From the NCBI GenBank assembly GCA_964578345.1, contig CAZOCP010000001.1, forward strand, positions 2,028 through 66,027: a stretch of DNA of 64,000 nucleotides, given 5' to 3'. The translations under genes were made by a program, and so were the position numbers. Positions 1-64,000 of the stretch are shown in pieces. Below the pieces are notes generated by a model. It was not told where the DNA came from. It ran no database searches and saw only the letters and a list, made by a program, of their open reading frames with translations. Each line of letters starts with the position of its first letter. Within the stretch, counting starts at the first letter, position 1. The DNA comes from Candidatus Woesearchaeota archaeon (GTDB taxonomy: Archaea > Nanobdellota > Nanobdellia > Pacearchaeales > GW2011-AR1).

Positions 1-16
1 AAAGGGATGTATTGTT

Positions 17-472
17 ATGTTCTATAGTTCTAAGAAGGCTGTTGCAGTTATTCCAGACATTTATGGCAATACCGATGAAGAAATAGCCTCTGCTGTTTCT
101 GATTTTGCTTCACAGCTTATAGGGGTGATTGAATCTGAATTTGAAGGTCTAAAGATAGATAATTTTAAAGTTGCTAAGTTTAGTTCAATGCACGTAGCCA
201 TTTTAGACTCTGTTATTGCAGAATCTTTTCTTATTGAAAATAAACATTGTTATTCTAATGGACGCTTGGCTATTGATTCTTCTCATGGAAGAAATGAACT
301 TGAAGCAGAATCTTGTGATACTGCTCTTGAAGATATAGAAATTTTAGTCAAGTATGAAAATCTTACAAGAGAAAACCAAAAATTAAGAGAGAGGATTAAA
401 GAAGTAGAATCCGAGCTTGAAAATATTCGCAAAAAAGAAGTCGGGGAGGGTATATCAAAAGAGCAAAAATGA
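17..472 (+). CDS. hypothetical protein, C-terminal coiled coil (within integrase-associated island)
   Basis: ORF of 151 aa; heptad-like E/K-rich C-terminus; no recognisable catalytic motifs. Confidence 0.3.
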   Translation: MFYSSKKAVAVIPDIYGNTDEEIASAVSDFASQLIGVIESEFEGLKIDNFKVAKFSSMHVAILDSVIAESFLIENKHCYSNGRLAIDSSHGRNELEAESCDTALEDIEILVKYENLTRENQKLRERIKEVESELENIRKKEVGEGISKEQK

Positions 473-549
473 TACAAAAACTTGACAAACTTGACAAAAG
501 ATTACTGATTCCCTTACATACTCAGAAGAACATCAAGGAGTGCAGATAA

Positions 550-1047
550 ATGACGAGTGAAGCCCAAATATCAGCTAATAGAGAGAATGCACAGCTTAGC
601 ACAGGAGCAAATGATACTTCTAAAACGAGATTTAATGCTGTGAGGCATGGACTTTGTGCGAAAGCATTTCTTACAGAAAAACAAAAAGCCGAATTTAGTG
701 AGATATTTGAAGAGCTGATAGGAGAATTAGAACCCAAAGGAGTAATTGAATTAAGACTTGTTGAAAATATTGCTTTGGCTCTTTGGGAGAGGCAGAAAGT
801 TATTGTGAAAGAGATTGTATACGAGCATAATGGGGATTTGGATGGTCAAATAACAAAGATAAAAAATTCTCCATTTAACGATTTAAACTTTGGAATAACA
901 GAAAAAGATAACAGGAAAAAGAACGAGTTAGAGGATACTAAAATAAATCTTGTATTGCCTAATGAATTGCTTATGCGTTATAGGAATGAAGCAGATAATC
1001 GTTTTTACAGGGTTTTAAGAGTTTGGAAAGAATTTATTCGTAAGTAA
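550..1047 (+). CDS. hypothetical protein
   Basis: 165-aa ORF, no recognisable motifs; lies in integrase-associated block. Confidence 0.3.
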   Translation: MTSEAQISANRENAQLSTGANDTSKTRFNAVRHGLCAKAFLTEKQKAEFSEIFEELIGELEPKGVIELRLVENIALALWERQKVIVKEIVYEHNGDLDGQITKIKNSPFNDLNFGITEKDNRKKNELEDTKINLVLPNELLMRYRNEADNRFYRVLRVWKEFIRK

Positions 1048-1072
1048 TTGGCTTCGTTTCGGGAAACGGAAA

Positions 1073-1420
1073 TTATTTATTTTCTTTTCTTAATATGCTT
1101 GATGTAGCAGAAAGTATTTTTTCAATATTTCTCATATTCTTTCCGAAATCAAATGCTCCACCAAATAATAAACCTGTTTTTGGTGAAGATGTAATTTTAA
1201 CTTTAGTTTTATTTTTTGAAATTTCAGATAATTGAATTGGAATATTCTCTCCCCACGACATCAAACTTATCCCTGCTTTGACTACAATTCTTCCTTGTAA
1301 TTTATCTGCACTATCTATCTTCATTCCTTCAATTGTAGAAATTGCCTTTACCATTGCAGTAAAAACTTTATCTTTACTAAATGGAAATTCACTTTCACCT
1401 TGATGGTCTAAAAATGCCAT
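1073..1420 (-). CDS. hypothetical protein
   Basis: 115-aa ORF, no recognisable motifs. Confidence 0.3.
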   Translation of the reverse strand: MAFLDHQGESEFPFSKDKVFTAMVKAISTIEGMKIDSADKLQGRIVVKAGISLMSWGENIPIQLSEISKNKTKVKITSSPKTGLLFGGAFDFGKNMRNIEKILSATSSILRKENK

Positions 1421-1481
1421 TTTAATCTTTCTCCTTTTTGAAGTATAAATGTTAAGTTTTCTTTCATTTTAATTTAACTGA

Positions 1482-1985
1482 TTAATACCCTACAGCTTGA
1501 ACACCATATTCAGCTTGTTCTCTTGTAAATCCTTCATATACTAATTGTTCAATTAACCCTTCTCGTGAAAATGGCATAGAATCTAAGTAAGATTGAGCTT
1601 TTAATGCCGCCTGTTCATTCCAGTCAGCCCCACAATTATCTGCACCATATTTAGCCTCTTCGTGAGAATATCCCTCATACTCTAATTGTTTTATCAATCC
1701 ACTATAAGAAAATGCCATTACATCCAAATATGATAAAGCTTTTTTTAATGCGTTCTTTTCACCAATTGTTGCTGTATCTGTTTCTGTATTTTGCTGATTT
1801 ACATTATCGGTAGGTTGAATATTTACATTTTGTGTTGCTTGATTAGGATTTGGTTGATTTGTATTTTGGGAATTGTTATCTGTAGAGTTATTTGAGAAAA
1901 TTCCTATAATAATAAGAAAAACAAAAATGCCAATAACTACGCTCCAAACTGGATGCCTCTTAAACCAGTTTTTCTGCTTTTCCAT
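1482..1985 (-). CDS. membrane-anchored protein with two Ltp-family (phage host-surface lipoprotein-like) repeats
   Basis: N-terminal TM helix, then a Q/N/T-rich linker. Two repeats, ALKKALSYLDVMAFSYSGLIKQLEYEGYSHEEAKYGADNCGADW and ALKAQSYLDSMPFSREGLIEQLVYEGFTREQAEYGVQAVG, match the Ltp repeat pattern. Confidence 0.5.
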   Translation of the reverse strand: MEKQKNWFKRHPVWSVVIGIFVFLIIIGIFSNNSTDNNSQNTNQPNPNQATQNVNIQPTDNVNQQNTETDTATIGEKNALKKALSYLDVMAFSYSGLIKQLEYEGYSHEEAKYGADNCGADWNEQAALKAQSYLDSMPFSREGLIEQLVYEGFTREQAEYGVQAVGY

Positions 1986-2065
1986 ACTTTATGTATGTAA
2001 TTTATCCTTTTAAATATTTGGTAACTCATAAGGTAACCTTGAAATAAAAGACTTGGTAACTTGTT

Positions 2066-2338
2066 TTGGGTATGTCAAATGCTACCCGTATTAGTTTTGT
2101 TGCAAGAAGTAAAAGAAGGAAGGAACTCTTAGAAATTTTGAATAAATCCAAAGAAATTAGCCAGCCAGAAATAATGAAGTTATCAAAACAATACAAATCT
2201 CACAATTCACGAACTCTTAAAGAATTATCTGATAAGGGACTAATAGTTTGTGTTAATCCTGAAGACAGGTCTTTCAAATTCTACAAAATAACAAAGAAAG
2301 GAAAAGAAATATTGAAAGAAGCTATAAGAATTAGTTAA
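2066..2338 (+). CDS. small winged-helix DNA-binding protein
   Basis: 90 aa, basic; helix-turn-helix-like segment; adjacent and convergent to the integrase. Confidence 0.35.
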   Translation: MGMSNATRISFVARSKRRKELLEILNKSKEISQPEIMKLSKQYKSHNSRTLKELSDKGLIVCVNPEDRSFKFYKITKKGKEILKEAIRIS

Positions 2339-3102
2339 GTCTGCTTTGATAACTTTATCTTTTCAATCTCTAATTCTAACTTTTTAATTTCCAGTAGTTT
2401 ATCTGCTTCTGTTTGCGAGCTATAGCTTTGTGGTAAGACATAAGGATTCATTTGATGATTAAAGGCTTGATTTATTGCTCTCTGTCTCTGGACGTCGCTT
2501 ATTCTTGCGTATATCTGGGTGGTTGTGACTTGATTGTGCCCTAAGAGGTCTGAGATTGTATAAATATCAACACCCTTATCACTTAAATAAGTAGCATAGC
2601 TGTGGCGTAGAGTGTGAAAATAATATTTGTGTCTGGTAATTTTCTTAATTGTTTCTTTTCCGTTTACTTTTGTTTTAAACTCTAATTCCATTGCAGGAAT
2701 TAAAAGCCCAGTTTTACTCAGTGCTTCACGATATTGTTCTCCTAAACTCTTTTTACGAATATGTGCGTCAGGGGATTTATCTGATGGGAATAACCACTTA
2801 CCACCATCTATTATTTCAATCCATTTCTTTATTGGGCTTATCATCTGTGGTGGAATAGGAACATATCTATCTTTGCCATAACCGCTTAAACTTCTTTTGC
2901 TATTCTTTCCATCAGTAACTTTCAATCTTTGTTTTTCAAGGTCAACATCTTCTATTTTTAGATTACAGACTTCAGAAATTCTCAAGCCACAGAAAAAAGC
3001 GAGAGCCGAAGCAATTGCAACTTTAGGTCTGTCTACGGCATCAAAAATTTTAATCAACTGCTCAACATTCAAAACGCTTGGTAGTTTATTATTGTTGCTC
3101 AT
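2335..3102 (-). CDS. tyrosine recombinase/integrase, catalytic domain
   Basis: C-terminal HTLRHSYATYLSDKGVDIYTISDLLGH...TQIYARI matches the R-H-R-Y catalytic signature of XerC/D-type integrases; it lacks an N-terminal core-binding domain. Confidence 0.8.
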   Translation of the reverse strand: MSNNNKLPSVLNVEQLIKIFDAVDRPKVAIASALAFFCGLRISEVCNLKIEDVDLEKQRLKVTDGKNSKRSLSGYGKDRYVPIPPQMISPIKKWIEIIDGGKWLFPSDKSPDAHIRKKSLGEQYREALSKTGLLIPAMELEFKTKVNGKETIKKITRHKYYFHTLRHSYATYLSDKGVDIYTISDLLGHNQVTTTQIYARISDVQRQRAINQAFNHQMNPYVLPQSYSSQTEADKLLEIKKLELEIEKIKLSKQT

Positions 3103-3566
3103 TATAAACCTCTCATCATTGTTCTTATTTCTTCCATCATGAGAAGTCCGGTATTGCTATTTTTGACTCTTCTTCTATTAGCAGAGATTTGCATGGCTTT
3201 CTTGACGCTTATTTTGCCTTTGGAGAGCTTATCTTTAACATCTTCAGGAATACGAGTGGCGAGAAACCATCTGTATGTGGTTGAAGGATTAAGGTTTTCC
3301 TTTAATAGATATTCATATAGCACCTTTTCATTGAATGTAAGGTCTCTGTAGCCTTTCCAGCCTCTTCTTCCGAGAGGCACACCTTTTTTCTTATGTGCAA
3401 GATACGTTCTAATTTTGCTCAACATAGAAATGAGCTTATCGCCTTCAACTTCTGGAAGAATAGTTTTTATCCCTTCTTTTATCTCATTAACTTTATCAAA
3501 AATGTTTCTCTTCTTTCCGTTCTCTCGGATTCTATAGTTTCCTATCCTATCATAACTCATTTTCAT
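3102..3566 (-). CDS. possible integrase N-terminal (SAM-like/core-binding) domain protein, translationally coupled to the catalytic-domain gene
   Basis: Stop and start overlap the integrase gene (TAATG). Segment LYEYLLKENLNPSTTYRWFLATR resembles the integrase N-terminal SAM-like helix. Confidence 0.35.
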   Translation of the reverse strand: MKMSYDRIGNYRIRENGKKRNIFDKVNEIKEGIKTILPEVEGDKLISMLSKIRTYLAHKKKGVPLGRRGWKGYRDLTFNEKVLYEYLLKENLNPSTTYRWFLATRIPEDVKDKLSKGKISVKKAMQISANRRRVKNSNTGLLMMEEIRTMMRGL

Positions 3567-3943
3567 ACATCCTTTTATTTATTTTTCTTTATATTATTTG
3601 TAATGCAGTCGTAATGCAATTCAAGAAAGAGAGCTAAAATTCATGAACTTACGTAACTTTTGCCAGTAATTGTGCCTGCAATTATACCGACGACGAGTGC
3701 AATTATTAATTCTAACAACATTGTATTCCCGGACTAATTCTCGAGTGATTTTGTGGTTTTCGGTGGTTTCTCAAGGGCTTTTAGAGACTCGTGCATTTCT
3801 TGTAGCCTATTAAGTTTAATAGAATTATTAACTTTATGCTAAAAAGATGCAACCTGAGAAGGTTGTGAGGATTGCGAGAGCAAGTGAGAGGGTTTTAAGA
3901 AAATTACAGGCATTTGAAAAAATTGAGGAAGGAGATTAAATAA

Positions 3944-4261
3944 TCATTTATTTTTTATTCTTAGAGCCAAAATACTTTTTTTGCCTGCAAAATCATCAAT
4001 AATTCCAAGAACAGATATGTTTTTTCCTTTAAGAGAAAGAAGGCATTCACATTCAAATGAGATATTATTATCTAATAATATTACTTTGCTTTTTTCATAC
4101 GCTTTTTCATTAATAACTTTGCCTGAAAAGATAATTTTTTCATTATCTTTCAATTTGTTTATCTCTGAATAGGCTGTAATTTCTTTTGGATTTAAGAATT
4201 GTAATAATATCAATAAACAAAACAATCCCAGGATTCCTATAGATAAAGATAATCTGCGCAT
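3944..4261 (-). CDS. small secreted/membrane-anchored hypothetical protein
   Basis: N-terminal signal/TM segment LSIGILGLFCLLILL; 105 aa. Confidence 0.3.
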   Translation of the reverse strand: MRRLSLSIGILGLFCLLILLQFLNPKEITAYSEINKLKDNEKIIFSGKVINEKAYEKSKVILLDNNISFECECLLSLKGKNISVLGIIDDFAGKKSILALRIKNK

Positions 4262-4310
4262 CTTTTTATAAGTTAGAAAGGTTTAAATTAATCTTTCTAT
4301 TGTAGAGAAT

Positions 4311-5420
4311 ATGAATAAGAAACAGAGTAATAAGAGTAATGAAGAAGGCATAGAAGAAAGATTGCAATTGATAAAAAGTGTAGCTGATGGAGGCGAGATA
4401 ATAGGTGAAGATGAGTTAAGAGGAATTATTGCTTCTGGAAAAGAGATAGTTGCTTATGATGGTTTTGAACCTTCCGGATTAGCACATATTCCATTTGGAT
4501 TGCTTAGGGCAGAAAATTTAAAAGTCATGTTGAGAGCAGGCGTTAAGTTTAAACTGTTACTTGCCGATTACTTTGCATTTATTAATAACAAATTAGGTGG
4601 AGATTTGGAAAGAATAAAAAAAGCTGGAGAGTATTTTGTTGAAGTATGGAAAGCATGCGGTGTTGATACGAGTAAAGTTGAAATTGTTTGGTCTTCAGAT
4701 AGAATGAATAGGTTGGCTTATTGGGATAGGGTATTGAGAATAGCGAAGGAAACAACTTTGAATAGAATTATGAGGGCTACAACAATTATGGGCAGAAAAG
4801 AGGGTGAGCTACACTCTACTGCCCAATTGTTTTATCCAACTATGCAAGTTTCAGATATTTTTGATTTGAATGTTGACATTTGCCAGCTTGGGTTGGATCA
4901 GAGAAGAGCAAATATTCTTGGAAGAGAAATGGCTGAAAAACTAAAATGGAAAAGACCGGTTGTTGTTTCACATCATATGATTTTAGGGCTGCAGGGAATA
5001 CAATCTGGACAAGACAAAGAAGAAATAATAATCGCAAGTAAAATGAGTAAGAGCAAGCCGGAAAGTGCTATTTTTATGCATGACGATTTTGAAGAGATAA
5101 AAAAGAAGATTGAGAAGGCATATTGTCCTGAAAAGATATTAGAGGGAAATCCTCTATTTGATTATCTGAGATATTTAATTTTTAAAAGATATTCTAAAGT
5201 AAAAATAGAGAGACCTAAAAAATTTGGAGGAAATTTGGAATTAGATTATTCAGAGCTGAAGGAGGTTTATGAAAGGGGAGATTTACATCCTTCTGATTTG
5301 AAGAAGGCAGTTATATTTTATTTAAATGAAATGATAGCTCCTGTTAGAGAATACTTTGAAAAAAATAAGAGAGCTAAGGAATTGTACGAAGAAGTTAAAA
5401 AATATGCTTTAACTAGGTAG
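4311..5420 (+). CDS. tyrS: tyrosyl-tRNA synthetase (archaeal type)
   Basis: GFEPSG...H motif, KMSKS motif, and C-terminal KKAYCP..EGNP...RP.KFGG..HP.DLK block typical of archaeal TyrRS. Confidence 0.85.
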   Translation: MNKKQSNKSNEEGIEERLQLIKSVADGGEIIGEDELRGIIASGKEIVAYDGFEPSGLAHIPFGLLRAENLKVMLRAGVKFKLLLADYFAFINNKLGGDLERIKKAGEYFVEVWKACGVDTSKVEIVWSSDRMNRLAYWDRVLRIAKETTLNRIMRATTIMGRKEGELHSTAQLFYPTMQVSDIFDLNVDICQLGLDQRRANILGREMAEKLKWKRPVVVSHHMILGLQGIQSGQDKEEIIIASKMSKSKPESAIFMHDDFEEIKKKIEKAYCPEKILEGNPLFDYLRYLIFKRYSKVKIERPKKFGGNLELDYSELKEVYERGDLHPSDLKKAVIFYLNEMIAPVREYFEKNKRAKELYEEVKKYALTR

Positions 5421-5547
5421 GATTCAGGGATCGCCAACACCTTCAAATTGGCCAAATCTTAATTGTTCTAAATATCTTCTACGTAGAGAATGTAAAGTTT
5501 CTGTTACATGATAAAATTGGTAATACTTTTTTTATTTCATGCAAAAT

Positions 5548-6306
5548 TCAGAGACGCAGTATTTTTGGCATTGTTGCTTCATAGACTTCAAGATGCCAGT
5601 AACCTCTGGAGCCCTTTCTTTCTACTTCAGCATAGAGGCCTGATCTGAGAGAATCAACAATTGTAAGCAGGTCTTTTGTAAGAGGAATTTTTATAGCATT
5701 AACAAGCTCAAGGTTTTGAAAGCACTCTCTTGCAGATTTAATTATTTTTTCGCTGTCAGAGAAGTTTATCACAACAGGAAAATAAAGCCTGCCATTTTCT
5801 TTTAAGTAATTTGAAGATTGTTTTATGAGGGGGATTATTTTTTCTGTGCCGTCAATTCCGCCAGCAGGGACTGCCTGAGGATACCATCCTAGGGCTCTAG
5901 CAGGCTCTTCAGCCATGCCTGATATGTCAGATACAATAAAATCTGCTTTAAGATCTGGATAATCAGAATTGAGAGGCTCAAATATATTTCCCTGCAATAA
6001 AGTTACTTTCTTTGTTAGATTGTATTTTTCTATATTTTTACAGGCAAGCTCGTACTGTTCAGGAATTATTTCTATGCTATAAAGGTGTTGGATTGGTTGT
6101 GAGGCAAGTATAACTGTAAGAGGGCCGGTACCTGAACCGAGTTCAATGCCAATTTCATTTGGATAGGTTTTTACTGCTTCTGCAATTGCCGCAGTTGTTT
6201 GATTTGGCATAAACAAAGATGAAGAAACTAACAGCTTGAGCGCTTGGCCATTGACAGAAAGGAACTTGAATTCCTGCTCAATAATATCATCTAAGGCAAG
6301 TGTCAT
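5548..6306 (-). CDS. class I SAM-dependent methyltransferase (HemK/PrmC-like fold, NPPY motif replaced by DISG)
   Basis: GSGTGPL SAM-binding loop; the overall pattern resembles N5-glutamine methyltransferases but has VSDISGM where NPPY is expected. Confidence 0.55.
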   Translation of the reverse strand: MTLALDDIIEQEFKFLSVNGQALKLLVSSSLFMPNQTTAAIAEAVKTYPNEIGIELGSGTGPLTVILASQPIQHLYSIEIIPEQYELACKNIEKYNLTKKVTLLQGNIFEPLNSDYPDLKADFIVSDISGMAEEPARALGWYPQAVPAGGIDGTEKIIPLIKQSSNYLKENGRLYFPVVINFSDSEKIIKSARECFQNLELVNAIKIPLTKDLLTIVDSLRSGLYAEVERKGSRGYWHLEVYEATMPKILRL

Positions 6307-6497
6307 GCATTCCTGAAACCTTTCAGGTATAAAAAATCTTCCCAGAAGGTCCTTCTTTTTTCTGTAATACTTACTCTCGCTTTCATCACGTCTTTTGCCA
6401 TAGGCGGAATAAGTTTTTCTTTTCGCACTATTTTTAGCAATTCGTAAAAGTCTCCAGGTCCAAATACTTCATAATGGACACCTAATATTTCATGCAT
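6303..6497 (-). CDS. small hypothetical protein overlapping the start of the methyltransferase gene
   Basis: 64-aa ORF, 4-nt overlap (coupled). Confidence 0.25.
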   Translation of the reverse strand: MHEILGVHYEVFGPGDFYELLKIVRKEKLIPPMAKDVMKARVSITEKRRTFWEDFLYLKGFRNA

Positions 6498-6563
6498 GCT
6501 TTATCTTTCTTTTTTTATTATTTAAATGTTTTTGCTCTGGTGTATCTGGACGGAGTGGTAAAA

Positions 6564-7472
6564 TCATGATGTATGAAATTCAACAATATCTTTATCTTTT
6601 AAAATATGGCCAAGGCCCACTTTTTGATTTGGAAATTTGCTCGAGGGGCCAGTAACGCGAGTTGCTTTTATTCTTTGAGAAAAACCCTTAAGTATACTTT
6701 CTGCAGCATCTTTGACTGTGGAGTTCTGAGACAAAACCAAGGGGATTTGAGAAATAGATTTGCCCGGCTCTTTCATGTAGACGCGGACGACGCCCATGTT
6801 TTGAAATATTTTTTCTTTTAATTGTTCAATTCCCCTGTTTGAAAAACAAGATATTAGTATTGCAGGAAGTTTTTTACTTCTTATTTTTTCCTGGAGTTTG
6901 CGAATTTCCTCTTCTGATAATAGATCTATTTTATTTACAATTATTATTCTCTTTCCTGTTGTTTTTACTAAATATGGAGAGATTTTTTCTATTTCTTCTA
7001 ACTTAGTAATCACTAGGATAATCAAGTCTGCAGTGTTTGCTACCCCCATATCTAACTTTTCTGATCCTATACTTGGAAGATCAACTATTTGCGCCCTTAC
7101 ACCACGATACTCAAGCGTGCCAACTTCTGGAGTTTGTGTAGTAAAAGGATGCTCAGATATGAGCGGGCAAGCGTTTGTAATTTTTGATAGAAGCGAAGAT
7201 TTGCCTGATTTTGTGAATCCGATGAGAACACATTGAAATCCTTCTTTACGAATAGTCTTACGTGTTGTTTTTCCTATTTTTTTGCTTTTTTCTTTTTTTT
7301 CTTTAAGCTTTTTAAGGCGGGTTTTAAGTTCAGCAAGTAGATTCTCACTAGATTTATGTTTAGGGGCAGATCTAATCATCCCTTCCAGTGCAGTAATTTT
7401 TTCTTCTATTGTTGCTGCCCGCAAATATATCTTTTCTGCATTGATAAATTCATAAGATGCATTAACTGGCAT
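6564..7472 (-). CDS. Obg-family GTPase of DRG type with C-terminal TGS domain
   Basis: G1 GFTKSGKSS, G3 DLPS, G4 NKID; N-terminal helical region and C-terminal TGS-like beta-grasp. Confidence 0.7.
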   Translation of the reverse strand: MPVNASYEFINAEKIYLRAATIEEKITALEGMIRSAPKHKSSENLLAELKTRLKKLKEKKEKSKKIGKTTRKTIRKEGFQCVLIGFTKSGKSSLLSKITNACPLISEHPFTTQTPEVGTLEYRGVRAQIVDLPSIGSEKLDMGVANTADLIILVITKLEEIEKISPYLVKTTGKRIIIVNKIDLLSEEEIRKLQEKIRSKKLPAILISCFSNRGIEQLKEKIFQNMGVVRVYMKEPGKSISQIPLVLSQNSTVKDAAESILKGFSQRIKATRVTGPSSKFPNQKVGLGHILKDKDIVEFHTS

Positions 7473-7522
7473 GTTTCTTTATTGGAGGCAATATTTATTA
7501 ATCCTCTCTCTTTGGAGAAAGC

Positions 7523-8719
7523 ATGAGATTTCTTCGTAAAAAGTTGAAGAACGGCATAACGGTACTTATGGAACAGCGGGAGCTACCTGTAATTGCTGCC
7601 AGCATTACTAACCTTCACGGTGCTGGTTTAGAAGATGCTAAAATCAAAGGTATTTCGCATATGGTTGAGCACATGCTCTTTACTGGAACTAAGACAAGAA
7701 CCCATGAAGACATTTCTCGTGAGATCGAGAAGAAAGGAGGAATTTTGAATGCTTTTACTGCGAGCGAAGTTACTTCGTATTGGTTTAAGTTACCGAGTGA
7801 ACACTTGTTTAAAGGTTTTGATATCCTCTGTGATATGCTCAAGAATGCTATTTTTAATTTAGAAAAGTTCGAGAAGGAAAAAAAAGTTATTCTAGAAGAA
7901 ATCAAGATGTATCATGATACGCCTGAGCGTTATATTTATGATATTATCGCGCAGAACCTCTACTCGCCTCCTTTTGGTTTGCCTGTTATAGGCGATGCAA
8001 ATAGTGTATCTAGCTTGTCGCGAGATTTCGTTATTGAATACTTTAAAAAACATTATTCACCTAGTACATACTTGGCGGTTTTAGTCGGCAAGGCTGACTT
8101 TGATACAGTGTGTGATTATTTAGAGCAGCAATTTCCTTCCGGACAACGAACCATTCCCCAGATTAAAGTTTTGCCTATTATTTGCCATACAGTCGAAGAA
8201 CGAGCAGGAATTGATCAAGCACACTATATTTTTGGAGTACATGCTCCATTGTATGGAACACATGAATACTCTGTGCTTGAAGTTCTGGATGCCTATCTTG
8301 CAAACGGCATGAGTTCGCGGCTTTTTCTTAAGATTCGGGAGGAAAAAGGACTTGCATATACTGTACGAGGCTCGCTTAATGCAGAAAGAAGCTATTCTTA
8401 CTATACTATTTATACTGGAACAAATAAAGCGGCGATTTCCGAAATACAAAAAATAATTCTCGATGAATTTGTAGCCATTGAAAAGATGAATGCGAAAGAT
8501 CTGGCAGAGGCAAAGCAACTCTTAATTGGCCAGCGTAAAATTAGCAGTGAAGAAAGCACAAAGGTAATGACTGAGTTGCTCTTTGCAGAGGTTGTGGGAA
8601 AGGCAGAGGATTATTATGAGCACGATAAGAGAATACAATCAGTAAATTTACAACAAGTAAAGACTTTAGCTGGGGAATTGATCAAGAAATACAGCACAGC
8701 GATAATTGTACCAAAGTGA
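7523..8719 (+). CDS. M16-family zinc peptidase (pitrilysin/insulinase-like)
   Basis: Inverted zinc motif HMVEHM (HxxEH) near the N-terminus; length and fold pattern of the M16B subfamily. Confidence 0.75.
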   Translation: MRFLRKKLKNGITVLMEQRELPVIAASITNLHGAGLEDAKIKGISHMVEHMLFTGTKTRTHEDISREIEKKGGILNAFTASEVTSYWFKLPSEHLFKGFDILCDMLKNAIFNLEKFEKEKKVILEEIKMYHDTPERYIYDIIAQNLYSPPFGLPVIGDANSVSSLSRDFVIEYFKKHYSPSTYLAVLVGKADFDTVCDYLEQQFPSGQRTIPQIKVLPIICHTVEERAGIDQAHYIFGVHAPLYGTHEYSVLEVLDAYLANGMSSRLFLKIREEKGLAYTVRGSLNAERSYSYYTIYTGTNKAAISEIQKIILDEFVAIEKMNAKDLAEAKQLLIGQRKISSEESTKVMTELLFAEVVGKAEDYYEHDKRIQSVNLQQVKTLAGELIKKYSTAIIVPK

Positions 8720-8748
8720 GATTAATTATTTATTTTATTCTCAAAAAT

Positions 8749-9516
8749 TTAAACTTTAAAAATAGGTGTAGCGTAGTCTTTCAATGAAAGAGAGATTTCA
8801 GCTGGAAAGTTTTTTCTCTCTCTTAGAAGAGCATTGAAAGTTGAGAAGGCTTTTTTTGGAGTATTATTTATTTCACTAAGGTGAGAGAGAACAACATGTC
8901 TTAATTTTTGGTTTGCGTGCTCTAAAATTCCAAGAGCCGCCTGCTTGTTTGAAAGATGTCCTTCATCACTTTTTATCCACGATTTTAGGTGTTCTGGGTA
9001 AGGACCGTTTTCAAGCATTTTAGTGTCGTGATTTGATTCTAGGAAGATAAAATGGGAGCTCGAAATATGTGCATTTGCTTCCTTGCATAAGTAACCTAGG
9101 TCAGTTATTATAGAGACTTTTTTGTTTGTAGATATCATGTAAGAAACAGGGTCTGCCGCTGAATGGGATTTTGGGAATGCCTTAATTTCCAAATTGTTTA
9201 TTTTTACAGTTTCATTATTTTTTATTGGTTGAATAAGAGAATCTTCTTTACACAAAAAAGAGTTTTTTATTGTTTTTTTAGTTGCATAAATGGGTATGTT
9301 GAATTGACGAGCGAAAACGTCTGTGCCACGAACATGGTCTATATGTTCATGAGTAATAAATATAGCTTTAATGTTTGAAGGGACTCTTTTTATGGAAGCT
9401 AATCTTTCAATGATCTTCTTAGCACTAATGCCTACATCTACTATTATAGCTGATTTTTTGTGCTCTATATAAAAGCAATTTCCTGAAGATCCTGATGCAA
9501 GTGCAGAGACTTTCAT
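8749..9516 (-). CDS. metallo-beta-lactamase-fold hydrolase
   Basis: THEHIDH (HxHxDH) motif with downstream His/Asp ligands. Confidence 0.7.
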   Translation of the reverse strand: MKVSALASGSSGNCFYIEHKKSAIIVDVGISAKKIIERLASIKRVPSNIKAIFITHEHIDHVRGTDVFARQFNIPIYATKKTIKNSFLCKEDSLIQPIKNNETVKINNLEIKAFPKSHSAADPVSYMISTNKKVSIITDLGYLCKEANAHISSSHFIFLESNHDTKMLENGPYPEHLKSWIKSDEGHLSNKQAALGILEHANQKLRHVVLSHLSEINNTPKKAFSTFNALLRERKNFPAEISLSLKDYATPIFKV

Positions 9517-9803
9517 TTACCTTTTTTTATTTGTCTTATTAATTAGAATAAATTGAGGCAGAGTTTATATATTAGTATGGTTTCTTCTAAAGAGAAAAAA
9601 ATAAAATAAATATGAGGATAGTATCTAACTTTATCACAAAGTCCTTTCCTATTAGCAATTTTAATAGAGCACAATGCAATCTGTCAATCGTATAAGGACT
9701 ATTTTGAATATTTGTGGAAAGTGGTTAGACACTGGCTAATGTTATAAGTATCACAACTCAATAAAGAGATAGAATTATTAATCTGTTTTTTTATCTAGGA
9801 TTT

Positions 9804-10373
9804 ATGGGAGACATAGAGTTTAGGAATGAAGAATTAACCAGAGCATTTGTTTGTATTCTTTTTTCCAATGAAGTTGTTAAGGAAATTGCAAGAGTGCAGA
9901 AGCTGCTTGGAAATTGGAAATTTACAGGGAAAATGACTGATCTAGAAAATTTACATCTTACTTTGAAGTTTTTAGGAGAGATTGAATCGAAAAAAATGGC
10001 AGAGACTAAAAAGCGCTTGCGAAAAATCATTTTTTCATCATTTCAAACACATTTAGAGAGAATAGGAATCTTTCATAATTTAGGAAATCCGAGAATTATC
10101 TGGATGAAGGCAACAGGAAAGCAAATTTTTGAGCTGCAGCGCAAAATAGATGATGCATTAGCAGAAGTTTTTCCTCCTGAAAAAAGATTTATGTCTCATT
10201 TAACAATTTCTAGAATTAAGTATGTAAAAGATAAAAAAGTGTTTGAAGAGCATGTAAAAAATATTCACATTAGGAAGATATCCTCGCTGATAGATAAATT
10301 CTTTTTGATGAAGTCTACGCTGCTGGATTCTGGACCGGTTTATGAGATAGTAGAAGAGTATTCTTTAATATAA
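9804..10373 (+). CDS. thpR: RNA 2',3'-cyclic phosphodiesterase (2H family, LigT/ThpR)
   Basis: Two H-x-T/S-x motifs (HLTLKF and HLTISR) at the correct spacing. Confidence 0.75.
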   Translation: MGDIEFRNEELTRAFVCILFSNEVVKEIARVQKLLGNWKFTGKMTDLENLHLTLKFLGEIESKKMAETKKRLRKIIFSSFQTHLERIGIFHNLGNPRIIWMKATGKQIFELQRKIDDALAEVFPPEKRFMSHLTISRIKYVKDKKVFEEHVKNIHIRKISSLIDKFFLMKSTLLDSGPVYEIVEEYSLI

Positions 10374-10389
10374 CAGACTGGCCGAAATT

Positions 10390-11049
10390 TCAGTTGAGAA
10401 GATCATTAAATATTTTAGCTCTTTTTTTTAGAATATCTTCAATTTCTGAAATAGGGGCGTTGGCTATACTCCTTATTGATTTGAATTTTGCAATGAGTTT
10501 TTTTGCAGCTACCGGGCCTATAGAGGGAAATCCTTCAAGAATATACTGAATTTGTTCTTGTTTTGTTTTAGCTGTTTTTTGAGGGCGCATAGACATTTCA
10601 TTTTTCGATTGTTTTTTTGCTAGGAGAGACATATAAGCAACAGTATCTTTTTCATCTTTGGTGAATATTAGCGGAATTGAGTAATTAAGCGATGCAGAGA
10701 GCAAAAATCCTCGAAGAACATTTTCGTGTATTTTGCGGCTCCCGACTTTTTCGTTATTATATCCTTCCACTAATAATAAATATTTTGGATACTTTTTCAG
10801 CGCATCTATCTGAGAGAATATTCTTTTATTAACAATTGATGATTGCAGGTCCGAGATAGTTTTTCTTTCTATTGCTACGTTATTTATAAGATAGTCCGCA
10901 ATTTGAAGTTGCTCAAACTGTATTTCAAAATTCGCATCCATTAATCCGTACACCACTAAAGAATTTCTTTCTCTGTTGTCTACTACTATCTTTATTTTTT
11001 CAGACTTCTTCTCTGCTGTTTTTCTTGAGAATATATCATGAAACATCAT
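10390..11049 (-). CDS. hef: Hef/XPF-type ERCC4 nuclease domain plus HhH2 protein (nuclease half of a split Hef)
   Basis: ERK-x3-D motif (AIERKTISDL), ADY motif, C-terminal helix-hairpin-helix GFPSIGPVAAKKL; its start overlaps the stop of the helicase gene by 14 nt. Confidence 0.75.
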   Translation of the reverse strand: MMFHDIFSRKTAEKKSEKIKIVVDNRERNSLVVYGLMDANFEIQFEQLQIADYLINNVAIERKTISDLQSSIVNKRIFSQIDALKKYPKYLLLVEGYNNEKVGSRKIHENVLRGFLLSASLNYSIPLIFTKDEKDTVAYMSLLAKKQSKNEMSMRPQKTAKTKQEQIQYILEGFPSIGPVAAKKLIAKFKSIRSIANAPISEIEDILKKRAKIFNDLLN

Positions 11050-12577
11050 TTGGCAGGAAATCTTTGAGAATAAGCGGTTTGTCTTTCAACTCTTCTTTTA
11101 TTTTTTCTATGGCGCCCAGCATTTTTTTCTCTCTAAATGAAGAAGCGTAATGATGTGCTATATCTCTGGTGTCTTTCGTCATTAAAATAATTATCTTTCC
11201 GGGCGCAAGTCTGGCAGTTCTTCCCCCGCGCTGTATTTTTCTAATTGCAGATGGAATCGGCTCGTAAAATATAACAGTATTGACTTCTGGTATGTCAAGT
11301 CCTTCTTCTCCTATAGAAGTAGCCACGACTACATTGATCTCCCCAGTTCTAAATTTTTCTATTATAACTTTTTGCTCTTTCTGAGAAAGGCCAGTACCCC
11401 CTTTCTTTACCTGACCAACAAATACCGCCGGTCTTATTTCTTCTATCTGGTTTATTCTTTTCATAATTGTTGTCGCGGTTTCTCTAAACTGTGTAAATGC
11501 GATTATTTTTGATTTATTATTATTTTTGAATTGTTCTTCGATTAAAACCGCTAATTCTTCAATTTTAGGATGTTCTACTTTATCATTTCTTAATTTTTCA
11601 AGAGAAATCATTGCTGCTTTAAATTCTGGAGTGTTGACCAAGGTTTGGACCCCTCTAGACTTTTTTTCCTGCGCTTGTTTTATGAGCTCCTTAAGGTATT
11701 TTTCTAACCCCGACAATGTCTGTGTCTCCAACAGTTCTATTGCATGAGCTATCTTTATTGCCTGTGCTGTTAAGGACATTCCATGTAAAACATTAAAGTT
11801 TTTTTGAGATGCCCGTGCAGCGAGCGAAGACTGTAGTTTCAGGAGAGTTATTTTATTTGCCGGGCCAAACAGAAGATTTCTATGTTTAAGTTGTTCTATA
11901 CGAGAATCTAATATTCTTTTTAACAATATCCTAATTTCAATGAACTCCTGCGGAAATGGAATTTCTCTTTTATCAAATTCTAAGTCCTGCAAATAAGGCT
12001 TAACATCTTCGGAATCTCTTGTACGTAGTTCAATTTCGTGAATATTCAAATGACTGCAAATCTGCTTTACTTTATCTTTATCCGAGCCAGGAGAAGCAGT
12101 GAGCCCTATAATATGTTGATAGCTCGAGTTCTGTTTATATTCCTTTACAACTTTCGTATAATCATAATTTTTGAGGCACCGATGAGCCTCATCAATTATA
12201 AGAAGAGAGACTTCCAATAGAAAATAGAGCTTTCTTTCAATATCATTAGCAATACATTGCGGAGTTGAGAAAATAATTTCTGCTGTTTCCCATATTTTTT
12301 TGCGTTTTTCAGCAGGTATTTCTCCTGTAAAAATCTGCAAATCCGCAAACAATTCAGGAAGATTATTTCTGAAATAATTAAAATGCTGTTCTACTAAAGG
12401 ACGAGTTGGGGCAAGAAAGAGTATTTTAGTTTTAGGATATTTTTTAAGCCGTTCAATTGCAAGCATAAGTGCTATTAGAGTTTTGCCAAGACCTGTGGGA
12501 AGCACTATTAATGTGTTTCTCTGTTTCGCGGTCTCAAATATTTTTTTTTGATATTCTCTTGGTATTATAGGTATCAT
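11036..12577 (-). CDS. hef: Hef-type SF2 helicase (helicase half of a split Hef)
   Basis: Walker A LPTGLGKT, DEAH box IIDEAHR, motif VI QRGGRTAR; an ATGATGTTTCATGA overlap couples it to the nuclease gene. Confidence 0.8.
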   Translation of the reverse strand: MIPIIPREYQKKIFETAKQRNTLIVLPTGLGKTLIALMLAIERLKKYPKTKILFLAPTRPLVEQHFNYFRNNLPELFADLQIFTGEIPAEKRKKIWETAEIIFSTPQCIANDIERKLYFLLEVSLLIIDEAHRCLKNYDYTKVVKEYKQNSSYQHIIGLTASPGSDKDKVKQICSHLNIHEIELRTRDSEDVKPYLQDLEFDKREIPFPQEFIEIRILLKRILDSRIEQLKHRNLLFGPANKITLLKLQSSLAARASQKNFNVLHGMSLTAQAIKIAHAIELLETQTLSGLEKYLKELIKQAQEKKSRGVQTLVNTPEFKAAMISLEKLRNDKVEHPKIEELAVLIEEQFKNNNKSKIIAFTQFRETATTIMKRINQIEEIRPAVFVGQVKKGGTGLSQKEQKVIIEKFRTGEINVVVATSIGEEGLDIPEVNTVIFYEPIPSAIRKIQRGGRTARLAPGKIIILMTKDTRDIAHHYASSFREKKMLGAIEKIKEELKDKPLILKDFLPNDVS

Positions 12578-12613
12578 GCATATTCGGCTGAATCGTAGTT
12601 TAAATTTTTTGCT

Positions 12614-13285
12614 CTAGGGAATAATGAGCGCTAAAAAGATAAAGATTAAAGAAATTGCTGCAAGCACAGACCATAGAATTTTAGATCCAAAGAAAATTTG
12701 AGAGCCGTCGAGTTTCGAAATAGGCAAAAGATTCCAGAATGAATAATATACTCCAATCTTCGCCAGTGTCTCCTGGCCAATTAAGTAAGCGAATGCTGAT
12801 AAAATAAAAACTGCAATTATCCCGCTTGCTCCAATTATGCTATTATGCCATTCAGTCATTTCTGTGTAGCTGTAATATCCAAAACGTTTCGCGGCCCGGG
12901 TTTTTAAGGCCCTAGATTCATAGGTAAGAATAGCTAAGAGCAAAACCGGAGTATTTATTATTATTGAAGCCAGCGCGCCCAATAACGGCAGAATTATGCC
13001 TGCTGGCACTTCTTTTTTAAAACGCCATGGCCATGTTGACTTAAGCCCAACTTGACTTACTTTCCATATTTCATGTTCTATATTAGAATCTAAGAGATAA
13101 GCAGAAATTTTTTTGGCGAGAATATTTACTGCAATTATGATCAAAGAAAAAGAAACTGGTAATATCATTTTTTGCTGAATACTCTGACTATTTATCATTG
13201 CTAAAATTGCTGCAGATAACACAACAATCGCAGCGATAATTTGAATCGGCTCATTTTTATTCATTTTTGTCTGTATTTTACTCAC
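12614..13285 (-). CDS. polytopic membrane protein, unknown function
   Basis: About 6 predicted TM helices; no protease motifs found. Confidence 0.3.
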   Translation of the reverse strand: MSKIQTKMNKNEPIQIIAAIVVLSAAILAMINSQSIQQKMILPVSFSLIIIAVNILAKKISAYLLDSNIEHEIWKVSQVGLKSTWPWRFKKEVPAGIILPLLGALASIIINTPVLLLAILTYESRALKTRAAKRFGYYSYTEMTEWHNSIIGASGIIAVFILSAFAYLIGQETLAKIGVYYSFWNLLPISKLDGSQIFFGSKILWSVLAAISLIFIFLALIIP

Positions 13286-13416
13286 TTTCTTTTTATATAA
13301 ATATTGCGCATTTTTGATTTATCACCAACCCTTTCGGGTTTGTACCTCGCCTCCTCGGTTTTGCTCGGAGTTTGATTAATTTTCCACATAGTCCCTAGCA
13401 ACATAAAGTATAAATA

Positions 13417-13755
13417 GTGCTATTATTTGCATATTATATGCTAAGAATAAAAAAATTCAGTGATGTTATAGGTAAGAAGGCTTATACTTCGGATGGAGAT
13501 TTTTTTGGGCAGGTTGAAGAAGTTAGTCTTGTTGACAACAAAATAGAAGGGTGGCGCATTAGAATCAGTTCAGACTTTATTTCACATTTAGGCGGAGCCA
13601 GAGGAGTAATTATTCCCCATCAGTTCGTGAAATCCATAGGAGATGTATTTATAGTCCAGAGAGGGTCTTTGCCTGTGCATGAAGAAAATATGGAAATTCC
13701 ATCATCAAATACAGAATCAGCAAATTCAATGATTGGTAGTGACGAGATAGCCTAA
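13417..13755 (+). CDS. PRC-barrel domain protein
   Basis: KKAYTSDGDFFGQVEEVSL...GVIIPHQFVKSIGDVFIV pattern typical of the PRC barrel. Confidence 0.5.
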   Translation: MLLFAYYMLRIKKFSDVIGKKAYTSDGDFFGQVEEVSLVDNKIEGWRIRISSDFISHLGGARGVIIPHQFVKSIGDVFIVQRGSLPVHEENMEIPSSNTESANSMIGSDEIA

Positions 13756-14039
13756 TTTTTGAGAAAAAATACTTCTTAGATATTTTATTCTTATAGGATA
13801 GAATGTAACTCCTCATAGCAACCGTTTATCCATAAAAATAATGATGCATTTAAGTGATAAAGTTCATGAATTTTCCTTTCAGTCAATAACAAGCGTTGAT
13901 TCTCTAATTCTATTGCCATTACATGAATATGGGTGTAAGTTTTAGATAAATTATCGAGCAACTTGTTGCGAAACTATACGCCTGAAGAACAAACAAGTAC
14001 TTTCATTTTCTAATTACCAAGGTAAAAACTGTCCAGCCC

Positions 14040-16193
14040 TTATATATTTCCAAGAGCAATTGCAGCCAAAACAGTTAGAGCAAGAATTGAAGCCAAAGCA
14101 GTTGCCGTATATAAAAGAACTCCGATCCTTAAGTTTTTACTCAATTCTGATTTTTCTTTTAATGGGTCTCTTCCCACATCAACAGTTACAAGAGCAGAAG
14201 TAAGAATAAAGATTATTTCAATTACATAAATTCCTATGCTAATTTGCATAAAATAGGGAGGAATCATCTTAGTAATATCAAATATCTGCACAATGTTCTC
14301 TATTGAACCAAGACTGCCTGCCGCTTGCTCAGAGCCTGCCGAAGCACTTATTGTTTGTATTTTATTTAGAATTAAAGTTATCATTGTTGATAAACCGACT
14401 ACTATTCCTGCTAGAAGGGGGGCAAGGAAAGTCATATTGGATTTCATATCTGAAATAACTTCTGCCAGTAGGTCTTTAAGGCGCTGGTTTATTTTTTGGA
14501 TGTTTTTTACATATTCTGAAATAGACATTAATGATCTGGCGGCGACTTGAAGGCCTTTTTTAACGGACTCTACCAAAATGCGCATTGATGTAGCAATTAA
14601 AGCTGAAGGGTAATATGTAATTGCTCCTCGTTTTTTGTCAAAAACTGCTGACTCTAGTGGCATTCCCATCTGTTGGATATTTTGGTTTACAATGGAAAAA
14701 AAGCTGTGAGTTATCTGGCTTTGAGTAGATTCTGCAACTTTTCCGAAAGCAATTTCCGCAGGAATTCCGTCGCCAAGCCTATTGCCAATATGAAAAAGAG
14801 AGTTGGTAAATTCCTCTTCTAGCTGTTTAGTCTGATTCCTGGCTTTAATTAATTCTGATGTTTTTTTTCTGTAGGCATAAAAGAAAAAAAGACCTATTGA
14901 AAACGGCACAAATAAGCTGAGAAGCGTGGATAGGGGGCCAAAGGGCCCGATTTTCTTTCCATCAATAACCTTGAACTCAAAAAGTTTTGTAGCTCTAAAT
15001 GCATCGTTTTCTATTCCTATTTCTTCAAAAGTATAATCACTTTTTATATGAAAATAAGAAGTTAAGGAGTCTATTTGAAATATGAAAGGAAGCAGGCCAA
15101 TTATCAGAAAGGGCAATGAAATGAGCGCCGCAGTAATCCATGGTTTTTTAGAAGTGAATTTTTTATATTCTGGATTTAACTCAAGAACCGAGCTTTCTCC
15201 ATATCCTCCTGGGCGTTTGAGAAGTATTTCTGAGGCAAGATAAAAGACGAATAGAGGGATTAAAAAATTAAATAAAATAAATATATGTTGCCATTGAATC
15301 ACTCCTTGTAGAAGAGTTGAAGCGAGAGGAATAAGTGCAAGTCCTAGAGTTGGAAGAATAATCCCCAACATGTAAATGTTTGTTAGAGGAGAGCGGATTT
15401 CTCTGCTATACTTAAGCATCTTTTCATATATCCCATCTAAAATTACCTGCAGGGATTTTTCTAATATCTGAACTCTGCGGTTTTCGGAAGGTTCGTAGAG
15501 AGAAGATTCTACTAAATGGAATGATTCTATAAATTCAGGAGCATAGTCTCTCCAACTTTCTAAGTATGAGTCTAAAGATTGTTTTATTGTAGGATATTTT
15601 CCTATTTCTACATCATAAAAAATCTTTTTGAAGTCTAAAGCTAGAGGGCCTTCTAAATGCTGAGATGCAAACTCAACGGCCCTTTCGAGATTTGAAGTAT
15701 GTTTCATATATACAACAATATATAGAATTGCAGGCACCATCTGTGACGATGCTTTCATCCTCCAAATATTTGCCAGTCTTTTCGGCATAGTATAAGTATA
15801 ATAGAATATGAACATGCTCGCCATCACTCCTAAAAACAAAAATAAAAGTTGAATAGAGCCGTTTATTAAATATATGGCAACGCCAATAGATACTGTTACA
15901 AAAAAAGCTATTAACATAGAAACAATTGATAATGTTAAAGCTTGGCTCGGCTCAACTTCTAGATGGGCAATTTTTAGAAACTTTTCTACTCTAACTCGGT
16001 CTTTTTCTGCCATCTTTATTTTTATTAGATTTCCCAAAGACTTAACCCATCTTTCATAACGGGAGATCTCAGGAAGCATATCTTTTTTGAACTGTACATA
16101 GTCTGGAGAATATCCGGCTTGTTTTCCTGAAGATTCTATTTGAGACTCTATTTTCTGCTTATACTTATCTAGTATATCGTCGACGCTTCCCAT
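14040..16193 (-). CDS. type IV pilus/archaellum-type polytopic platform protein (TadC/FlaJ/T2SS-F-like)
   Basis: 717 aa with two blocks of TM helices separated by soluble helical domains, as in FlaJ/TadC; transcribed divergently from the prepilin-like gene cluster. Confidence 0.5.
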   Translation of the reverse strand: MGSVDDILDKYKQKIESQIESSGKQAGYSPDYVQFKKDMLPEISRYERWVKSLGNLIKIKMAEKDRVRVEKFLKIAHLEVEPSQALTLSIVSMLIAFFVTVSIGVAIYLINGSIQLLFLFLGVMASMFIFYYTYTMPKRLANIWRMKASSQMVPAILYIVVYMKHTSNLERAVEFASQHLEGPLALDFKKIFYDVEIGKYPTIKQSLDSYLESWRDYAPEFIESFHLVESSLYEPSENRRVQILEKSLQVILDGIYEKMLKYSREIRSPLTNIYMLGIILPTLGLALIPLASTLLQGVIQWQHIFILFNFLIPLFVFYLASEILLKRPGGYGESSVLELNPEYKKFTSKKPWITAALISLPFLIIGLLPFIFQIDSLTSYFHIKSDYTFEEIGIENDAFRATKLFEFKVIDGKKIGPFGPLSTLLSLFVPFSIGLFFFYAYRKKTSELIKARNQTKQLEEEFTNSLFHIGNRLGDGIPAEIAFGKVAESTQSQITHSFFSIVNQNIQQMGMPLESAVFDKKRGAITYYPSALIATSMRILVESVKKGLQVAARSLMSISEYVKNIQKINQRLKDLLAEVISDMKSNMTFLAPLLAGIVVGLSTMITLILNKIQTISASAGSEQAAGSLGSIENIVQIFDITKMIPPYFMQISIGIYVIEIIFILTSALVTVDVGRDPLKEKSELSKNLRIGVLLYTATALASILALTVLAAIALGNI

Positions 16194-16433
16194 CTTTTAT
16201 TTAAAAGAAGAAGGTAAATGAAGTTATAAATGATGCGGTTCTTCCAGCTCTCTAGAAAGTTTCTCTGAAAAATAACATTTTTTGATTATTAGCTAAGAAG
16301 GTGAAAGATAAATTACTCCTGAAATTTCAAAAATTCTAACAAAGTTTGTTTGATTGTTTAGGTTGAACGAGGTTTTATTCAATTATGAAATAGACCTGAA
16401 AAATATATAAGCTAACTAAGAGACTAATAAAAA

Positions 16434-16625
16434 ATGGAACAAACAAAAGAAATAATAGAATTAAGAAATGACGTAAACAGTTTGAGAGAGGTAATTGAGA
16501 ATTTAGCAATTCTTATGAATAAAAAACTGATAAAGGAATTACAAGAAGAATCTAAATATATAGAAGCCGGAGAGTATCTAACTAAGCAAGAATTTGAAAG
16601 AAAACATAAAGTTAAAATAAATTAA
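16434..16625 (+). CDS. small coiled-coil protein
   Basis: 63-aa ORF, charged and helical; first gene of the + strand cluster. Confidence 0.25.
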   Translation: MEQTKEIIELRNDVNSLREVIENLAILMNKKLIKELQEESKYIEAGEYLTKQEFERKHKVKIN

Positions 16626-16773
16626 TATCTTTATAATATCCTCTTTTTATATAATCATCGCATTCATCTTTGTGTTTTATAGATAAAAGCCATATTTCTT
16701 TCGTGTGCTGCAGTAGAAACGCAATAATTTTCTGAAGAGGTAGATTTATTAATATTAATAAAGGATTATAAAC

Positions 16774-16926
16774 ATGGGACACAAAAGAGGAGAACTAACC
16801 TGGGCGGTCATCCCGTGGATTATTGCTCTGATTGTGCTGGCTTTAGTTTTTATACTATATTTGCTGCTCTCTGGAAAATTAGATGCTGTCTCAGATTTTA
16901 TCACAAAAACTCTGAGGTTTGGATGA
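16774..16926 (+). CDS. mini prepilin-like protein (50 aa) with class III signal peptide
   Basis: Hand-translated as MGHKRGELTWAVIPWIIALIVLALVFILYLLLSGKLDAVSDFITKTLRFG. KRGEL followed by a hydrophobic helix is the class III signal pattern. Its stop overlaps the next ATG (ATGA); it is not in the ORF track because it is under 60 aa. Confidence 0.45.
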   Translation: MGHKRGELTWAVIPWIIALIVLALVFILYLLLSGKLDAVSDFITKTLRFG

Positions 16927-17810
16927 AGTGTTCACTTTCTAAAAAAGGAGAAGTGGGCCTTAACGTTCTTTTATTAGGAATATTAGCGTTTGTTATTCTT
17001 GTGTTGGTTGCTTGGTTTCTGTTCTATTTTTTTCAAGGCAGGATAAATCCTTTTTTTGATTCTTTAGGATTTAACTTGACAAAGCCAGTTGCTGTTGAAG
17101 AGGAGATTTTTAGATTTAGATTGGGCAGCGAAGCAATAGAATATTATGACGGAAACAGATGGAATCCCGTGCCTCTGCCTAAAGCAAATGATCCAAGAAG
17201 AAAATCAGACTTACAATTAAACGATAAATTTTTCTTGCATGACGAAATTGGGAGTGTGTTTTTTTATTCTTATTTTACTCAAAATAGAATACAAAAAAAT
17301 ATTATGCGTTTGGATGGAGGAAAGGGAGGCATTGAAATTAAAGGCTTTAGAAAGGGGCCTGATAAATATGATAAAAATACGTTTAGATTTTATATATTTC
17401 TAACCGCATCAATTGGCCAAGAAACAAATGCAGAATACCTGCTTGATCATGAAGGAAAATTGTACAAATGGCCGAATAGAGAAGGATATGACGATGTTGT
17501 CAGAACGTCAAGTTTAGATAGATATGATAAAGCTCTTGTCGGATCTGAAGAATCAAATATTATAATTAATTATGAATCTGAATTTTCTAGAATAGAAAAT
17601 CCAGACGATATTGAAAAGCAAATTGTGCAAAAGGCAGAAGAGTGGAGGGATTCGGTATTGAAGCAGCCAATTAAATTTGTTTATTATTCTGATTCTAGTC
17701 TAAAAGATAAGAAAGAGATAATGGTCTGCATTAATAAAAGAGATCAGGATCTTATTGTTAATCTTGCCAAAAAATGGGAGGGAGGTGAATGTGACTATAA
17801 AGAAAAATAA
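16923..17810 (+). CDS. prepilin-like protein (class III signal peptide)
   Basis: Start re-assigned to the ATG at 16923 (MKCSLSKKGEVGLNVLLLGILAFVILVLVAWFL), preceded by GAGGT; the ORF-track N-terminal extension was discounted. Confidence 0.55.
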   Translation: MKCSLSKKGEVGLNVLLLGILAFVILVLVAWFLFYFFQGRINPFFDSLGFNLTKPVAVEEEIFRFRLGSEAIEYYDGNRWNPVPLPKANDPRRKSDLQLNDKFFLHDEIGSVFFYSYFTQNRIQKNIMRLDGGKGGIEIKGFRKGPDKYDKNTFRFYIFLTASIGQETNAEYLLDHEGKLYKWPNREGYDDVVRTSSLDRYDKALVGSEESNIIINYESEFSRIENPDDIEKQIVQKAEEWRDSVLKQPIKFVYYSDSSLKDKKEIMVCINKRDQDLIVNLAKKWEGGECDYKEK

Positions 17811-17919
17811 AAGAGCTGAATTGAGTGGAACAAGCATAGTAAGCATTATACTCTGGATTGTTTTTTTGATCTTATTAGGAACTTCTATTTGGTTTTTAAT
17901 TAATAAGCAGACGGCGTAA
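17791..17919 (+). CDS. possible mini prepilin-like protein (42 aa, GTG start)
   Basis: A GGAGGTGA SD is followed by GTG; translation (M)TIKKNKRAELSGTSIVSIILWIVFLILLGTSIWFLINKQTA shares the KRAEL motif with its neighbours; it overlaps the end of the upstream gene. Confidence 0.3.
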   Translation: MTIKKNKRAELSGTSIVSIILWIVFLILLGTSIWFLINKQTA

Positions 17920-17950
17920 TTGTTATAAAGTCAGATTTCTTTATGATTAC

Positions 17951-19087
17951 ATGAAAAAAGGGGAGCTTAGTTCGGCAGTGGTTATTCCTTTAATTTTAAT
18001 TATCGCTGCTTTTTTAATCATTCTTGCCTTTCTTGTCCGCAATCTTTATTTTAGTGAGCTAATAACTGATGAGACTTGTAAACTTTCAGTTATAACTAGA
18101 GCGACCGCACCTAAGAGTGTACAGCACACAGTTCCTTTAAAATGCCAGACAAAAAAAATCTGCTTGACTTCTGGAAAAGGAAAGTGTGAAGAAGCTTTTG
18201 CAGGAGAGAAAGCCCAATTTATAAAAATTCCTGATATCAGAAACCCAAAAAATGATAATCCTGAAAAAATAAGGGAAGCAGCTGTAATGATTGAAGAAGC
18301 AAGTGCGCAGGCAATGTATGACTGCTGGAACATAATGGGGCAGGGCAAAGTTGATTTATTCCATAATTTATATACAGTTTCAGGAGCCGCATCGGGGAAA
18401 GTCGCTTGCGTTATATGCTCCAGAGTTGCTATTGACAAAGGCGTCAATAAAAACGTTCTGGATAATATAGACATTAATGAATATATGAGAACGCATCAAG
18501 TTCCAGGAAGCAGTTTGACCTACTTACAAGCCTTTACTGATAAAAGTGTAAACTCTTATTCAAAGGTTGACAGTGGATTCACTTACGAAAAATACAATGA
18601 AGAAATTGACAAGATCCTCGGAGATGACAATAATGTTGAGTCTGAGACCGATAGGCTTTCTAAAGTGAAATTCGAGGAATGGTCTTCTTCATGTGAAGAA
18701 AAAATAGATGGCAAATGTGTGAATAGACAGATGGTGTTTGTGTTCAGCCAAATTAAGACAGAGAGTATAAAAGATTATCTATCAAGGGCATCAGAAGTAG
18801 GATTAACTCTTGGAGTAACTTCTTTTGTGACTCCTGTTGTTAGAAATATAGCCACAAAAATTATCTTTCACCCTACAGGCGCAGTTGTTTCTTTAGTAGC
18901 AGGAAGTGCTGCCGTAGGTTATGGAGTTTATAATGTGAGGCAGGGACAGCTTGCTGCAATCGGCCACTGTGGTCAGTTTACTTCTGGCGATAAAGATGCG
19001 CAATATGGGTGTTCGTTAGTGCAAGGTGTTAATTATAATATCAATGATATTGATGCGTTATGCCCGATTATTCAGGGAGGAAATTGA
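17951..19087 (+). CDS. prepilin-like protein (class III signal peptide), 378 aa
   Basis: N-terminus MKKGELSSAVVIPLILIIAAFLIILAFLV; large extracellular domain with several Cys. Confidence 0.55.
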   Translation: MKKGELSSAVVIPLILIIAAFLIILAFLVRNLYFSELITDETCKLSVITRATAPKSVQHTVPLKCQTKKICLTSGKGKCEEAFAGEKAQFIKIPDIRNPKNDNPEKIREAAVMIEEASAQAMYDCWNIMGQGKVDLFHNLYTVSGAASGKVACVICSRVAIDKGVNKNVLDNIDINEYMRTHQVPGSSLTYLQAFTDKSVNSYSKVDSGFTYEKYNEEIDKILGDDNNVESETDRLSKVKFEEWSSSCEEKIDGKCVNRQMVFVFSQIKTESIKDYLSRASEVGLTLGVTSFVTPVVRNIATKIIFHPTGAVVSLVAGSAAVGYGVYNVRQGQLAAIGHCGQFTSGDKDAQYGCSLVQGVNYNINDIDALCPIIQGGN

Positions 19088-19090
19088 ATT

Positions 19091-19690
19091 ATGAATCAGA
19101 AAGGCATTCTCGCTTCAAATACACTAGGGGTTATTATTGCAGTTATTGCTTTAGCATTACTGTCTGTTGGAGTATATGGGGCTGTGAAATCTTATATTTA
19201 TCAGGATAGAGAGAGCGCAAAAAATGTTTTGGACAGCGTCGAATCAAAGATTAATGCTCTAGATAATGTTGGAAAAACTTCTTTTCCTATTCACGGGCCA
19301 AAAGATTGGTATTTGACTGCCTGGGGGCTTGAAGAAAAAGAATCTAACAAACCTGAAAAATGCTATTTCAAAAGCTGCATCTGCATATGCAAGGCCTCTC
19401 TTAATATAGGAGATTCAAAGGATAAACTTATATCGCTCTGCCAATCTACAGGTATTTGCAGGTTCCCTGAATTTTCTAAAATTGAAGTCCGAGGGGTCAA
19501 TTTTGAGAAATATGCAAGAGCAGAGCAAGCAGGTTTGGGGGCGGGGGATATTTATAGCGGGACTCCCTCTGAGAAAGGAAAGGCAGAATATATTAAATTT
19601 AAAGGAACTCTTATTGAAGTACAAGTTGAAATGAAGGACAAAAAAACTTTAGTTATTAGTGATATTTCCTCTCTTGATGAGCAAAATTAA
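19091..19690 (+). CDS. prepilin-like protein (class III signal peptide)
   Basis: N-terminus MNQKGILASNTLGVIIAVIALALLSVGVYG. Confidence 0.55.
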   Translation: MNQKGILASNTLGVIIAVIALALLSVGVYGAVKSYIYQDRESAKNVLDSVESKINALDNVGKTSFPIHGPKDWYLTAWGLEEKESNKPEKCYFKSCICICKASLNIGDSKDKLISLCQSTGICRFPEFSKIEVRGVNFEKYARAEQAGLGAGDIYSGTPSEKGKAEYIKFKGTLIEVQVEMKDKKTLVISDISSLDEQN

Positions 19691-19691
19691 A

Positions 19692-28904: not shown

Positions 28905-29840
28905 ATGTACAATTACACTCAGCTATTGGAAAGAATATCTTCTGCTTCTAAGATGACTTTAGACGATATTGAGAGAAAAATAGAAGCGAAAAGAGCCAAA
29001 TTGTCAGGGCTTGTTTCTAAAGAAGGGGCAGCTCAGATTGTTGCTGCGGAGCTGGGGATTCATTTTGATAAAGAAAGAATGAAAATCGCAGAGCTTGTGC
29101 AGGGGATGAGAAGAGTCAATGTTCTTGGAAAAATCATTGAAGTTTTTCCTGTCAGAAGTTATAATAAAAATGGGAGAGAAGGAAAAGTCGGCAGTTTCTT
29201 GTTGGCTGATGAAAGCGGAAATACTAGAGCAGTATTGTGGGATACTCATCATATAAGCCTCGTCGAGAATGGAGAGATTGGTTTAGGAAGCGCTGTTGAA
29301 TTATCTAATGCAAGTGTCAGGAACAGTGAGCTGCATTTGTCCGCTTTTAGCGATATTAAGAAAAGCAACGAGTCCATAGGTGAAGTCGTAAAAGAAAAGC
29401 AGTTTACTGCACACTATATTAAAGATGCTAAACCTGGGGTTTCGCTGAAAACCAGAGCATTTATTTTGCAGATGTTTGAACCTAGATATTTTGAAGTGTG
29501 CCCTGATTGCAGCAAAAAAGCTGTCGAAGGAATCTGTGCTGTGCATGGAAAAGTGCTGCCGCAGAGGCGCGCGCTTTTAAACGTTGTTATTGATGATGGG
29601 ACGGGCTCTTTGAGAAGCGTTCTGTTTCTTGAACAGCTCAGAGCTCTTGGGCTAGATGACGAGTCTATTTTTTCAATCGAAAAATTTGCTTTGCAGAAAC
29701 AACAAATACTGGGCGAAGAAAAATTTTTCTCAGGAAATATTAAGAATAACAGTTTATATAATACATTAGAATTCAATATAGGGGCAATAGAAAACTTTTC
29801 AGTTGACGCTCTGCTGAAAGAGTTTGAGGGGCGCGCATAA
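28905..29840 (+). CDS. RPA-like single-stranded DNA-binding protein (OB fold plus zinc ribbon)
   Basis: OB-fold-like region with the aromatic/basic pattern, plus a CPDC...C..H zinc ribbon (CPDCSKKAVEGICAVHG). Confidence 0.6.
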   Translation: MYNYTQLLERISSASKMTLDDIERKIEAKRAKLSGLVSKEGAAQIVAAELGIHFDKERMKIAELVQGMRRVNVLGKIIEVFPVRSYNKNGREGKVGSFLLADESGNTRAVLWDTHHISLVENGEIGLGSAVELSNASVRNSELHLSAFSDIKKSNESIGEVVKEKQFTAHYIKDAKPGVSLKTRAFILQMFEPRYFEVCPDCSKKAVEGICAVHGKVLPQRRALLNVVIDDGTGSLRSVLFLEQLRALGLDDESIFSIEKFALQKQQILGEEKFFSGNIKNNSLYNTLEFNIGAIENFSVDALLKEFEGRA

Positions 29841-29880
29841 TTTAACGCATAATTTAAATTCTTAGTTATTATCTAAAATC

Positions 29881-30339
29881 ATGCTTGCACGGACACATCT
29901 TATGCTTGGAGTTCTTGCGTCTTTGATATTTCTTCCATATATTGAGAATTCTTTTCTTTTTTTATCTGTTACAATACTAAGCAGCTTACTGCCAGATATT
30001 GATAGCATACATTCTTTAATAGGGAGAATCAAGATTTTGAGGCCCGTACAATGGGTTGTGAAACATAGGGGAATGATTCATAGCTTTACAATTTGCACAT
30101 TATTGGCAATTTTCTTTTCTTTATTTTTTCCTTTAATTGTCTTTCCTTTTTTTCTAGGGTACGGGCTTCATTTATTAGCTGATTCTATTACTGTTGAAGG
30201 AATTAGGCCATTTTGGCCTTTACGCTCTTCAATACAGGGAAAAATACGTGTTGGAAGAAATTTTGAAAAAATATTTTTTTATTTTATTTTAATAATTATT
30301 TTATTTTTATCTTTAAGATTATTTTTTTTACCGACGTAA
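29881..30339 (+). CDS. membrane-bound metal-dependent hydrolase (YdjM/DUF457 family)
   Basis: THLMLG...LLPDIDS...HRGMIHS conserved His/Asp pattern within TM helices. Confidence 0.55.
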   Translation: MLARTHLMLGVLASLIFLPYIENSFLFLSVTILSSLLPDIDSIHSLIGRIKILRPVQWVVKHRGMIHSFTICTLLAIFFSLFFPLIVFPFFLGYGLHLLADSITVEGIRPFWPLRSSIQGKIRVGRNFEKIFFYFILIIILFLSLRLFFLPT

Positions 30340-30391
30340 TTTGATATATGCTTTAGAAAGGTATAATGTTTATAAACCTCCATGATATATA

Positions 30392-31396
30392 ATGAAGATG
30401 GCGAAAGCGGAAAGCGATAAAAAAGAAGATAATAAAGATGATTCTACTGAGAATAAGTTGACTGATATTCCTGGAATAGGTCCTGGAATCGCTGCAAAAT
30501 TAGAAGCTGCTGGAATTTATGATTTAATGGGGATGGCAGTCATGTCTCCTTCTGCTCTTTCTGAACTTGCAGGTATTGGCGAGGCAGTTGCTAGAAAAGC
30601 AATTCAGGCTGCGAGAGCGCTGATGAAACTTGGTTTTGTAGATGGGACTGAATTTGCCAGAAAAAGAGAAGACGTAGGCTATATTACCACAGGCTCAGAT
30701 AATTTAAATAAACTTCTGGGAGGAAGAGGAATTGAGACCAAAGCAATGACAGAAGCTTACGGCGCTTTTGGCTCAGGAAAAACACAGCTGGGATTAACCC
30801 TGGCTGTGCATGTTCAATTGCCTAAAGAGCAAGGAGGAGTTCTTGGAAAAGCGGTTTTTATTGATACTGAAGGTACATTCAGACCAGATCGTATTCGGCA
30901 AATTGCCGATGGGCTGGGAGCTAATCCTGAAAAAGTTCTTAAAAACATTTTGGTTGCAAGAGCATTCAATTCTGATCATCAAATATTATTACTAGATAAA
31001 ATAGGCGAGATTATCAAGGAAGGAGAACCGATAAAATTAGTTATTATTGATTCTTTGACTGCTCATTTCCGTGCAGAGTTTGCTGGAAGGGGTCAATTAG
31101 CTGATAGACAGCAGAAATTGAACAGATATCTTCATAACTTGATGAAATTAGCAGAGCAACATAACCTGGCTGTTTATCTAACAAACCAAGTAATGGCAAA
31201 TCCTGGAATGATGTTCGGAGACCCAACAACTCCTGTCGGAGGGCATATATTAGGTCATATGTCTACATATAGATTATATTTTAGAAGAGGAAAAGAAGGA
31301 AGCAGAGTAGCTAAACTTATAGACTCTCCAAATTTGCCTGACAACGAAACTATGTTTTTCTTGACTGAAAAAGGTATTAAAGATGAGAAGGAATGA
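30392..31396 (+). CDS. radA: DNA repair and recombination protein RadA
   Basis: N-terminal HhH ([16 protein letters not shown]), Walker [11 protein letters not shown], Walker B and L1/L2 loops; the TATA-like element TTTATAAA lies about 20 nt upstream. Confidence 0.95.
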
Positions 31397-31753
31397 ATTA
31401 TTGATTGAAATATGAAACATATTTTACAAAAAAGTAGAATATTACGGAAAACTGAGCCAGGAAATTGGTTACATTGCCTGGAACAGCTTGATGGAATGAA
31501 TCTTGCTTATATTATCAAACCATTCTCCAGAAATACTTTTGAATGGGGTTCTTTGCGCTAAATCTTCTAAGTCCTTTTTCTGTTTTAGTTTCTTTTTTAT
31601 CTGTTCGTCAAGTTCCTTATCGGAAATTACTTTCTTCTTTAGGAAGTTTATCAAATTCCTCTTTTTTGATTATTTCACCAACCTCTAAGTTAACAATATC
31701 CACCGAGCAATACATTTATAAATATTAGTATATTATTTAAATTTGTAAATAAG

Positions 31754-32137
31754 ATGTTCAAAAGCATTAAAAAATATGTCCAATTTAATCCAATAAATAC
31801 TGTCACTTATACTATTTGTAGTACAACAACAAGTATAACCTTAGTTGATATTCTATCAGAAGGAAAAATTGACACTGTAAATATTGCTGCTTTAAGTTTA
31901 ACAGGATTAGCGGCTATTGGAGCTACAGCATCTTCAATATATAGAAAAATGGCTTATGATGCTACCTGCCGATTGATTAAGAAATATGGATTCTTTCGTG
32001 AAATTTTGCAAGATAAAAGAAGTAGGAAATTGGTAAAAATTTTCGCAGAGGAACATAATAGAATCGATGAATATCAACATGCATTAGAACAATATCAACA
32101 CGGCATTTACAACAACTTCTGGCAGCAGCGGAATTGA
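31754..32137 (+). CDS. hypothetical protein
   Basis: 127-aa ORF. Confidence 0.3.
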   Translation: MFKSIKKYVQFNPINTVTYTICSTTTSITLVDILSEGKIDTVNIAALSLTGLAAIGATASSIYRKMAYDATCRLIKKYGFFREILQDKRSRKLVKIFAEEHNRIDEYQHALEQYQHGIYNNFWQQRN

Positions 32138-32366
32138 AACTAACATTTGACATTAAACGCAGTTTTTCAGCTATTTAGAGTTATCATTTACTGAAAAATT
32201 GGGGTTGAGGAGATGCAATCTCCGAACAGCTTAATGTCTATTATGTCTCCCGAGTTTACAAGAGTGCAACGTGGCAAAATGCTTTAACATTTTGAGTTAA
32301 AATACCTTCTCTTATTGGGCGGGGAAGGTAATAAACAGGTTCTCAAACTGCGTTGAAAATGTAAAT

Positions 32367-35237
32367 TTAGAACAGACGATATTTGCCTGAATTTCTTATT
32401 ATATATCCTGTCATTCCTTTTGGTTCAATGTCAAGTATTACCATTCCCATATGCCCTCCGCCTCCACTATCAGCAGGCGCAGGTGCTGGCGCAGAGCTTG
32501 GAGCTGGAGCACTATAAGATGTGCTTGGAGCACTATATGTAGAAGTTGTAGAAGTGCTTCCTGTATGGTCTCCGCTTGAGTATGTAGAACTTCCAGAATA
32601 AGTTCCTGTTCCCGAGGTTGTTGTACTGCCTGAATATGGCGTACTATAACTCCCTGTAGTTCCACTGCTGTATGTTGATGTACCTGTACTGCTTGTATAA
32701 GAATCACCACTATAAGCTCCGGGGTTATATCCAGTTGAAGATGTGCTTCCAGAACTTGTTCCTCCTCCTTGATTTGTCCATGTACCATCTGAATTCTGTG
32801 CCCAGTTATTTCCATATGAATCTACAGCAGAGCCGCTGCTGTATGAAGAACTACCTGCTGAACTTCCTGAAGCAGAGGGAGGACTATAATATGCGGAGTA
32901 GTACCCTCCTGCATTATAATGTGTTGTTGAGTCTGTGCTGCTTGTTCCTGAGGTCTGGCCCGAGTATTGATTGTAAACTTCTCCTGTAGACGCATGCCAT
33001 GTACCATCTGTATTTCTTGTCCATTCTTTTCCAGAAGGATCACTGAGACCTGTGCTTGCTCCTTCTTTTGAATCATATATTTTTCCTGATGTATCTGTGT
33101 ACATACCTGATTTAGAATCATATGCATAATAACTAGAAGGAGGAGGAGTATATGCCTCGCCTGTTGACGATTTCCAGCTTCCAGTTGAACTGTCATATTC
33201 CCACTTTTCACCATGATCAGTTGTGTAGCTTTTTTCATTTTCATGACCTACTGGAGCGCCGGTTATTGCTGCGGGCTGGTAAGTTTGCCCATTAGAAGAA
33301 GTCCAAATGCTTTTTTCAGGATCGTATTCCCAATTTTCACCTCCGTATGAATAAGTATAAGCTTTTTCATTGCTATAATAATTTGTATATTGATTATGAG
33401 ATCCTGTTCCATCTGGAGGCACATACGCTTTTCCATCTGCCGCGATATAATGCTCAAATTCCGGATTGTATTCATATTTTACAGCTGTACCATCTTCTCG
33501 TTTGTATTCAAACCCTGTTGGTTTATGCTCAAACTGTCCCCCACCTACTACACTATAAGATCCTGGTTTGTATGAATATGCTTCTTTTGTACCATCTGGA
33601 TTTATAACTTCATAACCGGTGGCAAAGTATTTGTATTCATAAATACCTTCGGGCTTTCCATATTTATATTCATAAACTTCATCACCTCTTGCGAAAGTAT
33701 TTATTGGTTCATACTCTTCTGGATATTGCTGTTTATAGGTTTCTCCTGAAGGAGTTGTGTATTCATATTCTTTTTCGGAAAATTTATATTTATACCCGGA
33801 TGTTGGATCAACATATTCATGTCCTTTGACAAAACCTCCGCCTGGTTGGTATTTTTCAGAGTTATCATCACCAATCGGCGGCCAAACTGGCATTACATCA
33901 ATACCCTTATCTTCGAACTCTATAAAGCCAGGAGGAATATATTCTTCTCCATACGCTTTTCTAAATTCGTCAGCATATCTTTCTGACATAACTGATGCTA
34001 TTTCCTGCTCGGTTTTTCCTTCTGCACGGAATTTATCAAATAAATTATTATATTCTTCACCTAATTTTTGAGCAAGCTCCGAGACTCTTTTTGATTGTTC
34101 ATGTCTTTTCTCAATTAGTTCTGCTTTTTCAGGATATTTCTGCTTAAGTTCTTCTTTATATCTTTCAAGCTCTTCTAAATTAGAATTTTCCCCACCAATA
34201 TTTTTAGTTAGTTCTAATGGATCTAAGTCTGCTTTTTCTGCAAGTCTGGATTTTTCTTCTGCTGAGAGATCATCATATTTTTCAGCGTTTAGAGATATAT
34301 GCTCTGCTGCCGTAAACTGACCAAAAGCTTTTCCATAATCTCCATTTTCATAAGCGCTTTCACATATCTGAAGATGAAGTTTTGCATTTTCAAGCAGTAT
34401 TTCTTCAGTGTGCGTATCTTCTCCTGCTTTTTTAGCATCTACCAACTCAGTTTCCTGTTGAATAATCGCTGCTTTTAATACAGCTATTTCGGTTTCTGTT
34501 ATTTCTTGTTTATATTCATCTGTTATCCCGCTCTCATCTTCTTTTTCAACAACTGCGAGTTCTACTTCTATTTTAGGAACTCCGCTTGCTTCGGCTGTTG
34601 CCTCTATTGCTTCTTCTTTTCCATCAAGTATTTTTGCTTCAGCTTCTACAGTCTCTTCTCTTATTTCATTAATTAGACTGGCTGCGGTTTCTCTGTTTAT
34701 ATCACCAGTTTCAACTTTTTCTACAATAGAAGTTTGGAGTGCTTCGGCATACTTTCCGTTATCGATGATGCTTTTTTGAAGTTCGATTAGCCTGTGCAAA
34801 GGCGTGTCTTCTGATTGCTGGAATGTCGAGTATTCTATATGCGATTCATCAGCTGCTTGTTCTATATGCTGCTGTGTTTTTATAAGCAATTCCTGCGATT
34901 CATCAGCTGCTGATTGAGCGGCTTCGTAATCTCCTGCTTCAATCATTGCTTTCATTTCTGCCAGTCTCTCTGCGGTGTATTGTGCCTCAAGCTCTACCTT
35001 TGCTTCTGCACTTGTTACGAAATTAAGCCGCATATGTTCAAAGAATAATTCTACATTGTACATTGCGCTGTCAGGAGTTGTTCCGGGGTCCGGGAAAGTT
35101 ATTTCTCTGACTTGAGAGGAATCGTCCTCTGCTGCTAAAACATTGAAATTAAAGACACTAATTGACAACATTGATATTAGAAATAAAGATATTGTATTAT
35201 AAATTCGGCTACTTTTTCTTTTTTGGTAAGTGTACAT
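32367..35237 (-). CDS. large secreted cell-surface protein (signal peptide, acidic coiled-coil region, W-x-W-x-Y repeats, Ser/Thr/Tyr/Gly-rich tail)
   Basis: Signal peptide ISLFLISMLSISVFNFNVLA-AEDD. About 380 aa of E/K/A-rich helix. Four repeats of the type GEKWEYDSSTGSWKSSTGEAYTPP. The terminal roughly 250 aa are largely S/T/G/Y. The coding DNA is markedly more GC-rich than its surroundings. Confidence 0.6.
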   Translation of the reverse strand: MYTYQKRKSSRIYNTISLFLISMLSISVFNFNVLAAEDDSSQVREITFPDPGTTPDSAMYNVELFFEHMRLNFVTSAEAKVELEAQYTAERLAEMKAMIEAGDYEAAQSAADESQELLIKTQQHIEQAADESHIEYSTFQQSEDTPLHRLIELQKSIIDNGKYAEALQTSIVEKVETGDINRETAASLINEIREETVEAEAKILDGKEEAIEATAEASGVPKIEVELAVVEKEDESGITDEYKQEITETEIAVLKAAIIQQETELVDAKKAGEDTHTEEILLENAKLHLQICESAYENGDYGKAFGQFTAAEHISLNAEKYDDLSAEEKSRLAEKADLDPLELTKNIGGENSNLEELERYKEELKQKYPEKAELIEKRHEQSKRVSELAQKLGEEYNNLFDKFRAEGKTEQEIASVMSERYADEFRKAYGEEYIPPGFIEFEDKGIDVMPVWPPIGDDNSEKYQPGGGFVKGHEYVDPTSGYKYKFSEKEYEYTTPSGETYKQQYPEEYEPINTFARGDEVYEYKYGKPEGIYEYKYFATGYEVINPDGTKEAYSYKPGSYSVVGGGQFEHKPTGFEYKREDGTAVKYEYNPEFEHYIAADGKAYVPPDGTGSHNQYTNYYSNEKAYTYSYGGENWEYDPEKSIWTSSNGQTYQPAAITGAPVGHENEKSYTTDHGEKWEYDSSTGSWKSSTGEAYTPPPSSYYAYDSKSGMYTDTSGKIYDSKEGASTGLSDPSGKEWTRNTDGTWHASTGEVYNQYSGQTSGTSSTDSTTHYNAGGYYSAYYSPPSASGSSAGSSSYSSGSAVDSYGNNWAQNSDGTWTNQGGGTSSGSTSSTGYNPGAYSGDSYTSSTGTSTYSSGTTGSYSTPYSGSTTTSGTGTYSGSSTYSSGDHTGSTSTTSTYSAPSTSYSAPAPSSAPAPAPADSGGGGHMGMVILDIEPKGMTGYIIRNSGKYRLF

Positions 35238-35446
35238 CTCTTTTTACGCGTTACTTCTAAGAAAAAGATATTTAAATACCTTTCCTTTTATGGGACTCTA
35301 TTGAAAATGTCCCCTCAGTAAAGGTTATCTACTGAAGGGACTTGTTATTCACCTCAATGAATAACATGAAAAAAGAGGAACGTCTGAGTAGAAAATTTAG
35401 AGCATAGTAAAAAGAAATAAGAGATTAAAATCAACTTTTTTACAAA

Positions 35447-35692
35447 TTATCTATTGTAAATATTTTTACGATGTCCAACTTTTAAAATAATAATTGTTTC
35501 TTTCTCGATAGAAAAAATAACCCTGTAATCTCCTACTCTCAATCTAAAATCATTACTTCCTTTCAATCTTTTTATATCTTTAGAAAAAGGATTTTCAGAT
35601 AATTCTTCAACTTTTTTAATAATCCTTTTTGTTATAGAACCTTCAAGTTTTTCTATATTTTGTAATGCGTGTTCTTTCCATTCTACGTACAT
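35447..35692 (-). CDS. relE: RelE/ParE-family type II toxin
   Basis: FRLRVGDYRVIFSIEKETIIILKVGHRKNIY matches the RelE/StbE core. Confidence 0.8.
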   Translation of the reverse strand: MYVEWKEHALQNIEKLEGSITKRIIKKVEELSENPFSKDIKRLKGSNDFRLRVGDYRVIFSIEKETIIILKVGHRKNIYNR

Positions 35693-35898
35693 TATAATCC
35701 CAATCTTTTTTTAACTTCGGCATGAGAAACGCTCTTACCTTTTCTAGCCTCTTCTATTTCTTTCTTTGTTTTTTCATTTAATTCTAAATCGTCTTCAATC
35801 ATTCTCTCAATTACTTCGTTATAGGTTTCTCTTTCCATCATTTTCATTCTATTTAAAACAACCTTTACATTATCTGATATTTGTATTGTTGTTGCCAT
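35692..35898 (-). CDS. cognate antitoxin (small DNA-binding, RelB/Phd-like)
   Basis: 68 aa, overlaps the toxin start (ATGA), charged helical C-terminus. Confidence 0.6.
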   Translation of the reverse strand: MATTIQISDNVKVVLNRMKMMERETYNEVIERMIEDDLELNEKTKKEIEEARKGKSVSHAEVKKRLGL

Positions 35899-36027
35899 CT
35901 ATATTTTCTTATAGTATTCTATAAGAAGTTATAATATTTAAACTTTTCTGATGCAATATTCCGTATATTTGGACTTTAGATGATATGAATCTTTTAGTGT
36001 ACCGCCCCCACAAGGATTTGAACTTTA

Positions 36028-36101
36028 TAGGCGGGCAGGGATTTGAACCCTGATCAGTTCCTCCGCAAGGAACTATTCTATCCTGGTTGAACTACTCGCC
36101 T
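36028..36101 (-). tRNA. tRNA-Arg (anticodon GCG)
   Basis: Hand-folded. Acceptor AGGCGAG/CCCGCCT (one A-C mismatch), D arm with GG, anticodon stem GTTCC/GGAAC with loop TTGCGGA, T arm CAGGG-TTCAAAT-CCCTG, discriminator A. Confidence 0.65.
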
Positions 36102-37197
36102 GTTGTAGTCTAGCAAGGTTTTTCGGATTATTTGAACTTATCTCTTTTAGCCATTTTTCTACCATTAATTTACCATTTAAGTCTATTTTCCATTTTCCAA
36201 CAGATGGGATAAAGCCCAATTTAATTAGCATTTCTTTAACTTCTCTTATCAAATGTTGAGATTTAATCGTGAAAGTTACTGTCGGATAATTTTTCTTCGA
36301 TTTTGAAAAACTTACACAACCATCCGTATCAAACAACCCCCTTATAAATCCTATATATGTCTTTTTATTTCTACTTTCAATTATCTTTTTAGGTACTTTT
36401 ATTCTTTCAATTTTATTTCCATAAGGTATATCCAAAACTTTATTCTTAAAGTCAAATAATGCTTGGGAGTAAATCTCAAAACCAACAACGCTTTCTAGTT
36501 CCATAAGCCTTAAGTCAATATTATATAAATCTTTATATAATGGAAATAAGAAATTTGTCATGTAGTCTTTTTCTTTTTTACTTATTTTAACTGAAAAGTA
36601 TTTTTTATTAAATGATAAACATCCATCTCCTAGATGGACCCCAATTTCTTCTGCTAGTTCAGGAGACATTTGCTTTGGAAACTTTAGGCCTTTTTGTTTA
36701 TCGCCTTTACTAAAGTTTATTTGATTTATGTTTAAAAGTATTTTTTTATTTATAAAATATTGACGATTTTCTATTTCTAATTTATTACTTCTGTCTTTTC
36801 TTTTTTTCATTTTAGTTTCGATTGCCTTTTTTATAAATTCCTTATTATATTTACCAATTAAATTTTTAACAGCTTTCTTACCTGCATTGCTTCTGATTTG
36901 ATGGAATCTTGGATCATGCCATAGATTTTTTAAATGGTTTATCTTCTTCTCAACACCCTGCTTTCCGCCTTTTATGCTCCCCCAATTGTCCGGTTTTTTA
37001 TCGTAGATTTCTGGATTTGTGAACTCTTTTGGAATTAAATTTTCTGGCATGTATAGCGATCCTAATCTATATTTTTGTAGGGTTTTTACAGGAATTCTCA
37101 CTTTGACAGATAAATCATTAAAATTATTAACTTTATATTTATCTTTTAAAAAATTGAAGAATTTTTCTCGTTCTTTTTTTGTTAGTAAGATTCTCAT
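36073..37197 (-). CDS. free-standing LAGLIDADG-family homing endonuclease-like protein
   Basis: Two LAGLIDADG-type motifs, VHLGDGCLSF and LFDTDGCVSF; the ORF 3' end runs 29 nt into the tRNA-Arg gene. Confidence 0.65.
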   Translation of the reverse strand: MRILLTKKEREKFFNFLKDKYKVNNFNDLSVKVRIPVKTLQKYRLGSLYMPENLIPKEFTNPEIYDKKPDNWGSIKGGKQGVEKKINHLKNLWHDPRFHQIRSNAGKKAVKNLIGKYNKEFIKKAIETKMKKRKDRSNKLEIENRQYFINKKILLNINQINFSKGDKQKGLKFPKQMSPELAEEIGVHLGDGCLSFNKKYFSVKISKKEKDYMTNFLFPLYKDLYNIDLRLMELESVVGFEIYSQALFDFKNKVLDIPYGNKIERIKVPKKIIESRNKKTYIGFIRGLFDTDGCVSFSKSKKNYPTVTFTIKSQHLIREVKEMLIKLGFIPSVGKWKIDLNGKLMVEKWLKEISSNNPKNLARLQQASSSTRIE

Positions 37198-37332
37198 CTA
37201 TTCTCTAAATAAATATAGTTTATATATTTTTCTATCCGGGCTGAACTATGGGGGCTTAGAAAAAGAACGTTGCAGATGTTTTAAAAGTTGTTGATCGAGC
37301 CTAGATATTTAGAAATTGTTTGGAATAATAGC

Positions 37333-37527
37333 TTATACTTTTTTATTTTCGGCTTTGAATTTTACATCCCAGCCTTTCATAATTTCTGTAAACTGTGGGA
37401 TCGACATTTCTTTTACCATATCAAGATGCTCATGAATTGCATGGTGCCACGCTTCGGCCTCGGTTTTTCTGCGATCAGGACTCTTTACAGTATGTCCACA
37501 GTTGCATATAATGCTGTATTCTTTCAT
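37333..37527 (-). CDS. DUF1059-like small metal-binding protein
   Basis: 64 aa with a CxCGH....H..H.H pattern (IICNCGHTV...WHHAIHEH). Confidence 0.4.
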   Translation of the reverse strand: MKEYSIICNCGHTVKSPDRRKTEAEAWHHAIHEHLDMVKEMSIPQFTEIMKGWDVKFKAENKKV

Positions 37528-38046
37528 AAACGTTTTGGTAATATAGAGTATATATTCTTTTCGGTAGATTTGTCTTGTTGCGTTAACCGGACCTAATTAA
37601 TATTATCTTTTAGCAATTCAGTAAAATCTCAAACTGTTTTCTATATGAGTTTGCTACTTCTTTACTTCTTATAATAACTAAATGATCAGGATTTCCTCAG
37701 ACTATCATTTGAACATTATCCCATAAATCTGGACCGGATTAATAATATTAGGGTAGACTAGTTAAAAATCTATTTTTAAATCTTATGAAATACACCTCAC
37801 AATTTCGAGTTAAGATTTTTGTTTAATAAATGATTAATAAACGATTTTCCTCATTTTAACAGGAGGCGAAAAAATGAAAACAAAACAAAAAACCCTTGCA
37901 ATTAAGCAGAGACGGGAGGCGAAGCTCTTGAGAATCTATTCTTTCGCGCAGTTTCTCTTCGCGAAAGATATGCCGTATAACCATGGATTTGGAATAAAGA
38001 TCATTAAATAAAAAAAGAAGATTAAGACAAAGACTAAAAACTGTAC

Positions 38047-39096
38047 TTAAGCAAATGCTTCCCTTGCTTTAAAGGGGCTTATATCAGGGGAATTAGGACA
38101 TAACCAAAAATTTTTATTTTCTTCCAAAACTTTAATACTGCTATCCAGCTTTGTCTGCATAATATTATCCATTAAAGGAAAAAGAACATTCAAATTATTG
38201 TGATATCTGCAATGATGTAAGAAATGGTGATTATCCAAGCTTCTAAAAACTTTAGAATTGCGCAAATACCTCTGAATTGTTCTATTAGTCCCATAATATA
38301 TTCTTTCCTTAAAAGTCGCCAAATCTTCTCTATAATTTATCTCTCTTTCAAGTAAAACGTCCCTTGTTGCACTTAACAATTTTTCCACATCTTCTGAATG
38401 TACATCAACGTAAGCAAGAGGAAGTTTCTTTATTGCTTTGCGTTCAGTGTTATATCTTATTTGTTCTGCAAATCGTTGAACAAGCGAATAAGGGTATAAA
38501 AAATTACTTCTAAATTGTCTATTAAAATTGGAGTCTATATCTCTTTCAATTAAATTGCAGATATCATCTAAAAGAGGCTTTGATAAACGCAAATTTCCAT
38601 CGCGATTTTCTGTTCCTCCTTGTATTTTATCTCCAATTACTCTGTTCACGGTCAATCTTCTCTCGCCAATTACGTGCATAAAATGATGAACAAATTCATA
38701 ACCACCGTAATAAGCCATTGTCCCTCCAACAAAACCAGATAAAAACAAAGCATCACCAATACCAAAATAAGCATTCTCATTGAGAGATAAAAAAACTCCA
38801 TCAATGGCACCTCCAACAATAGCTGCGGCGCCGGCAATAAGCCCAACATCGCCCTTGGCAAAATGAATAACTTGATTTTCATTAGTTATATCTCTATAGT
38901 AATGTGCAGGTCCATTATATGCTCTATGATGAATATCATTATGTCCTCTAGACGCATTCTCAATAAATTTAACTTTTTTTCTTAAGCTGGAAGGAGCATG
39001 AAGAATATTCTTATGAACCATCCATTCAAGAGGGGAACAAACTGAAAGGCTCAAAGCACCTCCAGCAAAGAAATAACCAATAAAATCAAAGACCAT
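38047..39096 (-). CDS. fatty-acid-hydroxylase-superfamily (His-box di-iron) membrane protein
   Basis: Histidine boxes HKNILH, HNDIHH and HHFLHH in a membrane context. Confidence 0.4.
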   Translation of the reverse strand: MVFDFIGYFFAGGALSLSVCSPLEWMVHKNILHAPSSLRKKVKFIENASRGHNDIHHRAYNGPAHYYRDITNENQVIHFAKGDVGLIAGAAAIVGGAIDGVFLSLNENAYFGIGDALFLSGFVGGTMAYYGGYEFVHHFMHVIGERRLTVNRVIGDKIQGGTENRDGNLRLSKPLLDDICNLIERDIDSNFNRQFRSNFLYPYSLVQRFAEQIRYNTERKAIKKLPLAYVDVHSEDVEKLLSATRDVLLEREINYREDLATFKERIYYGTNRTIQRYLRNSKVFRSLDNHHFLHHCRYHNNLNVLFPLMDNIMQTKLDSSIKVLEENKNFWLCPNSPDISPFKAREAFA

Positions 39097-39347
39097 ACTA
39101 GTTATTCTGAAGCGAGGTTAAATATCTTAGCTTTAAAGTGGAGTGTTGCATGATTATTTTTTTGTCGTCGATTGTAGAAAAGCTCGTTTAAAGTCTTATC
39201 GTCGAGAATTGTTTGAATCATGCAACACAGCTCTTTAAGGTAACACCCAGACATTAGTTAGTCCTTAGATAAATGCCCTGATCATTCTTTAGCATTATTG
39301 CACTTTATTTATTAAAAGATTAAAAAGACTAATTTGTATATAATCTT

Positions 39348-40562
39348 ATGAAGATAATCGCAGACTTGCAAATACATTCTAGATTCGCGAGAGCGACAAG
39401 CAAGAATATAACTCTTGACAATTTGGAGAAATATGCAAGGATAAAGGGTGTTGATTTACTAGGAACGGGGGATTTTCAGCATCCTTTATGGAATAAAGAA
39501 ATTAAAGAGAATTTAAAAGAGGACGATAAAGGAATTTTATGGAGTAAAACCGGATTTCCTTTTCTTTGGCAAACAGAGATAAGTTTGATGTTTTCTCAGG
39601 GCGAGAAAAAAAGGGCAGTGCACTTGCTGGTTTTCGCTCCTAATAAAACAATTGCAGATAAAATTATTAATTATCTAAGTAGTAAAGGAAGAATTGATTA
39701 TGATGGCCGGCCGATTTTTGGTATCTCTTGCAAGCAATTTGTGCGCGATCTGAAAGAAATTGAAGATAGAATTGAAATTATTCCCGCACACGCTTTCACG
39801 CCGTGGTTTGGCTTATATGGAAGCGACAGCGGATTTGATTCTCTGCAGGAATGTTTTGAAGAAGAAGCAAAGCATATTTATGCTATTGAATCGGGAATGA
39901 GCGCAGACCCGCCCATGATTTGGCGTTTAAAGGAAAAAGTAAATATTGTTAGTTTTAGCGATGCACATAGTTTTTGGCCTTGGAGATTAGGGAGAGAAGC
40001 AACAATTTTTGAAATTTCAGAAATTTCATATGAAAATATTATTAAAGCAATTAGGATTGGAGATGGAATTGTTGGAACTATTGAAACCCCCCCAAAATAT
40101 GGAAAATATCATTGGGATGGGCATAGAAACTGCAATTTTTCTTGTTCCCCTTTAGAAACTAAAAAATTTAATGGAAAATGCCCTACATGTGGAAATACGC
40201 TGACAATCGGAGTGGAAAATAGAATAGATGCAATTGCAAAGGAAAAAGAGGGATATAAGCCATCCAACGCCATACATTTTTATTCTTTACTGCCTCTGCA
40301 TGAGCTTATAGCATCAGCATATAGTACTTCTATAACATCTAAACTATGCTGGAAAATATATAATGAAATTATTTTAAGTCTAGGCAATGAATTTACAGCG
40401 CTTCTTGAAGCGAAAAAAGAAAAACTATTTTCTCTTAAATTAAGCAACTTGCTTATTGAAATTATTCTTCTTAGCCGAAGAGGAAAGTTAGCGGTTAATC
40501 CAGGATTTGATGGAGAATATGGAACCATTAAGCTACCTGAACAACAGGTAAAACTTTTTTGA
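39348..40562 (+). CDS. PHP-domain nuclease, EndoQ-like (TIGR00375-type)
   Basis: N-terminal PHP signature IADLQIHSRFARATS...GTGDF and a C-terminal CxxC zinc finger CPTCGNTLTIG. Confidence 0.45.
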   Translation: MKIIADLQIHSRFARATSKNITLDNLEKYARIKGVDLLGTGDFQHPLWNKEIKENLKEDDKGILWSKTGFPFLWQTEISLMFSQGEKKRAVHLLVFAPNKTIADKIINYLSSKGRIDYDGRPIFGISCKQFVRDLKEIEDRIEIIPAHAFTPWFGLYGSDSGFDSLQECFEEEAKHIYAIESGMSADPPMIWRLKEKVNIVSFSDAHSFWPWRLGREATIFEISEISYENIIKAIRIGDGIVGTIETPPKYGKYHWDGHRNCNFSCSPLETKKFNGKCPTCGNTLTIGVENRIDAIAKEKEGYKPSNAIHFYSLLPLHELIASAYSTSITSKLCWKIYNEIILSLGNEFTALLEAKKEKLFSLKLSNLLIEIILLSRRGKLAVNPGFDGEYGTIKLPEQQVKLF

Positions 40563-40671
40563 TTTTTATAAATTTATAATGCGCGTCTTTTGTTAAACTA
40601 TTGCAGTTAGGGCATTTATCCTCGAGCGTATAAATTGCAGGAAAGTGAAAAAGGCATTTGCGGAGCTTCAT
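40528..40671 (-). CDS. nop10: H/ACA RNP protein Nop10 (47 aa; absent from the ORF track)
   Basis: Hand-translated as MKLRKCLFHFPAIYTLEDKCPNCNSLTKDAHYKFIKIKKVLPVVQVA, matching the Nop10 pattern M.R.C...YTL.E.CP.C...T..AH. Its start overlaps the aIF2-alpha stop (ATGA), as in the conserved archaeal operon. Confidence 0.6.
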   Translation of the reverse strand: MKLRKCLFHFPAIYTLEDKCPNCNSLTKDAHYKFIKIKKVLPVVQVA

Positions 40672-41366
40672 TTTTCTTTAATTTCAAAGAGAATTTTTTT
40701 CTCCTTTGCTCTTTTTTCTATTGTTTGAAGAGCGAGATCTATTTTATTATTGGCTTCTTTAAACTCTTTTGCAGACATGGTTATTGAAAATCGGGACGAT
40801 CCTAAGTAGCGGATATCTTCACTCGATGATGCAAGTATTTCTTTTATTTCCAAGACTCCTTCATTAGACATAGATTTTAAAATGAATATCTTTTTCGCCT
40901 GTTTTTCCTTTTCTTTTTTTTCAGAGAGCATCTGCGCAATTTTTTTTGCTTCATTTTTTTTCATAAATTGCTCGAGAAGCGAGCTATTATCTCTCGCCAT
41001 CTCTATAAAAATTGAGATATCATATTTCTTTTTTATTTCCTCAATTATTATATCTGGGAGTTCTATTTCTGTTTTCAGCAGGCTGGTAAAATTTTTTTCT
41101 TTTCTATATCTTTCTTCAGAATCTTTTTTTTCTTTAGCAGTAACTCTTCTTAGGCTTAGCTGGGGATTTCCTCCAACAATCTTCATAACTTTGCATACTA
41201 TTTTTTTATTTGGGGCCACGTATTCTCTTAGATTTCTTATTCTTCCTGCTGCAACTTCAGACATCTGTATACTGCCTTCGCCATTTCCTTCTATCCCTAC
41301 AAAAACAGCAGTTCCTTCAATTTTTTTGACTGTACACATTACAATGTCTTCTTCTTTTAGCTCCAT
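40668..41366 (-). CDS. eif2a: translation initiation factor 2 alpha subunit (aIF2-alpha)
   Basis: S1 domain VGIEGNGEGSIQMSEVAAGRIRNLREYV...KVMKIVGGNPQLSLRRV; start set at the internal MELKEED so the overlap with rps27e is only 10 nt. Confidence 0.7.
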   Translation of the reverse strand: MELKEEDIVMCTVKKIEGTAVFVGIEGNGEGSIQMSEVAAGRIRNLREYVAPNKKIVCKVMKIVGGNPQLSLRRVTAKEKKDSEERYRKEKNFTSLLKTEIELPDIIIEEIKKKYDISIFIEMARDNSSLLEQFMKKNEAKKIAQMLSEKKEKEKQAKKIFILKSMSNEGVLEIKEILASSSEDIRYLGSSRFSITMSAKEFKEANNKIDLALQTIEKRAKEKKILFEIKEK

Positions 41367-41539
41367 AAAACCTCCTTTACAAGCGCTCTGACTTTTGCTT
41401 TTCCCCCTTGAGTTTTTAACAGTAAATAATTGCACTGCCGGCATTTTACCTTAAGAGATGCGTTGCCAAATGTTATCTGTTTTCTTGAACATCTTGGGCA
41501 AACCAACTTCAAAAATTTGCTAGTTATCTTTTTGTCCAT
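41357..41539 (-). CDS. rps27e: ribosomal protein S27e
   Basis: C4 zinc ribbon VCPRCSRKQITFGNASLKVKCRQCNYLLLKTQGGKAKV, typical S27e. Confidence 0.85.
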   Translation of the reverse strand: MDKKITSKFLKLVCPRCSRKQITFGNASLKVKCRQCNYLLLKTQGGKAKVRALVKEVLWS

Positions 41540-41569
41540 TAAAAATACTGCTTATCTTATCTTTTAAAC

Positions 41570-41830
41570 TTTTACTATCAAAAAAACGATGTGCCACCTC
41601 GCCTTAAAGGGCGAGGTTTGTGATAGGCACTCGTTTCATCAAGGACGAAGTCCTTGAGTGTCATCGAGAATCGGAGATTCTCGAGATTTGGATGCTCAGG
41701 AATGCAGCGCCCTAAGGGGCGCGGTTTTCACCGCATTCCTGACATGAATAACTACATGGTTTAGATAACTTGATTTTGGCAGTTATCCATTAGAGAACTG
41801 CGTGCAAATGTCATGCAACTAAGGCAGTTC
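41570..41830 (-). ncRNA. hairpin-dense structured element (copy A of a repeated motif), ending on the minus strand with a hairpin plus T7 run; possible small structured RNA or long 3' UTR
   Basis: Four or more perfect 7-10-bp stems (TCGAGAATC/GATTCTCGA, CAAGGAC/GTCCTTG, CCTCGCC/GGCGAGG, AGAGAACTGC/GCAGTTCTCT), a conserved box TGAAACGAGTGCCTATCACAAACC and a T7 tract. Confidence 0.3.
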
Positions 41831-41831
41831 T

Positions 41832-43139
41832 CTATAATCCCTGTTCTAGAACTTTCTGTAGCTCTACAATAAACTGTGTTTCGCATTTTTTAGATATCAA
41901 GCATCCCGCAGCATTTTGATGCCCGCCGACTTCCCCGCCCAGCTGCACTACGACTTGATTAAGAATCTCTCGGACATTTCTTCCTTCTTTACCAACAATT
42001 CTAGCAGAAACTTTTATCTTATCTTCATTGTACGCTAAAGCGACTATTATCGTTCCTTCTGCATATTTAGGGGAATGCGACATAATTGATGCAACAGTGC
42101 CGATTATAGTGTCTTTGATATAATCTTTTGCATTAATTATAGCATAGTTTTTTCCTAGAATTTTTTCAGCTTCAGTTACATGCTTGAGTGCGGCAACTAA
42201 ATTTTGTTTGTATTCTATATATATCCTTTCAGCTTCATCTTTGCATTTTTTATTGCCTAAACAGAATCCTAAAGCTACTCTTGGGTGTTCCATTCTACTG
42301 CAAGCGTTTATGAGAGCTGAAAATTCTCTCGCGTCTTCCTGCCTGTTAAAGGCTTTTATTAGGTAAAGATTCCCTATTAAGTCATGATGGTTTTTTTCAC
42401 CCATGCTTCTCAGCATTACTGCCGTGCTTAAGTTTGTCATTTCTTCTTCTGTAAGCTCAGCGAGAGTTTTATACTTTCCATCTGTTTTCTGTATATTTGC
42501 TTCCCTCAAAAGTTCAAGAACTCCGCGATAAGACCCCGTAACTCCTGGAATGAAAGTATTTGTCGAATATTCAAGCGCCTTGTCTAATGAACGTGAGGAG
42601 GGATATATTAACAGGCCTTTTTTAATAATTGTTTCAGCATCTTTAAGTATTTCATCGTAAATTTTGTTTATATTTTTTTCCAGTGAATCCCCGACCATTC
42701 CTATAACTGCCAGATAGGCAAGGTCCTTGTTCTGTTCAGAAAGAGATTTTGCGAATAAGTATGATATAGCCGAGCCTGAAATCTGTTCGTGTTTTTCCAA
42801 ATGAGGGTTAATCATCATTACATTAGCAGGAATATCTTGAATAATTTCATGATGATCAAAAACAAATATTTCTGTTTTTTTGTCTTTTAAATAACTCAGG
42901 CTTCCAGATGCCAAATCCAGGAAAATTAAGCAATGGTTTTCAGGCAGCTCTTTTAATAGTTCTTCGTCCAATCCCTTTACTATACGAAGATGAAATTTCT
43001 TGTTTTGTCTTTGTAATGCTCTTGCAAATATTGCTGCCGCAGTAATCCCATCCGTATCGTGATGGCTGATTATTGTCAACGGCTTCAGCTTGCTTGCTTC
43101 GCTGATTCTCTCTATTGCTTTTTTTATTATTTCGCGCAT
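41832..43139 (-). CDS. DHH/DHHA1 phosphoesterase, archaeal RecJ/Cdc45-like (GAN-type)
   Basis: DHH motifs ISHHDTDGI and VFDHH, DHHA1 GGGH motif (GGEVGGHQNAAG); lies adjacent to rps15 as in many archaea. Confidence 0.65.
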   Translation of the reverse strand: MREIIKKAIERISEASKLKPLTIISHHDTDGITAAAIFARALQRQNKKFHLRIVKGLDEELLKELPENHCLIFLDLASGSLSYLKDKKTEIFVFDHHEIIQDIPANVMMINPHLEKHEQISGSAISYLFAKSLSEQNKDLAYLAVIGMVGDSLEKNINKIYDEILKDAETIIKKGLLIYPSSRSLDKALEYSTNTFIPGVTGSYRGVLELLREANIQKTDGKYKTLAELTEEEMTNLSTAVMLRSMGEKNHHDLIGNLYLIKAFNRQEDAREFSALINACSRMEHPRVALGFCLGNKKCKDEAERIYIEYKQNLVAALKHVTEAEKILGKNYAIINAKDYIKDTIIGTVASIMSHSPKYAEGTIIVALAYNEDKIKVSARIVGKEGRNVREILNQVVVQLGGEVGGHQNAAGCLISKKCETQFIVELQKVLEQGL

Positions 43140-43147
43140 CCTCTTTT

Positions 43148-43474
43148 TTATTGACTAAGACTATGAATTACCCACTGTTTTTTATTCAAAGATCTTTTTG
43201 CAGGATAATCATGTTTATTCAGTTTAATATGCTTTTCCAGCTTTTCTATCTTACCCTGGACGCCTTTTTTCTCCGGAACGATTTCTTCTTTTGCTTCTTT
43301 AATAATTTTACTTATTCTTTTTCCTATTAATTTTTTAGTTTTTGGAATGCCGTATTTGTCTCTTAATATCAACCCTATTTTCTCAGGAGTATTGCTTTTC
43401 TTATGAAGTTCTATTATTAGACTTTCTATTTCTTTCGGTTTTTTATCGCTCCATTCTATCTTGCTTTCTACCAT
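43148..43474 (-). CDS. rps15: ribosomal protein uS15 (S15P/S13e), short form
   Basis: PKEIESLIIELHKKSNTPEKIGLILRDKYGIPKTKKLIGKRISKI...KHDYPAKRSL matches the uS15 core; it lacks the usual basic N-terminus and the last 10 or so residues. Confidence 0.7.
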   Translation of the reverse strand: MVESKIEWSDKKPKEIESLIIELHKKSNTPEKIGLILRDKYGIPKTKKLIGKRISKIIKEAKEEIVPEKKGVQGKIEKLEKHIKLNKHDYPAKRSLNKKQWVIHSLSQ

Positions 43475-43639
43475 ATATTTTTGCAGTATAGATGTCTTAA
43501 AAAGCTTGTGGTTTTTTGAAGCGAGGATTCGGAAGCTTTAAAAAGCTTTTTTGCTGAGCCATATTGCTTGAATCTAAGCACAGACCCATCACTTTACTGG
43601 TCGGATATGGTGGCGAGCTTGAATTTTGACCTCAATATA

Positions 43640-43969
43640 ATGAAGTTACCAAAGGAAACTAGAAGATACTGTCCCTATTGCAGAAAACATACTGAACAGA
43701 CAATTACAACTGCGAAACAGAAATCAAGATCTGCAGCTCATCCATTATCTAGAGGTTCGACTCCTCGTCTACAATCTAGAGGATTAAGAGTTGGTTATGG
43801 AAATCAAGGACGCTATTCAAGAAAGAGTCCTAAAGACTGGAAGCGCAAGACTAAAGTTACTAAAAGAATTGGTATTGTTTACAAATGCAAAACATGCGGA
43901 AAAATCAAAGGAATTAGAAAAGCCATACGCAGTTCAAGAATTGAAATAGGAGAAAAAGTATCAAAGTAA
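43640..43969 (+). CDS. rpl44e: ribosomal protein L44e (eL42)
   Basis: Start set at the internal MKLPKETRRYCPYCRKHTEQ...YKCKTCGK; C4 zinc motif and basic composition typical of L44e. Confidence 0.75.
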   Translation: MKLPKETRRYCPYCRKHTEQTITTAKQKSRSAAHPLSRGSTPRLQSRGLRVGYGNQGRYSRKSPKDWKRKTKVTKRIGIVYKCKTCGKIKGIRKAIRSSRIEIGEKVSK

Positions 43970-43970
43970 A

Positions 43971-44546
43971 ATGGTAGAGTCCAAGAAAATCCAGAAGAAA
44001 GCATTCTACGAAGTTAAAGCTCCATTAACTGCCGCGAAGATTTATTTATACGGTTCATCTCCTGCTTCTTTAAGCGAAAGAGTTGTTAAATTAGACTTAA
44101 CTCGTAGTTTGAGAGGCAAGAGCTTTGTTCTTTGTCTTAAGACAAAACTGGCTGGCGAAAATCTTGAGGCAGAACCTTTAAGTCTTGAAATTGCGGGCTC
44201 TTATATAAGAAGAATGATGCATAAGGGAGCAGATTATGTCGAAGATTCTTTTTCTGCAGATTGCAGGGATTCTTCAGTTATTGTCAAGCCTTTTTTAATT
44301 ACGCGCAAAAAAGTCTCGCGCATTGTACGCAATGCTTTAAGAACTGCTGCACGAAAACATTTAGAAGCATATTTAAAAACAAGAACAACATTGGACGTTT
44401 TTACTGAAATAACCTCAAATAAAACTCAAAGGGAGCTTTCTCTTAAATTAAAGAAAATTTATCCTTTGTCTTTCTGTGAAATAAGAGTGTTTAAGAAAAT
44501 TTTTAATACGGGAGAACAAACTGCGGCCGTCAAAAATCTTTTATGA
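43971..44546 (+). CDS. rps3ae: ribosomal protein S3Ae (eS1)
   Basis: C-terminal LKKIYPLSFCEIRVFKKI and the overall pattern match S3Ae. Confidence 0.8.
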   Translation: MVESKKIQKKAFYEVKAPLTAAKIYLYGSSPASLSERVVKLDLTRSLRGKSFVLCLKTKLAGENLEAEPLSLEIAGSYIRRMMHKGADYVEDSFSADCRDSSVIVKPFLITRKKVSRIVRNALRTAARKHLEAYLKTRTTLDVFTEITSNKTQRELSLKLKKIYPLSFCEIRVFKKIFNTGEQTAAVKNLL

Positions 44547-44821
44547 ACACTATTTTTATTTTGAGCATCTTCGTGAGCATTTTTTCACTGGCACTTGTAC
44601 TTGTCGGCATACCGGCACAAATTGTAAAAAATTATCGGGAGAAGCGCTCAGGTCAACCACTTCTGACCATATTGATTGCCCTCGGATTTTACGCCTCACA
44701 GATTGCCTTTTTCATTTTTACTAATGCATACCTTCCTCTTATTTCTTTCGCAGTCGGAATTATTATATGGGGTGTTGTGTTAGTTCAGTATTTTCTTTAC
44801 CATAAAAATCTTAGGCAATGA
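44543..44821 (+). CDS. small two/three-TM membrane protein (PQ-loop/LAB_N-like)
   Basis: 92 aa; IPAQIVKNYREKRSGQ loop between TM helices resembles the PQ-loop motif. Confidence 0.3.
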   Translation: MNTIFILSIFVSIFSLALVLVGIPAQIVKNYREKRSGQPLLTILIALGFYASQIAFFIFTNAYLPLISFAVGIIIWGVVLVQYFLYHKNLRQ

Positions 44822-44845
44822 GTTTATAAAAGAATTTTGATGCGC

Positions 44846-44873
44846 TCAGGAATCTTCGATTCCTGACGTTTTG
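44846..44873 (+). terminator. intrinsic-type terminator hairpin plus T tract
   Basis: TCAGGAATC-TTC-GATTCCTGA 9-bp stem followed by CGTTTTG, immediately after the stop of 44543..44821. Confidence 0.4.
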
Positions 44874-44904
44874 ATAAAAAATAGATAATTTATTTTTTGC
44901 AAGA

Positions 44905-44977
44905 TAGCCCTGCCCGGATTCGAACCGGGGTCGCGGGCGCCAAAGGCCCGCATCCTTGACCGCTAGACTACAGGGCT
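44905..44977 (-). tRNA. tRNA-Gln (anticodon TTG)
   Basis: Hand-folded. Acceptor AGCCCTG/CAGGGCT (perfect), U8, D arm with GG, anticodon stem CGGGC/GCCCG with loop CTTTGGC, T arm CCCGG-TTCGAAT-CCGGG, discriminator A. Confidence 0.8.
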
Positions 44978-45192
44978 TCTATTTACTTAGGCAAATAAAT
45001 CTTTATAAGGATTTGTTTTTACCATTTTCATATTAGATTAATCCTCTTTTCTATAATCTTATTAATCATATTATCAGGAACTCTATAAACGTTGATGAAA
45101 ATACAATTAAGATAGAAGAGTATTATACTCTATTTAAGTAAAAAGACTTTAAAAATCTTTTTTGCTACTCATAACTCTAAATCAAGAGGTAA

Positions 45193-48100
45193 TCAAAACC
45201 ATTTGCCAAGAACCTCCTGTCTCTCTTTCTCCCTTCCAAATATACTCTGAATATATTTTTGAGTCAGCTCAAGACTCTCAAGCAAGTACGGACTAACTTT
45301 ATATTTTTTAGCCAAGTCAAGAGCTGGAAGCAAATATTTTAAAATACTTCCTTCTGAAACAGTAAAAATAAGCTTTCCTCCGCATCTTGTACATTTCCCC
45401 GTTAAAGGGGGTCTTCTAAATTTTTCATTGCAACCAACACATCTAAAAACTTGCTGTGAAAATTTTCTAAGATTTCCTCGTATATCTCTAATAAAATGCC
45501 TTTCAATTATCAATCTCGAAACATCCCTTACATCTACTGCCCTCAACTTACCGCATAAGTTCATCATAGAATCAACTTTGTCCTGCATGGCGGGCAAAGT
45601 CTTGTAAACTGAACATAATGGCCCAGCATTAATATTTGAAGTATCATAAGAAAACCATAATTCTTCAAACTCTTTATTTGTTCCGAGTCTGCCTCTTACT
45701 TGCTCCATTTTAATTTCAAAAGGAGAAGAATGTCTTTCGGCAGCTTCATAAAGAGCCAAAGGAATTTTTTTTGAAACATCAACATCAAATATCATATCAT
45801 CAACCTCATTCGCTCGAATTCTCATATTTAAAACAAGTGGGGCGTCTTGAGTGCCTCCTCTATGCGAAGGCAAAAACTTGCGTGAAAAATTTAATAATAA
45901 ATCCATTAAAAGCATTACTGCTGCTTCATCTCCATCGCAATCTCTCCTCATTGCGGCATGAATATAAGGAGAAGCTAATAAAGCCTGTGTTTGTGAAAAC
46001 CCTATTAACCTGCCTGCTACCGCGGCAGAAGTATGTGGAGACATACAAGCAAACAAACAGCCTACCAAGTCTTCTCGTTTAGAAGCGTTAAAAAACCTAT
46101 TCAGATTATATAGTTTTTCTAACTCATCATCAATAAACCTGGCGACTGATAAAAAAACAGCGTCTGCTCTTTCATCTGGAGTAACAGGACAAGATGGTAA
46201 GATAATATCGTGAGGGTAAATCTCCAATATCTGATCGTCTCTCTCAAGCTCCTTTCCATAAATATCAGAAGTATAGCCCATGTTCTTCAGCTTTGAAATG
46301 CTCGTCCCAATCTCACAGGGTTTAAAATGAGTCAGGGGCATCTCAGTCATATCGTATCTGATTGTTCCATCTTTGTTTACATTAAGATTGTGTTTTGCTC
46401 TGAGTAACCCTTTAGATAAATGCTCGCAATTATGGTCTTTGTTGCTGGTTCCTCTAACTCCTTTAACAATAAAGCTTATTTCCTCTTCTCTAAGTCCAAT
46501 TTTCTTTCTAGCTGAAGTGTAGTATGAAAAGACATCAATGTGGTTATTGTGATATGATTTCGAAAATCCATGTTCTTTGCACGTTTCAAATGAAAAAGAA
46601 TCGCATGAAGAACAGTAGTATCTCAATATGCATTCTTGTCTGCACTTCTCGCAAAAAGGATAAACTGAATCAATTGAGCAGTTTCTGCAGAAATACAGGG
46701 GAAACTCTGCCTTAACTCCTCCTTCCTCTATAGCAGACAAAAGGCTTCTCATTCTTCCTCCTTCCTCTCCTACAGGAAAAAGAACATGCGGACTTCCTAC
46801 AAGCTTGCGCAATTTAGCTTTCTCTGGTCTGCCCATTCTCGCGCCTATAAATGTGCCTGATTTATCTTTTATTTTAACAGGACAAAGTTCATTAATAATA
46901 TCTAATACCGGCTTATTGGATATTCTAACAGAAATGGTATCTATGTTTTTTTCTAATAAAGAATAATCAAGAATACCTAAATTAAACAGTAGCGCTTTGG
47001 TATTTTTTTCAGAAAGAACAACATTCTCAATGCTCAGGCTATGCTCACACCCTATAATTTCAAGTGCCCTTTTTCCTTTAGAAAATCTCTCTTTATCTTG
47101 GCGCGTAAAGGGTAGCACAAGACTCTTTTCTCTAACTTCTCCATGTGCAATCCAGTCTAATAAAGCAAGAAAATCTTCATAAGAAATTTCCCTCCAATAG
47201 TAAATAAAAGAAGGGTGAAGAGGAACTTTATATTTTTCTGACATAATCAGAGCATCAGAAAAAACAGGAAACATTTCACTATTCCCTCCTGCAGCCATTA
47301 GCTCTTCCAGCCAATACTGCTCAATATAGCCTGCCTCCTCTAACGGATGATTCCTATTTAAAAAATCTCCATAAGGAACTAGCAAATCTCCCAAATAAAT
47401 AATCTCAATAATCTGTGGGTATATCTTCAAAGTCTCGTTATGGTCTTTAAGAATTCTAACGGCCCCGTCTAATAATTTAACTATCGGACCGTCTATGTTA
47501 TCACAGATTGCGATTGTACATCCTTTTGTAGGTTTCTCGATTTTCAACTGTGTCCCGACTGCAATAAACCCTTGGGTAACCGCCATTGTCGCAGGATGAA
47601 GCGCAAGAGTAGAGTATCCTGTATTTCGGCATCTGCCATACCTCAAACGAAAAGCTCCAGACCTAGAAGGGTGCGCAAAAACCGGCCTTCCGGCAACTAA
47701 ATCTTGAATGTATGTGGCTCCAGAACGCTGGCCTCCTGCCTCCCTCTCTTTAATTTTCTTTTGTAGTTTAACAAACTCTTCCAGCCAATCCCACCCGGAT
47801 AAATTAAATCCTTTTTGTTTTAATTTTATTATTCTCCCTAAAACCTTCGGCGCCTTCTGTGCAAGGCCTTCTCCAATAACTAAAGCAAATCCGCTCCTAA
47901 TAAAATTAGTCTCTATTCGCGGAAGATCTTTATAATTATAAACTTCTTTGTCCTCGCTAGGGTCTCCGGTTAATTGAACAGGCAAATTTTGCATAAGAAA
48001 CTCCAGTTCTTTTTCAGAAGGAAGATACTGTAAATTTGTAATGCGCTCGTGGTATTCATAGCACTCGTGAATTCCTCGTTTGATTTCGTCATCTGTGGGG

Positions 48101-48633
48101 TCGTAAAGAGCATATCCAAAAATTTCACGAAGGTAATCAATAATAACTAAAGAAAAAGCAGCCTCGGTCCCCCCTGCCGATCTAATTGGCCCCGAATAAT
48201 ATGGAGCAAAAAAATCTTCTCCTTTAGAAGTCTTCTTTAATTTAAGTTGTATAAATCCCTCAATAGGAGAAGAAACATACCCTAAAGTCAAATATCCTAT
48301 TGCAACTCTGATTCCCGCCTCAATTGCTTCTAAATGACTTTGGAATTTACAAAACTTTTCTTTTGCAATTTCCTCTGCAATCTTCAATGCAACAGCAGGG
48401 TCAAGAGAGCCGTATTGTTTCTCTAATTCAAAAATTCTTCGGATAATTCCTTGGTCAATAATCTGAGGGTATAAAACTGAAACTAATCCGACGACTCTTT
48501 CTGCCAAAGAATTAGCTAGGGGAACTTCAACATCGCTCACAGGGTCGTATCCCTTCTTTTTTGCCTCCTTTGCTATAGTATAACATATTTGAACATTGTC
48601 TTCAATAGAAGAAAAATGATGATTAATATGCAC
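45193..48633 (-). CDS. polC: DNA polymerase II (PolD) large catalytic subunit DP2
   Basis: 1146 aa; multiple Cys clusters (CRNCSIDSVYPFCEKC, CSSCDS) and the conserved DP2 length and organisation; no intein. Confidence 0.9.
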   Translation of the reverse strand: MHINHHFSSIEDNVQICYTIAKEAKKKGYDPVSDVEVPLANSLAERVVGLVSVLYPQIIDQGIIRRIFELEKQYGSLDPAVALKIAEEIAKEKFCKFQSHLEAIEAGIRVAIGYLTLGYVSSPIEGFIQLKLKKTSKGEDFFAPYYSGPIRSAGGTEAAFSLVIIDYLREIFGYALYDPTDDEIKRGIHECYEYHERITNLQYLPSEKELEFLMQNLPVQLTGDPSEDKEVYNYKDLPRIETNFIRSGFALVIGEGLAQKAPKVLGRIIKLKQKGFNLSGWDWLEEFVKLQKKIKEREAGGQRSGATYIQDLVAGRPVFAHPSRSGAFRLRYGRCRNTGYSTLALHPATMAVTQGFIAVGTQLKIEKPTKGCTIAICDNIDGPIVKLLDGAVRILKDHNETLKIYPQIIEIIYLGDLLVPYGDFLNRNHPLEEAGYIEQYWLEELMAAGGNSEMFPVFSDALIMSEKYKVPLHPSFIYYWREISYEDFLALLDWIAHGEVREKSLVLPFTRQDKERFSKGKRALEIIGCEHSLSIENVVLSEKNTKALLFNLGILDYSLLEKNIDTISVRISNKPVLDIINELCPVKIKDKSGTFIGARMGRPEKAKLRKLVGSPHVLFPVGEEGGRMRSLLSAIEEGGVKAEFPLYFCRNCSIDSVYPFCEKCRQECILRYYCSSCDSFSFETCKEHGFSKSYHNNHIDVFSYYTSARKKIGLREEEISFIVKGVRGTSNKDHNCEHLSKGLLRAKHNLNVNKDGTIRYDMTEMPLTHFKPCEIGTSISKLKNMGYTSDIYGKELERDDQILEIYPHDIILPSCPVTPDERADAVFLSVARFIDDELEKLYNLNRFFNASKREDLVGCLFACMSPHTSAAVAGRLIGFSQTQALLASPYIHAAMRRDCDGDEAAVMLLMDLLLNFSRKFLPSHRGGTQDAPLVLNMRIRANEVDDMIFDVDVSKKIPLALYEAAERHSSPFEIKMEQVRGRLGTNKEFEELWFSYDTSNINAGPLCSVYKTLPAMQDKVDSMMNLCGKLRAVDVRDVSRLIIERHFIRDIRGNLRKFSQQVFRCVGCNEKFRRPPLTGKCTRCGGKLIFTVSEGSILKYLLPALDLAKKYKVSPYLLESLELTQKYIQSIFGREKERQEVLGKWF

Positions 48634-50197
48634 GATTGATTTCCTCCTCTACGCCGAAATCATAAACTTTCAGTTCTCTTGTTTTTAGGTTTAACACTGG
48701 AACTTTTGCAGGTTCTGGAATATTTCCAACTTTCTCTTCAAATTCTGTCTGGGCCTGCCAACAGCTTCCAGTTATAATAAGAGTCCCGTTGTAATTCTCA
48801 ATATCTAGTCTATGCACTTCTCCTGTACATAAAACATCTGGAACTTCTTCTATAACCAATGGATCTTTTTCTGCATTTGGGATATAGATAACTGAAGAAT
48901 GTGTTGGTGCAAGGTGCCTTCTCTTTAACATATGTCTAACTGCTTTGGCGGGCGATCTGTGCGCTTTCATTTCCCTTAATTCAGGAATCTCATTAATAAA
49001 AGAATGTATGCTTGCTCCATGGTACATTAAAACTTTAAATTCTTTGTCCTGCTCATAGAGCTTCACAAGCGAGGGATTAGTCACAAGCACTAAATTTTCT
49101 ATTTCGTATAAAGGAGAGCCGTAATATCTATCGATTAATGGCTGTGGTTCGGCAACTCTTGTTGCGTCATGCTGCCCAGGACACATAAAAATAATTATGT
49201 TTTTAGGTATTCTTTTCATATAAGAAGCCAAAAGAGAATATTGCTCTTTCATGCTTTTCAAAGCTAAAACCTGCTCTTGCCCGGGAAAAATTCCAACTCC
49301 ATCGACATTGTCTCCGGAAAAAAACAAATATTTAATTTTCTTAGCTGATTCTTCATCACTGTTAATCCACTCTAAAAAACGTTCGAAGCTTTTGTATAAA
49401 TGTCTGTCGCTCCCACAATGAACGTCGGATAAAAAAGCAATTGATATGTCTTGCTCGAATTTTGATTTCTCAAGAAGAAAAGCATCTGGGAAATAAATAT
49501 CATGAATAAAAATAATATCTCGGTTTCCTGACGCTTTAACAGCAACTACATCATCTAGCTGCAGTTCTCGGGCTTTGTTAAAAACCTCTAGCCGCTCTAA
49601 TTTTACCAAGCCGCTGATTTTTCCTGTCAAATCTTCCAAAGAAATAATTAAGTTCTTATTTTTTGTCTGCCTCTTTTCATTTACGATTCCAATAATGCTT
49701 AATTGTTGCCTCTCACTAGAAATTTTATTTATTGAACACAGATTCGTCAAATCTTGCCTTTGCATTAAAATACGTTGTAGTTGTTGATAGCGCGAACGAA
49801 AGTGATTTATAAAGTCAGAAACCTCGATTTTCTTAGAGGGAAGCGTAGATGAATAAAATAGTCTATAAGAAGAAGTCTGGGGGTTTATATTTTCTATTCC
49901 CGCACTTGATAGATTTATTTTTTCTTTTCTAATTTCAAATTTAATTCCTAATTTAATAAAAACATTCTCTATAGATAATTTATCTTCGCCTGACAGTTGC
50001 CCTAAAATTTGCTGAACATATTCTATATTATTTGATAAAGTAGATTTGGTTATTAATTTCTGCCCGGAAAATCTAACAAGATTTTCCAAAAAAACTTGCG
50101 CAATTTTTTTATCTTGTATGCTCTCTAAAATATCAAAAATCTCTTTTTCTAATAATAGCCCGCTCTCCCGAATTGTGTTTAAAATATCAGAATTCAT
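48623..50197 (-). CDS. polB: DNA polymerase II (PolD) small subunit DP1 (calcineurin-like phosphoesterase/exonuclease)
   Basis: OB-fold region plus metallophosphoesterase motifs (FLSDVHCGSD, FFSGDNVDG, GQHD, GHxH). Confidence 0.9.
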   Translation of the reverse strand: MNSDILNTIRESGLLLEKEIFDILESIQDKKIAQVFLENLVRFSGQKLITKSTLSNNIEYVQQILGQLSGEDKLSIENVFIKLGIKFEIRKEKINLSSAGIENINPQTSSYRLFYSSTLPSKKIEVSDFINHFRSRYQQLQRILMQRQDLTNLCSINKISSERQQLSIIGIVNEKRQTKNKNLIISLEDLTGKISGLVKLERLEVFNKARELQLDDVVAVKASGNRDIIFIHDIYFPDAFLLEKSKFEQDISIAFLSDVHCGSDRHLYKSFERFLEWINSDEESAKKIKYLFFSGDNVDGVGIFPGQEQVLALKSMKEQYSLLASYMKRIPKNIIIFMCPGQHDATRVAEPQPLIDRYYGSPLYEIENLVLVTNPSLVKLYEQDKEFKVLMYHGASIHSFINEIPELREMKAHRSPAKAVRHMLKRRHLAPTHSSVIYIPNAEKDPLVIEEVPDVLCTGEVHRLDIENYNGTLIITGSCWQAQTEFEEKVGNIPEPAKVPVLNLKTRELKVYDFGVEEEINRAY

Positions 50198-51399
50198 TGG
50201 AATAAAGCACGATCTAAAATATCCCGCGCCTTTGGTTTAATGTTTTGGCCTAACATCAGTTTTATCTCGCGCATTCTCCCCCTACGTCCTTTGCTGATTA
50301 CTTGCGCAGTTATAATCCCAAGCATATCAAACTCCGCGAGAATATCTGAAATTCTTCTTTGTGTTAGTATTTCATTTTTCGTCTTCTCGCATAATAATTG
50401 ATAAGCACCATAAACTTCGCCTGTGTAAATGGGGCTAGACTTATTTGTATCGTCTAATTGCATAATTGCAGCCAAAACCAATTGAAATTGTCTTGGCTCG
50501 CTCTCGATAATATCAAGCATTTTGTCTTTCTCTATTTTCTGATTTGCAGAATCTATATGGGATAATGTAATAGACTTGCTCTCTTCTCTTTCTGCCAGCT
50601 CTCCCGCAACTCTCAGCAAATCAAGCGCTCTTCTGGCGTCCCCGTGTTCTCTAGCTGCATAAGCCGCGCATTTTGCTAGAACTCCTTCGCCTAATACCCC
50701 TTGTTTAAATGCGTGCTGCGCTCTCTCTCTCAAAATATCCTGTAATTGCAGTGCATTATAGGGCGAGAAAACCATCTCCTCCTCTCCTAAAGAGCTCTTA
50801 ACTCTAGGATCCAAATTATCCTTAAATGTTAGGCTGTTGCTTATCCCAATAATGCTGATCTGGGCGTGTCTCAGCTCTGAATTCAGTCTGGTCAAAGTAT
50901 AAATAAAACTATCAGAAATCTTTTTGACTGCTTGGTCTATTTCATCTAATACTATAATAATAATTTGTTTTTTATAATCTATTAATTCAATAAATCTTCG
51001 ATAAACTTCATCCGTAGGAAGTCCGGTTGCCGGGACTGTCCCCCCTAAAGTATTTATCAACTCTGCAAGAATCCTGTATTCTGTGTCTGCAATTTTTTTA
51101 AGTTTGCAGTTTATATAAACAAATTGCAGGTTCTCCTCTCCAAGTTCTTTTATTTTATCCATTAGCTTCAAACCAACGTGTTGGACGCATAGCGTCTTTC
51201 CGCTTCCTGTCTTGCCATAAACAAAAAGATTGCTGATTCTCTCTCCTCGCAGCGCGGGCGCCAATATGGAAGCCACCGAAGCAATTTGTTCGTCTCTGTG
51301 CGGAACAAAATCAGGCGTATAGTTCGATTGTAAACAGCTCTTATTTTTAAATAAACTCTGAGATACAAATGCATTAAAAATACCCTCAACTCTGTCCAT
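50194..51399 (-). CDS. cdc6: Orc1/Cdc6 replication initiator
   Basis: AAA+ Walker A VYGKTGSGKT, Walker B, sensor motifs and a C-terminal winged helix. Confidence 0.9.
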   Translation of the reverse strand: MDRVEGIFNAFVSQSLFKNKSCLQSNYTPDFVPHRDEQIASVASILAPALRGERISNLFVYGKTGSGKTLCVQHVGLKLMDKIKELGEENLQFVYINCKLKKIADTEYRILAELINTLGGTVPATGLPTDEVYRRFIELIDYKKQIIIIVLDEIDQAVKKISDSFIYTLTRLNSELRHAQISIIGISNSLTFKDNLDPRVKSSLGEEEMVFSPYNALQLQDILRERAQHAFKQGVLGEGVLAKCAAYAAREHGDARRALDLLRVAGELAEREESKSITLSHIDSANQKIEKDKMLDIIESEPRQFQLVLAAIMQLDDTNKSSPIYTGEVYGAYQLLCEKTKNEILTQRRISDILAEFDMLGIITAQVISKGRRGRMREIKLMLGQNIKPKARDILDRALFQ

Positions 51400-51439
51400 A
51401 TATCACCTCTAAATTCTAGATGTAATAAGAGATTATAAA

Positions 51440-52060
51440 CTTATAGGTATTATTTTTCATATTTCCTGTGGAAAAAAGAATTTAAAGAGAATAAACCCTC
51501 CTTGAAGAAAAAAACAAACAATATCTCACACCTTGCTTTCCTATGGAGAACATAAACAAATGAAACATTCCCAAATTAATAAATGATTTGTATATAACCA
51601 TAAATTTGTATATAACCATAAAATACAGTTTATATTAACTTTATACTAAATACAATTTATATTAACTTTATACTATATAATAATACTCTAGAGTATTATT
51701 AATTACCAATCAGAACATTATATATAACCATAAATACACTTTTTATTACATAGTCCTATTAATCCGAATATTATACATAACTATAAAAAATACTTTCTAA
51801 TATATTATATTTAATTATATACTATTATATAATATCTTTTTCTATATAGTATATTTAATTATATACTATTATAAAACATACTTTCCAATATAATACATTT
51901 ACTTATATACTATTACATAATATATTTTTCTATATATTATATTTATATATGGAAAAATTTAAAAAGGAAGAAAAAATCCACGAGGAACAAACTCACTATA
52001 TAAATCCCCTCCATGAGAAACAATAGGGTCTCCAGGAAACAACCTTAAACCAAGAAACAA
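51440..52060. promoter_or_regulatory. putative replication origin (oriC) with ORB-like dyads, AT-rich direct repeats and a palindrome
   Basis: ORB-like TTTCC-N3-GGAAAA (51462-51475), TTTCC-TAT-GGAGAA (51536-51550), TCCA-CGA-GGAAC (51976-51992), TCCATGAGAAAC (52006-52022), TCCAGGAAAC (52029-52044). Direct repeats TATATAACCATAAAT x3 and TTTATATTAACTTTATACT x2. A 22-nt perfect palindrome lies at 51679-51700; the element is adjacent to cdc6. Confidence 0.6.
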
Positions 52061-52204
52061 CTCCAACCCAAGAAACAACACCCCATATTTCATATTATCA
52101 CCAATCCACACAATCTCCCCACCCCCTTCCCACAACCTATTATCCCCTTTATCCAGTACAAAAAATAGAGAAAAGTTTATATATATCTCACAATTACAAA
52201 CCAC

Positions 52205-52465
52205 ATGCCATTGGACAAACGCCCACTTAAAGACATAATAGGAAAACTAGTAGTGACCAAAGAAGGAAGACGTCTCGGTATTGTGAAAGACATAACTTTC
52301 GAAACAAGAACAGGCGAACTCATACAAATAATTCTTAAAGACACTACCCCATATACCAAAAATCTCAATCTAGAAACATCCCCCCAAAAAGAAACACTTA
52401 TTCCATACAACACCATTATCGCAATAGGAGACTTTGTAGTTATTTCAGAAGAAGATTTAATATAG
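52205..52465 (+). CDS. PRC-barrel domain protein
   Basis: GKLVVTKEGRRLGIVKDITFETRTGELIQIIL...IGDFVVISEEDL pattern typical of the PRC barrel. Confidence 0.5.
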   Translation: MPLDKRPLKDIIGKLVVTKEGRRLGIVKDITFETRTGELIQIILKDTTPYTKNLNLETSPQKETLIPYNTIIAIGDFVVISEEDLI

Positions 52466-52497
52466 ACCACCAATTTTAAATATACAAAATCACAACA

Positions 52498-52932
52498 ATG
52501 ATCCAACTAGTCAGTTTTAATTTTTCCAAGATTTCGGCCGAAAGACACCTCAATTTCACTCTTCAAAACATAAACACAAATATAGAATTCATCTCAATAG
52601 ATAAAGACAAGCTAGATTTAATTAAAGACAACGAAATTTTAAATATAAAGTTTAAGTTAACCATCTCTTATACAAAAAAAGAAGATAAAAAAACAGAAGA
52701 GGAAAAACAAGGAGAAGTGTTTTTTGAAGGGAATCTCATAGTATCAACAGATAAAGAAGAAGCAAAAAACATTCTCAAACAATGGAAGAAAAAAGAGATA
52801 AACCCACAAATAAAACTTCCTCTTTTCAACACAATTCTAGAAAGATGCGCCGCCAAAGCTCTGAAATTAGAAGAAGAGGTCAACCTACCTTTCCACATTC
52901 CCATTCCAAAAATACAGCCCAAACAACAATAA
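52498..52932 (+). CDS. hypothetical protein
   Basis: 144-aa ORF, K/E-rich. Confidence 0.3.
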   Translation: MIQLVSFNFSKISAERHLNFTLQNINTNIEFISIDKDKLDLIKDNEILNIKFKLTISYTKKEDKKTEEEKQGEVFFEGNLIVSTDKEEAKNILKQWKKKEINPQIKLPLFNTILERCAAKALKLEEEVNLPFHIPIPKIQPKQQ

Positions 52933-53652
52933 TTACTTTAAATCTCCAACCTTCCCAAAATCAAGCACTTCTAAATTTTCTCCCATAATTTTGACTCGAA
53001 AGTTCATTAAGTTAAATTTCCATGCCAAATTGCTTTGATTATTTACTACATCTATTCCTTCTCCAATTCCAGAAAAACTAGGTAAAATTATTATTTTTTT
53101 ATCTCTATATTTTCCCTCAAGAAAACATTTATATTTTTCAACTTTAACACCATCTCTCAAACTAACAGCCGGATGTAAATGTCCCATTATCCAGAATTTA
53201 ATTTTCTTTTTATAAATCTCAGAAAAATCTTTGTCGCCATGCAAAAAACAATACTTCTCTAATAATAAATATTCTCTAATAATATATTTTCTCTTATTTA
53301 CGATTTCTAATAGATAATTATCATGATTTCCCTTAATTATCTCAATTTTTTTACATTTTTTATCTAAATAATCAAATAAATTAACCAAACCATATCTCTC
53401 TTCTAATGTTAAACCTGAAAACTCATGCTTCAAATCTCCCAAAATAACTACCTTCTCAACTTTCTCAATCCTTTCAAATATTTCTTCAAAATCAGAAATC
53501 ATCTCATCATACATTCTTTTCGATATATCGACTCCTCCAATCTTTCCAAATGCACCAATATGTATATCACCTATCACCAAAATTTTATCTCTCTTTCCGG
53601 CTTCTTCATTTTCAATTAACAAGCATTTTCCTATATATTTTACTTTCTCCAT
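52933..53652 (-). CDS. calcineurin-like metallophosphoesterase (MPE partner of Lhr)
   Basis: Motifs GDIHIG, GDLKHE, GNHDNY, GHLH; immediately downstream of the Lhr-like helicase. Confidence 0.7.
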   Translation of the reverse strand: MEKVKYIGKCLLIENEEAGKRDKILVIGDIHIGAFGKIGGVDISKRMYDEMISDFEEIFERIEKVEKVVILGDLKHEFSGLTLEERYGLVNLFDYLDKKCKKIEIIKGNHDNYLLEIVNKRKYIIREYLLLEKYCFLHGDKDFSEIYKKKIKFWIMGHLHPAVSLRDGVKVEKYKCFLEGKYRDKKIIILPSFSGIGEGIDVVNNQSNLAWKFNLMNFRVKIMGENLEVLDFGKVGDLK

Positions 53653-53717
53653 AAAATTTCCATAGAAAGATACTAATTAAGGTTTTCTACAATATCAAAT
53701 AAGCGAAGGCCCGATTA

Positions 53718-56324
53718 TTAAATCTTCTGTTTGCTCGTAATCACCTTCAAATGTAATTCATGCATTCTTTTCAAAAAAGAAGAGCGGTCTTCTATTTTTA
53801 TCAAGTCAGACCTGCCCTGAATAAAGATATTTAACCCAAAAGGAGAGACCAACGGAACATTAATTTTTTTTATTTTTATTTTTCCAGATTCTATCGACTC
53901 TAAAATTTTTTTAGCTCTGGGAAGATCCATTAAATCCTCTAATACTTCTCTGCGCGCCTCACGCAAAATTGGGAACTCCATACTGATTTTCCGGACAGCG
54001 CTTAGTAAAAAACCAGAATGCACCTGTTGTTTTCCAACACTTTTTTCTCTACCCTTATATGTACGCAAAATCATCAAGCTGCGAGCAGCACAATGCCTAA
54101 ATCTTCTTTGAAGAACTTCTGTTTTTTCCACAGCTTCTTTTAAGATTTCCTCAAACTTTTTCGCTTCCACAGATTTAATAATTTTATTTTCATCCAATTC
54201 TTCTCCAGCTATATAAAATCCATTATCATGTATCCCCATTTCTACATCTCTAGACCTCAGCCGCGCAGCAGCATACGCATATACACGAGCCAAAGCATCA
54301 TTCACTCTTCTGCCATACATACTATGAAATAGCAGGTATTCTTTTTCTTCTTTAAATTTTTCAATCAATAAATTTTTATCATCAGGAATATCTGAAAAGT
54401 CCGCCTGCTCCTTAAAATACAGGTATATTTCTTCTGCAACATTCTCTTTACAATATAAATAAGAGCATATAAAATACACACACTCCTTTTTATTTTCTAA
54501 CCTTTCTTTTACCAATCTCCTAAACACTCCAATGTCAAGAGCAACATCAAAATGTAAAGGCAGCATTTCCGAGAACCACGAGGGAATAGTAGGATTTTTA
54601 GTTACTCCGGCACGCACAAACGCCTTCATCCCTCGCGCATATAAAAATTGGTATTTCTGCCCTCCGAGTACAAAAATATCTCCTCTTTTCATGCGCTCCA
54701 GAAAAGATTCATCAATCTTTCCAACACTCAAACCAGTATCTCCTCCAGCGCCTATCACCACAGAAATGAATCCTTCTTCAGGGATAGTTCCTAAATTTGT
54801 CAAATAAATAACTCTAGCTAATTTTCCTCTTTTTCCAATTTTACTCTCTTTCTCATCATACCAAATCTTCGCATACACACTCCTATGCTCAAGATCGTAC
54901 TCTCCAGCTAAATAACTAACCACATCAAAAAAATCTTCTTTACTCAAAGAGGCATAACAATAGCTTCTTCTGATAGTGCTGAGCATTTCATCAACATCCC
55001 ACACTCTACTAATAGCCATACCATAAATTTGCTGAGCCAGAACATCTAAACAATTATGAGGAATTTCAGCTCTATCAATTTTTCTCTCCGTCATATGTTT
55101 CATCAACACCCCGCATTCTACTAATTCCTCTCTCTCTAATACAATAAATTTTCCTTTAGGAGATTCATGTAGCTTATGCCCTGCTCTGCCGATACGTTGC
55201 AAAGCTCGCGCCACCCCCTTAGGAGAACGTAAAAGTATAACCAAATCAATACTTCCAATATCAATCCCTAATTCTAAGCTTGTGCTGCTCACTACCACTT
55301 TCAATTCACCCTTTCTCAATCTATCTTCAATTTCAAACCGCTTTTCTTTACTCATGCTGCTGTGATGTGCGCCCATAATCCCTTCATATTTTCCAGGAAA
55401 ATGAATTCCCAAATAATGTATTATCCTCTCTGTCGCAGCACGGGTATTAGTAAAAATCAGCGTAGTCCGATGCTGCACAATTAAATCATCCAGCATTCTA
55501 TATAATTCCTTCTGATTTTCAGAACTTTCTGCTTCTAAAATATTCTTGCCAGGAAACTTTAATTCAATATCAATATTTTTTTCCAATTTTACTTCAGCAA
55601 TTAAGCAGCTCCTCCCCTCACCTACTAAAAACCTCGCAATCTCTTCAAGAGGCGCAATAGTCGCGCTCAATCCAATACGTACAGGCTCAATCAAACTAAA
55701 AACACACAACCTTTCCAAACTCAAAGACAAATACACTCCTCTTTTATTAGTTAAAGCATGGATTTCATCTACTATAATATATTCCAAGGCTCTGAGTTTC
55801 TCAACAAATTTTTCTGTTGTAAGAATAATCGCCAAACTTTCAGGTGTAGTGACAAACAAATGAGGCGTCTTTTTTAATTGTCTTGCTCTTTCCTTAGCTT
55901 CACTATCCCCGGTTCTCAAACCAACTCGAATTTCCTGCAGGCTAATGCCATTTTTTTCAGCAAGGGCCTTAATTTCATTAAGCGGAGTAATAAGATTATA
56001 ATGCACATCGTTACTAAGCGATTTTAACGGGCTAATGTAAACAGCATACATTTTCTCTTCTAATTCATTCTTTAAGGCTAACTCTACTAAATAATTAATT
56101 ATACTCAAGAACGCCGTGAGAGTCTTTGTTCCGCCAGTAGGAGCAGAGATAAGTATGTTTTTTCTGTCTCTTATAGCTTTCACTCCGCATAATTGTGTCA
56201 AGGAAAATTCTTTAAATTTACCAAAAAACCATTCACTAACTAAAGGATTAAGCGTTTCTCTTATCTCTTCCTCCCCGCTTGGTTTTTCAATATATTTTAT
56301 TTCATTCATATTAAGCTGATCCAC
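53718..56324 (-). CDS. lhr: Lhr-core-type SF2 DNA helicase
   Basis: Walker A APTGGTKT, DEIH box, motif VI QRIGRAGH, long C-terminal Lhr-type domain (868 aa). Confidence 0.75.
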   Translation of the reverse strand: MDQLNMNEIKYIEKPSGEEEIRETLNPLVSEWFFGKFKEFSLTQLCGVKAIRDRKNILISAPTGGTKTLTAFLSIINYLVELALKNELEEKMYAVYISPLKSLSNDVHYNLITPLNEIKALAEKNGISLQEIRVGLRTGDSEAKERARQLKKTPHLFVTTPESLAIILTTEKFVEKLRALEYIIVDEIHALTNKRGVYLSLSLERLCVFSLIEPVRIGLSATIAPLEEIARFLVGEGRSCLIAEVKLEKNIDIELKFPGKNILEAESSENQKELYRMLDDLIVQHRTTLIFTNTRAATERIIHYLGIHFPGKYEGIMGAHHSSMSKEKRFEIEDRLRKGELKVVVSSTSLELGIDIGSIDLVILLRSPKGVARALQRIGRAGHKLHESPKGKFIVLEREELVECGVLMKHMTERKIDRAEIPHNCLDVLAQQIYGMAISRVWDVDEMLSTIRRSYCYASLSKEDFFDVVSYLAGEYDLEHRSVYAKIWYDEKESKIGKRGKLARVIYLTNLGTIPEEGFISVVIGAGGDTGLSVGKIDESFLERMKRGDIFVLGGQKYQFLYARGMKAFVRAGVTKNPTIPSWFSEMLPLHFDVALDIGVFRRLVKERLENKKECVYFICSYLYCKENVAEEIYLYFKEQADFSDIPDDKNLLIEKFKEEKEYLLFHSMYGRRVNDALARVYAYAAARLRSRDVEMGIHDNGFYIAGEELDENKIIKSVEAKKFEEILKEAVEKTEVLQRRFRHCAARSLMILRTYKGREKSVGKQQVHSGFLLSAVRKISMEFPILREARREVLEDLMDLPRAKKILESIESGKIKIKKINVPLVSPFGLNIFIQGRSDLIKIEDRSSFLKRMHELHLKVITSKQKI

Positions 56325-56396
56325 GTAGACTAATAAAATTTAATAGAGATTATTTAAGTCTTGCGAAACTTATTTTCCAATCCTCAATGGCCCTCA

Positions 56397-56464
56397 AGGA
56401 CGAAAGTCCCTAATGAAACGAGTGCCTATCAAAACCTCACCTCATCAAGAATTGGAAATTCTTG
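56397..56464 (+). repeat. copy B of the repeated structured motif (GGAC-GAAA-GTCC hairpin, conserved box ATGAAACGAGTGCCTATCAAAACC, 8-bp hairpin CAAGAATT-GGA-AATTCTTG)
   Basis: The 22-24-nt box is near-identical to the reverse complement of 41604-41628, with flanking hairpins in the same relative order. Confidence 0.4.
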
Positions 56465-56575
56465 ACTGCCTTCAAGGACAATTTACTTTTACTCTATCTT
56501 CTTTCTAAACACACATAGAGAAATATATATTATATAAGATAATTCTTTATATACTCTCTATTTTTTCCTTACTAA

Positions 56576-57178
56576 ATGAGCAACTATATTAAAATAACTT
56601 CTAAAAATCTCACAGAAATCAAAAAAGCTTTAGATCTTAAAAAAGGAAAACTTCTGCTTTACGAACCAGATTTAGCGTATCGCCTTTCTTCAAGAAAAAC
56701 AGAAAGAGTCTTTATGGGGAGCGCTCACTTTCATTTATTTGGCAATGCGCGCATTATTTCCTCTCAGTTTATATCAGCTTCTTCATTTAACCATAAAGAG
56801 AGCAGAGAATATACTTTAAGGCAAAGAATACCCTCAGACGATTTATCATGGGAAGTAGCTTACTCTTTTTTCAATTCATTAAATCTTCCTAACAACTATG
56901 TCTTCCAAATTTATGGTCAGGTTATGATAGGATGCCCTCTTTTTTATGAAAGAGGTAGATCTCTCTATATACCCAATGGGAAAAGCTTAGAAAACGCCCT
57001 AGAGGATACTTTAACTGTTTTTGTCAATGAAGTTAACAAAGAAAATCAGACAGGTTTAGGAAAAAAGGAAATAAACTTAATTCTTGAATATGCAATAGAA
57101 GATTTAAAAACAGGCAAAATCCTGGAACACAATCTCAAAGCTGGCAAAGCAGCCGACGCAGTAACCGGGCTTGCTTAA
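56576..57178 (+). CDS. hypothetical protein
   Basis: 200-aa ORF. Confidence 0.3.
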   Translation: MSNYIKITSKNLTEIKKALDLKKGKLLLYEPDLAYRLSSRKTERVFMGSAHFHLFGNARIISSQFISASSFNHKESREYTLRQRIPSDDLSWEVAYSFFNSLNLPNNYVFQIYGQVMIGCPLFYERGRSLYIPNGKSLENALEDTLTVFVNEVNKENQTGLGKKEINLILEYAIEDLKTGKILEHNLKAGKAADAVTGLA

Positions 57179-57229
57179 ACACATACACAAGACCGAATAA
57201 CTTTAATACTCCCCAGCTCTAAAAATAAG

Positions 57230-57541
57230 ATGCCAATCATTTCCCAGCAGAAAAAAGACAAAATATCAGAGCAGATTCTTCACTTCCTGTTCTCTGCAGG
57301 CCCCTCTGCCAAATTCACTTCAGAAATAGCCCGCGAGCTTGCACGAGATGAAGAATTCATAAAAGACCTTTTATCAGATCTAAAAGAAAAGAAGATCGTC
57401 ATAGATATAAGCAAGAACCCCAAAGGGATAAAATACACTCGCCGTCTAAGGTGGAGGCTCACAAACGAAGCATTTGTGGCATATAAAAAACACCAATTCA
57501 AACCGAACAATATTTATAATCTAGAATTGATTAAAGAATAA
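57230..57541 (+). CDS. small winged-helix-like DNA-binding protein
   Basis: 103 aa; helical segment SAKFTSEIARELARDEEFIKDLLSDLKEKKIV. Confidence 0.3.
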   Translation: MPIISQQKKDKISEQILHFLFSAGPSAKFTSEIARELARDEEFIKDLLSDLKEKKIVIDISKNPKGIKYTRRLRWRLTNEAFVAYKKHQFKPNNIYNLELIKE

Positions 57542-57544
57542 AAC

Positions 57545-58213
57545 ATGGATCCTATAAAAGAAGCCTTCATAAAAGTAAAAGAAGAGATAGAATACTTAAA
57601 AAAAGAGCTATCTTCATTAAAACATGTGCTTACAGAACTAACAACCCAAACAATTCCAACAGACAATTCCAACAAACCAACACAAGATACAAACCAACAA
57701 ACCAACACACAGGAAATTCCAACACAAAAGTTAAACGAACACCATTTATTCTATCATAAGCCTCTAAAAACACCAAATTCAAGTATCTCCACAGGAAATA
57801 AAGGGGTTCCAACAAACCAACCAACAAACCAACCAACAAACCAACACACAGGAAATGAAGGGGTCCTCTCAGAATTAGACCAATTAGAAACAGTTTCTAA
57901 GCTTTTGACAACTCTAGACGCAGTTAAAAAAGAAGTTCGTATAAAATTTAAAAGATTAACAGACCAAGAAATGAGTGTTTTTACTATGATATACACACTT
58001 GAAGAAAGGGGATTTATCGTCGATTATCATATCCTATCCATCCAATTAAATCTCACACAGATATCCATCAGAGATTACATAAGAAAACTAATCCAAAAAG
58101 GAATTCCTATTCGAAAATCTAAAGAAAACAACAAAAAAATAACCCTTACCATCGCTCCCGAGCTAAGAAAAATCACTTCTTTAGAAACCATAATTGCCCT
58201 TCGGGAGCTATAA
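57545..58213 (+). CDS. coiled-coil protein with a PTNQ tandem repeat and C-terminal winged-helix domain
   Basis: N-terminal coiled coil, low-complexity (PTNQ)n encoded by the CCAACAAACCAA tandem repeat, and C-terminal MSVFTMIYTLEERGFIVDYHILSIQLNLTQISIRDYIRKLIQKG wHTH. Confidence 0.4.
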   Translation: MDPIKEAFIKVKEEIEYLKKELSSLKHVLTELTTQTIPTDNSNKPTQDTNQQTNTQEIPTQKLNEHHLFYHKPLKTPNSSISTGNKGVPTNQPTNQPTNQHTGNEGVLSELDQLETVSKLLTTLDAVKKEVRIKFKRLTDQEMSVFTMIYTLEERGFIVDYHILSIQLNLTQISIRDYIRKLIQKGIPIRKSKENNKKITLTIAPELRKITSLETIIALREL

Positions 58214-58400
58214 ATATTCGTTATACCGAATAAATAATTAAAAAGTAGTTTATCCAAACAAATCTCTTCAAAAAACTTTAAAGTACGTTTAATGTTCATT
58301 CTCCTCAGAAAAATTGCTTTATTTCTTCAATTTTTCCTCATGTCGGAGACCGACGGAAACCACACTTTTTAAAAATTCTCTCTTTCCAGTTTTTTCATCA

Positions 58401-59048
58401 TTAACTCTCATTTTTCTGCTCCTGTTTTGTTTCTTCTTCATTTTTTCTTTTTTTATTAACTCTCACTTTCGCATATTTTACTAGTTTTTCCCTCGTTTCT
58501 TCAGGGACAAATACTCTTTTTTTCCCATTTTTCTCACTAAACTCACGAATTAAACTCTCACTTTTCTGTTTTATCGCATTTATTTGGCCCCTAATTGTAG
58601 ATCTCTCTTTTCCTAAAAGAAGAGCCAAATCTTCATAGCTCAGTTTTAATTCACTATTCATTAAAGTAAAAACAATCAATCTTTCATTGGCAGTTAAATT
58701 TTTTAAAATATCATAAAAATTACCTGTTTGAACAGCTGTTTGAACAGCATTTTCAACACCATAAACAGGTGTTTGTTTAGAATAAACAGACGAATTCTTC
58801 AACAGCTGTTTGTCTTCTTTAGCTAAATTCATCATTCCAACACCTTCTCTTACACTCTCAATCTCACTTTTTATCGACGATAAATCTCTCTGCATCTCTT
58901 CCAACAAATCAAACAACTGTTTGTCTTTATTATCAAGGTGTTTAATCCACTTTCCAACAGTACCCATGTCCTTCTTCACAGAAAAAAATCCTTTTTCAGT
59001 TTTTTCCTCTAATTTTTTATACTTATTTCCAAACAACCAATCAAACAT
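58401..59048 (-). CDS. coiled-coil protein with C-terminal HTH domain
   Basis: C-terminal LSYEDLALLLGKERSTIRGQINAIKQK helix-turn-helix; an internal AVQTAVQT is encoded by tandem AACAGCTGTTTG repeats. Confidence 0.4.
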   Translation of the reverse strand: MFDWLFGNKYKKLEEKTEKGFFSVKKDMGTVGKWIKHLDNKDKQLFDLLEEMQRDLSSIKSEIESVREGVGMMNLAKEDKQLLKNSSVYSKQTPVYGVENAVQTAVQTGNFYDILKNLTANERLIVFTLMNSELKLSYEDLALLLGKERSTIRGQINAIKQKSESLIREFSEKNGKKRVFVPEETREKLVKYAKVRVNKKRKNEEETKQEQKNES

Positions 59049-59440
59049 AATTTCATACCATATGCCTAACTATTTAAATATTGCGGTTTTAAGGGCTAAA
59101 AGACAAAGAACCAAAAACCCACACAATTTTTATTAATCTCTTCTTAAAACACAAAAAAGATAAACAAACACCTCGATTTCTATCTCAAACAGCTGTTTAA
59201 ACAGCGAAAAACACCCCCAACAGCTTAAATCACGCATTTAAATGAAACAATACTACATAAGGTTTAAATACTTCTTTATCCATCTTAAATTACACCTCTT
59301 TTTCCCAGGGAGGAAGTTTGATCTTTCTTTTTGTCAGATTGAACCTCCTCTCATGGGTTTCAAAGTCCCAAATATCTTGCTTTTTTAATATTTATAAATC
59401 ACCAACATAAATTTATAAACTTCATTTTTTTCTTCTCTTT

Positions 59441-59695
59441 ATGCAGATATTTAAACAAAAACGCTCTTTCAAAAATGAATTTAAACGGCAATTACGCCTC
59501 GCTATTATGGCAGCTATAGGCTTTACTATTGCATTTGCATGGCGCAATGCGATATTCAACACATTCCTAGACTATATTTCTCGTTTCCTAAATCTCCCGA
59601 TAGAACACTTCTTATCAGAGATATACGCTGCTCTTGCCATAACATTCACAGGAGTCATCCTTATCTTTCTTTCTTCCCGGTTGCTAAAAGAATAG
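59441..59695 (+). CDS. small membrane protein
   Basis: 84 aa with two hydrophobic helices. Confidence 0.35.
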   Translation: MQIFKQKRSFKNEFKRQLRLAIMAAIGFTIAFAWRNAIFNTFLDYISRFLNLPIEHFLSEIYAALAITFTGVILIFLSSRLLKE

Positions 59696-59782
59696 CACAA
59701 TACCCAAATAAAAACATATTTAAACTTGCTTTTTCTAGTTCTATCAACGGTTTATGTTCAATAGCCGTGAAAGGAGGTGTAT

Positions 59783-59950
59783 ATGGCGAAAACAACAGCG
59801 TGGTTAGTAACTTTAATAGGAGTTCTTTATCTATTGCCTCTTATAGGCGTCGACATTGGCGTAGATCTTTCCATGTGGCTTATTGCCCTGTCTTTCTTGG
59901 CCATCGGAGTTACTAAGCTTATGCGCAATTATAGCGGCAAGCGCAAATAA
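59783..59950 (+). CDS. small membrane protein (55 aa; not in the ORF track)
   Basis: An AAGGAGGTG SD lies 5 nt upstream; translation MAKTTAWLVTLIGVLYLLPLIGVDIGVDLSMWLIALSFLAIGVTKLMRNYSGKRK. Confidence 0.35.
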   Translation: MAKTTAWLVTLIGVLYLLPLIGVDIGVDLSMWLIALSFLAIGVTKLMRNYSGKRK

Positions 59951-60012
59951 GTAGATAAAGACAAGTTTTTCTTTTTTTATTAATTTTCTTTTTTCTTTAT
60001 CTTTTTTAACAA

Positions 60013-60044
60013 GCTCAATCTTTCTAGCTTAAACAAAAAATTTC
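60013..60044 (+). repeat. 32-nt direct repeat copy 1 (GCTCAATCTTTCTAGCTTAAACAAAAAATTTC)
   Basis: 30/32 identity with 60649-60680; each copy lies 60-80 nt downstream of a tiny membrane-protein gene. Confidence 0.45.
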
Positions 60045-60435
60045 AGCGTCACTCAAAGATTCGGTTTAATAGAAAGATTCATAAGACATTGTCACTTAAG
60101 ATTTATATGTCAAGAATATCGAGACCTCGAGTCAAATATGGAAAAATAAAAATTAGGTTGTCTAATAGAAATTTAAGGATAAAAGAAGTATAAAACTATT
60201 ACACGAATCTCGAAAGAATCCTTCCTCTATAACGCCTAGCCACGATCTCGAAACAATGCTAAAAGAATCAGCAACAAAGATATAAGTCCACGTTATTCTT
60301 TCCCACATAATATTTTCAAAAATAAATAGCCTCAGTTATGAGTGAGGCCGAAGGCCGAACGCGCGCCACACCACACCACACCACAATATCAGACTATATC
60401 AAAAAATATATAAAGTCTTAAAACTTTAATACATA

Positions 60436-60597
60436 AATGGTTTCTATAAGTCTAACAATATCAGGGATTCTGGCAATTATTATAGGGATACTTATCTTAA
60501 TATGGCCCAAAATACTTCGTATAGGTGTTGGTTTTTATCTTATCATCATAGGGATTCTTCAACTTTTTAACTCCTATGTGCAATTTTCTCCTAACTA
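60436..60597 (+). CDS. small membrane protein (53 aa; not in the ORF track)
   Basis: Translation MVSISLTISGILAIIIGILILIWPKILRIGVGFYLIIIGILQLFNSYVQFSPN (DUF308/HdeD-like GIL repeat pattern). Confidence 0.35.
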
Positions 60598-60648
60598 ATT
60601 AGTCAAAGCAAGCTTTTTACAACAATTATTCACAACAAAAATAACTCT

Positions 60649-60680
60649 GCTCAATCTTTCTAGCTTCAACAAAAATTTTC
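60649..60680 (+). repeat. 32-nt direct repeat copy 2
   Basis: See copy 1. Confidence 0.45.
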
Positions 60681-61184
60681 CGCACATCAAAAAGTTCTCT
60701 TTATCCAGGAGATTTTTTCTTTAATATTAAAACAATAGCCTTAGTCGTATAGGCGCCGAAGGCGCCGTCACAACAGCCCAAATCAATAAAAACAGCAGAT
60801 AAAAGAAGGAGAGAAGAATTAGACAACACAGAATTCATAAAATAAATAAATTTAAGTCCGCGTAATATTTCTCCTTTCGCTTAAAACTTTCAACACACTC
60901 TAATCTAAGACCGGCTATTTAGGACTTTTCAACCAAAAGGCATGGCAGAATTACGGTTAATGATGATTAGACGAAATCTCTCACTTGCCTGTCGGTTGCC
61001 CGTCGACAAAAAACATAAAATAGGCAATTCTTATAATCGATTTCTCATTCCGTTTAAACATTTTCAAAAACGGATACGCCATTCGGCGTATAATCTCGTT
61101 TAAACGCAATTGTCAAGAAGTAAATGATATCGGAAGTTGTTCTCCCACCCAATAGTGGCGCGCGCTGGAAAAAGAAAAATAAAT

Positions 61185-61658
61185 TTAATCCTGTTTTTTA
61201 ATCCAATCTTTCCATTTTTTATCATTCACTATTACTGCACGATCATTTGCTTCCCAAAGTATCTTCGGATACTGCTTCATAATATATTCCCTTCCATTAG
61301 CATCTCTTCCTCCTGCAACATAAGGAAAAAAGTCAAAAGTGTAAAAAGAAGGATGTTCTTCATCGTGGAAGTATTCCTGTAGTCTTAGATTTATAGCCAC
61401 GGATAGAAATCCGCCAAATACTATCTCCTTGTCAAAATGGATATAGTGCAGTTTCTGAGTAAGTTCATCACTCCTATGTTTCAGAATGATTTCTATATGC
61501 TTTCTATTGGCGAGATAGAATCCTAATTCTTTGTAATTTTTTTCTACCTTACGAACTACATCCCACTTATCTTCTCCAATATTGTCTGGGAGATCCACGA
61601 TTTCATAATCAAATTTAAGGTCTTCCTCTAGACGTAAGATTAATTGTTTATTTTTCAT
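61185..61658 (-). CDS. hypothetical protein, tandem paralog 1
   Basis: 157 aa; its N-terminal half is similar to the neighbouring ORF (GFYLANRKHIEIILKHRS..LHYIHFDKE versus GYLIARKENIDHLLRKKQ..LEYFYFDEY). Confidence 0.4.
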   Translation of the reverse strand: MKNKQLILRLEEDLKFDYEIVDLPDNIGEDKWDVVRKVEKNYKELGFYLANRKHIEIILKHRSDELTQKLHYIHFDKEIVFGGFLSVAINLRLQEYFHDEEHPSFYTFDFFPYVAGGRDANGREYIMKQYPKILWEANDRAVIVNDKKWKDWIKKQD

Positions 61659-61668
61659 AGTGGTAATT

Positions 61669-62160
61669 TCAAGAATCCTCCATAATCTTAGTTTCTTTAG
61701 GATAATCTGATTTTTGTATCATAACTATTCTTACATTTTCACGCCAAAGATCAGGATCAAAATATTTTTTTGAACCATCTTCAAATTTTATAGTACAACT
61801 ATGATGATGAACAGGAAGAAGGCGAGATTCAAATCTTTGGTTTATGTTACTATATGAGATAGAAGCTAAATGGTGTTCTTTTCTAGGGCTTCCTAACGGC
61901 ATAGCTAATCCGCCTGCATAAAAACAATCATATTCATCAAAATAAAAATATTCTAAAGACTTATCTAGCGCTAGTTGTTTTTTTCTTAATAAATGGTCTA
62001 TATTTTCTTTACGAGCAATAAGGTAGCCTTTTTCATAATATTCTCTTTGCATTGAATAGATAACTTCTCTAATATTCTTGCCTACTTGTTCGGATGACTC
62101 TATAAGTAGATAGTTCTTCCTTTGCGTATTTTCTTCATTGTTTTTCATAATCTTCTTCAT
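61669..62160 (-). CDS. hypothetical protein, tandem paralog 2
   Basis: 163 aa, paralogous to 61185..61658. Confidence 0.4.
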   Translation of the reverse strand: MKKIMKNNEENTQRKNYLLIESSEQVGKNIREVIYSMQREYYEKGYLIARKENIDHLLRKKQLALDKSLEYFYFDEYDCFYAGGLAMPLGSPRKEHHLASISYSNINQRFESRLLPVHHHSCTIKFEDGSKKYFDPDLWRENVRIVMIQKSDYPKETKIMEDS

Positions 62161-62241
62161 TTTATTTATTATTTAACTTTTTATGCCTCTTTAGTTAATT
62201 TATTAGGAAAAGTATATATAGGGCAAGTCATAACTAAATTT

Positions 62242-63156
62242 ATGCTGGATAAGATAGATCAAATAATACTTGAGAGCCTCTTTAATAATTGCAGAATTTC
62301 AAATAAGGAGTTGGCAAGGATGCTTAAAATTACTGAACCCGCTACTCTTAAAAGAGTTAGAAGGCTGGAACAAGAGCATATTCAGAAGTATGATGGAATT
62401 ATTAACTGGGATAAAATGCCGTTTAGAAAGGTTTGGTATTTTGCTAACTTGATTGACGTAAAGAAAATTATTGACCAAAAACCAGTTTTGGGCTTTTTGG
62501 AGACAGCAGGATACTATAAGCACGCGTTTGCTTGCTTTTTTAGAAATCTAAAAGATAAAAGAAAATTTGAGTCTCTTTTGCCCAAAGAAAAAATTATTTT
62601 AGATATCAATTCTTTTCATTCTAAACCTATTTCTTTATTTGACGTTTCTCATAATATAGAAAAAGATAGAATGACTGAGGAAGAGGAAAAGATAACAAAA
62701 AAGGATATAAAGATATTAGAATGCGTCTGTGAAGGTGGCGGAAGATTATCTTTATGGGATATTTCCAAGAAAATTGGTTTAACTTATGAAATTGTAAGGT
62801 ATAGGTTTAAAAAATTAGTAAGTGCAGGATATTTTAGTCGTTTTATTGCCCAGCCAAACTCTACAAAGTTCGGAATAACCACAATTTACGTCCATTTGCA
62901 GTTTAAAAGGAAAGTTCCTATTGAAAAACTAGAGAGAATTAAGCAGACTTTAGGTTATTTAATTTGTGAAGACAATAATGTTTTAGTTCCTATTTTCACA
63001 AATTCTTTCCACAATTACGTTGATGAAATTAGTTCTATATTGGATCAATTTAGAGATGAATTGAAAAAAGTAGATTTTTATCCTATAAAAAATGCTCTTT
63101 TGTTGAATAGATATCCCTTTGAATACCTATTGAGAAAAACGGCGCGCGCCAAATAA
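62242..63156 (+). CDS. transcriptional regulator with two Lrp/AsnC-type HTH domains
   Basis: Start set at MLDKIDQIILESLFNNCRISNKELARMLKITEPATLKRVRRLEQE (Lrp-type HTH); the second copy is KKDIKILECVCEGGGRLSLWDISKKIGLTYEIVRYRFKKLVSAGY. Confidence 0.5.
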   Translation: MLDKIDQIILESLFNNCRISNKELARMLKITEPATLKRVRRLEQEHIQKYDGIINWDKMPFRKVWYFANLIDVKKIIDQKPVLGFLETAGYYKHAFACFFRNLKDKRKFESLLPKEKIILDINSFHSKPISLFDVSHNIEKDRMTEEEEKITKKDIKILECVCEGGGRLSLWDISKKIGLTYEIVRYRFKKLVSAGYFSRFIAQPNSTKFGITTIYVHLQFKRKVPIEKLERIKQTLGYLICEDNNVLVPIFTNSFHNYVDEISSILDQFRDELKKVDFYPIKNALLLNRYPFEYLLRKTARAK

Positions 63157-63655
63157 ATCCTCCCACCCACAACTTCCTCAAATAACTTGACAATTACATT
63201 CGAAATAAATTATAAGAACAAGTTCGAGACTCTCGAGAGCCTTCGTGGCTAGCTCGAGGTTTATTGCATAAACCCGCCTAATCACAAGTAAACGGCAAAT
63301 ATCTCAATTTCTCCGAAATTGTTTTGCTTCGTGCAAAAAATGATATTTGACCTAACTTTCAAAATAGATCTAATAATAAATTGCCTTTGAAAGTTCGTTT
63401 ACAGCGTAGGATTAAGCGAAAATGACTTCTGCCTGAAATTACAAATAAAATAATAGCAGGTAAACATGCACTCTTCTTTCTGTCGCTCCGCTTAAACCTT
63501 TCCTGAAAACTTGCGCTGTTCAGCGCCTAATCCCGTTTAAGCGAAATTACCTCGAAGTTAAAAGAGAAATTTGTTTTTCCCGCCCAATAGGAGAAATTGT
63601 TTCCGCCGCCGAATACAAAAAAGTGAGCCACCGAGTGCTAAAGCACAGATTCTGC

Positions 63656-63934
63656 TTACACAGAGAAATTATTTATAACTGACTCTCTGATTGTTCTAGC
63701 TAGGACGGGGTTCTTGACAACTGTTAATTGAATGTTGGTTTTCATAGAAATTATTTTAAGAAATTCACTTAGATTTGTTTTCTCAATTTTATCATGTTCT
63801 GAAAAGAATTCGTCTAGTTTTTTAGTTATTTCTTTTGGATGTGTAGTGTAGATTACCAAATCTCCATATACTCCAAGATTGTACCCTTCTTTAAAATCCT
63901 TAGGACGAGTCATAGCTTTTGAATGAACCCCCAA
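63656..63934 (-). CDS. hypothetical protein
   Basis: 92-aa ORF. Confidence 0.25.
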   Translation of the reverse strand: MGVHSKAMTRPKDFKEGYNLGVYGDLVIYTTHPKEITKKLDEFFSEHDKIEKTNLSEFLKIISMKTNIQLTVVKNPVLARTIRESVINNFSV

Positions 63935-64000
63935 ATCATTGTAATATTTGATTGTCCATTTATCAATGGCCGTTTTTCCAAAACAGACATAGTATAATGA

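Follow-up and report, generated by a model that had tools for sequence, protein, structure and literature searches.

An integrated plasmid-like element of a DPANN archaeon carries a two-gene integrase module targeting the 5' end of the host TctA gene

Integration of the haloarchaeal virus SNJ2 requires, in addition to the viral integrase, two small proteins encoded upstream by co-transcribed and overlapping genes, one of them a winged-helix (wHTH) protein (PMC5861418). These proteins, Orf2 and Orf3, modulate the direction of recombination and are not essential for excision (PMC5861418). One is a coiled-coil protein and the other a MarR-like wHTH protein, both are found in some members of the family only, and the target is a tRNA-Met gene with a 14-bp core. 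The XerA recombinase of P. abyssi (4a8e) carries an N-terminal core-binding domain of ~100 aa and acts on the chromosomal dif site. In the SSV-type "suicidal" integrases, attP is located within int, and after integration one half of the gene is found at each end of the provirus. FimB and FimE are short tyrosine recombinases (~200 aa) with little beyond the catalytic domain, and they depend on other proteins that bind DNA; the helpers in their case are general architectural proteins (IHF, Lrp) encoded by the host at unlinked loci, and what is catalyzed is an inversion. DPANN mobile elements and their integration machinery have barely been described: DPANN is absent from a 2021 review of archaeal tyrosine recombinases, and in the literature we found no description of a two-gene module of the kind presented here or of TctA as an integration target.

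In this work we analyzed a 64,000-nt stretch of DNA (the window, as a whole) from the Woesearchaeota/Pacearchaeota group of DPANN archaea. Positions 1-3667 belong to an integrated, plasmid-like element of 5,633 bp and make up its right-hand 3.66 kb. The initial annotation had the window begin within an integrase-bearing island that runs on beyond the left edge, which is the case, and its ORF positions were all reproduced when the ORF list was rechecked. The best explanation for the locus as a whole, to which we give a probability of roughly 60%, is an integrated DPANN element whose module of a partner protein and a catalytic-only integrase targets the 5' end of TctA. The locus resembles that of the pleolipovirus SNJ2 (Int + Orf2 + Orf3) in having an archaeal tyrosine integrase, small overlapping upstream gene(s), one probable HTH protein and, by analogy, presumably co-transcription. 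This likeness rests on gene order; unlike SNJ2, the locus has a single universal partner with a probable ParB-like HTH, and the 5' end of a protein gene as target. Its integrase is reduced to the catalytic domain.

The right-hand element/host junction lies at the att core ACTGGCA (3661-3667, minus strand), and the same heptamer is present in the intact TctA gene, which codes for a TctA-family membrane protein, a transporter. A stub ORF, MLLELIIALVVGIIAGTITG-KSYVSS* (3641-3721, minus strand), spans this junction: its codons 1-20 (3662-3721) come from the original 5' end of host TctA, and its tail is element DNA. The att sites had been reported as not visible, which is half wrong, since one junction is within the window at 3661-3721. 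When the sequence was extended leftwards, as had been suggested, the second core copy was found ~1.97 kb left of window position 1 (L001 15533-15539), inside the intact TctA gene and 5,633 bp from the first, so the element is 5,633 bp long. Both cores are preceded by TctA-like N-terminal coding sequence, MLLELIIALVVGIIAGTITG in the stub and VAILTLIAALLLGVTFGTFTG-IIPGIH in the intact gene. The two junctions of this element have just 7 nt in common. In L013, a relative, the equivalent junctions carry a direct repeat of 30 nt without a mismatch. The 7-nt core in the window's host came to light by comparative alignment.

The same arrangement recurs among relatives. Of 31 related DPANN loci, 27 have a TctA stub ahead of the partner gene, and so do 4 further contigs; the stub is 19-23 codons long (mostly 20), ends in TG (SG at one locus), and lies ~100-330 nt upstream of the partner gene, mostly 100-170. 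In the window this distance, measured from the core, is 95 nt. The stub core is usually ACAGGC or a close variant, with ACNGGN in all loci but one, and DNA homology between elements begins at the core. Dyad symmetry about the core is weak and inconsistent (8/12, 6/12 and 5/12 matches) and was therefore set aside as evidence; no convincing direct repeats of at least 14 nt were found over the extended locus. A tRNA or other non-coding RNA as the target was considered and rejected, since the 35 loci scanned with ARAGORN contain no tRNA and Rfam reports just two distant ones in the window.

Mobility is evident from duplication of att at both ends, variable cargo, and relatives with empty sites. 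Elements of 5,633, 8,146 and 4,454 bp occupy the same site, and unoccupied TyrRS-TctA sites exist, as in L045 where the two genes are adjacent. A 4.8-kb contig, L038, was examined as a possible free circular form; because it has a host TctA stub and no terminal overlap, it is an integrated copy. The exact attP pattern of an excised form was not found in the JGI metagenomes. Such absence of the excised form from the scans would fit a non-mobile locus beside TyrRS/TctA, either a domesticated remnant or a conserved Xer-like system for chromosome resolution, as would the TyrRS/TctA synteny seen in several genomes and the fact that XerA is the nearest solved structure. We consider this reading extremely improbable, because the TctA 5' ends are duplicated, direct repeats are present (30 nt in L013), 4.5 to 8.1 kb of different cargo lies between the same junctions, and empty sites exist. 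Conservation is also far higher in the module than in the host genes beside it: in L001 versus L005 the partner is 90% and the integrase 85% identical, versus 31% for the host TyrRS. Finally, one contig has two module copies, one of them adjoining a terminase gene; no second copy is found within the window.

The integrase gene (2335-3102, minus strand) encodes a 255-aa tyrosine recombinase that consists of the catalytic domain alone. It matches PF00589 with E=2.7e-26, above the cutoff, with protein residues 13-202 covering profile positions 5-169 of 172. The active-site residues that we assigned as catalytic (R41, K77, H163, R166, H189 and Y198) are all present; K77 is nearly invariant (at least 90%) and the other five invariant in 40 relatives. 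By sequence the closest structure is P. abyssi XerA (E=7e-22), with the same R-K-H-R-H-Y active site; the protein is an XerA-like catalytic domain with an intact active site. Integrase residue 6 pairs with XerA residue 100, which indicates that ~100 N-terminal residues are absent. In the AF2 model (pLDDT 83) residues ~10-213 adopt the catalytic fold and an N-terminal domain is lacking; further features are a beta-hairpin insert (136-158), a disordered linker and, at 232-254, a C-terminal helix. The Pfam match from residue 13, the XerA alignment and the model therefore all agree with the initial annotation that the integrase lacks an N-terminal domain, and the polypeptide contains no core-binding (SAM-like) domain. 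Unlike XerA, the integrase starts at the position of XerA residue ~95, has the beta-hairpin insert and a coiled-coil-like C-terminal helix, and belongs to a mobile element. The short form is common in the family, as 77 of 118 aligned relatives begin within 2 residues of the query's first residue.

Immediately upstream, the partner gene (3102-3566, minus strand) encodes a 154-aa protein of a new family that has no Pfam model. Partner and integrase genes are adjacent and co-oriented, and the partner stop overlaps the integrase start in TAATG (CATTA on the plus strand, 3100-3104), with GAGG within the last partner codons, which upholds the translational coupling proposed earlier. The linkage is strict: a PF00589 integrase lies downstream of the partner in 43 of 43 neighbourhoods, including those of four remote family members, and the two genes are directly adjacent in ~39 of these, the others having 1-2 ORFs or a ~230-nt gap between them. 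Of 31 complete pairs, 29 are spaced by -46 to +22 nt, and TAATG occurs in 8. Judged by gene order, the partner is an "obligate" companion of the integrase, and the two appear to form a conserved two-gene recombinase module. An archaeal element whose integrase seems to be in two parts recalls the SSV type; here, in contrast, the core at 3661-3667 is outside both ORFs, which are intact and adjacent, and the gene that is split is host TctA.

The initial annotation read this pair as an integrase encoded in two pieces, that is, a literal split gene in which the partner is a detached SAM-like core-binding domain that reassembles with the catalytic domain. The ~100 residues missing from the integrase relative to XerA fit this reading, as does an upstream ORF of about the right size that is always present and translationally coupled, and whose product has an all-helical C-terminal half. 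The peptide LYEYLLKENLNPSTTYRWFLATR, on which a SAM-like helix had been called, is indeed present (residues 83-105), but the label is an interpretation rather than an observation. Pfam SAM-like and arm-binding models gave no match in 31 close and 63 distant members of the partner family, and the protein of 3102-3566 showed no likeness to core-binding domains in sequence or fold. We also looked for fused integrases among relatives. An exhaustive HMM search of 1.84 billion proteins returned 179 partner-family representatives, and the best 150 of these include no partner-integrase fusion, the longest being only 208 aa; the close matches (n=120) are all 113-167 aa. Moreover, some related integrases have their own ~65-aa N-terminal extension, which could bind DNA itself, and nonetheless retain the partner. 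(The extension and the partner have an LYE.L motif in common; homology between them was rejected at an hhalign probability of 1.8%.) The split-gene reading is thus already largely refuted and very unlikely. Because an integrase without a clamping domain is constantly accompanied by a separate upstream protein, the module looks like a two-protein recombinase and not like a broken gene.

The partner can be described as a small, basic, probably HTH-type protein. Its C-terminal half probably forms a ParB-type HTH and contains the motif LNPSTTYRWF...P.D...L..G.IS...A. PF17762 (HTH_ParB) matches 5 of 63 distant family members (best E=1.6e-4) and not the window protein itself, the family profile aligns over the Noc HTH region (E=0.17), and Foldseek returns weak matches that are mostly DNA-binding domains of KorB, Noc, Spo0J, SopB, VirB and ParB (all E>1); each of these lines is non-significant taken singly. 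The family was not found in IMG/VR viral contigs, and a fold search of BFVD gave nothing significant. Two exact copies of TGCATTAC, 11 nt apart (3600-3618, minus strand), lie just upstream of an A/T-rich stretch that resembles a promoter for the partner gene. Close relatives have the pair too, and it is a candidate for an operator or an arm-type site.

An autoregulator would bind at just such a position, and a small basic HTH-type protein beside int is typical of recombination directionality factors (RDFs). The partner could accordingly be an Xis-like RDF or a repressor or activator of the int operon, with the integrase finding its site alone or with host chromatin proteins in the manner of FimB/FimE; the SNJ2 Orf2/Orf3 proteins, which modulate direction and are dispensable for excision, offer a precedent. 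RDFs, however, usually evolve fast and are expressed apart from int, whereas the partner gene precedes int, is translationally coupled to it and, in the closest clades, equals or exceeds it in conservation (90 vs 85%, 76 vs 56% and 61 vs 45%), although this does not extend to all relatives. The 43/43 linkage also includes remote clades in which the TctA stub is absent and other targets are used, and there the divergence of the partner accompanies the change of target. We therefore regard a purely regulatory role as somewhat unlikely, and infer that the partner is a DNA-binding subunit of the recombinase rather than a regulator.

The following course of events is proposed for the element and its module. 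The element would have recombined with codons 18-21 of host TctA at the core ACWGGC(A). Its far arm would bring a ribosome-binding site and a start codon, together with a mimic of TctA codons 1-20, and because these replace the original ones TctA would be left intact. The host promoter and the first 20 TctA codons would remain as the stub, now aimed into a bicistronic, translationally coupled operon with the putative DNA-binding partner first and the XerA-like recombinase second. The partner would then take over in trans the recognition of the site and the clamping of DNA, normally tasks of the core-binding domain. We put forward more tentatively, as a possibility short of even odds, a binary recombinase in which, throughout a family of DPANN mobile elements, an unrelated and separately encoded ParB-type HTH protein would have taken the place of the core-binding domain; this protein would assemble with the integrase and dictate the target (TctA codon 20, and elsewhere in remote clades). 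FimB and FimE are catalytic-only recombinases that work with host factors, so catalysis by the integrase might not depend on the partner. Unlike FimB/FimE, the module has a dedicated helper in the same operon, and its reaction is integration.

The remaining genes of the element within the window include both shared and variable ones. The last 156 codons of a 331-aa gene (1-472, plus strand) show a weak wHTH signal and a coiled-coil tail, and the protein is kept in related elements (70% in L005, 32% in L013). A 165-aa protein of unassigned function (550-1047, plus strand) is 51% identical in its N-terminal half to an L005 protein, and a 115-aa cargo protein (1073-1420, minus strand) matches phrog_19323, a family of unassigned function, with E=1.6e-14. 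The earlier label "ORFan" thus does not hold for the 115-aa protein, or for the 165-aa and 331-aa proteins with their homologues in related elements. A 90-aa probable winged-helix regulator (2066-2338, plus strand) is convergent with the integrase gene and overlaps its end by 4 nt; the wHTH assignment made for it earlier finds HTH matches below threshold only (HTH_45, E=4e-5, 23.9 bits vs a cutoff of 25.5).

Also carried by the element, and specific to it, is a 167-aa membrane-anchored protein with two Ltp repeats (1482-1985, minus strand). PF07553 confirms the two repeats (E=4.4e-32, 110 bits vs a cutoff of 23.2), and among PHROG superinfection exclusion families phrog_4980 matches with E=5e-41. 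Like Ltp of Streptococcus thermophilus phage TP-J34, it has two repeats behind an N-terminal membrane anchor, followed here by an N/Q-rich linker, and is encoded near the integrase of an integrated element, apparently as an independent transcript. Unlike TP-J34 Ltp, it is found in an archaeal DPANN host and has a transmembrane instead of a lipid anchor: its N-terminus is a plain hydrophobic helix, VWSVVIGIFVFLIIIGIF, with no cysteine before residue 118 and hence no lipobox. Identity of the repeats to Clostridia proteins reaches ~72%, and the relatives in phage records are overwhelmingly from Gram-positive hosts with none from an archaeal virus, in line with the Gram-positive phage origin noted in the initial annotation. 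That Ltp is unexpected in archaea stands only in part, since at least one Ltp-domain protein labelled "archaeon" already exists (contigs up to 405 kb). The gene was probably acquired from bacteria or their phages as accessory cargo and, by analogy, its product would block the entry of competing viruses.

If the partner is the DNA-recognition subunit, the module would be a natural counterpart of the binary recombinase engineered for lambda Int (PMC9791396). It would then be a compact two-part system whose target specificity might change by swapping a 150-aa protein. The stub and partner together form a signature that can serve as a single-base-precise marker to delimit integrated elements in hundreds of DPANN metagenome bins. 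The TctA site exemplifies an unusual 5'-end gene-replacement strategy, in which promoters would be swapped between host and element, and the Ltp cargo documents a phage-defence gene typical of phages with Gram-positive hosts moving into an archaeal element.

The integrase gene lies at positions 2335-3102 on the reverse strand and encodes a 255-aa tyrosine recombinase; this and all other ORF coordinates of the initial annotation were confirmed exactly. The PF00589 profile (E=2.7e-26) matches residues 13-202 over profile positions 5-169 of 172, so the catalytic domain stands at the very start of the protein. The nearest solved structure is Pyrococcus abyssi XerA (4a8e, E=7e-22). Alignment pairs integrase residue 6 with residue 100 of XerA and, in much the same way, of IntI4, which leaves the integrase about 100 residues short at its N-terminus. 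The assigned catalytic residues R41, H163, R166, H189, and Y198 are invariant in 40 relatives, and K77 is nearly invariant (at least 90% of the 40). An AF2 model built with 40 homologues (pLDDT 83) predicts a confident catalytic fold over residues ~10 to 213, with a long beta-hairpin inserted at 136-158, directly ahead of the HxxR box, and a disordered Q/S/P-rich linker leading to a C-terminal amphipathic helix (232-254). The C-terminal region differs among relatives, some of which carry a SHOCT domain (PF09851) in its place. Of the related integrases listed, roughly one in four (P0142, P0154, P0155, P0197, and others, e.g., locus L003:6482-7510) have an N-terminal extension of ~65 aa with the consensus ..LYE.L.AKG...PNSEK.F..LL.YAL.... 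In the cases examined these extended integrases keep a separate partner gene too, and hhalign detected no homology between the partner and the extension.

The partner gene (154 aa, 3102-3566, reverse strand) precedes the integrase, and its TAA stop overlaps the integrase ATG (CATTA at 3100-3104 of the forward strand). A first search returned 236 homologous proteins. Those listed (120) range from 113 to 167 aa and lack Pfam domains; the few with a name come mostly under Woesearchaeota or Aenigmatarchaeota. When 1.84 billion representatives were searched exhaustively with HMMER, 179 family members were found. Linkage was scored in 33 GTDB genomes, the window's own contig, and other contigs fetched; the genomes are labelled mostly Woesearchaeota, Pacearchaeota, or Nanoarchaeota, and several as uncultured Methanosarcinales, Acidobacteriota, or Cloacimonadota. 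In 37 out of 37 loci a window-type integrase homologue follows the partner homologue on the same strand, at a distance of -46 to +22 nt in 29 of 31 complete pairs, with the TAATG overlap of the window in 8 pairs. The last partner codons usually contain GAGG or GGAG, placed where it could serve integrase translation as a ribosome-binding site. Four remote members (22-34% identity) are all upstream of integrases, three immediately adjacent and one with a gene between. At L049:375-2551 and L050:1103-1870 a remote 134-aa homologue directly follows the ribosomal protein L35Ae gene, then come a 269-aa ORF without known function and a 319-aa integrase, a three-gene variant at another insertion site. 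A 154-kb contig (JGI sample 3300072015, 154,411 nt) carries two further module copies, one adjoining a terminase large subunit, virus-like genes, and a type I restriction-modification system, the other by ThyX/SHMT with two small ORFs separating partner and integrase. Given these two contexts, the module serves both virus-like and plasmid-like elements.

The initial annotation had taken a SAM-like helix in the partner to suggest an integrase encoded in two pieces. That proposal is not supported, and a literal split gene is very unlikely. SAM-like and arm-binding Pfam models gave 0 matches in 31 close and 63 distant members, recombinases are absent from the partner's PDB profile-search matches, and Foldseek against PDB and BFVD returned nothing significant. 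The fused relatives that the annotation proposed to look for were likewise not found among the best 150 of the 179 family members, the longest of which is 208 aa. Three weak signals converge instead on a probable ParB-type helix-turn-helix (HTH) in residues ~90-135. The best Foldseek matches, although weak, are mostly DNA-binding domains of KorB, Noc, Spo0J, SopB, VirB, and ParB; PF17762 (HTH_ParB) is matched by 5 of the 63 distant members (best E=1.6e-4); and an alignment of the family profile to the Noc HTH scores E=0.17 (kTvykWflltrlPedikeklkegkisqkqA vs sTianklrLLkLPqevqeaLlqraIterhA).

The element was delimited with ENA contig L001, which carries the partner and the window's locus in reversed orientation (L001 position = 13567 - p for window position p) and runs 5.8 kb past the window's left edge. 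A 331-aa gene cut by that edge is completed beyond it, where a 72-aa ribbon-helix-helix-like gene and a 290-aa ORF are also present; the host genes TctA (PF01970, E=1e-50), RIO1 kinase, and SRP54 follow. The 72-aa protein (L001:14090-14308) has weak NikA/MobC/CopG matches and recurs in related elements, including the terminase-linked module copy; its gene often comes right after that of the integrase (L010, L011, L016, L018). When 480 nt upstream of the partner gene were aligned for nine loci, between-element homology began abruptly at a conserved ACAGGC, preceded in every case by a short ORF resembling the TctA N-terminus. In the window's contig this stub reads MLLELIIALVVGIIAGTITG and is followed by ACTGGCA at L001 9900-9906, i.e., window 3661-3667 on the reverse strand, so that one att core is inside the window, where none had been thought visible. 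Leftward extension, as the annotation had advised, revealed an identical ACTGGCA at codons 20-21 of the intact TctA (VAILTLIAALLLGVTFGTFTG-IIPGIH) 5.6 kb away. With the core at both the stub and the intact gene, the element measures 5,633 bp, and its left junction is 1.97 kb beyond the window start. In L013 the element is 4,454 bp long and is bounded at its two junctions by a perfect direct repeat of 30 nt, CTTGGTGTGGCTTCCGGGGTTTTTACAGGC; L005 holds an element of 8,146 bp between the equivalent points. A scan placed TctA stubs ~100-330 nt (mostly 100-170) ahead of the partner gene in 27 of 31 loci, and four further contigs have them as well. The stubs are 19-23 codons long, 20 in most, and their last residues are TG, or SG in one locus, at ACAGGC or a near variant of it. 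Loci without a stub mostly have too little upstream sequence. The stub is absent from remote family members, which occupy other locations, e.g., after the L35Ae gene. The intact-TctA arm is nearly identical between L001 and L005 and their stubs differ; the arrangement fits a host origin for the stub, as the original 5' end of the gene, and the first 20 codons of the intact TctA would be element-derived. The predicted attP junction of the excised element is TTCGGGACTTTCACTGGCAAAAGTTACGTAAG and the predicted attB junction of the empty site is GCAGGCACAATTACTGGCATAATTCCCGGC. Two exact copies of the octamer TGCATTAC, 11 nt apart (window 3600-3618, reverse strand; L001 9949-9967), directly precede the A/T-rich, promoter-like stretch of the partner gene; no further exact copies occur in the element. 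The pair, a candidate binding site, is kept in L005, L006, and L038 and recurs as a variant in L008 and L009.

The window's DNA begins inside a site-specific integrative element with its att core in TctA codons 18-21. Between L001 and L005 the host proteins TyrRS and TctA are 31% and 55% identical, vs 90% for the partner and 85% for the integrase. Cargo between the junctions varies, and the Ltp gene and a 115-aa gene are unique to the window's element. At the unoccupied site L045, TyrRS and TctA are divergent neighbours ~100 nt apart, and in L043 and L044 the TctA 5' end is native and no module precedes it. A chromosomal Xer-like role for the recombinase conflicts with the target duplication, the differing cargo, the existence of empty sites, and the pattern of conservation. 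The excised attP was not found in a JGI metagenome scan or contig L038, and the partner family is absent from IMG/VR; no tRNA is near the locus in any case examined. Between TyrRS and the stub, the window encodes a 105-aa predicted membrane protein without family match (3944-4261, reverse strand), a lineage-specific host insertion since the two genes are directly adjacent in L045. Metagenome contig L043 (Hain-H43), whose TctA (3766-4962) is otherwise unoccupied, has two extra copies of the last ~41 TctA codons (L043:6465-6587 and L043:8713-8835, 53-56% identical to the query C-terminus) 1.5 and 3.8 kb downstream; these look like other elements in tandem at the TctA 3' end.

Among the cargo, the 167-aa protein at 1482-1985 (reverse strand) contains two Ltp repeats (PF07553, E=4.4e-32), a firm assignment in agreement with the initial annotation, and matches PHROG superinfection-exclusion families at E=5e-41. 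Phages of Gram-positive hosts (Gordonia, Streptococcus, Listeria, Lactobacillus, Staphylococcus, Enterococcus) account for nearly all of the 140 matching phage records, and archaeal viruses for none. The nearest named relatives are Clostridia Ltp lipoproteins (~72% identity over the repeats); at least one other Ltp-domain protein is labelled 'archaeon'. The protein in the window is anchored by a plain transmembrane helix and has no lipobox cysteine. The best reading of it is cargo acquired by horizontal transfer, possibly with a role in exclusion.

In the coupled pair of recombination genes, the first encodes a small, probably HTH-type protein and the second a catalytic-only tyrosine recombinase whose active site is intact. 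We infer that the partner would supply the DNA recognition or clamping normally given by the absent core-binding domain. This is suggested by linkage that is universal across 22-100% identity, and by the coincidence of TctA target loss with strong partner divergence. In the closest clades partner/integrase identities are 90/85, 76/56, and 61/45%, a partner conservation at or above that of the integrase, as expected for a reader of an invariant target; several other relatives show the higher conservation in the integrase. The coupling implies co-production, unlike typical excisionases, and there is a precedent in the SNJ2 integrase, for which the co-transcribed upstream Orf2/Orf3 are required for integration (PMC5861418). 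A less likely but plausible role for the partner is that of a regulator or directionality factor, the integrase then working alone or with host proteins. We give a chance of roughly one in three to a natural binary tyrosine recombinase in which a ParB-type HTH protein is the specificity subunit. No account of the two-gene module, DPANN integrases, or integration at TctA was found in the searchable literature; the element still is a tyrosine-recombinase integrative element. Integration would also swap promoters: the host TctA promoter and stub would point into the partner-integrase operon, and TctA would be expressed from the element arm, which would provide GAGG and a GTG start.

Follow-up and report, generated by a model that had tools for sequence, protein, structure and literature searches.

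The small Epd pilins of Methanococcus maripaludis, which include the major pilin EpdE (MMP1685) and the essential minor pilin EpdD (MMP1283), correspond to arCOG06620 and to Pfam family PF04021 (DUF361/Class_IIIsignal). EppA requires a Gln at +1 and a Glu at +5 (the QxSxE motif) in pilins of this type. In tad operons, the gene for the major Tad pilin, flp-1, sits first. Priming or tip complexes of minor pilins are represented by GspH-K (T2SS), ComGD-G (competence pili), and EpdA-D (archaea). To our knowledge, every minor pilin described so far has a globular domain of about 100 aa or more, and we know of no counterpart for one that consists only of a helix of about 32 aa. EpdD of M. maripaludis is a small essential minor pilin of 54 to 63 aa in its mature form, and the EpdE pilin has 62 aa (PMC3875500). 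Tad pilins, at 40 to 60 residues when mature, build filaments with nothing but helices (PMC10710030). Genes for minor pilins lie in operons alongside other pilus genes (PMC4371748).

Here, we analyze a pilus locus of a Candidatus Woesearchaeota archaeon (GTDB lineage Archaea; Nanobdellota; Nanobdellia; Pacearchaeales; GW2011-AR1) that lies in a 64,000-nt stretch of DNA (assembly GCA_964578345.1, contig CAZOCP010000001.1, positions 2,028 to 66,027, forward strand), which we call the window. An attached life on other cells is generally assumed for DPANN archaea, whose surface organelles are almost uncharacterized. Components of type IV pili have been stated to be missing from DPANN genomes (bioRxiv 10.1101/2020.05.14.094862), and nanoarchaeal pilins were not found in a 2016 archaeal census (PMC4858521). 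The locus has twelve pilin-like genes and also encodes a platform protein and a peptidase; it is conserved across thousands of metagenomic sequences. A first-pass annotation had proposed that two very short ORFs encode little more than class III signal peptides and that a K-R-G/A motif recurs in the neighboring genes. Both ORFs exist as described, at 16774 to 16926 (mini1) and 17791 to 17919 (mini2), and the motif does recur: [KR][KR][G/A] together with a hydrophobic stretch is found in 11 to 12 consecutive genes from 16774 to 22651 and is essentially absent elsewhere in the 64-kb window. Pfam and NCBIfam scans of every gene of the locus yielded membrane-helix noise matches only, with the peptidase (PF01478) as the exception. 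[quoted passage not shown]

Conservation was assessed in 80 related Pacearchaeota/Nanoarchaeota loci. Because mini1 used as a single-sequence query against 5.8 billion proteins matched only itself, these loci had to be retrieved by synteny through the platform protein. Homologues of mini1 occupy the matching syntenic slot at 70 of the 80 loci and syntenic homologues of mini2 are present at about 59 to 65, so that the conservation in relatives on which the first-pass annotation had made its proposal depend is indeed observed. Both minis occur together at 62/80 loci, and the loci that lack them are mostly contigs truncated near the platform gene. The frame, length, position, and amino-acid motifs of the minis are retained across genomes whose platform proteins are merely 60 to 75% identical. 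When HMMs built solely from homologues in other genomes were searched against 1279 six-frame segments of the window, they selected exactly mini1 (61.9 bits, E 2.6e-18) and mini2 (45.1 bits, E 5.5e-13). Codon-position entropy in the minis follows the order 3>1>2, and both genes are under purifying selection, with pN<pS in 99% of pairs for mini1 and 98% for mini2. These ORFs are genuine, conserved genes. The earlier concern that the GTG-start ORF might be a chance overlap does not hold, since ATG is the start codon of nearly all its orthologues, which evolve under purifying selection. The description of both ORFs as unannotated applies to mini2, which has no gene call in public records for the source genome, but not to mini1, which is already called in NCBI, ENA, and Logan records and whose homologues are deposited as 'hypothetical protein'.

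The mini1 gene (16774 to 16926, + strand) has an ATG start and encodes a prepilin-like protein of 50 aa (MGHKRGELTW...RFG), for which cleavage is predicted after G6 to give a 44-aa, 4.95-kDa peptide; the predicted family median is 46 aa. Among 48 members, leaders are 4 to 13 aa long, position -2 is K/R in all 48, and position -1 is G in 47 and A in 1. The +1 residue is Q in 15/48 and E in 12/48, D/E is present at +4/+5 in 33/48, and +6 is L/E/T. The longest uncharged/hydrophobic run has a median of 20 residues. After the leader and the membrane helix comes a conserved amphipathic C-terminal tail, ...KGxGAIEF(I/L)KN(L/M)(F/W)RFG(K/R). This C-terminal helix is the best-conserved segment of the protein and is strongly amphipathic (hydrophobic moment 0.59). 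An AF2 model (pLDDT 80) predicts a helix-break-helix arrangement, with helices at residues 8 to 32 and 36 to 49 and a conserved SGKG turn. The family comprises 1217 representative clusters, every member of which has 43 to 99 aa. Because the family match ends no more than 3 residues from the C-terminus in all but one of the best 150 hits (in the exception, P0323, there are 22 residues further), no globular domain is fused to mini1.

The mini2 gene (17791 to 17919, + strand) has a GTG start and encodes a prepilin-like protein of 42 aa. Cleavage is predicted after A9, which would leave a 33-aa, 3.69-kDa peptide (predicted family median, 32 aa). The leaders of 46 members span 4 to 17 aa, with K/R at -2 in 45/46 and G/A at -1 in 46/46 (G in 30, A in 16), and the following positions are mostly L/I/F at +1, D/E at +4/+5 in 29/46, and L/I at +6. 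The longest uncharged/hydrophobic run has a median of 19 residues, and the first nine or so residues past the presumed cut site are only moderately hydrophobic. The mature part is essentially a single hydrophobic helix with a short basic C-terminus. The earlier characterization of the minis as little more than a signal peptide does not fit mini1, which adds its conserved amphipathic C-terminal helix. A Shine-Dalgarno-like sequence, GGAGGTGA (17781 to 17788, + strand), lies two bases 5′ of the mini2 GTG, and an SD-like motif precedes the mini2 orthologues at 48% of loci versus a background of 13%. A TTG at 17755 lies in the same uninterrupted reading frame.

Both families thus have a basic leader with G/A at -1 and K/R at -2 and a hydrophobic H-domain of about 20 aa after the processing site, the features used in FlaFind-type criteria for archaeal class III signal peptides (PMC4371748) and the architecture that the first-pass annotation had recognized. 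The mini1 and mini2 profiles align across the leader and N-terminal helix with an hhalign probability of 87.5%. Note that the C-termini of both minis are positively charged, and the positive-inside rule therefore leaves their topology unfixed.

The middle gene of the trio (16923 to 17810, + strand) encodes a pilin-like protein of 295 aa whose N-terminus is of class III (MKCSLSKKG|EVG...). This protein varies strongly between genomes, with tblastn homologues that are 22 to 40% identical and sizes of about 250 to 540 aa in relatives, and the protein has no Pfam or NCBIfam match. The proposed translational coupling of the minis to this larger gene proved to be a conserved trait. At 16923 to 16926 (ATGA), the TGA that ends mini1 interlocks with the start ATG of the 295-aa gene, a 4-nt overlap that recurs at 25/47 loci. 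The mini2 GTG ORF covers the final 20 nt of the 295-aa gene, which runs through its stop codon to 17810, and the mini2 start overlaps or abuts the end of the preceding gene (-23 to +1 nt) at 32/46 loci. A TATA/BRE-like element, TAGATTTATTAAT (16741 to 16753, + strand), is located about 29 nt upstream of the mini1 ATG. An element of the TTTA[AT]TAA/TTTATAA type starts exactly at -29 of mini1 at 39/48 loci, columns -29 to -26 are 92 to 94% conserved, and SD motifs are not enriched upstream of mini1 (11% versus 13% background). The position of this element at -29 implies a leaderless transcript starting at mini1. A second promoter element, CGTAATTGTTATAAA (17915 to 17929, + strand), includes the mini2 stop and is placed about 28 nt upstream of the ATG of a 378-aa gene. 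Here, a TTATAAA-type element starts at -28 at 26/37 loci and at -29 at 4 more, and columns -28 to -22 are 81 to 89% conserved. Because promoter elements occur before mini1 and right after mini2, mini1, the 295-aa gene, and mini2 form, as judged from the sequence, a separate leaderless, translationally coupled three-gene unit. A role for mini2 as a regulatory upstream ORF of the 378-aa gene was rejected, given the purifying selection on the mini2 peptide and the separate promoter of that gene.

The second operon (17951 to 22651, + strand) contains eight tightly packed pilin-like genes (378, 199, 158, 144, 234, 161, 174, and 111/103 aa) in an order that is conserved across related loci. Each product has an N-terminus of the class III type, and none has a Pfam or NCBIfam match. 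Divergent from mini1 is the gene for a 717-aa polytopic membrane protein (14040 to 16193, - strand), which is a probable platform protein of the TadB/TadC/PilC type. It carries the PilC/GspF-type (PilC/EpsF-like) cytoplasmic helical bundle of such proteins, and hhalign comparisons for an internal repeat were negative or uninformative. The gene at 26206 to 27066 (+ strand, 286 aa) encodes a prepilin peptidase (Peptidase_A24; PF01478, E 5e-13) with both catalytic Asp motifs, D22 and GGGD81-84, in agreement with its earlier designation. Homologues of this peptidase are found downstream of the pilin cluster at 43/80 related loci, and it presumably processes every class III protein encoded here. 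A Walker-A regex and Pfam scans, run on the 64-kb window and, in relatives, out to 10 kb from the platform gene, detected no secretion ATPase.

Pfam and NCBIfam scans of 48 mini1 and 47 mini2 members returned only membrane-helix noise. Neither Flp_Fap nor PF04021 matches any window protein, and neither is among the 25 most-matched families for the mini members (E<=1). Profile searches of the PDB with both minis gave nothing significant and no Tad pilin at E<=10; the best match of mini2 is an archaellin signal peptide (E 2.4) and mini1 matches a Saccharolobus pilin (E 5.8), both of which are non-significant. Foldseek returned zero matches with the mini1 model.

The Epd pilins resemble the minis in having a class III signal peptide and in the absence of a globular C-terminal domain. 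The Epd signal peptide has 5 to 13 aa with Gly as its last residue and is often followed by Q/E at +1 and by an acidic residue near +5, a pattern that the minis share in part. The Epd system further resembles this locus in its many pilin-like genes, its dedicated A24 peptidase, and, presumably, an ATPase that is encoded elsewhere (PMC3875500, PMC4371748, bioRxiv 10.64898/2026.04.22.720090). However, the small Epd pilins have 54 to 63 aa when mature, versus about 46 and 32 aa predicted for the minis, which also have no HMM match to the Epd-type PF04021. Genes of the EpdE type typically stand alone, but the mini genes sit in an operon and are coupled in translation, and EpdE is a glycoprotein, whereas the minis are almost free of N-glycosylation sequons (4/48 members for mini1 and 5/47 for mini2).

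Bacterial Flp/Tad (type IVc) pilins, such as Caulobacter PilA (PDB 8U1K), are likewise small helix-only mature proteins that still form filaments (PMC10710030), and a TadB/C-type platform is probably common to those systems and the mini locus. The likeness to Flp pilins suggested in the first-pass annotation stands for size and architecture but not for the Flp motif or for HMM matches. The Flp motif (Glu5-Tyr6) is absent, with Tyr not among the common +6 residues, and mini1 has a predicted helix-break-helix form in contrast to the single continuous helix of Flp/Tad pilins. The mini1 median of 46 aa falls inside the Flp/Tad range of 40 to 60 aa, whereas the mini2 median of 32 aa falls below it, and the host is an archaeon without secretin or outer-membrane parts, unlike Flp/Tad bacteria. 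A further likeness is seen in Geobacter, where a short helix-only pilin gene (PilA-N) is directly followed by the gene for a larger partner protein, PilA-C (PMC10710030). PilA-C is a detached globular domain, whereas the 295-aa protein, which carries both a class III signal peptide and an N-terminal helix, is complete as a pilin-like protein. This complete class III N-terminus rules out a Geobacter-like split pilin with mini1 as the N-part and the 295-aa protein as the C-part. Minor-pilin sets consist of several co-encoded, co-expressed, low-copy pilin-like genes that start or finish a filament, and the coupled mini trio looks genetically alike.

Our preferred reading, to which we give about an even chance, is that the peptidase processes the minis into helix-only minor pilins, which assemble together with the large pilin. 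Each mini would be inserted in the membrane, its basic leader facing the cytoplasm, and the A24 peptidase would cut past the G/A of K-[KR]-[G/A] to produce a 44-aa mini1 peptide (core helix plus amphipathic tail) and a 33-aa mini2 peptide (core helix only). The TadB/PilC-like platform would then pull these peptides, now subunits that consist of helices only, out of the membrane. Given the coupling of the three genes, we propose that their products are made in roughly matched amounts. The two minis and the 295-aa pilin-like protein probably form a small complex, to which gene coupling alone points, and within it the minis may supply extra core helices to nucleate, cap, or anchor the filament. 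The minis would then be minor pilins and not the bulk subunit.

An alternative that we consider possible but doubtful is that mini1 is the major subunit, which would form a helix-turn-helix polymer of about 46 aa without globular domains, like Tad/Flp or EpdE pili, with the amphipathic basic C-terminal helix as its surface and with mini2 and the larger pilin-like proteins as minor components. Since mini1 is the first cistron of the predicted leaderless mRNA, behind a strongly conserved promoter and in the same position as flp-1, such a role is still conceivable, although its ATGA coupling, with no gap or terminator, points to matched rather than hugely excess expression, and each locus has a single mini1 copy. 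The strongly amphipathic C-terminal helix, the acidic +4/+5 residue (33/48), and the lack of any fused globular domain across the 1217 clusters are consistent with a bulk subunit, as is a family that is more conserved than most of the larger pilin-like genes; however, the most conserved part of mini1 is the presumed surface-exposed tail. The median length of 46 aa is within the Tad range (PMC10710030) and close to that of EpdE (PMC3875500), but mini1 has no Flp motif (no Tyr at +6) and no match to the Flp or Class_IIIsignal models. Moreover, the second, even more conserved promoter drives eight more pilin-like genes, any of which may encode the bulk subunit. A joint version, in which a Pacearchaeota-type DPANN filament of bulk 46-aa mini1, all-helical with a basic surface and more reduced than Tad/Flp or EpdE pili, is primed by a core-helix-only mini2 of 32 aa and serves host attachment or DNA binding, strikes us as unlikely; if true, the mini2 primer would be the smallest pilin known.

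The minis might instead stay in the membrane as uncleaved bitopic proteins and serve the platform, the peptidase, or the large pilins in an accessory, anchoring, or alignment role, with [KR][KR]G as no more than a topogenic signal or docking site. Both ends of each mini are basic and leave the topology ambiguous, the mini1 tail is conserved as for a fixed protein-protein or lipid-headgroup contact, mini2 is shorter than any pilin described in two earlier papers (PMC10710030, PMC3875500), and the H-domains of Haloferax pilins have regulatory roles that are independent of filament structure (PMC4371748). Nevertheless, the -3/-2/-1 motif of the minis is kept as strictly, and at the same N-terminal distance, as in ten bona fide pilin-like neighbors, and the acidic +4/+5 residue is kept as well. 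Such strict conservation is hard to account for without peptidase recognition, and we regard retention as quite improbable. Far less credible still is the idea that one or both ORFs are non-coding, either as chance frames in AT-rich DNA or as regulatory upstream ORFs whose peptide is irrelevant. The ORFs are very short, and mini2 of the source genome has a GTG start, overlaps the preceding gene, and was missed by gene finders. However, this reading is effectively refuted by the conservation of frame and motifs among genomes with diverged platform proteins, by purifying selection on both minis, by independent HMMs that single out both, and by promoter and SD signals that are in register with the start codons.

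Two of the best-conserved components of the locus have predicted mature lengths of about 46 and 32 residues, which equal or undercut the smallest pilins known, and the minis are, as judged from these predictions, among the shortest pilin-like proteins described to date. The trio offers a concrete three-gene module for considering the minimal protein needed in type IV filament assembly, and the minis are relevant to the proposal that bacterial Tad/Flp pili arose in archaea. They also provide annotators with two HMM-ready families, and the predicted peptides of 4.95 and 3.69 kDa are targets for mass spectrometry.

The two short open reading frames (ORFs) proposed in the first-pass annotation were both found on the forward strand of the window: mini1, a 50-aa ORF with an ATG start (16774–16926, +), and mini2, a 42-aa ORF with a GTG start (17791–17919, +). 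The TGA stop codon of mini1 overlaps the ATG of the intervening 295-aa pilin-like gene (16923–17810, +) as ATGA at 16923–16926, mini2 overlaps the final 20 nt of that gene, and the SD-like sequence GGAGGTGA lies at 17781–17788, 2 bases 5′ of the mini2 GTG. The recurring motif was likewise recovered, in that every gene between 16774 and 22651 encodes a K/R-K/R-G/A sequence plus a hydrophobic stretch at its N-terminus (11 genes by the strict pattern, 12 counting the 158-aa gene, whose spacer is longer), a combination essentially missing elsewhere in the 64 kb. The description of the ORFs as unannotated holds for mini2, which is not called in this genome, but not for mini1, which is called in NCBI, ENA, and Logan; all deposited names of mini1-family members read 'hypothetical protein'.

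A direct search with mini1 returned mini1 itself as the sole match. Therefore, we retrieved related loci through the platform protein, yielding a comparison set of 80 loci from other genomes. By tblastn and pattern scanning, nearly all sufficiently long loci share one gene order: the divergent platform gene, an ORF of ~50 aa, a large variable pilin-like gene, an ORF of 35 to 48 aa, homologues of the 378-, 199-, and 158-aa genes and so on, and the A24 peptidase, usually last. Conservation of the reading frames in relatives, proposed earlier as a check, was borne out by profile HMMs that match 70 of the 80 loci for mini1 and ~59 to 65 for mini2, with both present in 62; loci missing either are mostly contigs ending near the platform gene. 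When models built without the window sequences were scanned against 1279 six-frame segments, they singled out exactly mini1 (E 2.6e-18) and mini2 (E 5.5e-13). Codon-aligned comparisons gave pN<pS in 99% (mini1) and 98% (mini2) of pairs, pN/pS of about 0.1 to 0.3 for the closest pairs, and entropy by codon position in the order 3>1>2. The worry that the GTG-initiated mini2 is a chance overlap is refuted by synteny, HMM detection, and pN<pS, and nearly all mini2 orthologues have an ATG start. Thus, by comparative sequence analysis, mini1 and mini2 are real, conserved genes, a solid result that is useful for annotation and for proteomics targeting. Non-coding explanations of both ORFs are effectively excluded by the conservation, HMM, and pN/pS results.

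Both genes also sit in a conserved regulatory context. A TATA/BRE-like element of the TTTA[AT]TAA type (16741–16753 in the window) begins at exactly −29 from the mini1 ATG in 39 of 48 loci, and no SD enrichment was seen upstream of mini1 (11% versus 13% background). The mini1 stop and the next start overlap by 4 nt in 25 of 47 loci and are spaced by −1 to +5 nt in 10 more. The mini2 start overlaps or abuts the end of the preceding gene in 32 of 46 loci, and SD-like motifs precede its orthologues in 48%. A second TATA/BRE-like element, CG[TC]AATTGTTATAAA (17915–17929), lies directly 3′ of mini2, whose stop codon falls inside it; its conservation is even higher than that of the mini1 element, and in 30 of 37 loci it begins at −28 or −29 relative to the start codon (ATG) of the 378-aa gene. 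Archaeal TATA boxes are located ~26 to 27 nt upstream of the transcription start, and therefore both units look leaderless, one predicted to comprise mini1, the 295-aa gene, and mini2 as a coupled set and the other the eight-gene block at 17951–22651 (+). In L004, L015, L023, L026, and L033 of the comparison set, two mid-size pilin-like genes of about 150 to 230 aa each, the second of them similar to the 199-aa family, replace the single large gene between the minis. The flanking minis persist when the middle gene is swapped, so the module is exchangeable in its middle and not at its ends.

The predicted proteins have class III architecture. The mini1 consensus is M-x-K-[KR]-G-[EQ]-x-x-W-[DE]-T-L-I-P-W-I-I-(hydrophobic)-Y-x-x-L-S-G-K-G-x-G-A-I- followed by -[DE]-[FY]-[ILF]-K-N-[LM]-[FW]-R-F-G-[KR], with K/R at −2 in 48/48 members, G at −1 in 47/48, and an acidic residue at +4/+5 in 33/48. 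After predicted processing its median length is 46 aa (44 aa, 4947 Da in the window). The first-pass annotation regarded the ORFs as little more than a signal peptide, and for mini1 the class III signal peptide is indeed present. However, mini1 is more than a bare one because an AlphaFold2 model (pLDDT 80) places a helix at 8–32, a break at the conserved SGK, and a helix at 36–49 that is strongly amphipathic (hydrophobic moment 0.59 versus 0.13 for the membrane helix); this tail is the best-conserved segment. For mini2 the consensus is M-x-K-K-[GA]-[LIMF]-x-G-[ED]-S-[IL]-T-x-I-L-L-W-I-I-F-F-I-L-A-x-x-A-V-Y-F-L-I-K-[KR]-[LF]-T, with K/R at −2 in 45/46 members, G (30) or A (16) at −1, D/E at +4/+5 in 29/46, one nearly invariant Trp, and a median predicted mature length of 32 aa (33 aa, 3690 Da in the window). 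Alignment of the two profiles is limited to the leader and N-terminal helix (hhalign probability 87.5%), and glycosylation sequons and cysteines are next to absent from either family.

Both minis show the hallmarks of archaeal prepilins given in the literature (PMC4371748): the leader is basic, position −2 is K/R, position −1 is G/A, and the H-domain follows the processing site. The EppA-type QxSxE motif is matched only in part. Pfam and NCBIfam yielded no match for the minis or other pilin-cluster genes beyond membrane-helix noise, and PDB profile searches with both families gave nothing significant, the best mini2 match being to an archaellin signal peptide, in register but at E 2.4 and suggestive at best. 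Searching 1.84 billion representative proteins with the mini1 profile placed 1217 clusters in that family at E<=1e-3. Among the best 150 of these (43 to 99 aa), the match ends within 3 residues of the C-terminus in all but one, and thus no fusion to a globular domain was seen.

The window is archaeal, encoding both PolD subunits, Orc1/Cdc6, RadA, and other archaeal genes, and its proteins are closest to those of Pacearchaeota, Nanoarchaeota, and 'Woesearchaeota' MAGs, which are DPANN archaea. The polytopic 717-aa membrane protein divergent from mini1 (14040–16193, −) has no Pfam match itself and >3900 homologues at 60 to 75% identity; because a few of these are assigned to PF00482 (T2SSF) or named 'Flp pilus assembly protein TadB' by JGI, we take it with moderate confidence to be the platform protein. 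The Peptidase_A24 gene (26206–27066, +; Pfam E 5e-13) retains both catalytic signatures, D22 and GGGD81-84. The Pfam domain spans only residues 10–116 of its 286, and the remaining 170 C-terminal residues contain further membrane helices along with a basic stretch, an extension recalling the pilin-specific EppA, stated to be much larger than FlaK/PibD. At the level of sequence, the minis are linked to both proteins. No secretion ATPase was found in the window or in 10-kb flanks of relatives; in the M. maripaludis Epd system the ATPase is likewise encoded elsewhere (PMC3875500). Within 14040–27066, Pfam/NCBIfam recognize only the peptidase, leaving the platform and twelve class III genes (16774–22651) invisible, which may explain the published claim that DPANN genomes lack type IV pilus components (bioRxiv 10.1101/2020.05.14.094862). 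DPANN systems are mentioned in a 2026 preprint about archaeal type IV filaments, but the mini1/mini2 proteins are not.

We infer that the minis act as pilins; the favored reading, at about even odds, is that they are cleaved, helix-only minor pilins in complex with the large pilin. The A24 peptidase would cut after G6 (mini1) and A9 (mini2), and the platform would extract the cleaved products, now helix-only peptides, for assembly into a type IV filament. A complex of matched stoichiometry could form from the coupled trio, with the minis supplying core helices to the large, variable, presumably adhesive pilin and nucleating, capping, or anchoring the filament as minor pilins typically do; EpdD of M. 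maripaludis is a small essential minor pilin (PMC3875500).

The main alternative is that mini1 could be the major subunit of an all-helical pilus, as it opens its unit behind a strong promoter and falls in the size range of Tad pilins, whose 40 to 60 residues form filaments without globular domains (PMC10710030). We consider this unlikely: mini1 is coupled to the next gene by ATGA and present in a single copy per locus, neither mini has the Flp motif (Tyr at +6), and eight more pilin-like genes are served by a promoter of their own that is highly conserved. Retention of the minis in the membrane as accessory factors is improbable; in its favor, both ends of each mini are basic, and the positive-inside rule therefore does not set their topology. 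Helix-only pilins are already known from Flp/Tad and EpdE, but the minis are shorter, lack sequence kinship to any curated family, are arranged as a conserved three-gene module, and come from a lineage in which pili had been described as missing or unidentified (bioRxiv 10.1101/2020.05.14.094862; PMC4858521); mini2, at ~32 aa mature, is below the pilin sizes in the literature examined.

In the 378-aa family (17951–19087 in the window; homologues begin, for example, at L003 7868 and L005 8106), a very highly conserved segment, C-x-L-S-V-[LI]-[TS]-R-A-T-x-P-...-P-L-[KQ]-C, with two invariant cysteines, directly follows the N-terminal helix. Among the large pilin-like genes this one is the best conserved, and it is served by a separate promoter; its product is therefore a candidate bulk subunit or key structural part. 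Between the platform gene and mini1, a charged, probably coiled-coil 63-aa ORF (16434–16625, +) is a called gene in public records with no tblastn match in the 80 loci, and it may be lineage-specific or spurious. Elsewhere in the window, several sizeable ORFs (38047–39096, 39348–40562) without a Pfam match lie near a gene for a 956-aa protein (32367–35237, −) that has a hydrophobic segment at its N-terminus plus a DUF5667 domain and may be a large surface protein. One end of a tRNA-Arg(GCG) gene (36028–36101) is overlapped by a 374-aa ORF (36073–37197, −) with a LAGLIDADG_3 homing-endonuclease-like domain.

Follow-up and report, generated by a model that had tools for sequence, protein, structure and literature searches.

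The 64,000-nt stretch of DNA from a Candidatus Woesearchaeota archaeon analysed here (the window) harbors a gene for an acidic protein of ~101 kDa, which on balance is probably a surface binding protein of DPANN archaea that is exported via the Sec pathway, tethered by its C-terminus and not N-glycosylated. The open reading frame at 32367..35237 on the minus strand is a real gene. An earlier note had proposed this ORF of 956 aa from the sequence, and it was confirmed by our analysis, which added ~80 relatives and a confident fold. The same note saw the product as exported to the cell surface and as a member of a family not yet characterised, a view that is likewise supported. The gene and its product comprise the following features, whose positions are counted from the first letter of the window.

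35268..35275, minus strand: TATA-like box TTTAAATA, ~35 nt 5' of the ATG at 35237, as read from the sequence
32367..35237, minus strand: complete CDS of 956 aa with the stop codon at 32367-32369; ~80 homologues and an AlphaFold2 model
35133..35237, minus strand: predicted Sec-type signal peptide (aa 1-35) with a basic n-region (KRK..R), the core ISLFLISMLSISVFNFNVL and a putative cleavage site between VLA and AEDD
33948..35105, minus strand: acidic all-alpha domain (aa ~45-430) with 17 helices, pLDDT ~95, pI 4.4
34833..35084, minus strand: Pfam domain DUF5667 (PF18915; aa 52-135), E 2.1e-10, 41.4 bits versus a curated gathering cut-off of 27 bits
33342..33842, minus strand: Tyr-rich beta-hairpin meander (aa 466-632), strands with pLDDT ~95 and invariant columns
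33270..33353, minus strand: Trp repeat 1 (aa 629-656), YSYGGENWEYDPEKSIWTSSNGQTYQPA, HMM i-E 2.3e-12
33141..33224, minus strand: Trp repeat 2 (aa 672-699), TTDHGEKWEYDSSTGSWKSSTGEAYTPP, HMM i-E 2.4e-14, aligned with a Kelch protein by hhalign
32967..33041, minus strand: Trp repeat 3 (aa 733-757), DPSGKEWTRNTDGTWHASTGEVYNQ, HMM i-E 1e-10
32742..32825, minus strand: Trp repeat 4 (aa 805-832), VDSYGNNWAQNSDGTWTNQGGGTSSGST, HMM i-E 2.2e-6, pLDDT 60-75
32463..32927, minus strand: S/T/G/Y-rich spacer (aa 771-925), predicted to be disordered, pLDDT ~30 from aa 831
32370..32462, minus strand: C-terminal module (aa 926-956), GGGGHM-GMVILD-IEPKGM-TGYII-RNSG-KYRLF-COOH

To establish the family, 1.84 billion representatives were scanned exhaustively with an HMM, which returned 90 matches with ~80 true relatives (clusters at 50 % identity); word-indexed searches with a trimmed core profile or the N-terminal helical region retrieved very few matches. 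It is a small family, and every taxonomically assignable member originates from a DPANN archaeon, a tiny archaeon of the symbiotic type: all genome matches are metagenome-assembled genomes (MAGs) of Woesearchaeota, Nanoarchaeota, Aenigmatarchaeota and Nanobdellati. CP066684.1 and the 791-kb contig CAYJQI010000001.1 are examples of sequences that encode the family. The proteins are 750-1500 aa long with the family core at aa ~320-780, and more distant relatives harbor a C-terminal CARDB domain, named as a cell-adhesion-related domain. The gene is single in the window and in most of the related loci examined, and short related ORFs are located beside it in the loci L006 and L007. No conserved operon partner is common to the window and the related loci, and the unconserved neighborhood thus provides no functional clue. 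A Cys-rich neighbor of ~800 aa is conserved in no more than three loci, all of them distant, and a homologue is missing from the window.

The TATA-like box TTTAAATA is preceded by the purine-rich AAAGGAAAGG and may act as promoter. Its distance from the ATG at 35237 implies a very short leader, and its position favors the long start M1 over the start at M23 of the database gene call (P0001; 934 aa). The previously proposed signal peptide was borne out: the basic region is accompanied by a hydrophobic core of 19 aa (mean Kyte-Doolittle value 1.96 in a 19-aa window), and equivalent N-termini are present in family members. Cleavage of the precursor, as judged from the sequence, would take place between VLA and AEDD.

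AlphaFold2 modelled the full-length protein with a mean pLDDT of 80 and a pTM of 0.77. The pLDDT amounts to ~95 at aa 45-440 and 465-770 and to ~30 at aa 831-956. The secondary structure consists of 17 helices, each with at most 37 residues, followed by meanders of short hairpins, and the helical part and a beta-meander of ~300 aa are modelled in one confident arrangement. A global match of the predicted fold was not found in the PDB. The all-alpha domain contains DUF5667, for which a full-text literature search found no papers, and exhibits the conserved motifs LLENAKLxLQ..GDYGKAFGQFTAAEH, KYPEK and DEFRKAYGEEYIPPGF. It had been described as an acidic coiled-coil stalk; its acidic and all-helical nature is evident, but the coiled-coil stalk is unsupported because the 17 short helices form DUF5667 and additional helical bundles.

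Within the family, conservation is highest in the Tyr-rich meander, where numerous Tyr, Gly and Pro residues are invariant. The composition of aa 471-640 (Y 18 %, E 14 %, G 11 %) is in accordance with the Tyr/Gly/Glu-rich region reported before. The existence of four Trp repeats, which was claimed as well, was confirmed by two approaches. The regular expression G..W.{7,9}W matches at aa 633, 676, 736 and 809, and four matches occurred in 0 of 20000 shuffles; a repeat HMM trained on 170 units of the family detected exactly four significant copies in the window protein (i-E 2e-14 to 2e-6). Eight of the nine Trp residues of the protein are located within these repeats. Their actual spacing is W-x7/8-W-x7-Y, which corrects the W-x-W-x-Y and W-x(6)-W-x(5)-Y patterns of the earlier note, where repeats 1 and 2 were moreover listed in swapped order. 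The starts of repeats 1 and 2 are 43 aa apart, a distance that resembles the Kelch period, and repeat 4 is degenerate and resides inside the low-complexity tail. Meaningful tandem repeats at the DNA level, which would be indicative of a recent duplication, were not found. Searches of Pfam, NCBIfam and PDB sequences or profiles assigned no known domain to the repeats, and they detected neither a carbohydrate-binding nor an S-layer domain, the two matches that had been named beforehand as speaking against a novel repeat. The description of the repeat family as uncharacterised is only partly true, since the repeats align with the Kelch-motif hairpin at the level of profiles.

The spacer at aa 771-925 lacks Lys and Arg, has a pI of 4.05 and ends in APAPSSAPAPAPA; the composition of aa 781-925 is 32 % S, 17 % T, 15 % G and 10 % Y. 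An S/T/G/Y tail is hence present as suggested, but the length of ~250 aa was overestimated, since the pure low-complexity part spans ~155-190 aa. The AP repeat was recovered at aa ~910-922, as was the short hydrophobic end (GMVILDI). The disordered S/T-rich tail is likely a tether and, according to the structural model, would be a better stalk candidate than the helical region.

The last ~30 residues are a family-conserved module, in which the proportion of Lys and Arg rises from 1.3 % to 14 %. The motif G-x-V-I-x-[DE], following a Gly/Ser-rich run, is present in 49 family members. Two types of C-terminal peptides occur in the family (..TGYIIRNSGKYRLF and ..NWLVRFFRRLFGG), and the tails represent either ..KYRLF or strongly amphipathic helices with a hydrophobic moment of 0.7-0.9. 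The relative P0041 harbors a full TM helix and KRQMRRR at the position of the module end. This sequence pattern makes the module a putative attachment end for the envelope or membrane. The window protein has the short KYRLF type with a moderate moment of 0.47, and AlphaFold2 predicts only a five-residue helix at its C-terminus (aa 950-954; pLDDT ~30), so that membrane binding would be weakest for this member. Sequence, hydropathy and NCBIfam comparisons revealed no C-terminal PGF motif, TM helix or sorting-domain model in the window protein; the stated absence of a PGF-CTERM-like motif agrees with a best C-terminal 19-aa hydropathy window of 0.67 and the lack of any NCBIfam match. The ORFs of the window and of 10 related loci include no other protein with this C-terminal tag.

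The window protein contains no N-x-S/T sequon compared with ~6.3 expected, and the 65 family members analysed contain 13 sequons versus 373 expected (ratio 0.03). The observed/expected ratios of five control motifs range from 0.79 to 1.15, and the sequon ratio of the other window ORFs is 0.84. The designation as a glycoprotein is thus not supported as far as N-linked glycans, the usual type in archaea, are concerned. The near-elimination of these sites implies that the protein encounters an oligosaccharyltransferase, has to remain without N-glycans and is under selection to escape their addition. Descriptions of typical archaeal surface proteins state the reverse of this avoidance of N-x-S/T, and the literature found by our search does not address sequon depletion in secreted DPANN proteins. 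A similar depletion was observed in pilin-like ORFs of the same window. A polytopic ORF of 717 aa at 14040..16193 was considered as a candidate AglB and rejected, as it has no STT3/AglB match.

We infer a C-terminally tethered, outward-oriented and ligand-binding protein with the following mode of action. The signal peptide would be removed after export, and ~720 residues would fold as a “head” composed of the all-alpha domain (DUF5667 plus further bundles) and the Tyr/Trp-rich antiparallel beta-meander of ~300 aa, whose distal part would be built from 43-aa Kelch-blade-like units (YxYSxGG-ExWxYD-xxxxW-xSSxGExY). The disordered S/T/G/Y spacer of ~155 aa, devoid of basic residues, would join the head to the aromatic/basic C-terminal module of ~30 aa, which may keep the protein attached to the envelope or cell membrane with the tail as stalk and the head pointing outward. 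If the beta face presents an exposed aromatic platform, as is assumed here, this conserved aromatic-rich face would probably serve to bind a ligand, be it a glycan or part of the envelope, that a partner cell or substrate presents.

There is next to no probability that the gene has been acquired horizontally as a GC-rich element, or that it is a spurious long ORF in place of real antisense or alternative-frame ORFs, and both are already contradicted by the data. The local GC content of 0.41-0.46 in the 3' part of the gene, the adjoining ParE toxin-antitoxin pair, LAGLIDADG ORF and tRNA gene, and several overlapping ORFs of 60-140 aa in other frames could be taken as hints in this direction. 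However, the DNA is not far more GC-rich than the window, as had been claimed: its GC content of 0.390 compares with 0.344 +/- 0.028 in the 48 other window ORFs (z only 1.6), three other window genes have an equal or higher value, and GC3 is below average (0.229 versus a window mean of 0.276). The elevation is confined to GC2 (z 3.0; 0.81 in the tail) and stems from the codons of Ser, Thr, Gly and Ala, which have G or C at position 2. The increase is an effect of amino-acid composition and the codon composition is native, so the GC1/2/3 comparison with the 48 other ORFs, a check of the kind recommended in the earlier note, speaks against both a GC island and the horizontal transfer raised there. 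A spurious ORF is incompatible with 25-49 % identity retained over 64 aligned relatives and a pLDDT of ~95, and differing housekeeping contexts surround the family genes. Viral contigs contain no relatives (IMG/VR), and a viral origin was hence dismissed. It is also quite improbable that the Trp/Tyr-rich region represents a divergent true Kelch beta-propeller, closed in-chain or by oligomerisation, that functions as a lectin or enzyme. The family profile does match Kelch proteins in several stretches (E 1e-8 to 1e-3), hhalign reports a probability of 95.7 % (E 9e-9; 109 columns) with a common period of ~43-50 aa, and the best Foldseek matches in the PDB are beta-propellers (virginiamycin B lyase with E 3e-6, Cake9, SMP30). 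But just three to four Kelch-like units are present, a search of Pfam at E <= 1 lists none of the Kelch models (Kelch_1-6 or related), and the similarity is centred on a single hairpin (GxxWxYDxxxxxW) that may be convergent.

At the level of cellular function, the protein could be the main lattice-forming S-layer protein of these DPANN lineages, anchored via the Ser/Thr-rich stalk and the C-terminal element, which we regard as unlikely. A size of ~100 kDa, acidity, export, the presence of a single gene in the window and most related loci examined and a putative TATA-like promoter of its own would fit this role, and the succession of folded domains, S/T-rich linker and C-terminal attachment element parallels that of haloarchaeal S-layer glycoproteins. 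Furthermore, an experimentally determined S-layer protein is still lacking for the entire DPANN group (10.1101/2023.10.27.564410). The proposed candidates NEQ300, Micr_00292 and MJ1_0160 are, however, Ig-like with many N-glycosylation sites, whereas the window protein combines alpha and beta-meander structure without sequons, and the spread of the family looks patchy with ~80 clusters (50 % identity) among 1.84 billion representatives. Less probable still is a released effector, i.e. a contact or attack factor whose tethered aromatic/basic C-terminal peptide inserts into the host membrane. The strongly amphipathic Trp/Phe/Lys/Arg end helices of the relatives (moment 0.7-0.9) could bind any membrane, and the signal peptide may instead stay as an N-terminal anchor. 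But the TM helix that P0041 has at this position, together with a basic stop-transfer tail, points to the membrane of the producer, beside which the C-terminus, as the last part to leave the Sec channel, is also located.

The preferred reading of a tethered binding protein can be extended by a proposal that is doubtful at present: the C-terminal element would be an undescribed archaeal anchoring or sorting signal free of TM helices, and the loss of sequons would mark a class of obligately N-glycan-free DPANN surface proteins. The element itself comprises a Gly-rich run, G-x-V-I-x-D/E and an aromatic plus basic tail. Such a class, if it exists, might have a function like binding or entering the host envelope, and if both parts of the proposal are true, the family would be a core component of the cell-contact apparatus in uncultivated Woesearchaeota, Pacearchaeota and Aenigmatarchaeota. 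The DPANN lineages with this family are known here from MAGs only. With regard to how such archaea build their surface and attach to their hosts, the family provides a concrete conserved candidate with a confident fold that has no PDB match, a short C-terminal tag and a clean sequon signal (13 versus 373).

Most relatives have the same precomputed Pfam match to DUF5667 as the window protein, but this functionally uncharacterised domain spans less than 10 % of the latter, and the Tyr-rich meander, Trp repeats, tail and C-terminal module lie outside any Pfam or NCBIfam model. Kelch proteins are the sole non-family matches of the family profile, and the unit GG-x-x-W-x-Y-D-x-x-x-x-x-W with its ~43-aa period aligns with the Kelch blade “lGDtWvYDPvanaWt”. 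The loop between GG and W, however, has two residues here versus roughly 6-10 in Kelch, and the predicted structure superposes on no propeller (TM <= 0.18). Closed Kelch beta-propellers contain at least four, usually six to seven, four-stranded blades, and no propeller is predicted for the window protein. Engineered OspA, the CPAP G-box/TCP10 domain and the YD shells of Rhs/teneurin proteins, i.e. single-layer or extended beta-meander proteins with hairpin arrays rich in Tyr, Thr, Glu and Lys, show local Foldseek 3Di similarity (E ~1e-3) and a similar Y/E/K/T/G composition, but the TM-scores are 0.09-0.20; membership in the RHS_repeat/YD group is not indicated, with no Pfam match and Rhs/teneurin Foldseek matches at E ~1e-3 and TM 0.04-0.10.

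The C-terminus of MinD (...GFLKRLFGG) is an amphipathic membrane-targeting helix of a cytoplasmic protein that binds the inner leaflet. Relatives of the window protein end in the near-identical strings FFRRLFGG (P0070), FFKRLFGRN (P0055) and LFKRLFGLG (P0016), a likeness that is a string similarity only, as the chosen MinD window has a hydrophobic moment of 0.27. Unlike MinD, the family protein is exported, and the window member ends in ..KYRLF with a moment of 0.47. Haloarchaeal S-layer glycoproteins consist of a signal peptide, folded domains, an O-glycosylated Thr-rich stalk and a PGF-CTERM anchor and contain many sequons. By analogy, the window protein would share the Sec signal, the large acidic body and the Ser/Thr spacer in front of a short C-terminal element, but it lacks the PGF motif, the C-terminal TM helix and the sequons, and the folds are unrelated. 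NEQ300, Micr_00292 and MJ1_0160 have been proposed as DPANN S-layer proteins with multiple Ig-like folds, and 15 N-glycosylation sites are predicted in MJ1_0160 and 13-17 in related S-layer-domain proteins (10.1101/2023.10.27.564410). Their descriptions set them apart from the sequon-free alpha and beta-meander architecture reported here, and Ig-like folds are absent from the top fold-search matches of the window protein. What they have in common with it is that all are large exported DPANN proteins without homology to classical S-layer proteins (10.1101/2023.10.27.564410).

The surface-protein gene corresponds to the following ORF, which is present as the earlier note had described it:

32367..35237 (-): surface-protein ORF, 956 aa encoded

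A spurious ORF is effectively excluded. At the N-terminus, a hydrophobic core of 19 residues (mean Kyte-Doolittle 1.96) follows a basic stretch and leads to the sequence VLA|AEDD; this end looks like a Sec signal peptide, in agreement with the canonical signal that had been claimed. The database gene call for the same protein (P0001) begins at Met23 (934 aa; affected region 35169..35237 (-)) and thereby lacks the basic n-region of this signal. The position of a TATA-like box (TTTAAATA), located ~35 nt upstream of the first ATG, favours the 956-aa form over the 934-aa call. About 12 relatives show an "APSHP" motif directly after the N-terminal hydrophobic segment (e.g. ..GIAPSHPDF; carriers P0008, P0009, P0011, P0016, P0021, P0026, P0047, P0050, P0058, P0062 and P0069). 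It may represent a conserved mature N-terminus or a processing site, and is absent from the window protein.

The proposed segment layout is borne out by the composition of the protein. An acidic, Glu/Ala/Lys-rich part (aa 41-470) is followed by a Tyr/Glu/Gly-rich one (aa 471-640; 18 %, 14 % and 11 %) and, at aa 781-925, by a low-complexity segment with 32 % Ser, 17 % Thr, 15 % Gly and 10 % Tyr, after which come an AP repeat and the last residues GGGGHMGMVILDIEPKGMTGYIIRNSGKYRLF. DUF5667 (aa 52-135; 41.4 bits, cut-off 27) is the only Pfam domain detected; NCBIfam searches and PDB sequence or profile searches were negative. AlphaFold2 modelling from a 65-sequence alignment (mean pLDDT 80, pTM 0.77) predicts 17 helices at aa 45-440 (pLDDT about 95), hairpins made of about 30 short strands at aa 465-770 (pLDDT about 95) and a disordered region at aa 831-956 (pLDDT about 30). 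The high whole-chain pTM suggests that the helical and beta parts belong to a single defined body, which argues against the free coiled-coil stalk previously assumed for the helical region.

The DNA of the gene had been regarded as far more GC-rich than the rest of the window, an archaeal chromosome segment with ~34 % GC. Its GC content of 0.390 compares with 0.344 +/- 0.028 for the window's 48 other ORFs with at least 150 aa (z 1.6), and three other genes match or exceed it. GC3, the suggested check for horizontal acquisition, lies below the mean (0.229 vs 0.276); the sole outlier is GC2 (z 3.0), which reaches 0.81 in the Ser/Thr/Gly tail. The local rise therefore reflects amino-acid composition and is no evidence of foreign origin; horizontal acquisition is effectively excluded.

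The pattern G-x-x-W-x(7-9)-W occurs four times (aa 633, 676, 736 and 809), which none of 20000 trials with a shuffled C-terminal half reproduced, and all but one of the nine Trp residues fall inside these repeats. A repeat HMM built from 170 units of relatives recovered exactly four significant copies (i-E 2e-14 to 2e-6). The number of copies claimed before thus stands, but the W-x-W-x-Y spacing has to be corrected to W-x7/8-W-x7-Y. There is no DNA-level repetition among the four repeats, so the copies are old. The only non-family matches of the family profile were Kelch-repeat proteins, which aligned with the Trp-repeat columns in several stretches. An hhalign comparison with one of them (probability 95.7 %, E 9e-9) paired the family's "YSYGGETWxYDPxxxxWtS" with "lGDtWvYDPvanaWtq", and the Kelch period of ~43-50 aa agrees with that of the family. 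However, Pfam Kelch models do not match, just 3-4 units are present and the predicted model contains no propeller. We therefore use the term "Kelch-like hairpin units" and do not assign the protein to the Kelch family; homology is possible but unproven.

The surface protein contains no N-glycosylation sequon (N-x-S/T, x not P), whereas about 6.3 are expected from block shuffles. In 65 full-length relatives, 13 were observed vs 373 expected (ratio 0.03). The control motifs behaved normally, unlike the sequons:

Observed/expected ratios of control motifs
S/T-x-N: 0.95
Q-x-S/T: 0.89
D-x-S/T: 1.15
N-x-A/G: 0.79
N-S/T dipeptide: 0.89
N-x-S/T in 48 other window ORFs: 0.84

Indirectly but strongly, this depletion speaks for export of the protein and for its contact with the oligosaccharyltransferase, and it indicates selection against its N-glycosylation.

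The window also has six consecutive small ORFs (164-378 aa) that resemble type IV pilins, with a hydrophobic segment after a basic N-terminus (e.g. MNQKGILASNTLGVIIAVIAL). Nearby are a Peptidase_A24 (prepilin peptidase) gene and an ORF for a polytopic membrane protein of 717 aa without Pfam match, and the whole may constitute an archaeal pilus locus:

17951..22311 (+), 26206..27066 (+), 14040..16193 (-): pilin-like ORFs, Peptidase_A24 gene, 717-aa polytopic ORF

Together the six contain one sequon vs 7.6 expected (P 0.004); as the trend matches that of the surface protein, sequon avoidance may reach other exported proteins of this organism.

Among the members with a complete end, 49 have a common C-terminal module, in which a Gly/Ser/Asp-rich run is followed by G-x-V-I-x-[D/E] and an aromatic plus basic tail. 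Lys+Arg account for 14 % of its residues vs 1.3 % in the preceding 150. The tail takes three forms, namely ..(L)TG[KY][IV]I....KYRLF-COOH, as in the window protein, with shortened versions such as GHVVFDTTKYRRF; strongly amphipathic helices with a hydrophobic moment of 0.7-0.9 (e.g. NWLVRFFRRLFGG, WFKKIWNKLFRKE, LIKFFKRLFGRN); and a complete TM helix plus KRQMRRR, found in a single relative (P0041). Since these elements interchange at one position, we infer that the C-terminus is a putative membrane or envelope attachment end. On this reading, the disordered S/T/G/Y stretch without basic residues would be a tether. The amphipathicity of the window protein's own tail is only moderate (hydrophobic moment 0.47), and a search of the window and the related loci found the tag on no other ORF. 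Six relatives (P0007, P0042, P0051, P0061, P0067, P0073) have one Cys inside the amphipathic helix and another at or beside the C-terminal end (e.g. ..CKLFKMSSC, ..GCLFSRSC, ..FICWIKKLFGRNC), a pattern that may point to a disulphide loop or to lipid modification.

Twelve relatives with 35-47 % identity came from a word-indexed search, and an exhaustive HMM scan (profile of aa 341-771 against 1.84 billion cluster representatives) gave 90 matches. About 80 are clear relatives of 750-1500 aa with the core at an equal relative position. All seven loci from species-representative genomes belong to DPANN MAGs (Woesearchaeota, Nanoarchaeota, Aenigmatarchaeota, Nanobdellati); no relatives were found on viral contigs. 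The neighbourhoods, mostly housekeeping, vary from exosome and enolase, thioredoxin/DsbD or RNA polymerase genes elsewhere to RadA, YdjM and a ParE toxin-antitoxin pair in the window; the surface-protein gene therefore stands alone. More distant relatives carry added CARDB domains, named cell-adhesion-related domains, as at the end of the 1529-aa member of L006. At L006:6494-12598 and L007:6463-14122, both from "Nanobdellati" MAGs, the family gene is flanked by ORFs of ~150 aa, which group with it in BLASTP comparisons; one of three scanned has a CARDB match (L007:12720-13163). The family gene of L007 is split into two ORFs (670 and 739 aa). The family gene of three distant relatives is followed by one for a conserved Cys-rich protein (720-805 aa), which has repeated CYHG...C.HG.GHG motifs, no Pfam match and no homologue in the window:

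L002:10895-13312, L003:11591-13759, L005:11408-13819 (same strand as family gene): Cys-rich neighbour protein

Window genes include RadA, PolD DP1/DP2, Cdc6/Orc1 and an Lhr helicase, and the following features were located:

35447..35898 (-): ParE-family toxin (81 aa) and putative antitoxin (68 aa, DUF7557/VapB-like), overlapping by 1 base, immediately upstream of the surface-protein gene
36028..37197 (-): free-standing LAGLIDADG-domain ORF, 374 aa, its 3' end overlapping the 5' part of tRNA-Arg(GCG) at 36028..36101
45193..52932: PolD DP2, DP1 and Cdc6/Orc1 in a row on the (-) strand, then an AT-rich stretch

The AT-rich stretch, largely without ORFs (GC 0.279 at 51001-52000), may be a replication origin region.

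The best-supported interpretation is a C-terminally tethered, non-N-glycosylated surface protein, whose conserved Tyr/Trp-rich beta face would be the working surface and probably binds a glycan or envelope ligand. A role in the S-layer is unlikely; the DPANN S-layer candidates of the literature are multi-Ig-like proteins with many N-glycosylation sites (10.1101/2023.10.27.564410), in contrast to the absence of such sites here. Still less probable is a true oligomeric Kelch propeller, for all the agreement in repeat period, and we give equally little credence to a released factor targeting a host membrane.

The protein belongs to a general kind that is already known, the archaeal exported surface protein with Ser/Thr-rich stalk and C-terminal attachment element. 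The family is unnamed (six cluster representatives were checked, and no source named any of them), its assignable members are all DPANN, and the DUF5667 segment alone is catalogued. New variations on that known kind are its beta-meander fold, its C-terminal module and the purge of sequons.

Follow-up and report, generated by a model that had tools for sequence, protein, structure and literature searches.

BOX elements of Streptococcus pneumoniae (boxA-boxB(n)-boxC) join fixed 5′ and 3′ modules through a variable number of short internal hairpins, and are strongly folded, intergenic, multicopy and devoid of a transposase of their own. REP sequences and BIMEs of enterobacteria and pseudomonads, with their REPINs and RAYT transposases, are short extragenic palindromes forming hairpins. 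They stand alone or in mosaics of several units with short linkers, in many copies that mostly follow the 3′ ends of genes or lie between convergent genes; terminal inverted repeats and target duplications are absent, and compensatory changes preserve the stems. Among archaea (Haloquadratum, Halobacterium), palindrome-associated transposable elements (PATEs), which are the fused left and right ends of IS200/IS605-IS1341 elements, span roughly 100-500 nt without a transposase gene, carry a hairpin near each end, fold on one strand, have an element end set by a short fixed sequence, and can be transcribed into structured RNA (PMC4615843). HgcC RNA (RF00062; Methanocaldococcus, Pyrococcus), a G+C-rich structured RNA of AT-rich archaea with a UUUA-type-loop hairpin preceded by ..AAC, is reported to carry a motif resembling the right end of IS200/605 (PMC4615843). 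Finally, classical MITEs, which derive from DDE elements, are small intergenic sequences without coding capacity, present in many copies. They can cut genes short and supply stop codons or terminators, and they have been catalogued in bulk, DPANN genomes included (PMC11602168). General MITE censuses mention MITE-rich Woesearchaeota genomes.

The locus described here lies in the window, the whole 64-kb stretch of Candidatus Woesearchaeota DNA that was analysed. Between a RecJ-like gene and the S27e-aIF2alpha-Nop10 operon it holds a block of about 258 nt, put together as a mosaic from non-coding, structured repeats that are dispersed in Pacearchaeota. These hairpin repeats are probably of the REP/BIME, BOX or PATE/REPIN kind and were inserted into the RecJ 3′ end. 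The surrounding genes include the following.

40528-40671, minus strand: Nop10-like
41357-41539, minus strand: S27e
41832-43139, minus strand: RecJ-like DHH protein
43640-43969, plus strand: rpl44e, intact and in its clade-typical place

A preliminary description of this DNA had S27e, aIF2alpha, the Nop10-like and RecJ-like genes and the opposite-strand rpl44e all correctly placed, and had rightly found no zinc-ribbon ORF in the block. Its proposal that the element had displaced rpl44e does not hold, as close relatives among 80 Pacearchaeota/Nanoarchaeota genomes have the same divergent rpl44e, upstream of S15-RecJ-S27e-aIF2alpha, without the element. Judged from these gene orders, the divergent position is ancestral to the clade and independent of the element; since the arrangement is ancestral and clade-wide, rpl44e was never displaced.

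The six stems listed in the preliminary description are all present as exact inverted repeats.

41596-41617: (A)CCTCGCC/GGCGAGG(T)
41639-41657: (T)CAAGGAC/GTCCTTG(A)
41664-41684: TCGAGAATC/GATTCTCGA
41696-41742: (T)CAGGAATGC/GCATTCCTG(A)
within 41707-41722: GCGCCC/GGGCGC
41791-41834: (T)AGAGAACTGC/GCAGTTCTCT(A)

On the minus strand the block ends, as had been claimed, with CCTCGCC-CTTTAA-GGCGAGG followed by TGGCACATCG and T7. Its location was right as well; its extent was not quite, the true span being 41577-41834 instead of 41570-41830, slightly wider on the RecJ side since the first stem and the stop codon of that gene overlap. The 281 nt from 41560 to 41840 have a minus-strand minimum free energy of -114.7 kcal/mol, as compared to -65.0 +/- 4.6 for 200 dinucleotide shuffles (z = -10.9), and the plus strand reaches z = -8.9. 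Nowhere else in the window are perfect G+C-containing hairpins so dense, and the G+C content there is 43-47%, the window as a whole having 34%. The motif T[CA]RRG[AG]AY, defined post hoc from data already seen, describes 6 palindromes in the 64-kb window as compared to 0.03 in shuffles. A seventh, at 41696-41742, was missed by the scan, its 27-nt loop and 8-nt arm giving a spacing just over the limit. Family-type palindromes are enriched about 15-fold in the window genome, with 6-7 per 64 kb against 4 per 622 kb in relatives.

Such a structured stretch might be taken for a divergent known RNA (SRP RNA, RNase P RNA, a C/D or H/ACA sRNA, or a riboswitch) or for a decayed rpl44e, a reading that we regard as extremely improbable and effectively refuted. 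Its length of about 260 nt and raised G+C in an AT-rich genome do resemble SRP or RNase P RNA, and a UGAUGA hexamer stands at 41632-41637 on the minus strand. However, the fold consists of local hairpins in a row and has neither SRP helix 5, a long-range helix, nor the RNase P P4 pseudoknot core, the element is multicopy and non-syntenic, and rpl44e is intact elsewhere. The Rfam comparison that the preliminary description had proposed for SRP, RNase P, C/D and H/ACA models returned no match at gathering thresholds or at E <= 10: across the whole window the gathering thresholds admitted two tRNAs only, and at E <= 10 nothing credible appeared in 41450-41950. The hexamer was also considered as a C box and rejected, as a paralogue has UAAUGA and no D box follows.

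The junctions of the block emerge from comparison with relatives. Of 29 close relatives, 25 have a RecJ-S27e gap of just 15-123 nt, and RecJ of the 29 ends ...ELQKVL(E/D)xEL(V/I)KV*, its last codons (GTAAAAGTTTAA) abutting the S27e promoter directly and doubling as the S27e TATA box. The same 12-mer in the window is identical to the RecJ 3′ ends of L001, L008, L011 and L015. No homologue of the element was found at the RecJ-S27e position of 80 loci, which together with the short gaps speaks against the conserved syntenic RNA gene that had been envisaged.

41577-41834, minus strand: whole inserted block, about 258 nt, from TAGAGAACTGC... to ...CATCGTTTTTTTGAT, delimited by the 29-relative comparison
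41832-41834, minus strand: new RecJ stop TAG, from the first bases of the block
41559-41576, minus strand: remnant of the ancestral RecJ end (A GTA AAA GTT TAA) with the S27e TATA box AAAGTTTAAAAG, outside the element

The block is thus flanked by the RecJ codon TTA (Leu435) and by the remnant of the ancestral final codons, which together with the TATA box now lies about 258 nt from the RecJ body. RecJ of the window ends ...VLEQGL*, having lost the three ancestral C-terminal residues VKV, and the downstream remnant reads ...LIVKV* in a different frame. The ancestral locus read ...GGA TTA | GTA AAA GTT TAA, the block entering 9 nt ahead of the ancestral stop, its first bases supplying the new TAG and its last bases, the U7-GAU tail of the family, leaving the old codons and the S27e promoter intact 1-18 nt downstream. 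This single comparison of empty and filled sites is made across species at about 70% protein identity, and the TA (2 nt) at both junctions could reflect either a duplication or an ambiguous alignment. For a strain-level empty site, the exact S27e and a window-edge protein were looked up and gave no records; RecJ gave one contig, which ends within the element. An independent short-read assembly breaks inside the element. The T7 run is a plausible archaeal terminator for RecJ transcripts. Because it probably ends RecJ transcription and S27e would retain its own promoter, the insertion may have been nearly neutral.

The same features could be read as a structured 3′ UTR, a terminator or an insulator that acts in cis and arose on the spot to separate RecJ transcription from the S27e-aIF2alpha-Nop10 operon, considering that the block starts at the RecJ stop codon, shares the orientation of RecJ and S27e, and ends in a hairpin and T7 run 1-18 nt before the conserved S27e TATA box. 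We consider this improbable. The gaps of 15-123 nt suffice in relatives, where the RecJ stop overlaps the S27e TATA box; units of the block recur at numerous unrelated loci, facing either way and in some cases antisense to flanking genes; and a truncated RecJ is the mark that an insertion leaves, as opposed to elaboration on the spot. As a by-product, the block may still act as a terminator.

Within the inserted mosaic, three modules can be told apart.

41791-41834, minus strand: Module 1, an ‘H1-type’ hairpin, UAGAGAACUGC-22 nt-GCAGUUCUCUA, with an exact 11-bp stem
41764-41787, minus strand: Module 2, hairpin GAUAACU-10 nt-AGUUAUC (GGAUAACUGC type)
41577-41745, minus strand: Module 3, core unit of the multicopy family, AUGUCAGGAAUGC ... 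CAUCGUUUUUUUGAU, aligned with 21 other copies

H1-type hairpins form a second dispersed family, rarer than that of the core: a homologue at L002 423-463 differs by two compensatory pairs, related hairpins occupy L176 1364-1450, and in L258 a core unit sits nested inside an H1-type hairpin that flanks it. Hairpins related to Module 2 (GGAUAACUGC / GGAAAACUGC) likewise occur in L002 and L176. The core of the window measures 169 nt as compared to the canonical 121 nt because two extra hairpins are inserted, and the covariance model R1 matches it at 41577-41657 (65.3 bits, E 1.6e-11) and 41692-41745 (28.2 bits). Its parts, in 5′-to-3′ order, are as follows.

41692-41745, minus strand: core 5′ long hairpin, outer stem UCAGGAAUGC/GCAUUCCUGA, inner hairpin GCGCCC-CUUA-GGGCGC, internal loop GGUGAAAAC on the 5′ side
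41685-41695, minus strand: hinge GAGCAUCCAAAUC (family consensus GAGCAUCCAAAA), nearly invariant alignment columns
41639-41684, minus strand: double small-hairpin cassette after the hinge, UCGAGAAUC-ucc-GAUUCUCGA, linker ugacac, UCAAGGAC-uuc-GUCCUUGA
41583-41637, minus strand: core 3′ long hairpin, outer stem AAACGAGUGCC / GGCAC-A-UCGUUU with an invariant bulged A, internal loop UAUCACAAAC, inner hairpin CCUCGCC-CUUUAA-GGCGAGG
41577-41586, minus strand: tail U7-GAU, the conserved 3′ end of the family; flanks of about 30 copies diverge right after GAT

Canonical 121-nt copies are without the double small-hairpin cassette, the grammar of which (a UCA..UGA hairpin plus a 6-nt linker) recurs in L020, L176, L204, L227, L244, L252 and L263. 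Related pieces are found elsewhere in the window.

56343-56490, plus strand: ‘el2’, a degenerate partial copy 14.8 kb away (nhmmer E 6e-7)
44846-44866, minus strand: solitary family-type small hairpin UCAGGAAUC-gaa-GAUUCCUGA, then GCGCAUCAAAA, 39 nt 3′ of tRNA-Gln(ttg)
23890-23932, plus strand: solitary tandem pair of family-type small hairpins, AAGAAUU-ccu-AAUUCUU and UCAAGAACU-aaa-AGUUCUUGA, within a 508-nt intergenic region

The partial copy el2 comprises, in order, a leader AUAGAGAUU, a hairpin UCAAGGAC-gaaa-GUCC, an exact 19-nt match to the core 3′ hairpin (ATGAAACGAGTGCCTATCA, 56413-56431) and UCAAGAAUU-gga-AAUUCUUGA. An inversion between the two 19-nt matches, at 41.6 kb and 56.4 kb, as the event that moved rpl44e was rejected in view of the clade-wide gene arrangement.

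Comparison of copies shows that the folds are maintained as folds. In the MAFFT alignment A2, 98.7% of cells are paired and 17 of 37 pairs show double changes, a level that none of 500 shuffles reaches, while slid controls are 38-52% paired; in A3, with 29 copies, 96% of cells are paired and compensatory changes touch 30 of 37 pairs. Covariation across the family extends over helices 1 and 2 of the 5′ long hairpin and helices 3-5 of the 3′ long hairpin and is so strong that the stems must be regarded as under selection. In the stems G.U outnumbers A.C by 15 to 3, and therefore one strand folds, which in the window is the minus strand with its terminal T-run. The preliminary description is borne out in that a discrete, highly structured non-coding element lies directly 3′ of the RecJ-like gene; the covariation it had proposed to look for exists across dispersed paralogous copies and not across orthologous loci. 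The alternative it had held against itself, a decaying or mobile sequence, comes nearest to the evidence, though the stems covary.

The canonical unit of 121 nt consists of two long hairpins, the hinge and a closing tail UUUUUGAU. Each long hairpin contains an internal loop on one side only, which ends in AAAC, and is capped by a 7-bp apical stem whose loop is UUUUAA/CUUUAG; between 0 and 4 small UCA...UGA hairpins with 6-nt linkers are added after the hinge, before it or in the apical loops. A metagenome scan recovered about 28 true copies, every contig being 30-41% G+C; 13 of them come from a single sample with differing flanks. The family copies (about 30) sit at unrelated intergenic loci with unrelated flanks on both sides, four of them on one 8.8-kb contig (L252) and two on L227. 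Genomes L020, L013 (a half unit) and L022 hold further copies at three different loci, each occupied in one genome only, and occupancy of orthologous sites is patchy. With respect to neighbouring genes, 8 copies are sense, 7 antisense, 5 convergent and 1 divergent, divergent promoter gaps being avoided. One element occupies the same place, on the 3′ side of a tRNA-Ile, in both L175 and L249, contigs that have themselves diverged. Several copies, unrelated flanks, conserved ends and compensatory stem changes together make this a dispersed structured repeat family in the operational sense. We found no description of the family in the literature. Four IMG/VR pattern scans for a viral or plasmid origin gave chance matches only, none fitting model R1; one recurrent match was coding sequence of a giant-virus contig.

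Set against the known systems, the family shares with BOX the modular plan of fixed 5′ and 3′ modules with a variable number of small hairpins between them, the strong folding, intergenic multicopy occurrence and want of an own transposase, but its sequence is unrelated, the BOX host is bacterial, module sizes differ, and extra hairpins occur here in apical loops too. The traits of the palindromes listed above for REP and BIMEs are shared, as regards target duplications in that no consistent one was seen; in contrast to them, the family lives in a DPANN archaeon whose genome is very small, no RAYT was found, the core is a larger two-hairpin unit of 121 nt, the units all face one way where BIME units alternate, and the closing motif is UCA...UGA where REP has 5′ GTAG. 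From PATEs, with which it has in common the archaeal host, size range, want of a transposase gene, paired hairpins, one-strand folding and fixed end, the family differs in that no autonomous IS with these ends was met among about 30 copies, the left ‘target’ is degenerate (T, T/G), and the hairpins are much longer and two-tiered, with nested hairpin cassettes. Likeness to HgcC lies in the G+C-rich structure and in the core unit apical hairpins; one copy (L252 8410-8510) scores 19.5 bits against a gathering score of 50, and neither the window copy nor canonical copies L167 and L173 match. Apart from this sub-threshold score, Rfam at E <= 10 gave nothing for the canonical copies either.

Our best reading is a non-autonomous mobile hairpin element. 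Mobile-element traits include the mixed orientation relative to genes, the core unit nested in an H1-type hairpin and the assembly break within the element. Terminal inverted repeats are absent (32% of shuffles align as well as the first 20 nt with the reverse complement of the last 20), and 30 flank pairs reveal no consistent, shared target duplication. Detectors based on these two features would probably miss the family. At the left flank, T stands at -2 in 28 of 30 copies and T or G at -1 in 28 of 30, positions -3 to -5 being simply T-rich, while the right end is invariant (..TGAT); this degenerate preference differs from the fixed 4-5-nt target of well-studied IS200/IS605 elements. The long hairpins, at positions 1-58 and 64-116 of the 121-nt unit, are subterminal palindromes that fold on one strand. 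We infer that the elements spread as non-autonomous mobile DNA via a single-stranded, strand-specific folded intermediate. An HUH/Y1-type enzyme (IS200/IS605 TnpA- or RAYT-like) acting in trans is suggested because of the lack of terminal inverted repeats and of a consistent target duplication, the hairpin near each end, the 5′ T-T/G preference and the fixed ...UGAU 3′ end. No ORF lies between modules in about 30 copies, and Pfam scans of 28 ORFs found no transposase in the window, the only recombinase being a Xer-like tyrosine recombinase at 2335-3102; the search also turned up a LAGLIDADG ORF. A regular-expression screen of 1033 ORFs in about 870 kb of Pacearchaeota DNA found nothing Y1-HUH/TnpB-like, a weak test given the small coverage per genome, in which a single-copy enzyme is easily missed. 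Two other classes were tried and rejected: a classical DDE-type MITE, which the family resembles in small size, lack of coding sequence, copy number and intergenic position, for want of terminal inverted repeats and a fixed-length target duplication, and an integron attC, as the R''/R' boxes (RYYYAAC ... GTTRRRY) are absent on both consensus strands and copies are dispersed, not one per gene.

It is conceivable, though unlikely, that the 121-nt unit represents first of all a family of functional small RNA genes, the window copy being a minus-strand gene that ends at T7. As variants, the RNA might be an omega-RNA/PATE-RNA-like guide scaffold, left by or serving a transposon-encoded nuclease, or it might bind a protein. 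Strong purifying selection on stems, visible as strand-specific covariation with G.U pairs, is what one would expect of such genes, as are the invariant unpaired motifs (hinge GAGCAUCC, loop UAU..CAAAC, bulged A, tail UGAU), the conserved 3′ T-run and the modular hairpin expansions at fixed points known from many structured RNAs. The weak HgcC similarity in one copy and the position 3′ of tRNA-Ile point the same way, and so does the fact that PATE-derived RNAs are expressed, with a phenotype, in Halobacterium (PMC4615843). TATA-like motifs are mildly enriched, about 2-fold, 11-30 nt upstream of copies (-30..-11), but their distances vary, the upstream flanks are unrelated and no promoter is conserved. 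Copies face both ways relative to genes and occupy orthologous sites patchily; L013 has a half unit and the window, at 56343-56490, a degenerate fragment; the motif screen found no nuclease or TnpB nearby; and the HgcC score is far under threshold and confined to that copy. A small RNA is compatible with mobility and does not exclude it.

We advance with reserve the further idea that the 121-nt unit and its UCA...UGA/6-nt linker grammar are the nucleic-acid half of an undescribed DPANN-specific mobilisation or RNA-guided system, kept by function, in genomes that hold hardly any other mobile DNA, and not as a REP- or MITE-like parasite. Such a system might use the unit as a guide-RNA/omega-RNA-like scaffold or as a folded single-strand recombination site of an unrecognised enzyme.

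The genomes of DPANN archaea rank with the smallest and most compact of any cell, and these archaea are usually called poor in mobile DNA. What has been found in Pacearchaeota is a family of non-coding elements, modular, multicopy and strongly structured, that Rfam does not detect. The window provides a clean natural experiment, in which an insertion cut three codons from a replication-associated RecJ/GAN-like gene, donated a stop and parted that gene from the promoter of the ribosomal S27e-aIF2alpha-Nop10 operon, destroying neither. Short-read assemblies break at blocks of this sort, which can also pass for new RNA genes or for rearranged operons. Covariance model R1 offers a handle for counting copies per genome and for seeking the partner enzyme by phylogenetic profiling, and, if transcribed, the units would be candidates for PATE/omega-RNA-like functions in archaea.

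The non-coding gap between the S27e gene (41357–41539, minus strand) and the gene for a RecJ-like DHH protein (41832–43139, minus strand; closest database relatives only ~74% identical) is 292 nt long and holds a hairpin-dense block of about 258 nt (41834–41577, minus strand). Its Pfam neighbours are S27e, RecJ-like DHH/DHHA1, S15/S13e and L44e, with weak matches for Nop10-like and aIF2alpha proteins. The hairpin density noted in the preliminary description is real and non-random: every stem listed there is an exact inverted repeat and correctly placed, and the minus-strand fold of 41560–41840 (281 nt) reaches −114.7 kcal/mol, where dinucleotide shuffles give −65.0 ± 4.6 (z = −10.9); for the plus-strand fold z is −8.9. 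Nowhere else in the 64-kb window do perfect G+C-containing hairpins cluster so strongly, and the block has 43–47% G+C versus 34% for the genome. Identity with a known RNA, such as SRP or RNase P RNA, found no support: Rfam at gathering thresholds returned two tRNAs and nothing else from the whole window, and 41450–41950 held no credible match at E ≤ 10. The fold, a row of local hairpins without a long-range helix, does not resemble SRP or RNase P RNA either.

By its RecJ protein the organism belongs to the Pacearchaeota/Nanoarchaeota (DPANN archaea). The genomic setting was compared across 80 related loci, in each of which S15, RecJ, S27e, aIF2alpha and L44e were located. The order S15–RecJ–S27e–aIF2alpha is kept throughout, and none of the 80 carries block-related sequence at the RecJ–S27e position, where the promoter remnant is the only conserved part; the initial reading of the block as a resident structured RNA gene is not supported. 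Nor has the element displaced rpl44e, as first proposed: in close relatives without any hairpin block this gene is likewise divergent and upstream of S15, so its separation from S27e is an old clade feature. The RecJ–S27e gap measures 15–123 nt in 25 of 29 close relatives and, in the remaining four, 420–920 nt of sequence unrelated to the element. In these relatives RecJ ends in ...ELQKVL(E/D)xEL(V/I)KV*, and the S27e TATA box is made up of the closing RecJ codons, most often GTA AAA GTT TAA, plus the AA that comes next. The window protein ends in ...ELQKVLEQGL*, with its TAG stop at 41832–41834, and A GTA AAA GTT TAA AAG is found again about 258 nt on, at 41576–41559, directly upstream of S27e, which allows an ancestral GGA TTA / GTA AAA GTT TAA to be reconstructed with the block at the break. 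A TA dinucleotide stands on both sides, leaving the junction ambiguous by those 2 nt.

The best explanation is that dispersed hairpin repeats forming a mosaic, similar to REP/BIME, BOX and PATE elements, were inserted into the final RecJ codons, between GGA TTA and GTA AAA GTT TAA. The first block bases, TAG AG.., supply a new stop codon; the cost to RecJ is the residues VKV only, and the S27e promoter is left untouched. RecJ transcripts likely end at the T7 run, just before this intact promoter. The overlap of RecJ coding sequence and S27e operon promoter is itself tight and conserved in about 25 genomes (L001–L028 and L080 among the compared loci; window 41559–41576). The same organism has also been assembled independently from short reads, and there the contig (L266, Logan SRR8863434, 2770 nt) stops 61 nt past the RecJ stop, within the block, consistent with an assembly break caused by a repeat or hairpin; another assembly is 100% identical to the window across 11 kb, outside the block.

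The repeat family came to light through an exact 19-nt match between 41621–41639 and 56413–56431, the latter within a second, decayed copy in the window:

41745–41577, minus strand: core copy of the block (169 nt), as aligned to the canonical unit
56343–56490, plus strand: degenerate partial core copy in intergenic 56325–56575, between an Lhr-type helicase and an ORF; leader AUAGAGAUU, the 19-nt match and small hairpin UCAAGAAUU-gga-AAUUCUUGA, without the 3′ halves of the stems

Homologues lie between S3Ae and tRNA-Gln in one other genome (L020) and upstream of an unrelated ORF in a second (L002); both differ from the window by compensatory changes in their stems. A metagenome collection scanned with a pattern from the core 3′ hairpin returned 101 stretches, of which about 28 are true relatives, all on contigs of 30–41% G+C, and the rest chance matches on high-G+C DNA; 13 of the ~28 come from a single sample, with differing flanks. 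From an alignment of these copies a canonical unit of 121 nt emerges, AUGUCAAGGAACUUGACGAAAACUCCACCUUUUAAGGUGGAGUGGUUCCUUGAGCAUCCAAAAAACGAGCGCCUAUUCAAACCCCACCUUUUAAGGUGGGGUGGCGCAUCGUUUUUUUGAU. Its left boundary is ATGTC and its right boundary TGAT, beyond which the copies abruptly cease to be similar. A covariance model of this unit (R1) found further copies in L020, L022 and L013 (half unit without the 3′ hairpin), at three different loci each filled in one related genome only.

The core unit consists of two long hairpins, with the hinge GAGCAUCCAAAA between them and UUUUUGAU after. Each has an outer stem of 9–12 bp, a one-sided internal loop of 9–11 nt with AAAC at its end, and a 7-bp apical stem closed by UUUUAA or CUUUAG. 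In a MAFFT alignment of 13 copies, standard pairs fill 98.7% of cells and double-sided changes occur in 17 of 37 pairs, values reached by none of 500 shuffles; sliding the partners by 1–3 columns lowers pairing to 38–52%. With 29 copies aligned to the covariance model, and so biased towards it, 96% of cells are paired and 30 of 37 pairs are compensatory. G.U pairs outnumber A.C mismatches 15 to 3, and the folding strand is thus the one ending in the T-run. The covariation, which the preliminary description proposed to look for across related genomes, is strong among dispersed copies and not seen across orthologous loci. One portion of the 3′ outer stem (CGAG-GC / GC-C-A-UCG), with its bulged A, is invariant, which suggests sequence-specific recognition.

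Individual copies further carry zero to four small hairpins of the form UCARRRAYN-loop-NRUYYYUGA, with 6-nt linkers GNGCNN. Some stand within the hinge, on one side or the other of CAUCCAAA (L170, L173, L184, L192, L227, L263, L020 and the window). The apical loops can hold them too, as in one copy (7650–7381) on the groundwater contig L252. Small hairpins of this form are also found singly or as tandem pairs and triplets in L176, L204, L227 and L244, and at three places in the window:

41639–41684: within the block
23890–23932: two in tandem, in an unusually long intergenic region (23570–24077, 508 nt)
44846–44866, minus strand: solitary, UCAGGAAUC-gaa-GAUUCCUGA then GCGCAUCAAAA, 39 nt 3′ of tRNA-Gln(ttg) (44905–44977, minus strand)

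The 508-nt region also holds a 10-bp all-G+C-rich hairpin, GCGCGCCGUC-ccccaccc-GACGGCGCGC, at 23647–23674; it has no Rfam match and could harbour a further RNA or mosaic. The upstream third of the block (41834–41746) is a different hairpin type, AGAGAACUGC.../GGAUAACUGC..., found again in L002 and L176; in L258 a core unit lies between its two arms, implying a nested arrangement. Given these differing hairpin types, the window block is a mosaic of at least three unit kinds.

All copies are intergenic. Between co-directional genes eight are sense and seven antisense; five lie in convergent gaps and only one in a divergent gap. Several are near tRNA gene 3′ ends: the L020 orthologue of window tRNA-Gln(ttg) has a full core unit immediately at its 3′ end, and in L175 and L249 a unit lies 10–25 nt 3′ of a tRNA-Ile. 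Contig L227 has two copies and L252 (8.8 kb) three to four:

637–730, minus strand: L252 copy
~7381–7650, minus strand: L252 copy with double-hairpin cassettes in both apical loops
8413–8529, minus strand: L252 copy

The last two flank a segment of ~760 nt with a small ORF upstream of one of 141 aa, by look a toxin–antitoxin-sized pair, and a restriction-modification-like cluster lies between the other L252 copies. No member of the family turned up in the IMG/VR viral contigs. Four near-identical giant-virus contigs there (L084, L089, L092, L135) have a hairpin, ACGAGUGCC-uaugcaaaaccagc-GGCACUCGU, sharing stem and loop start with the core 3′ hairpin; it lies within a coding region and was judged coincidental.

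Of 30 copies, 28 have T at position −2 and 28 have T or G at −1, while TGAT closes the right side of every one. The unit has no terminal inverted repeats, and the copies share no consistent target duplication. In these traits, in a hairpin near each end and in one-strand folding, the copies recall elements of the IS200/IS605 type and what derives from them (PATEs, REPINs/REP), a resemblance of traits and not a lineage assignment; for such derivatives there are precedents in archaea, and they can be transcribed (PMC4615843). No Y1-HUH, RAYT or TnpB candidate was found in ~870 kb of Pacearchaeota DNA or among 28 window ORFs, and in none of the copies does an ORF lie between the modules. The sole recombinase seen in the window is a 255-aa, probably XerA-like, tyrosine recombinase (2335–3102, minus strand; Phage_integrase, E 2.7e-26). 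An ORF of 374 aa (36028–37197, minus strand) carries a LAGLIDADG homing-endonuclease domain (Pfam E 3.9e-11) and shares ~29 nt with the 5′ part of tRNA-Arg(gcg) (36028–36101); next to this tRNA gene it may represent what is left of an intron- or intein-type endonuclease. Elsewhere, a minus-strand row comprises a DNA polymerase D large subunit-like ORF (45193–48633), an ORF (48623–50197) and Orc1/Cdc6 (50194–51399); next to the last, ~1.1 kb without ORFs of at least 110 aa (51400–52497) is a candidate replication-origin region, and a 9-bp palindrome lies at 51087–51129.

The conserved unpaired motifs, the T-run and a two-fold excess of TATA-like motifs 11–30 nt upstream of copies would fit a transcribed, functional RNA, possibly combined with mobility like that of PATE RNAs or omega-RNAs. 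A conventional RNA gene family, however, is opposed by copies without any conserved promoter, by orientation-independent placement and by patchy occupancy. Among Rfam families only HgcC gave an echo: a single copy scored 19.5 bits, where the gathering score is 50. The core-unit family appears undescribed, and its modular features are unusual.
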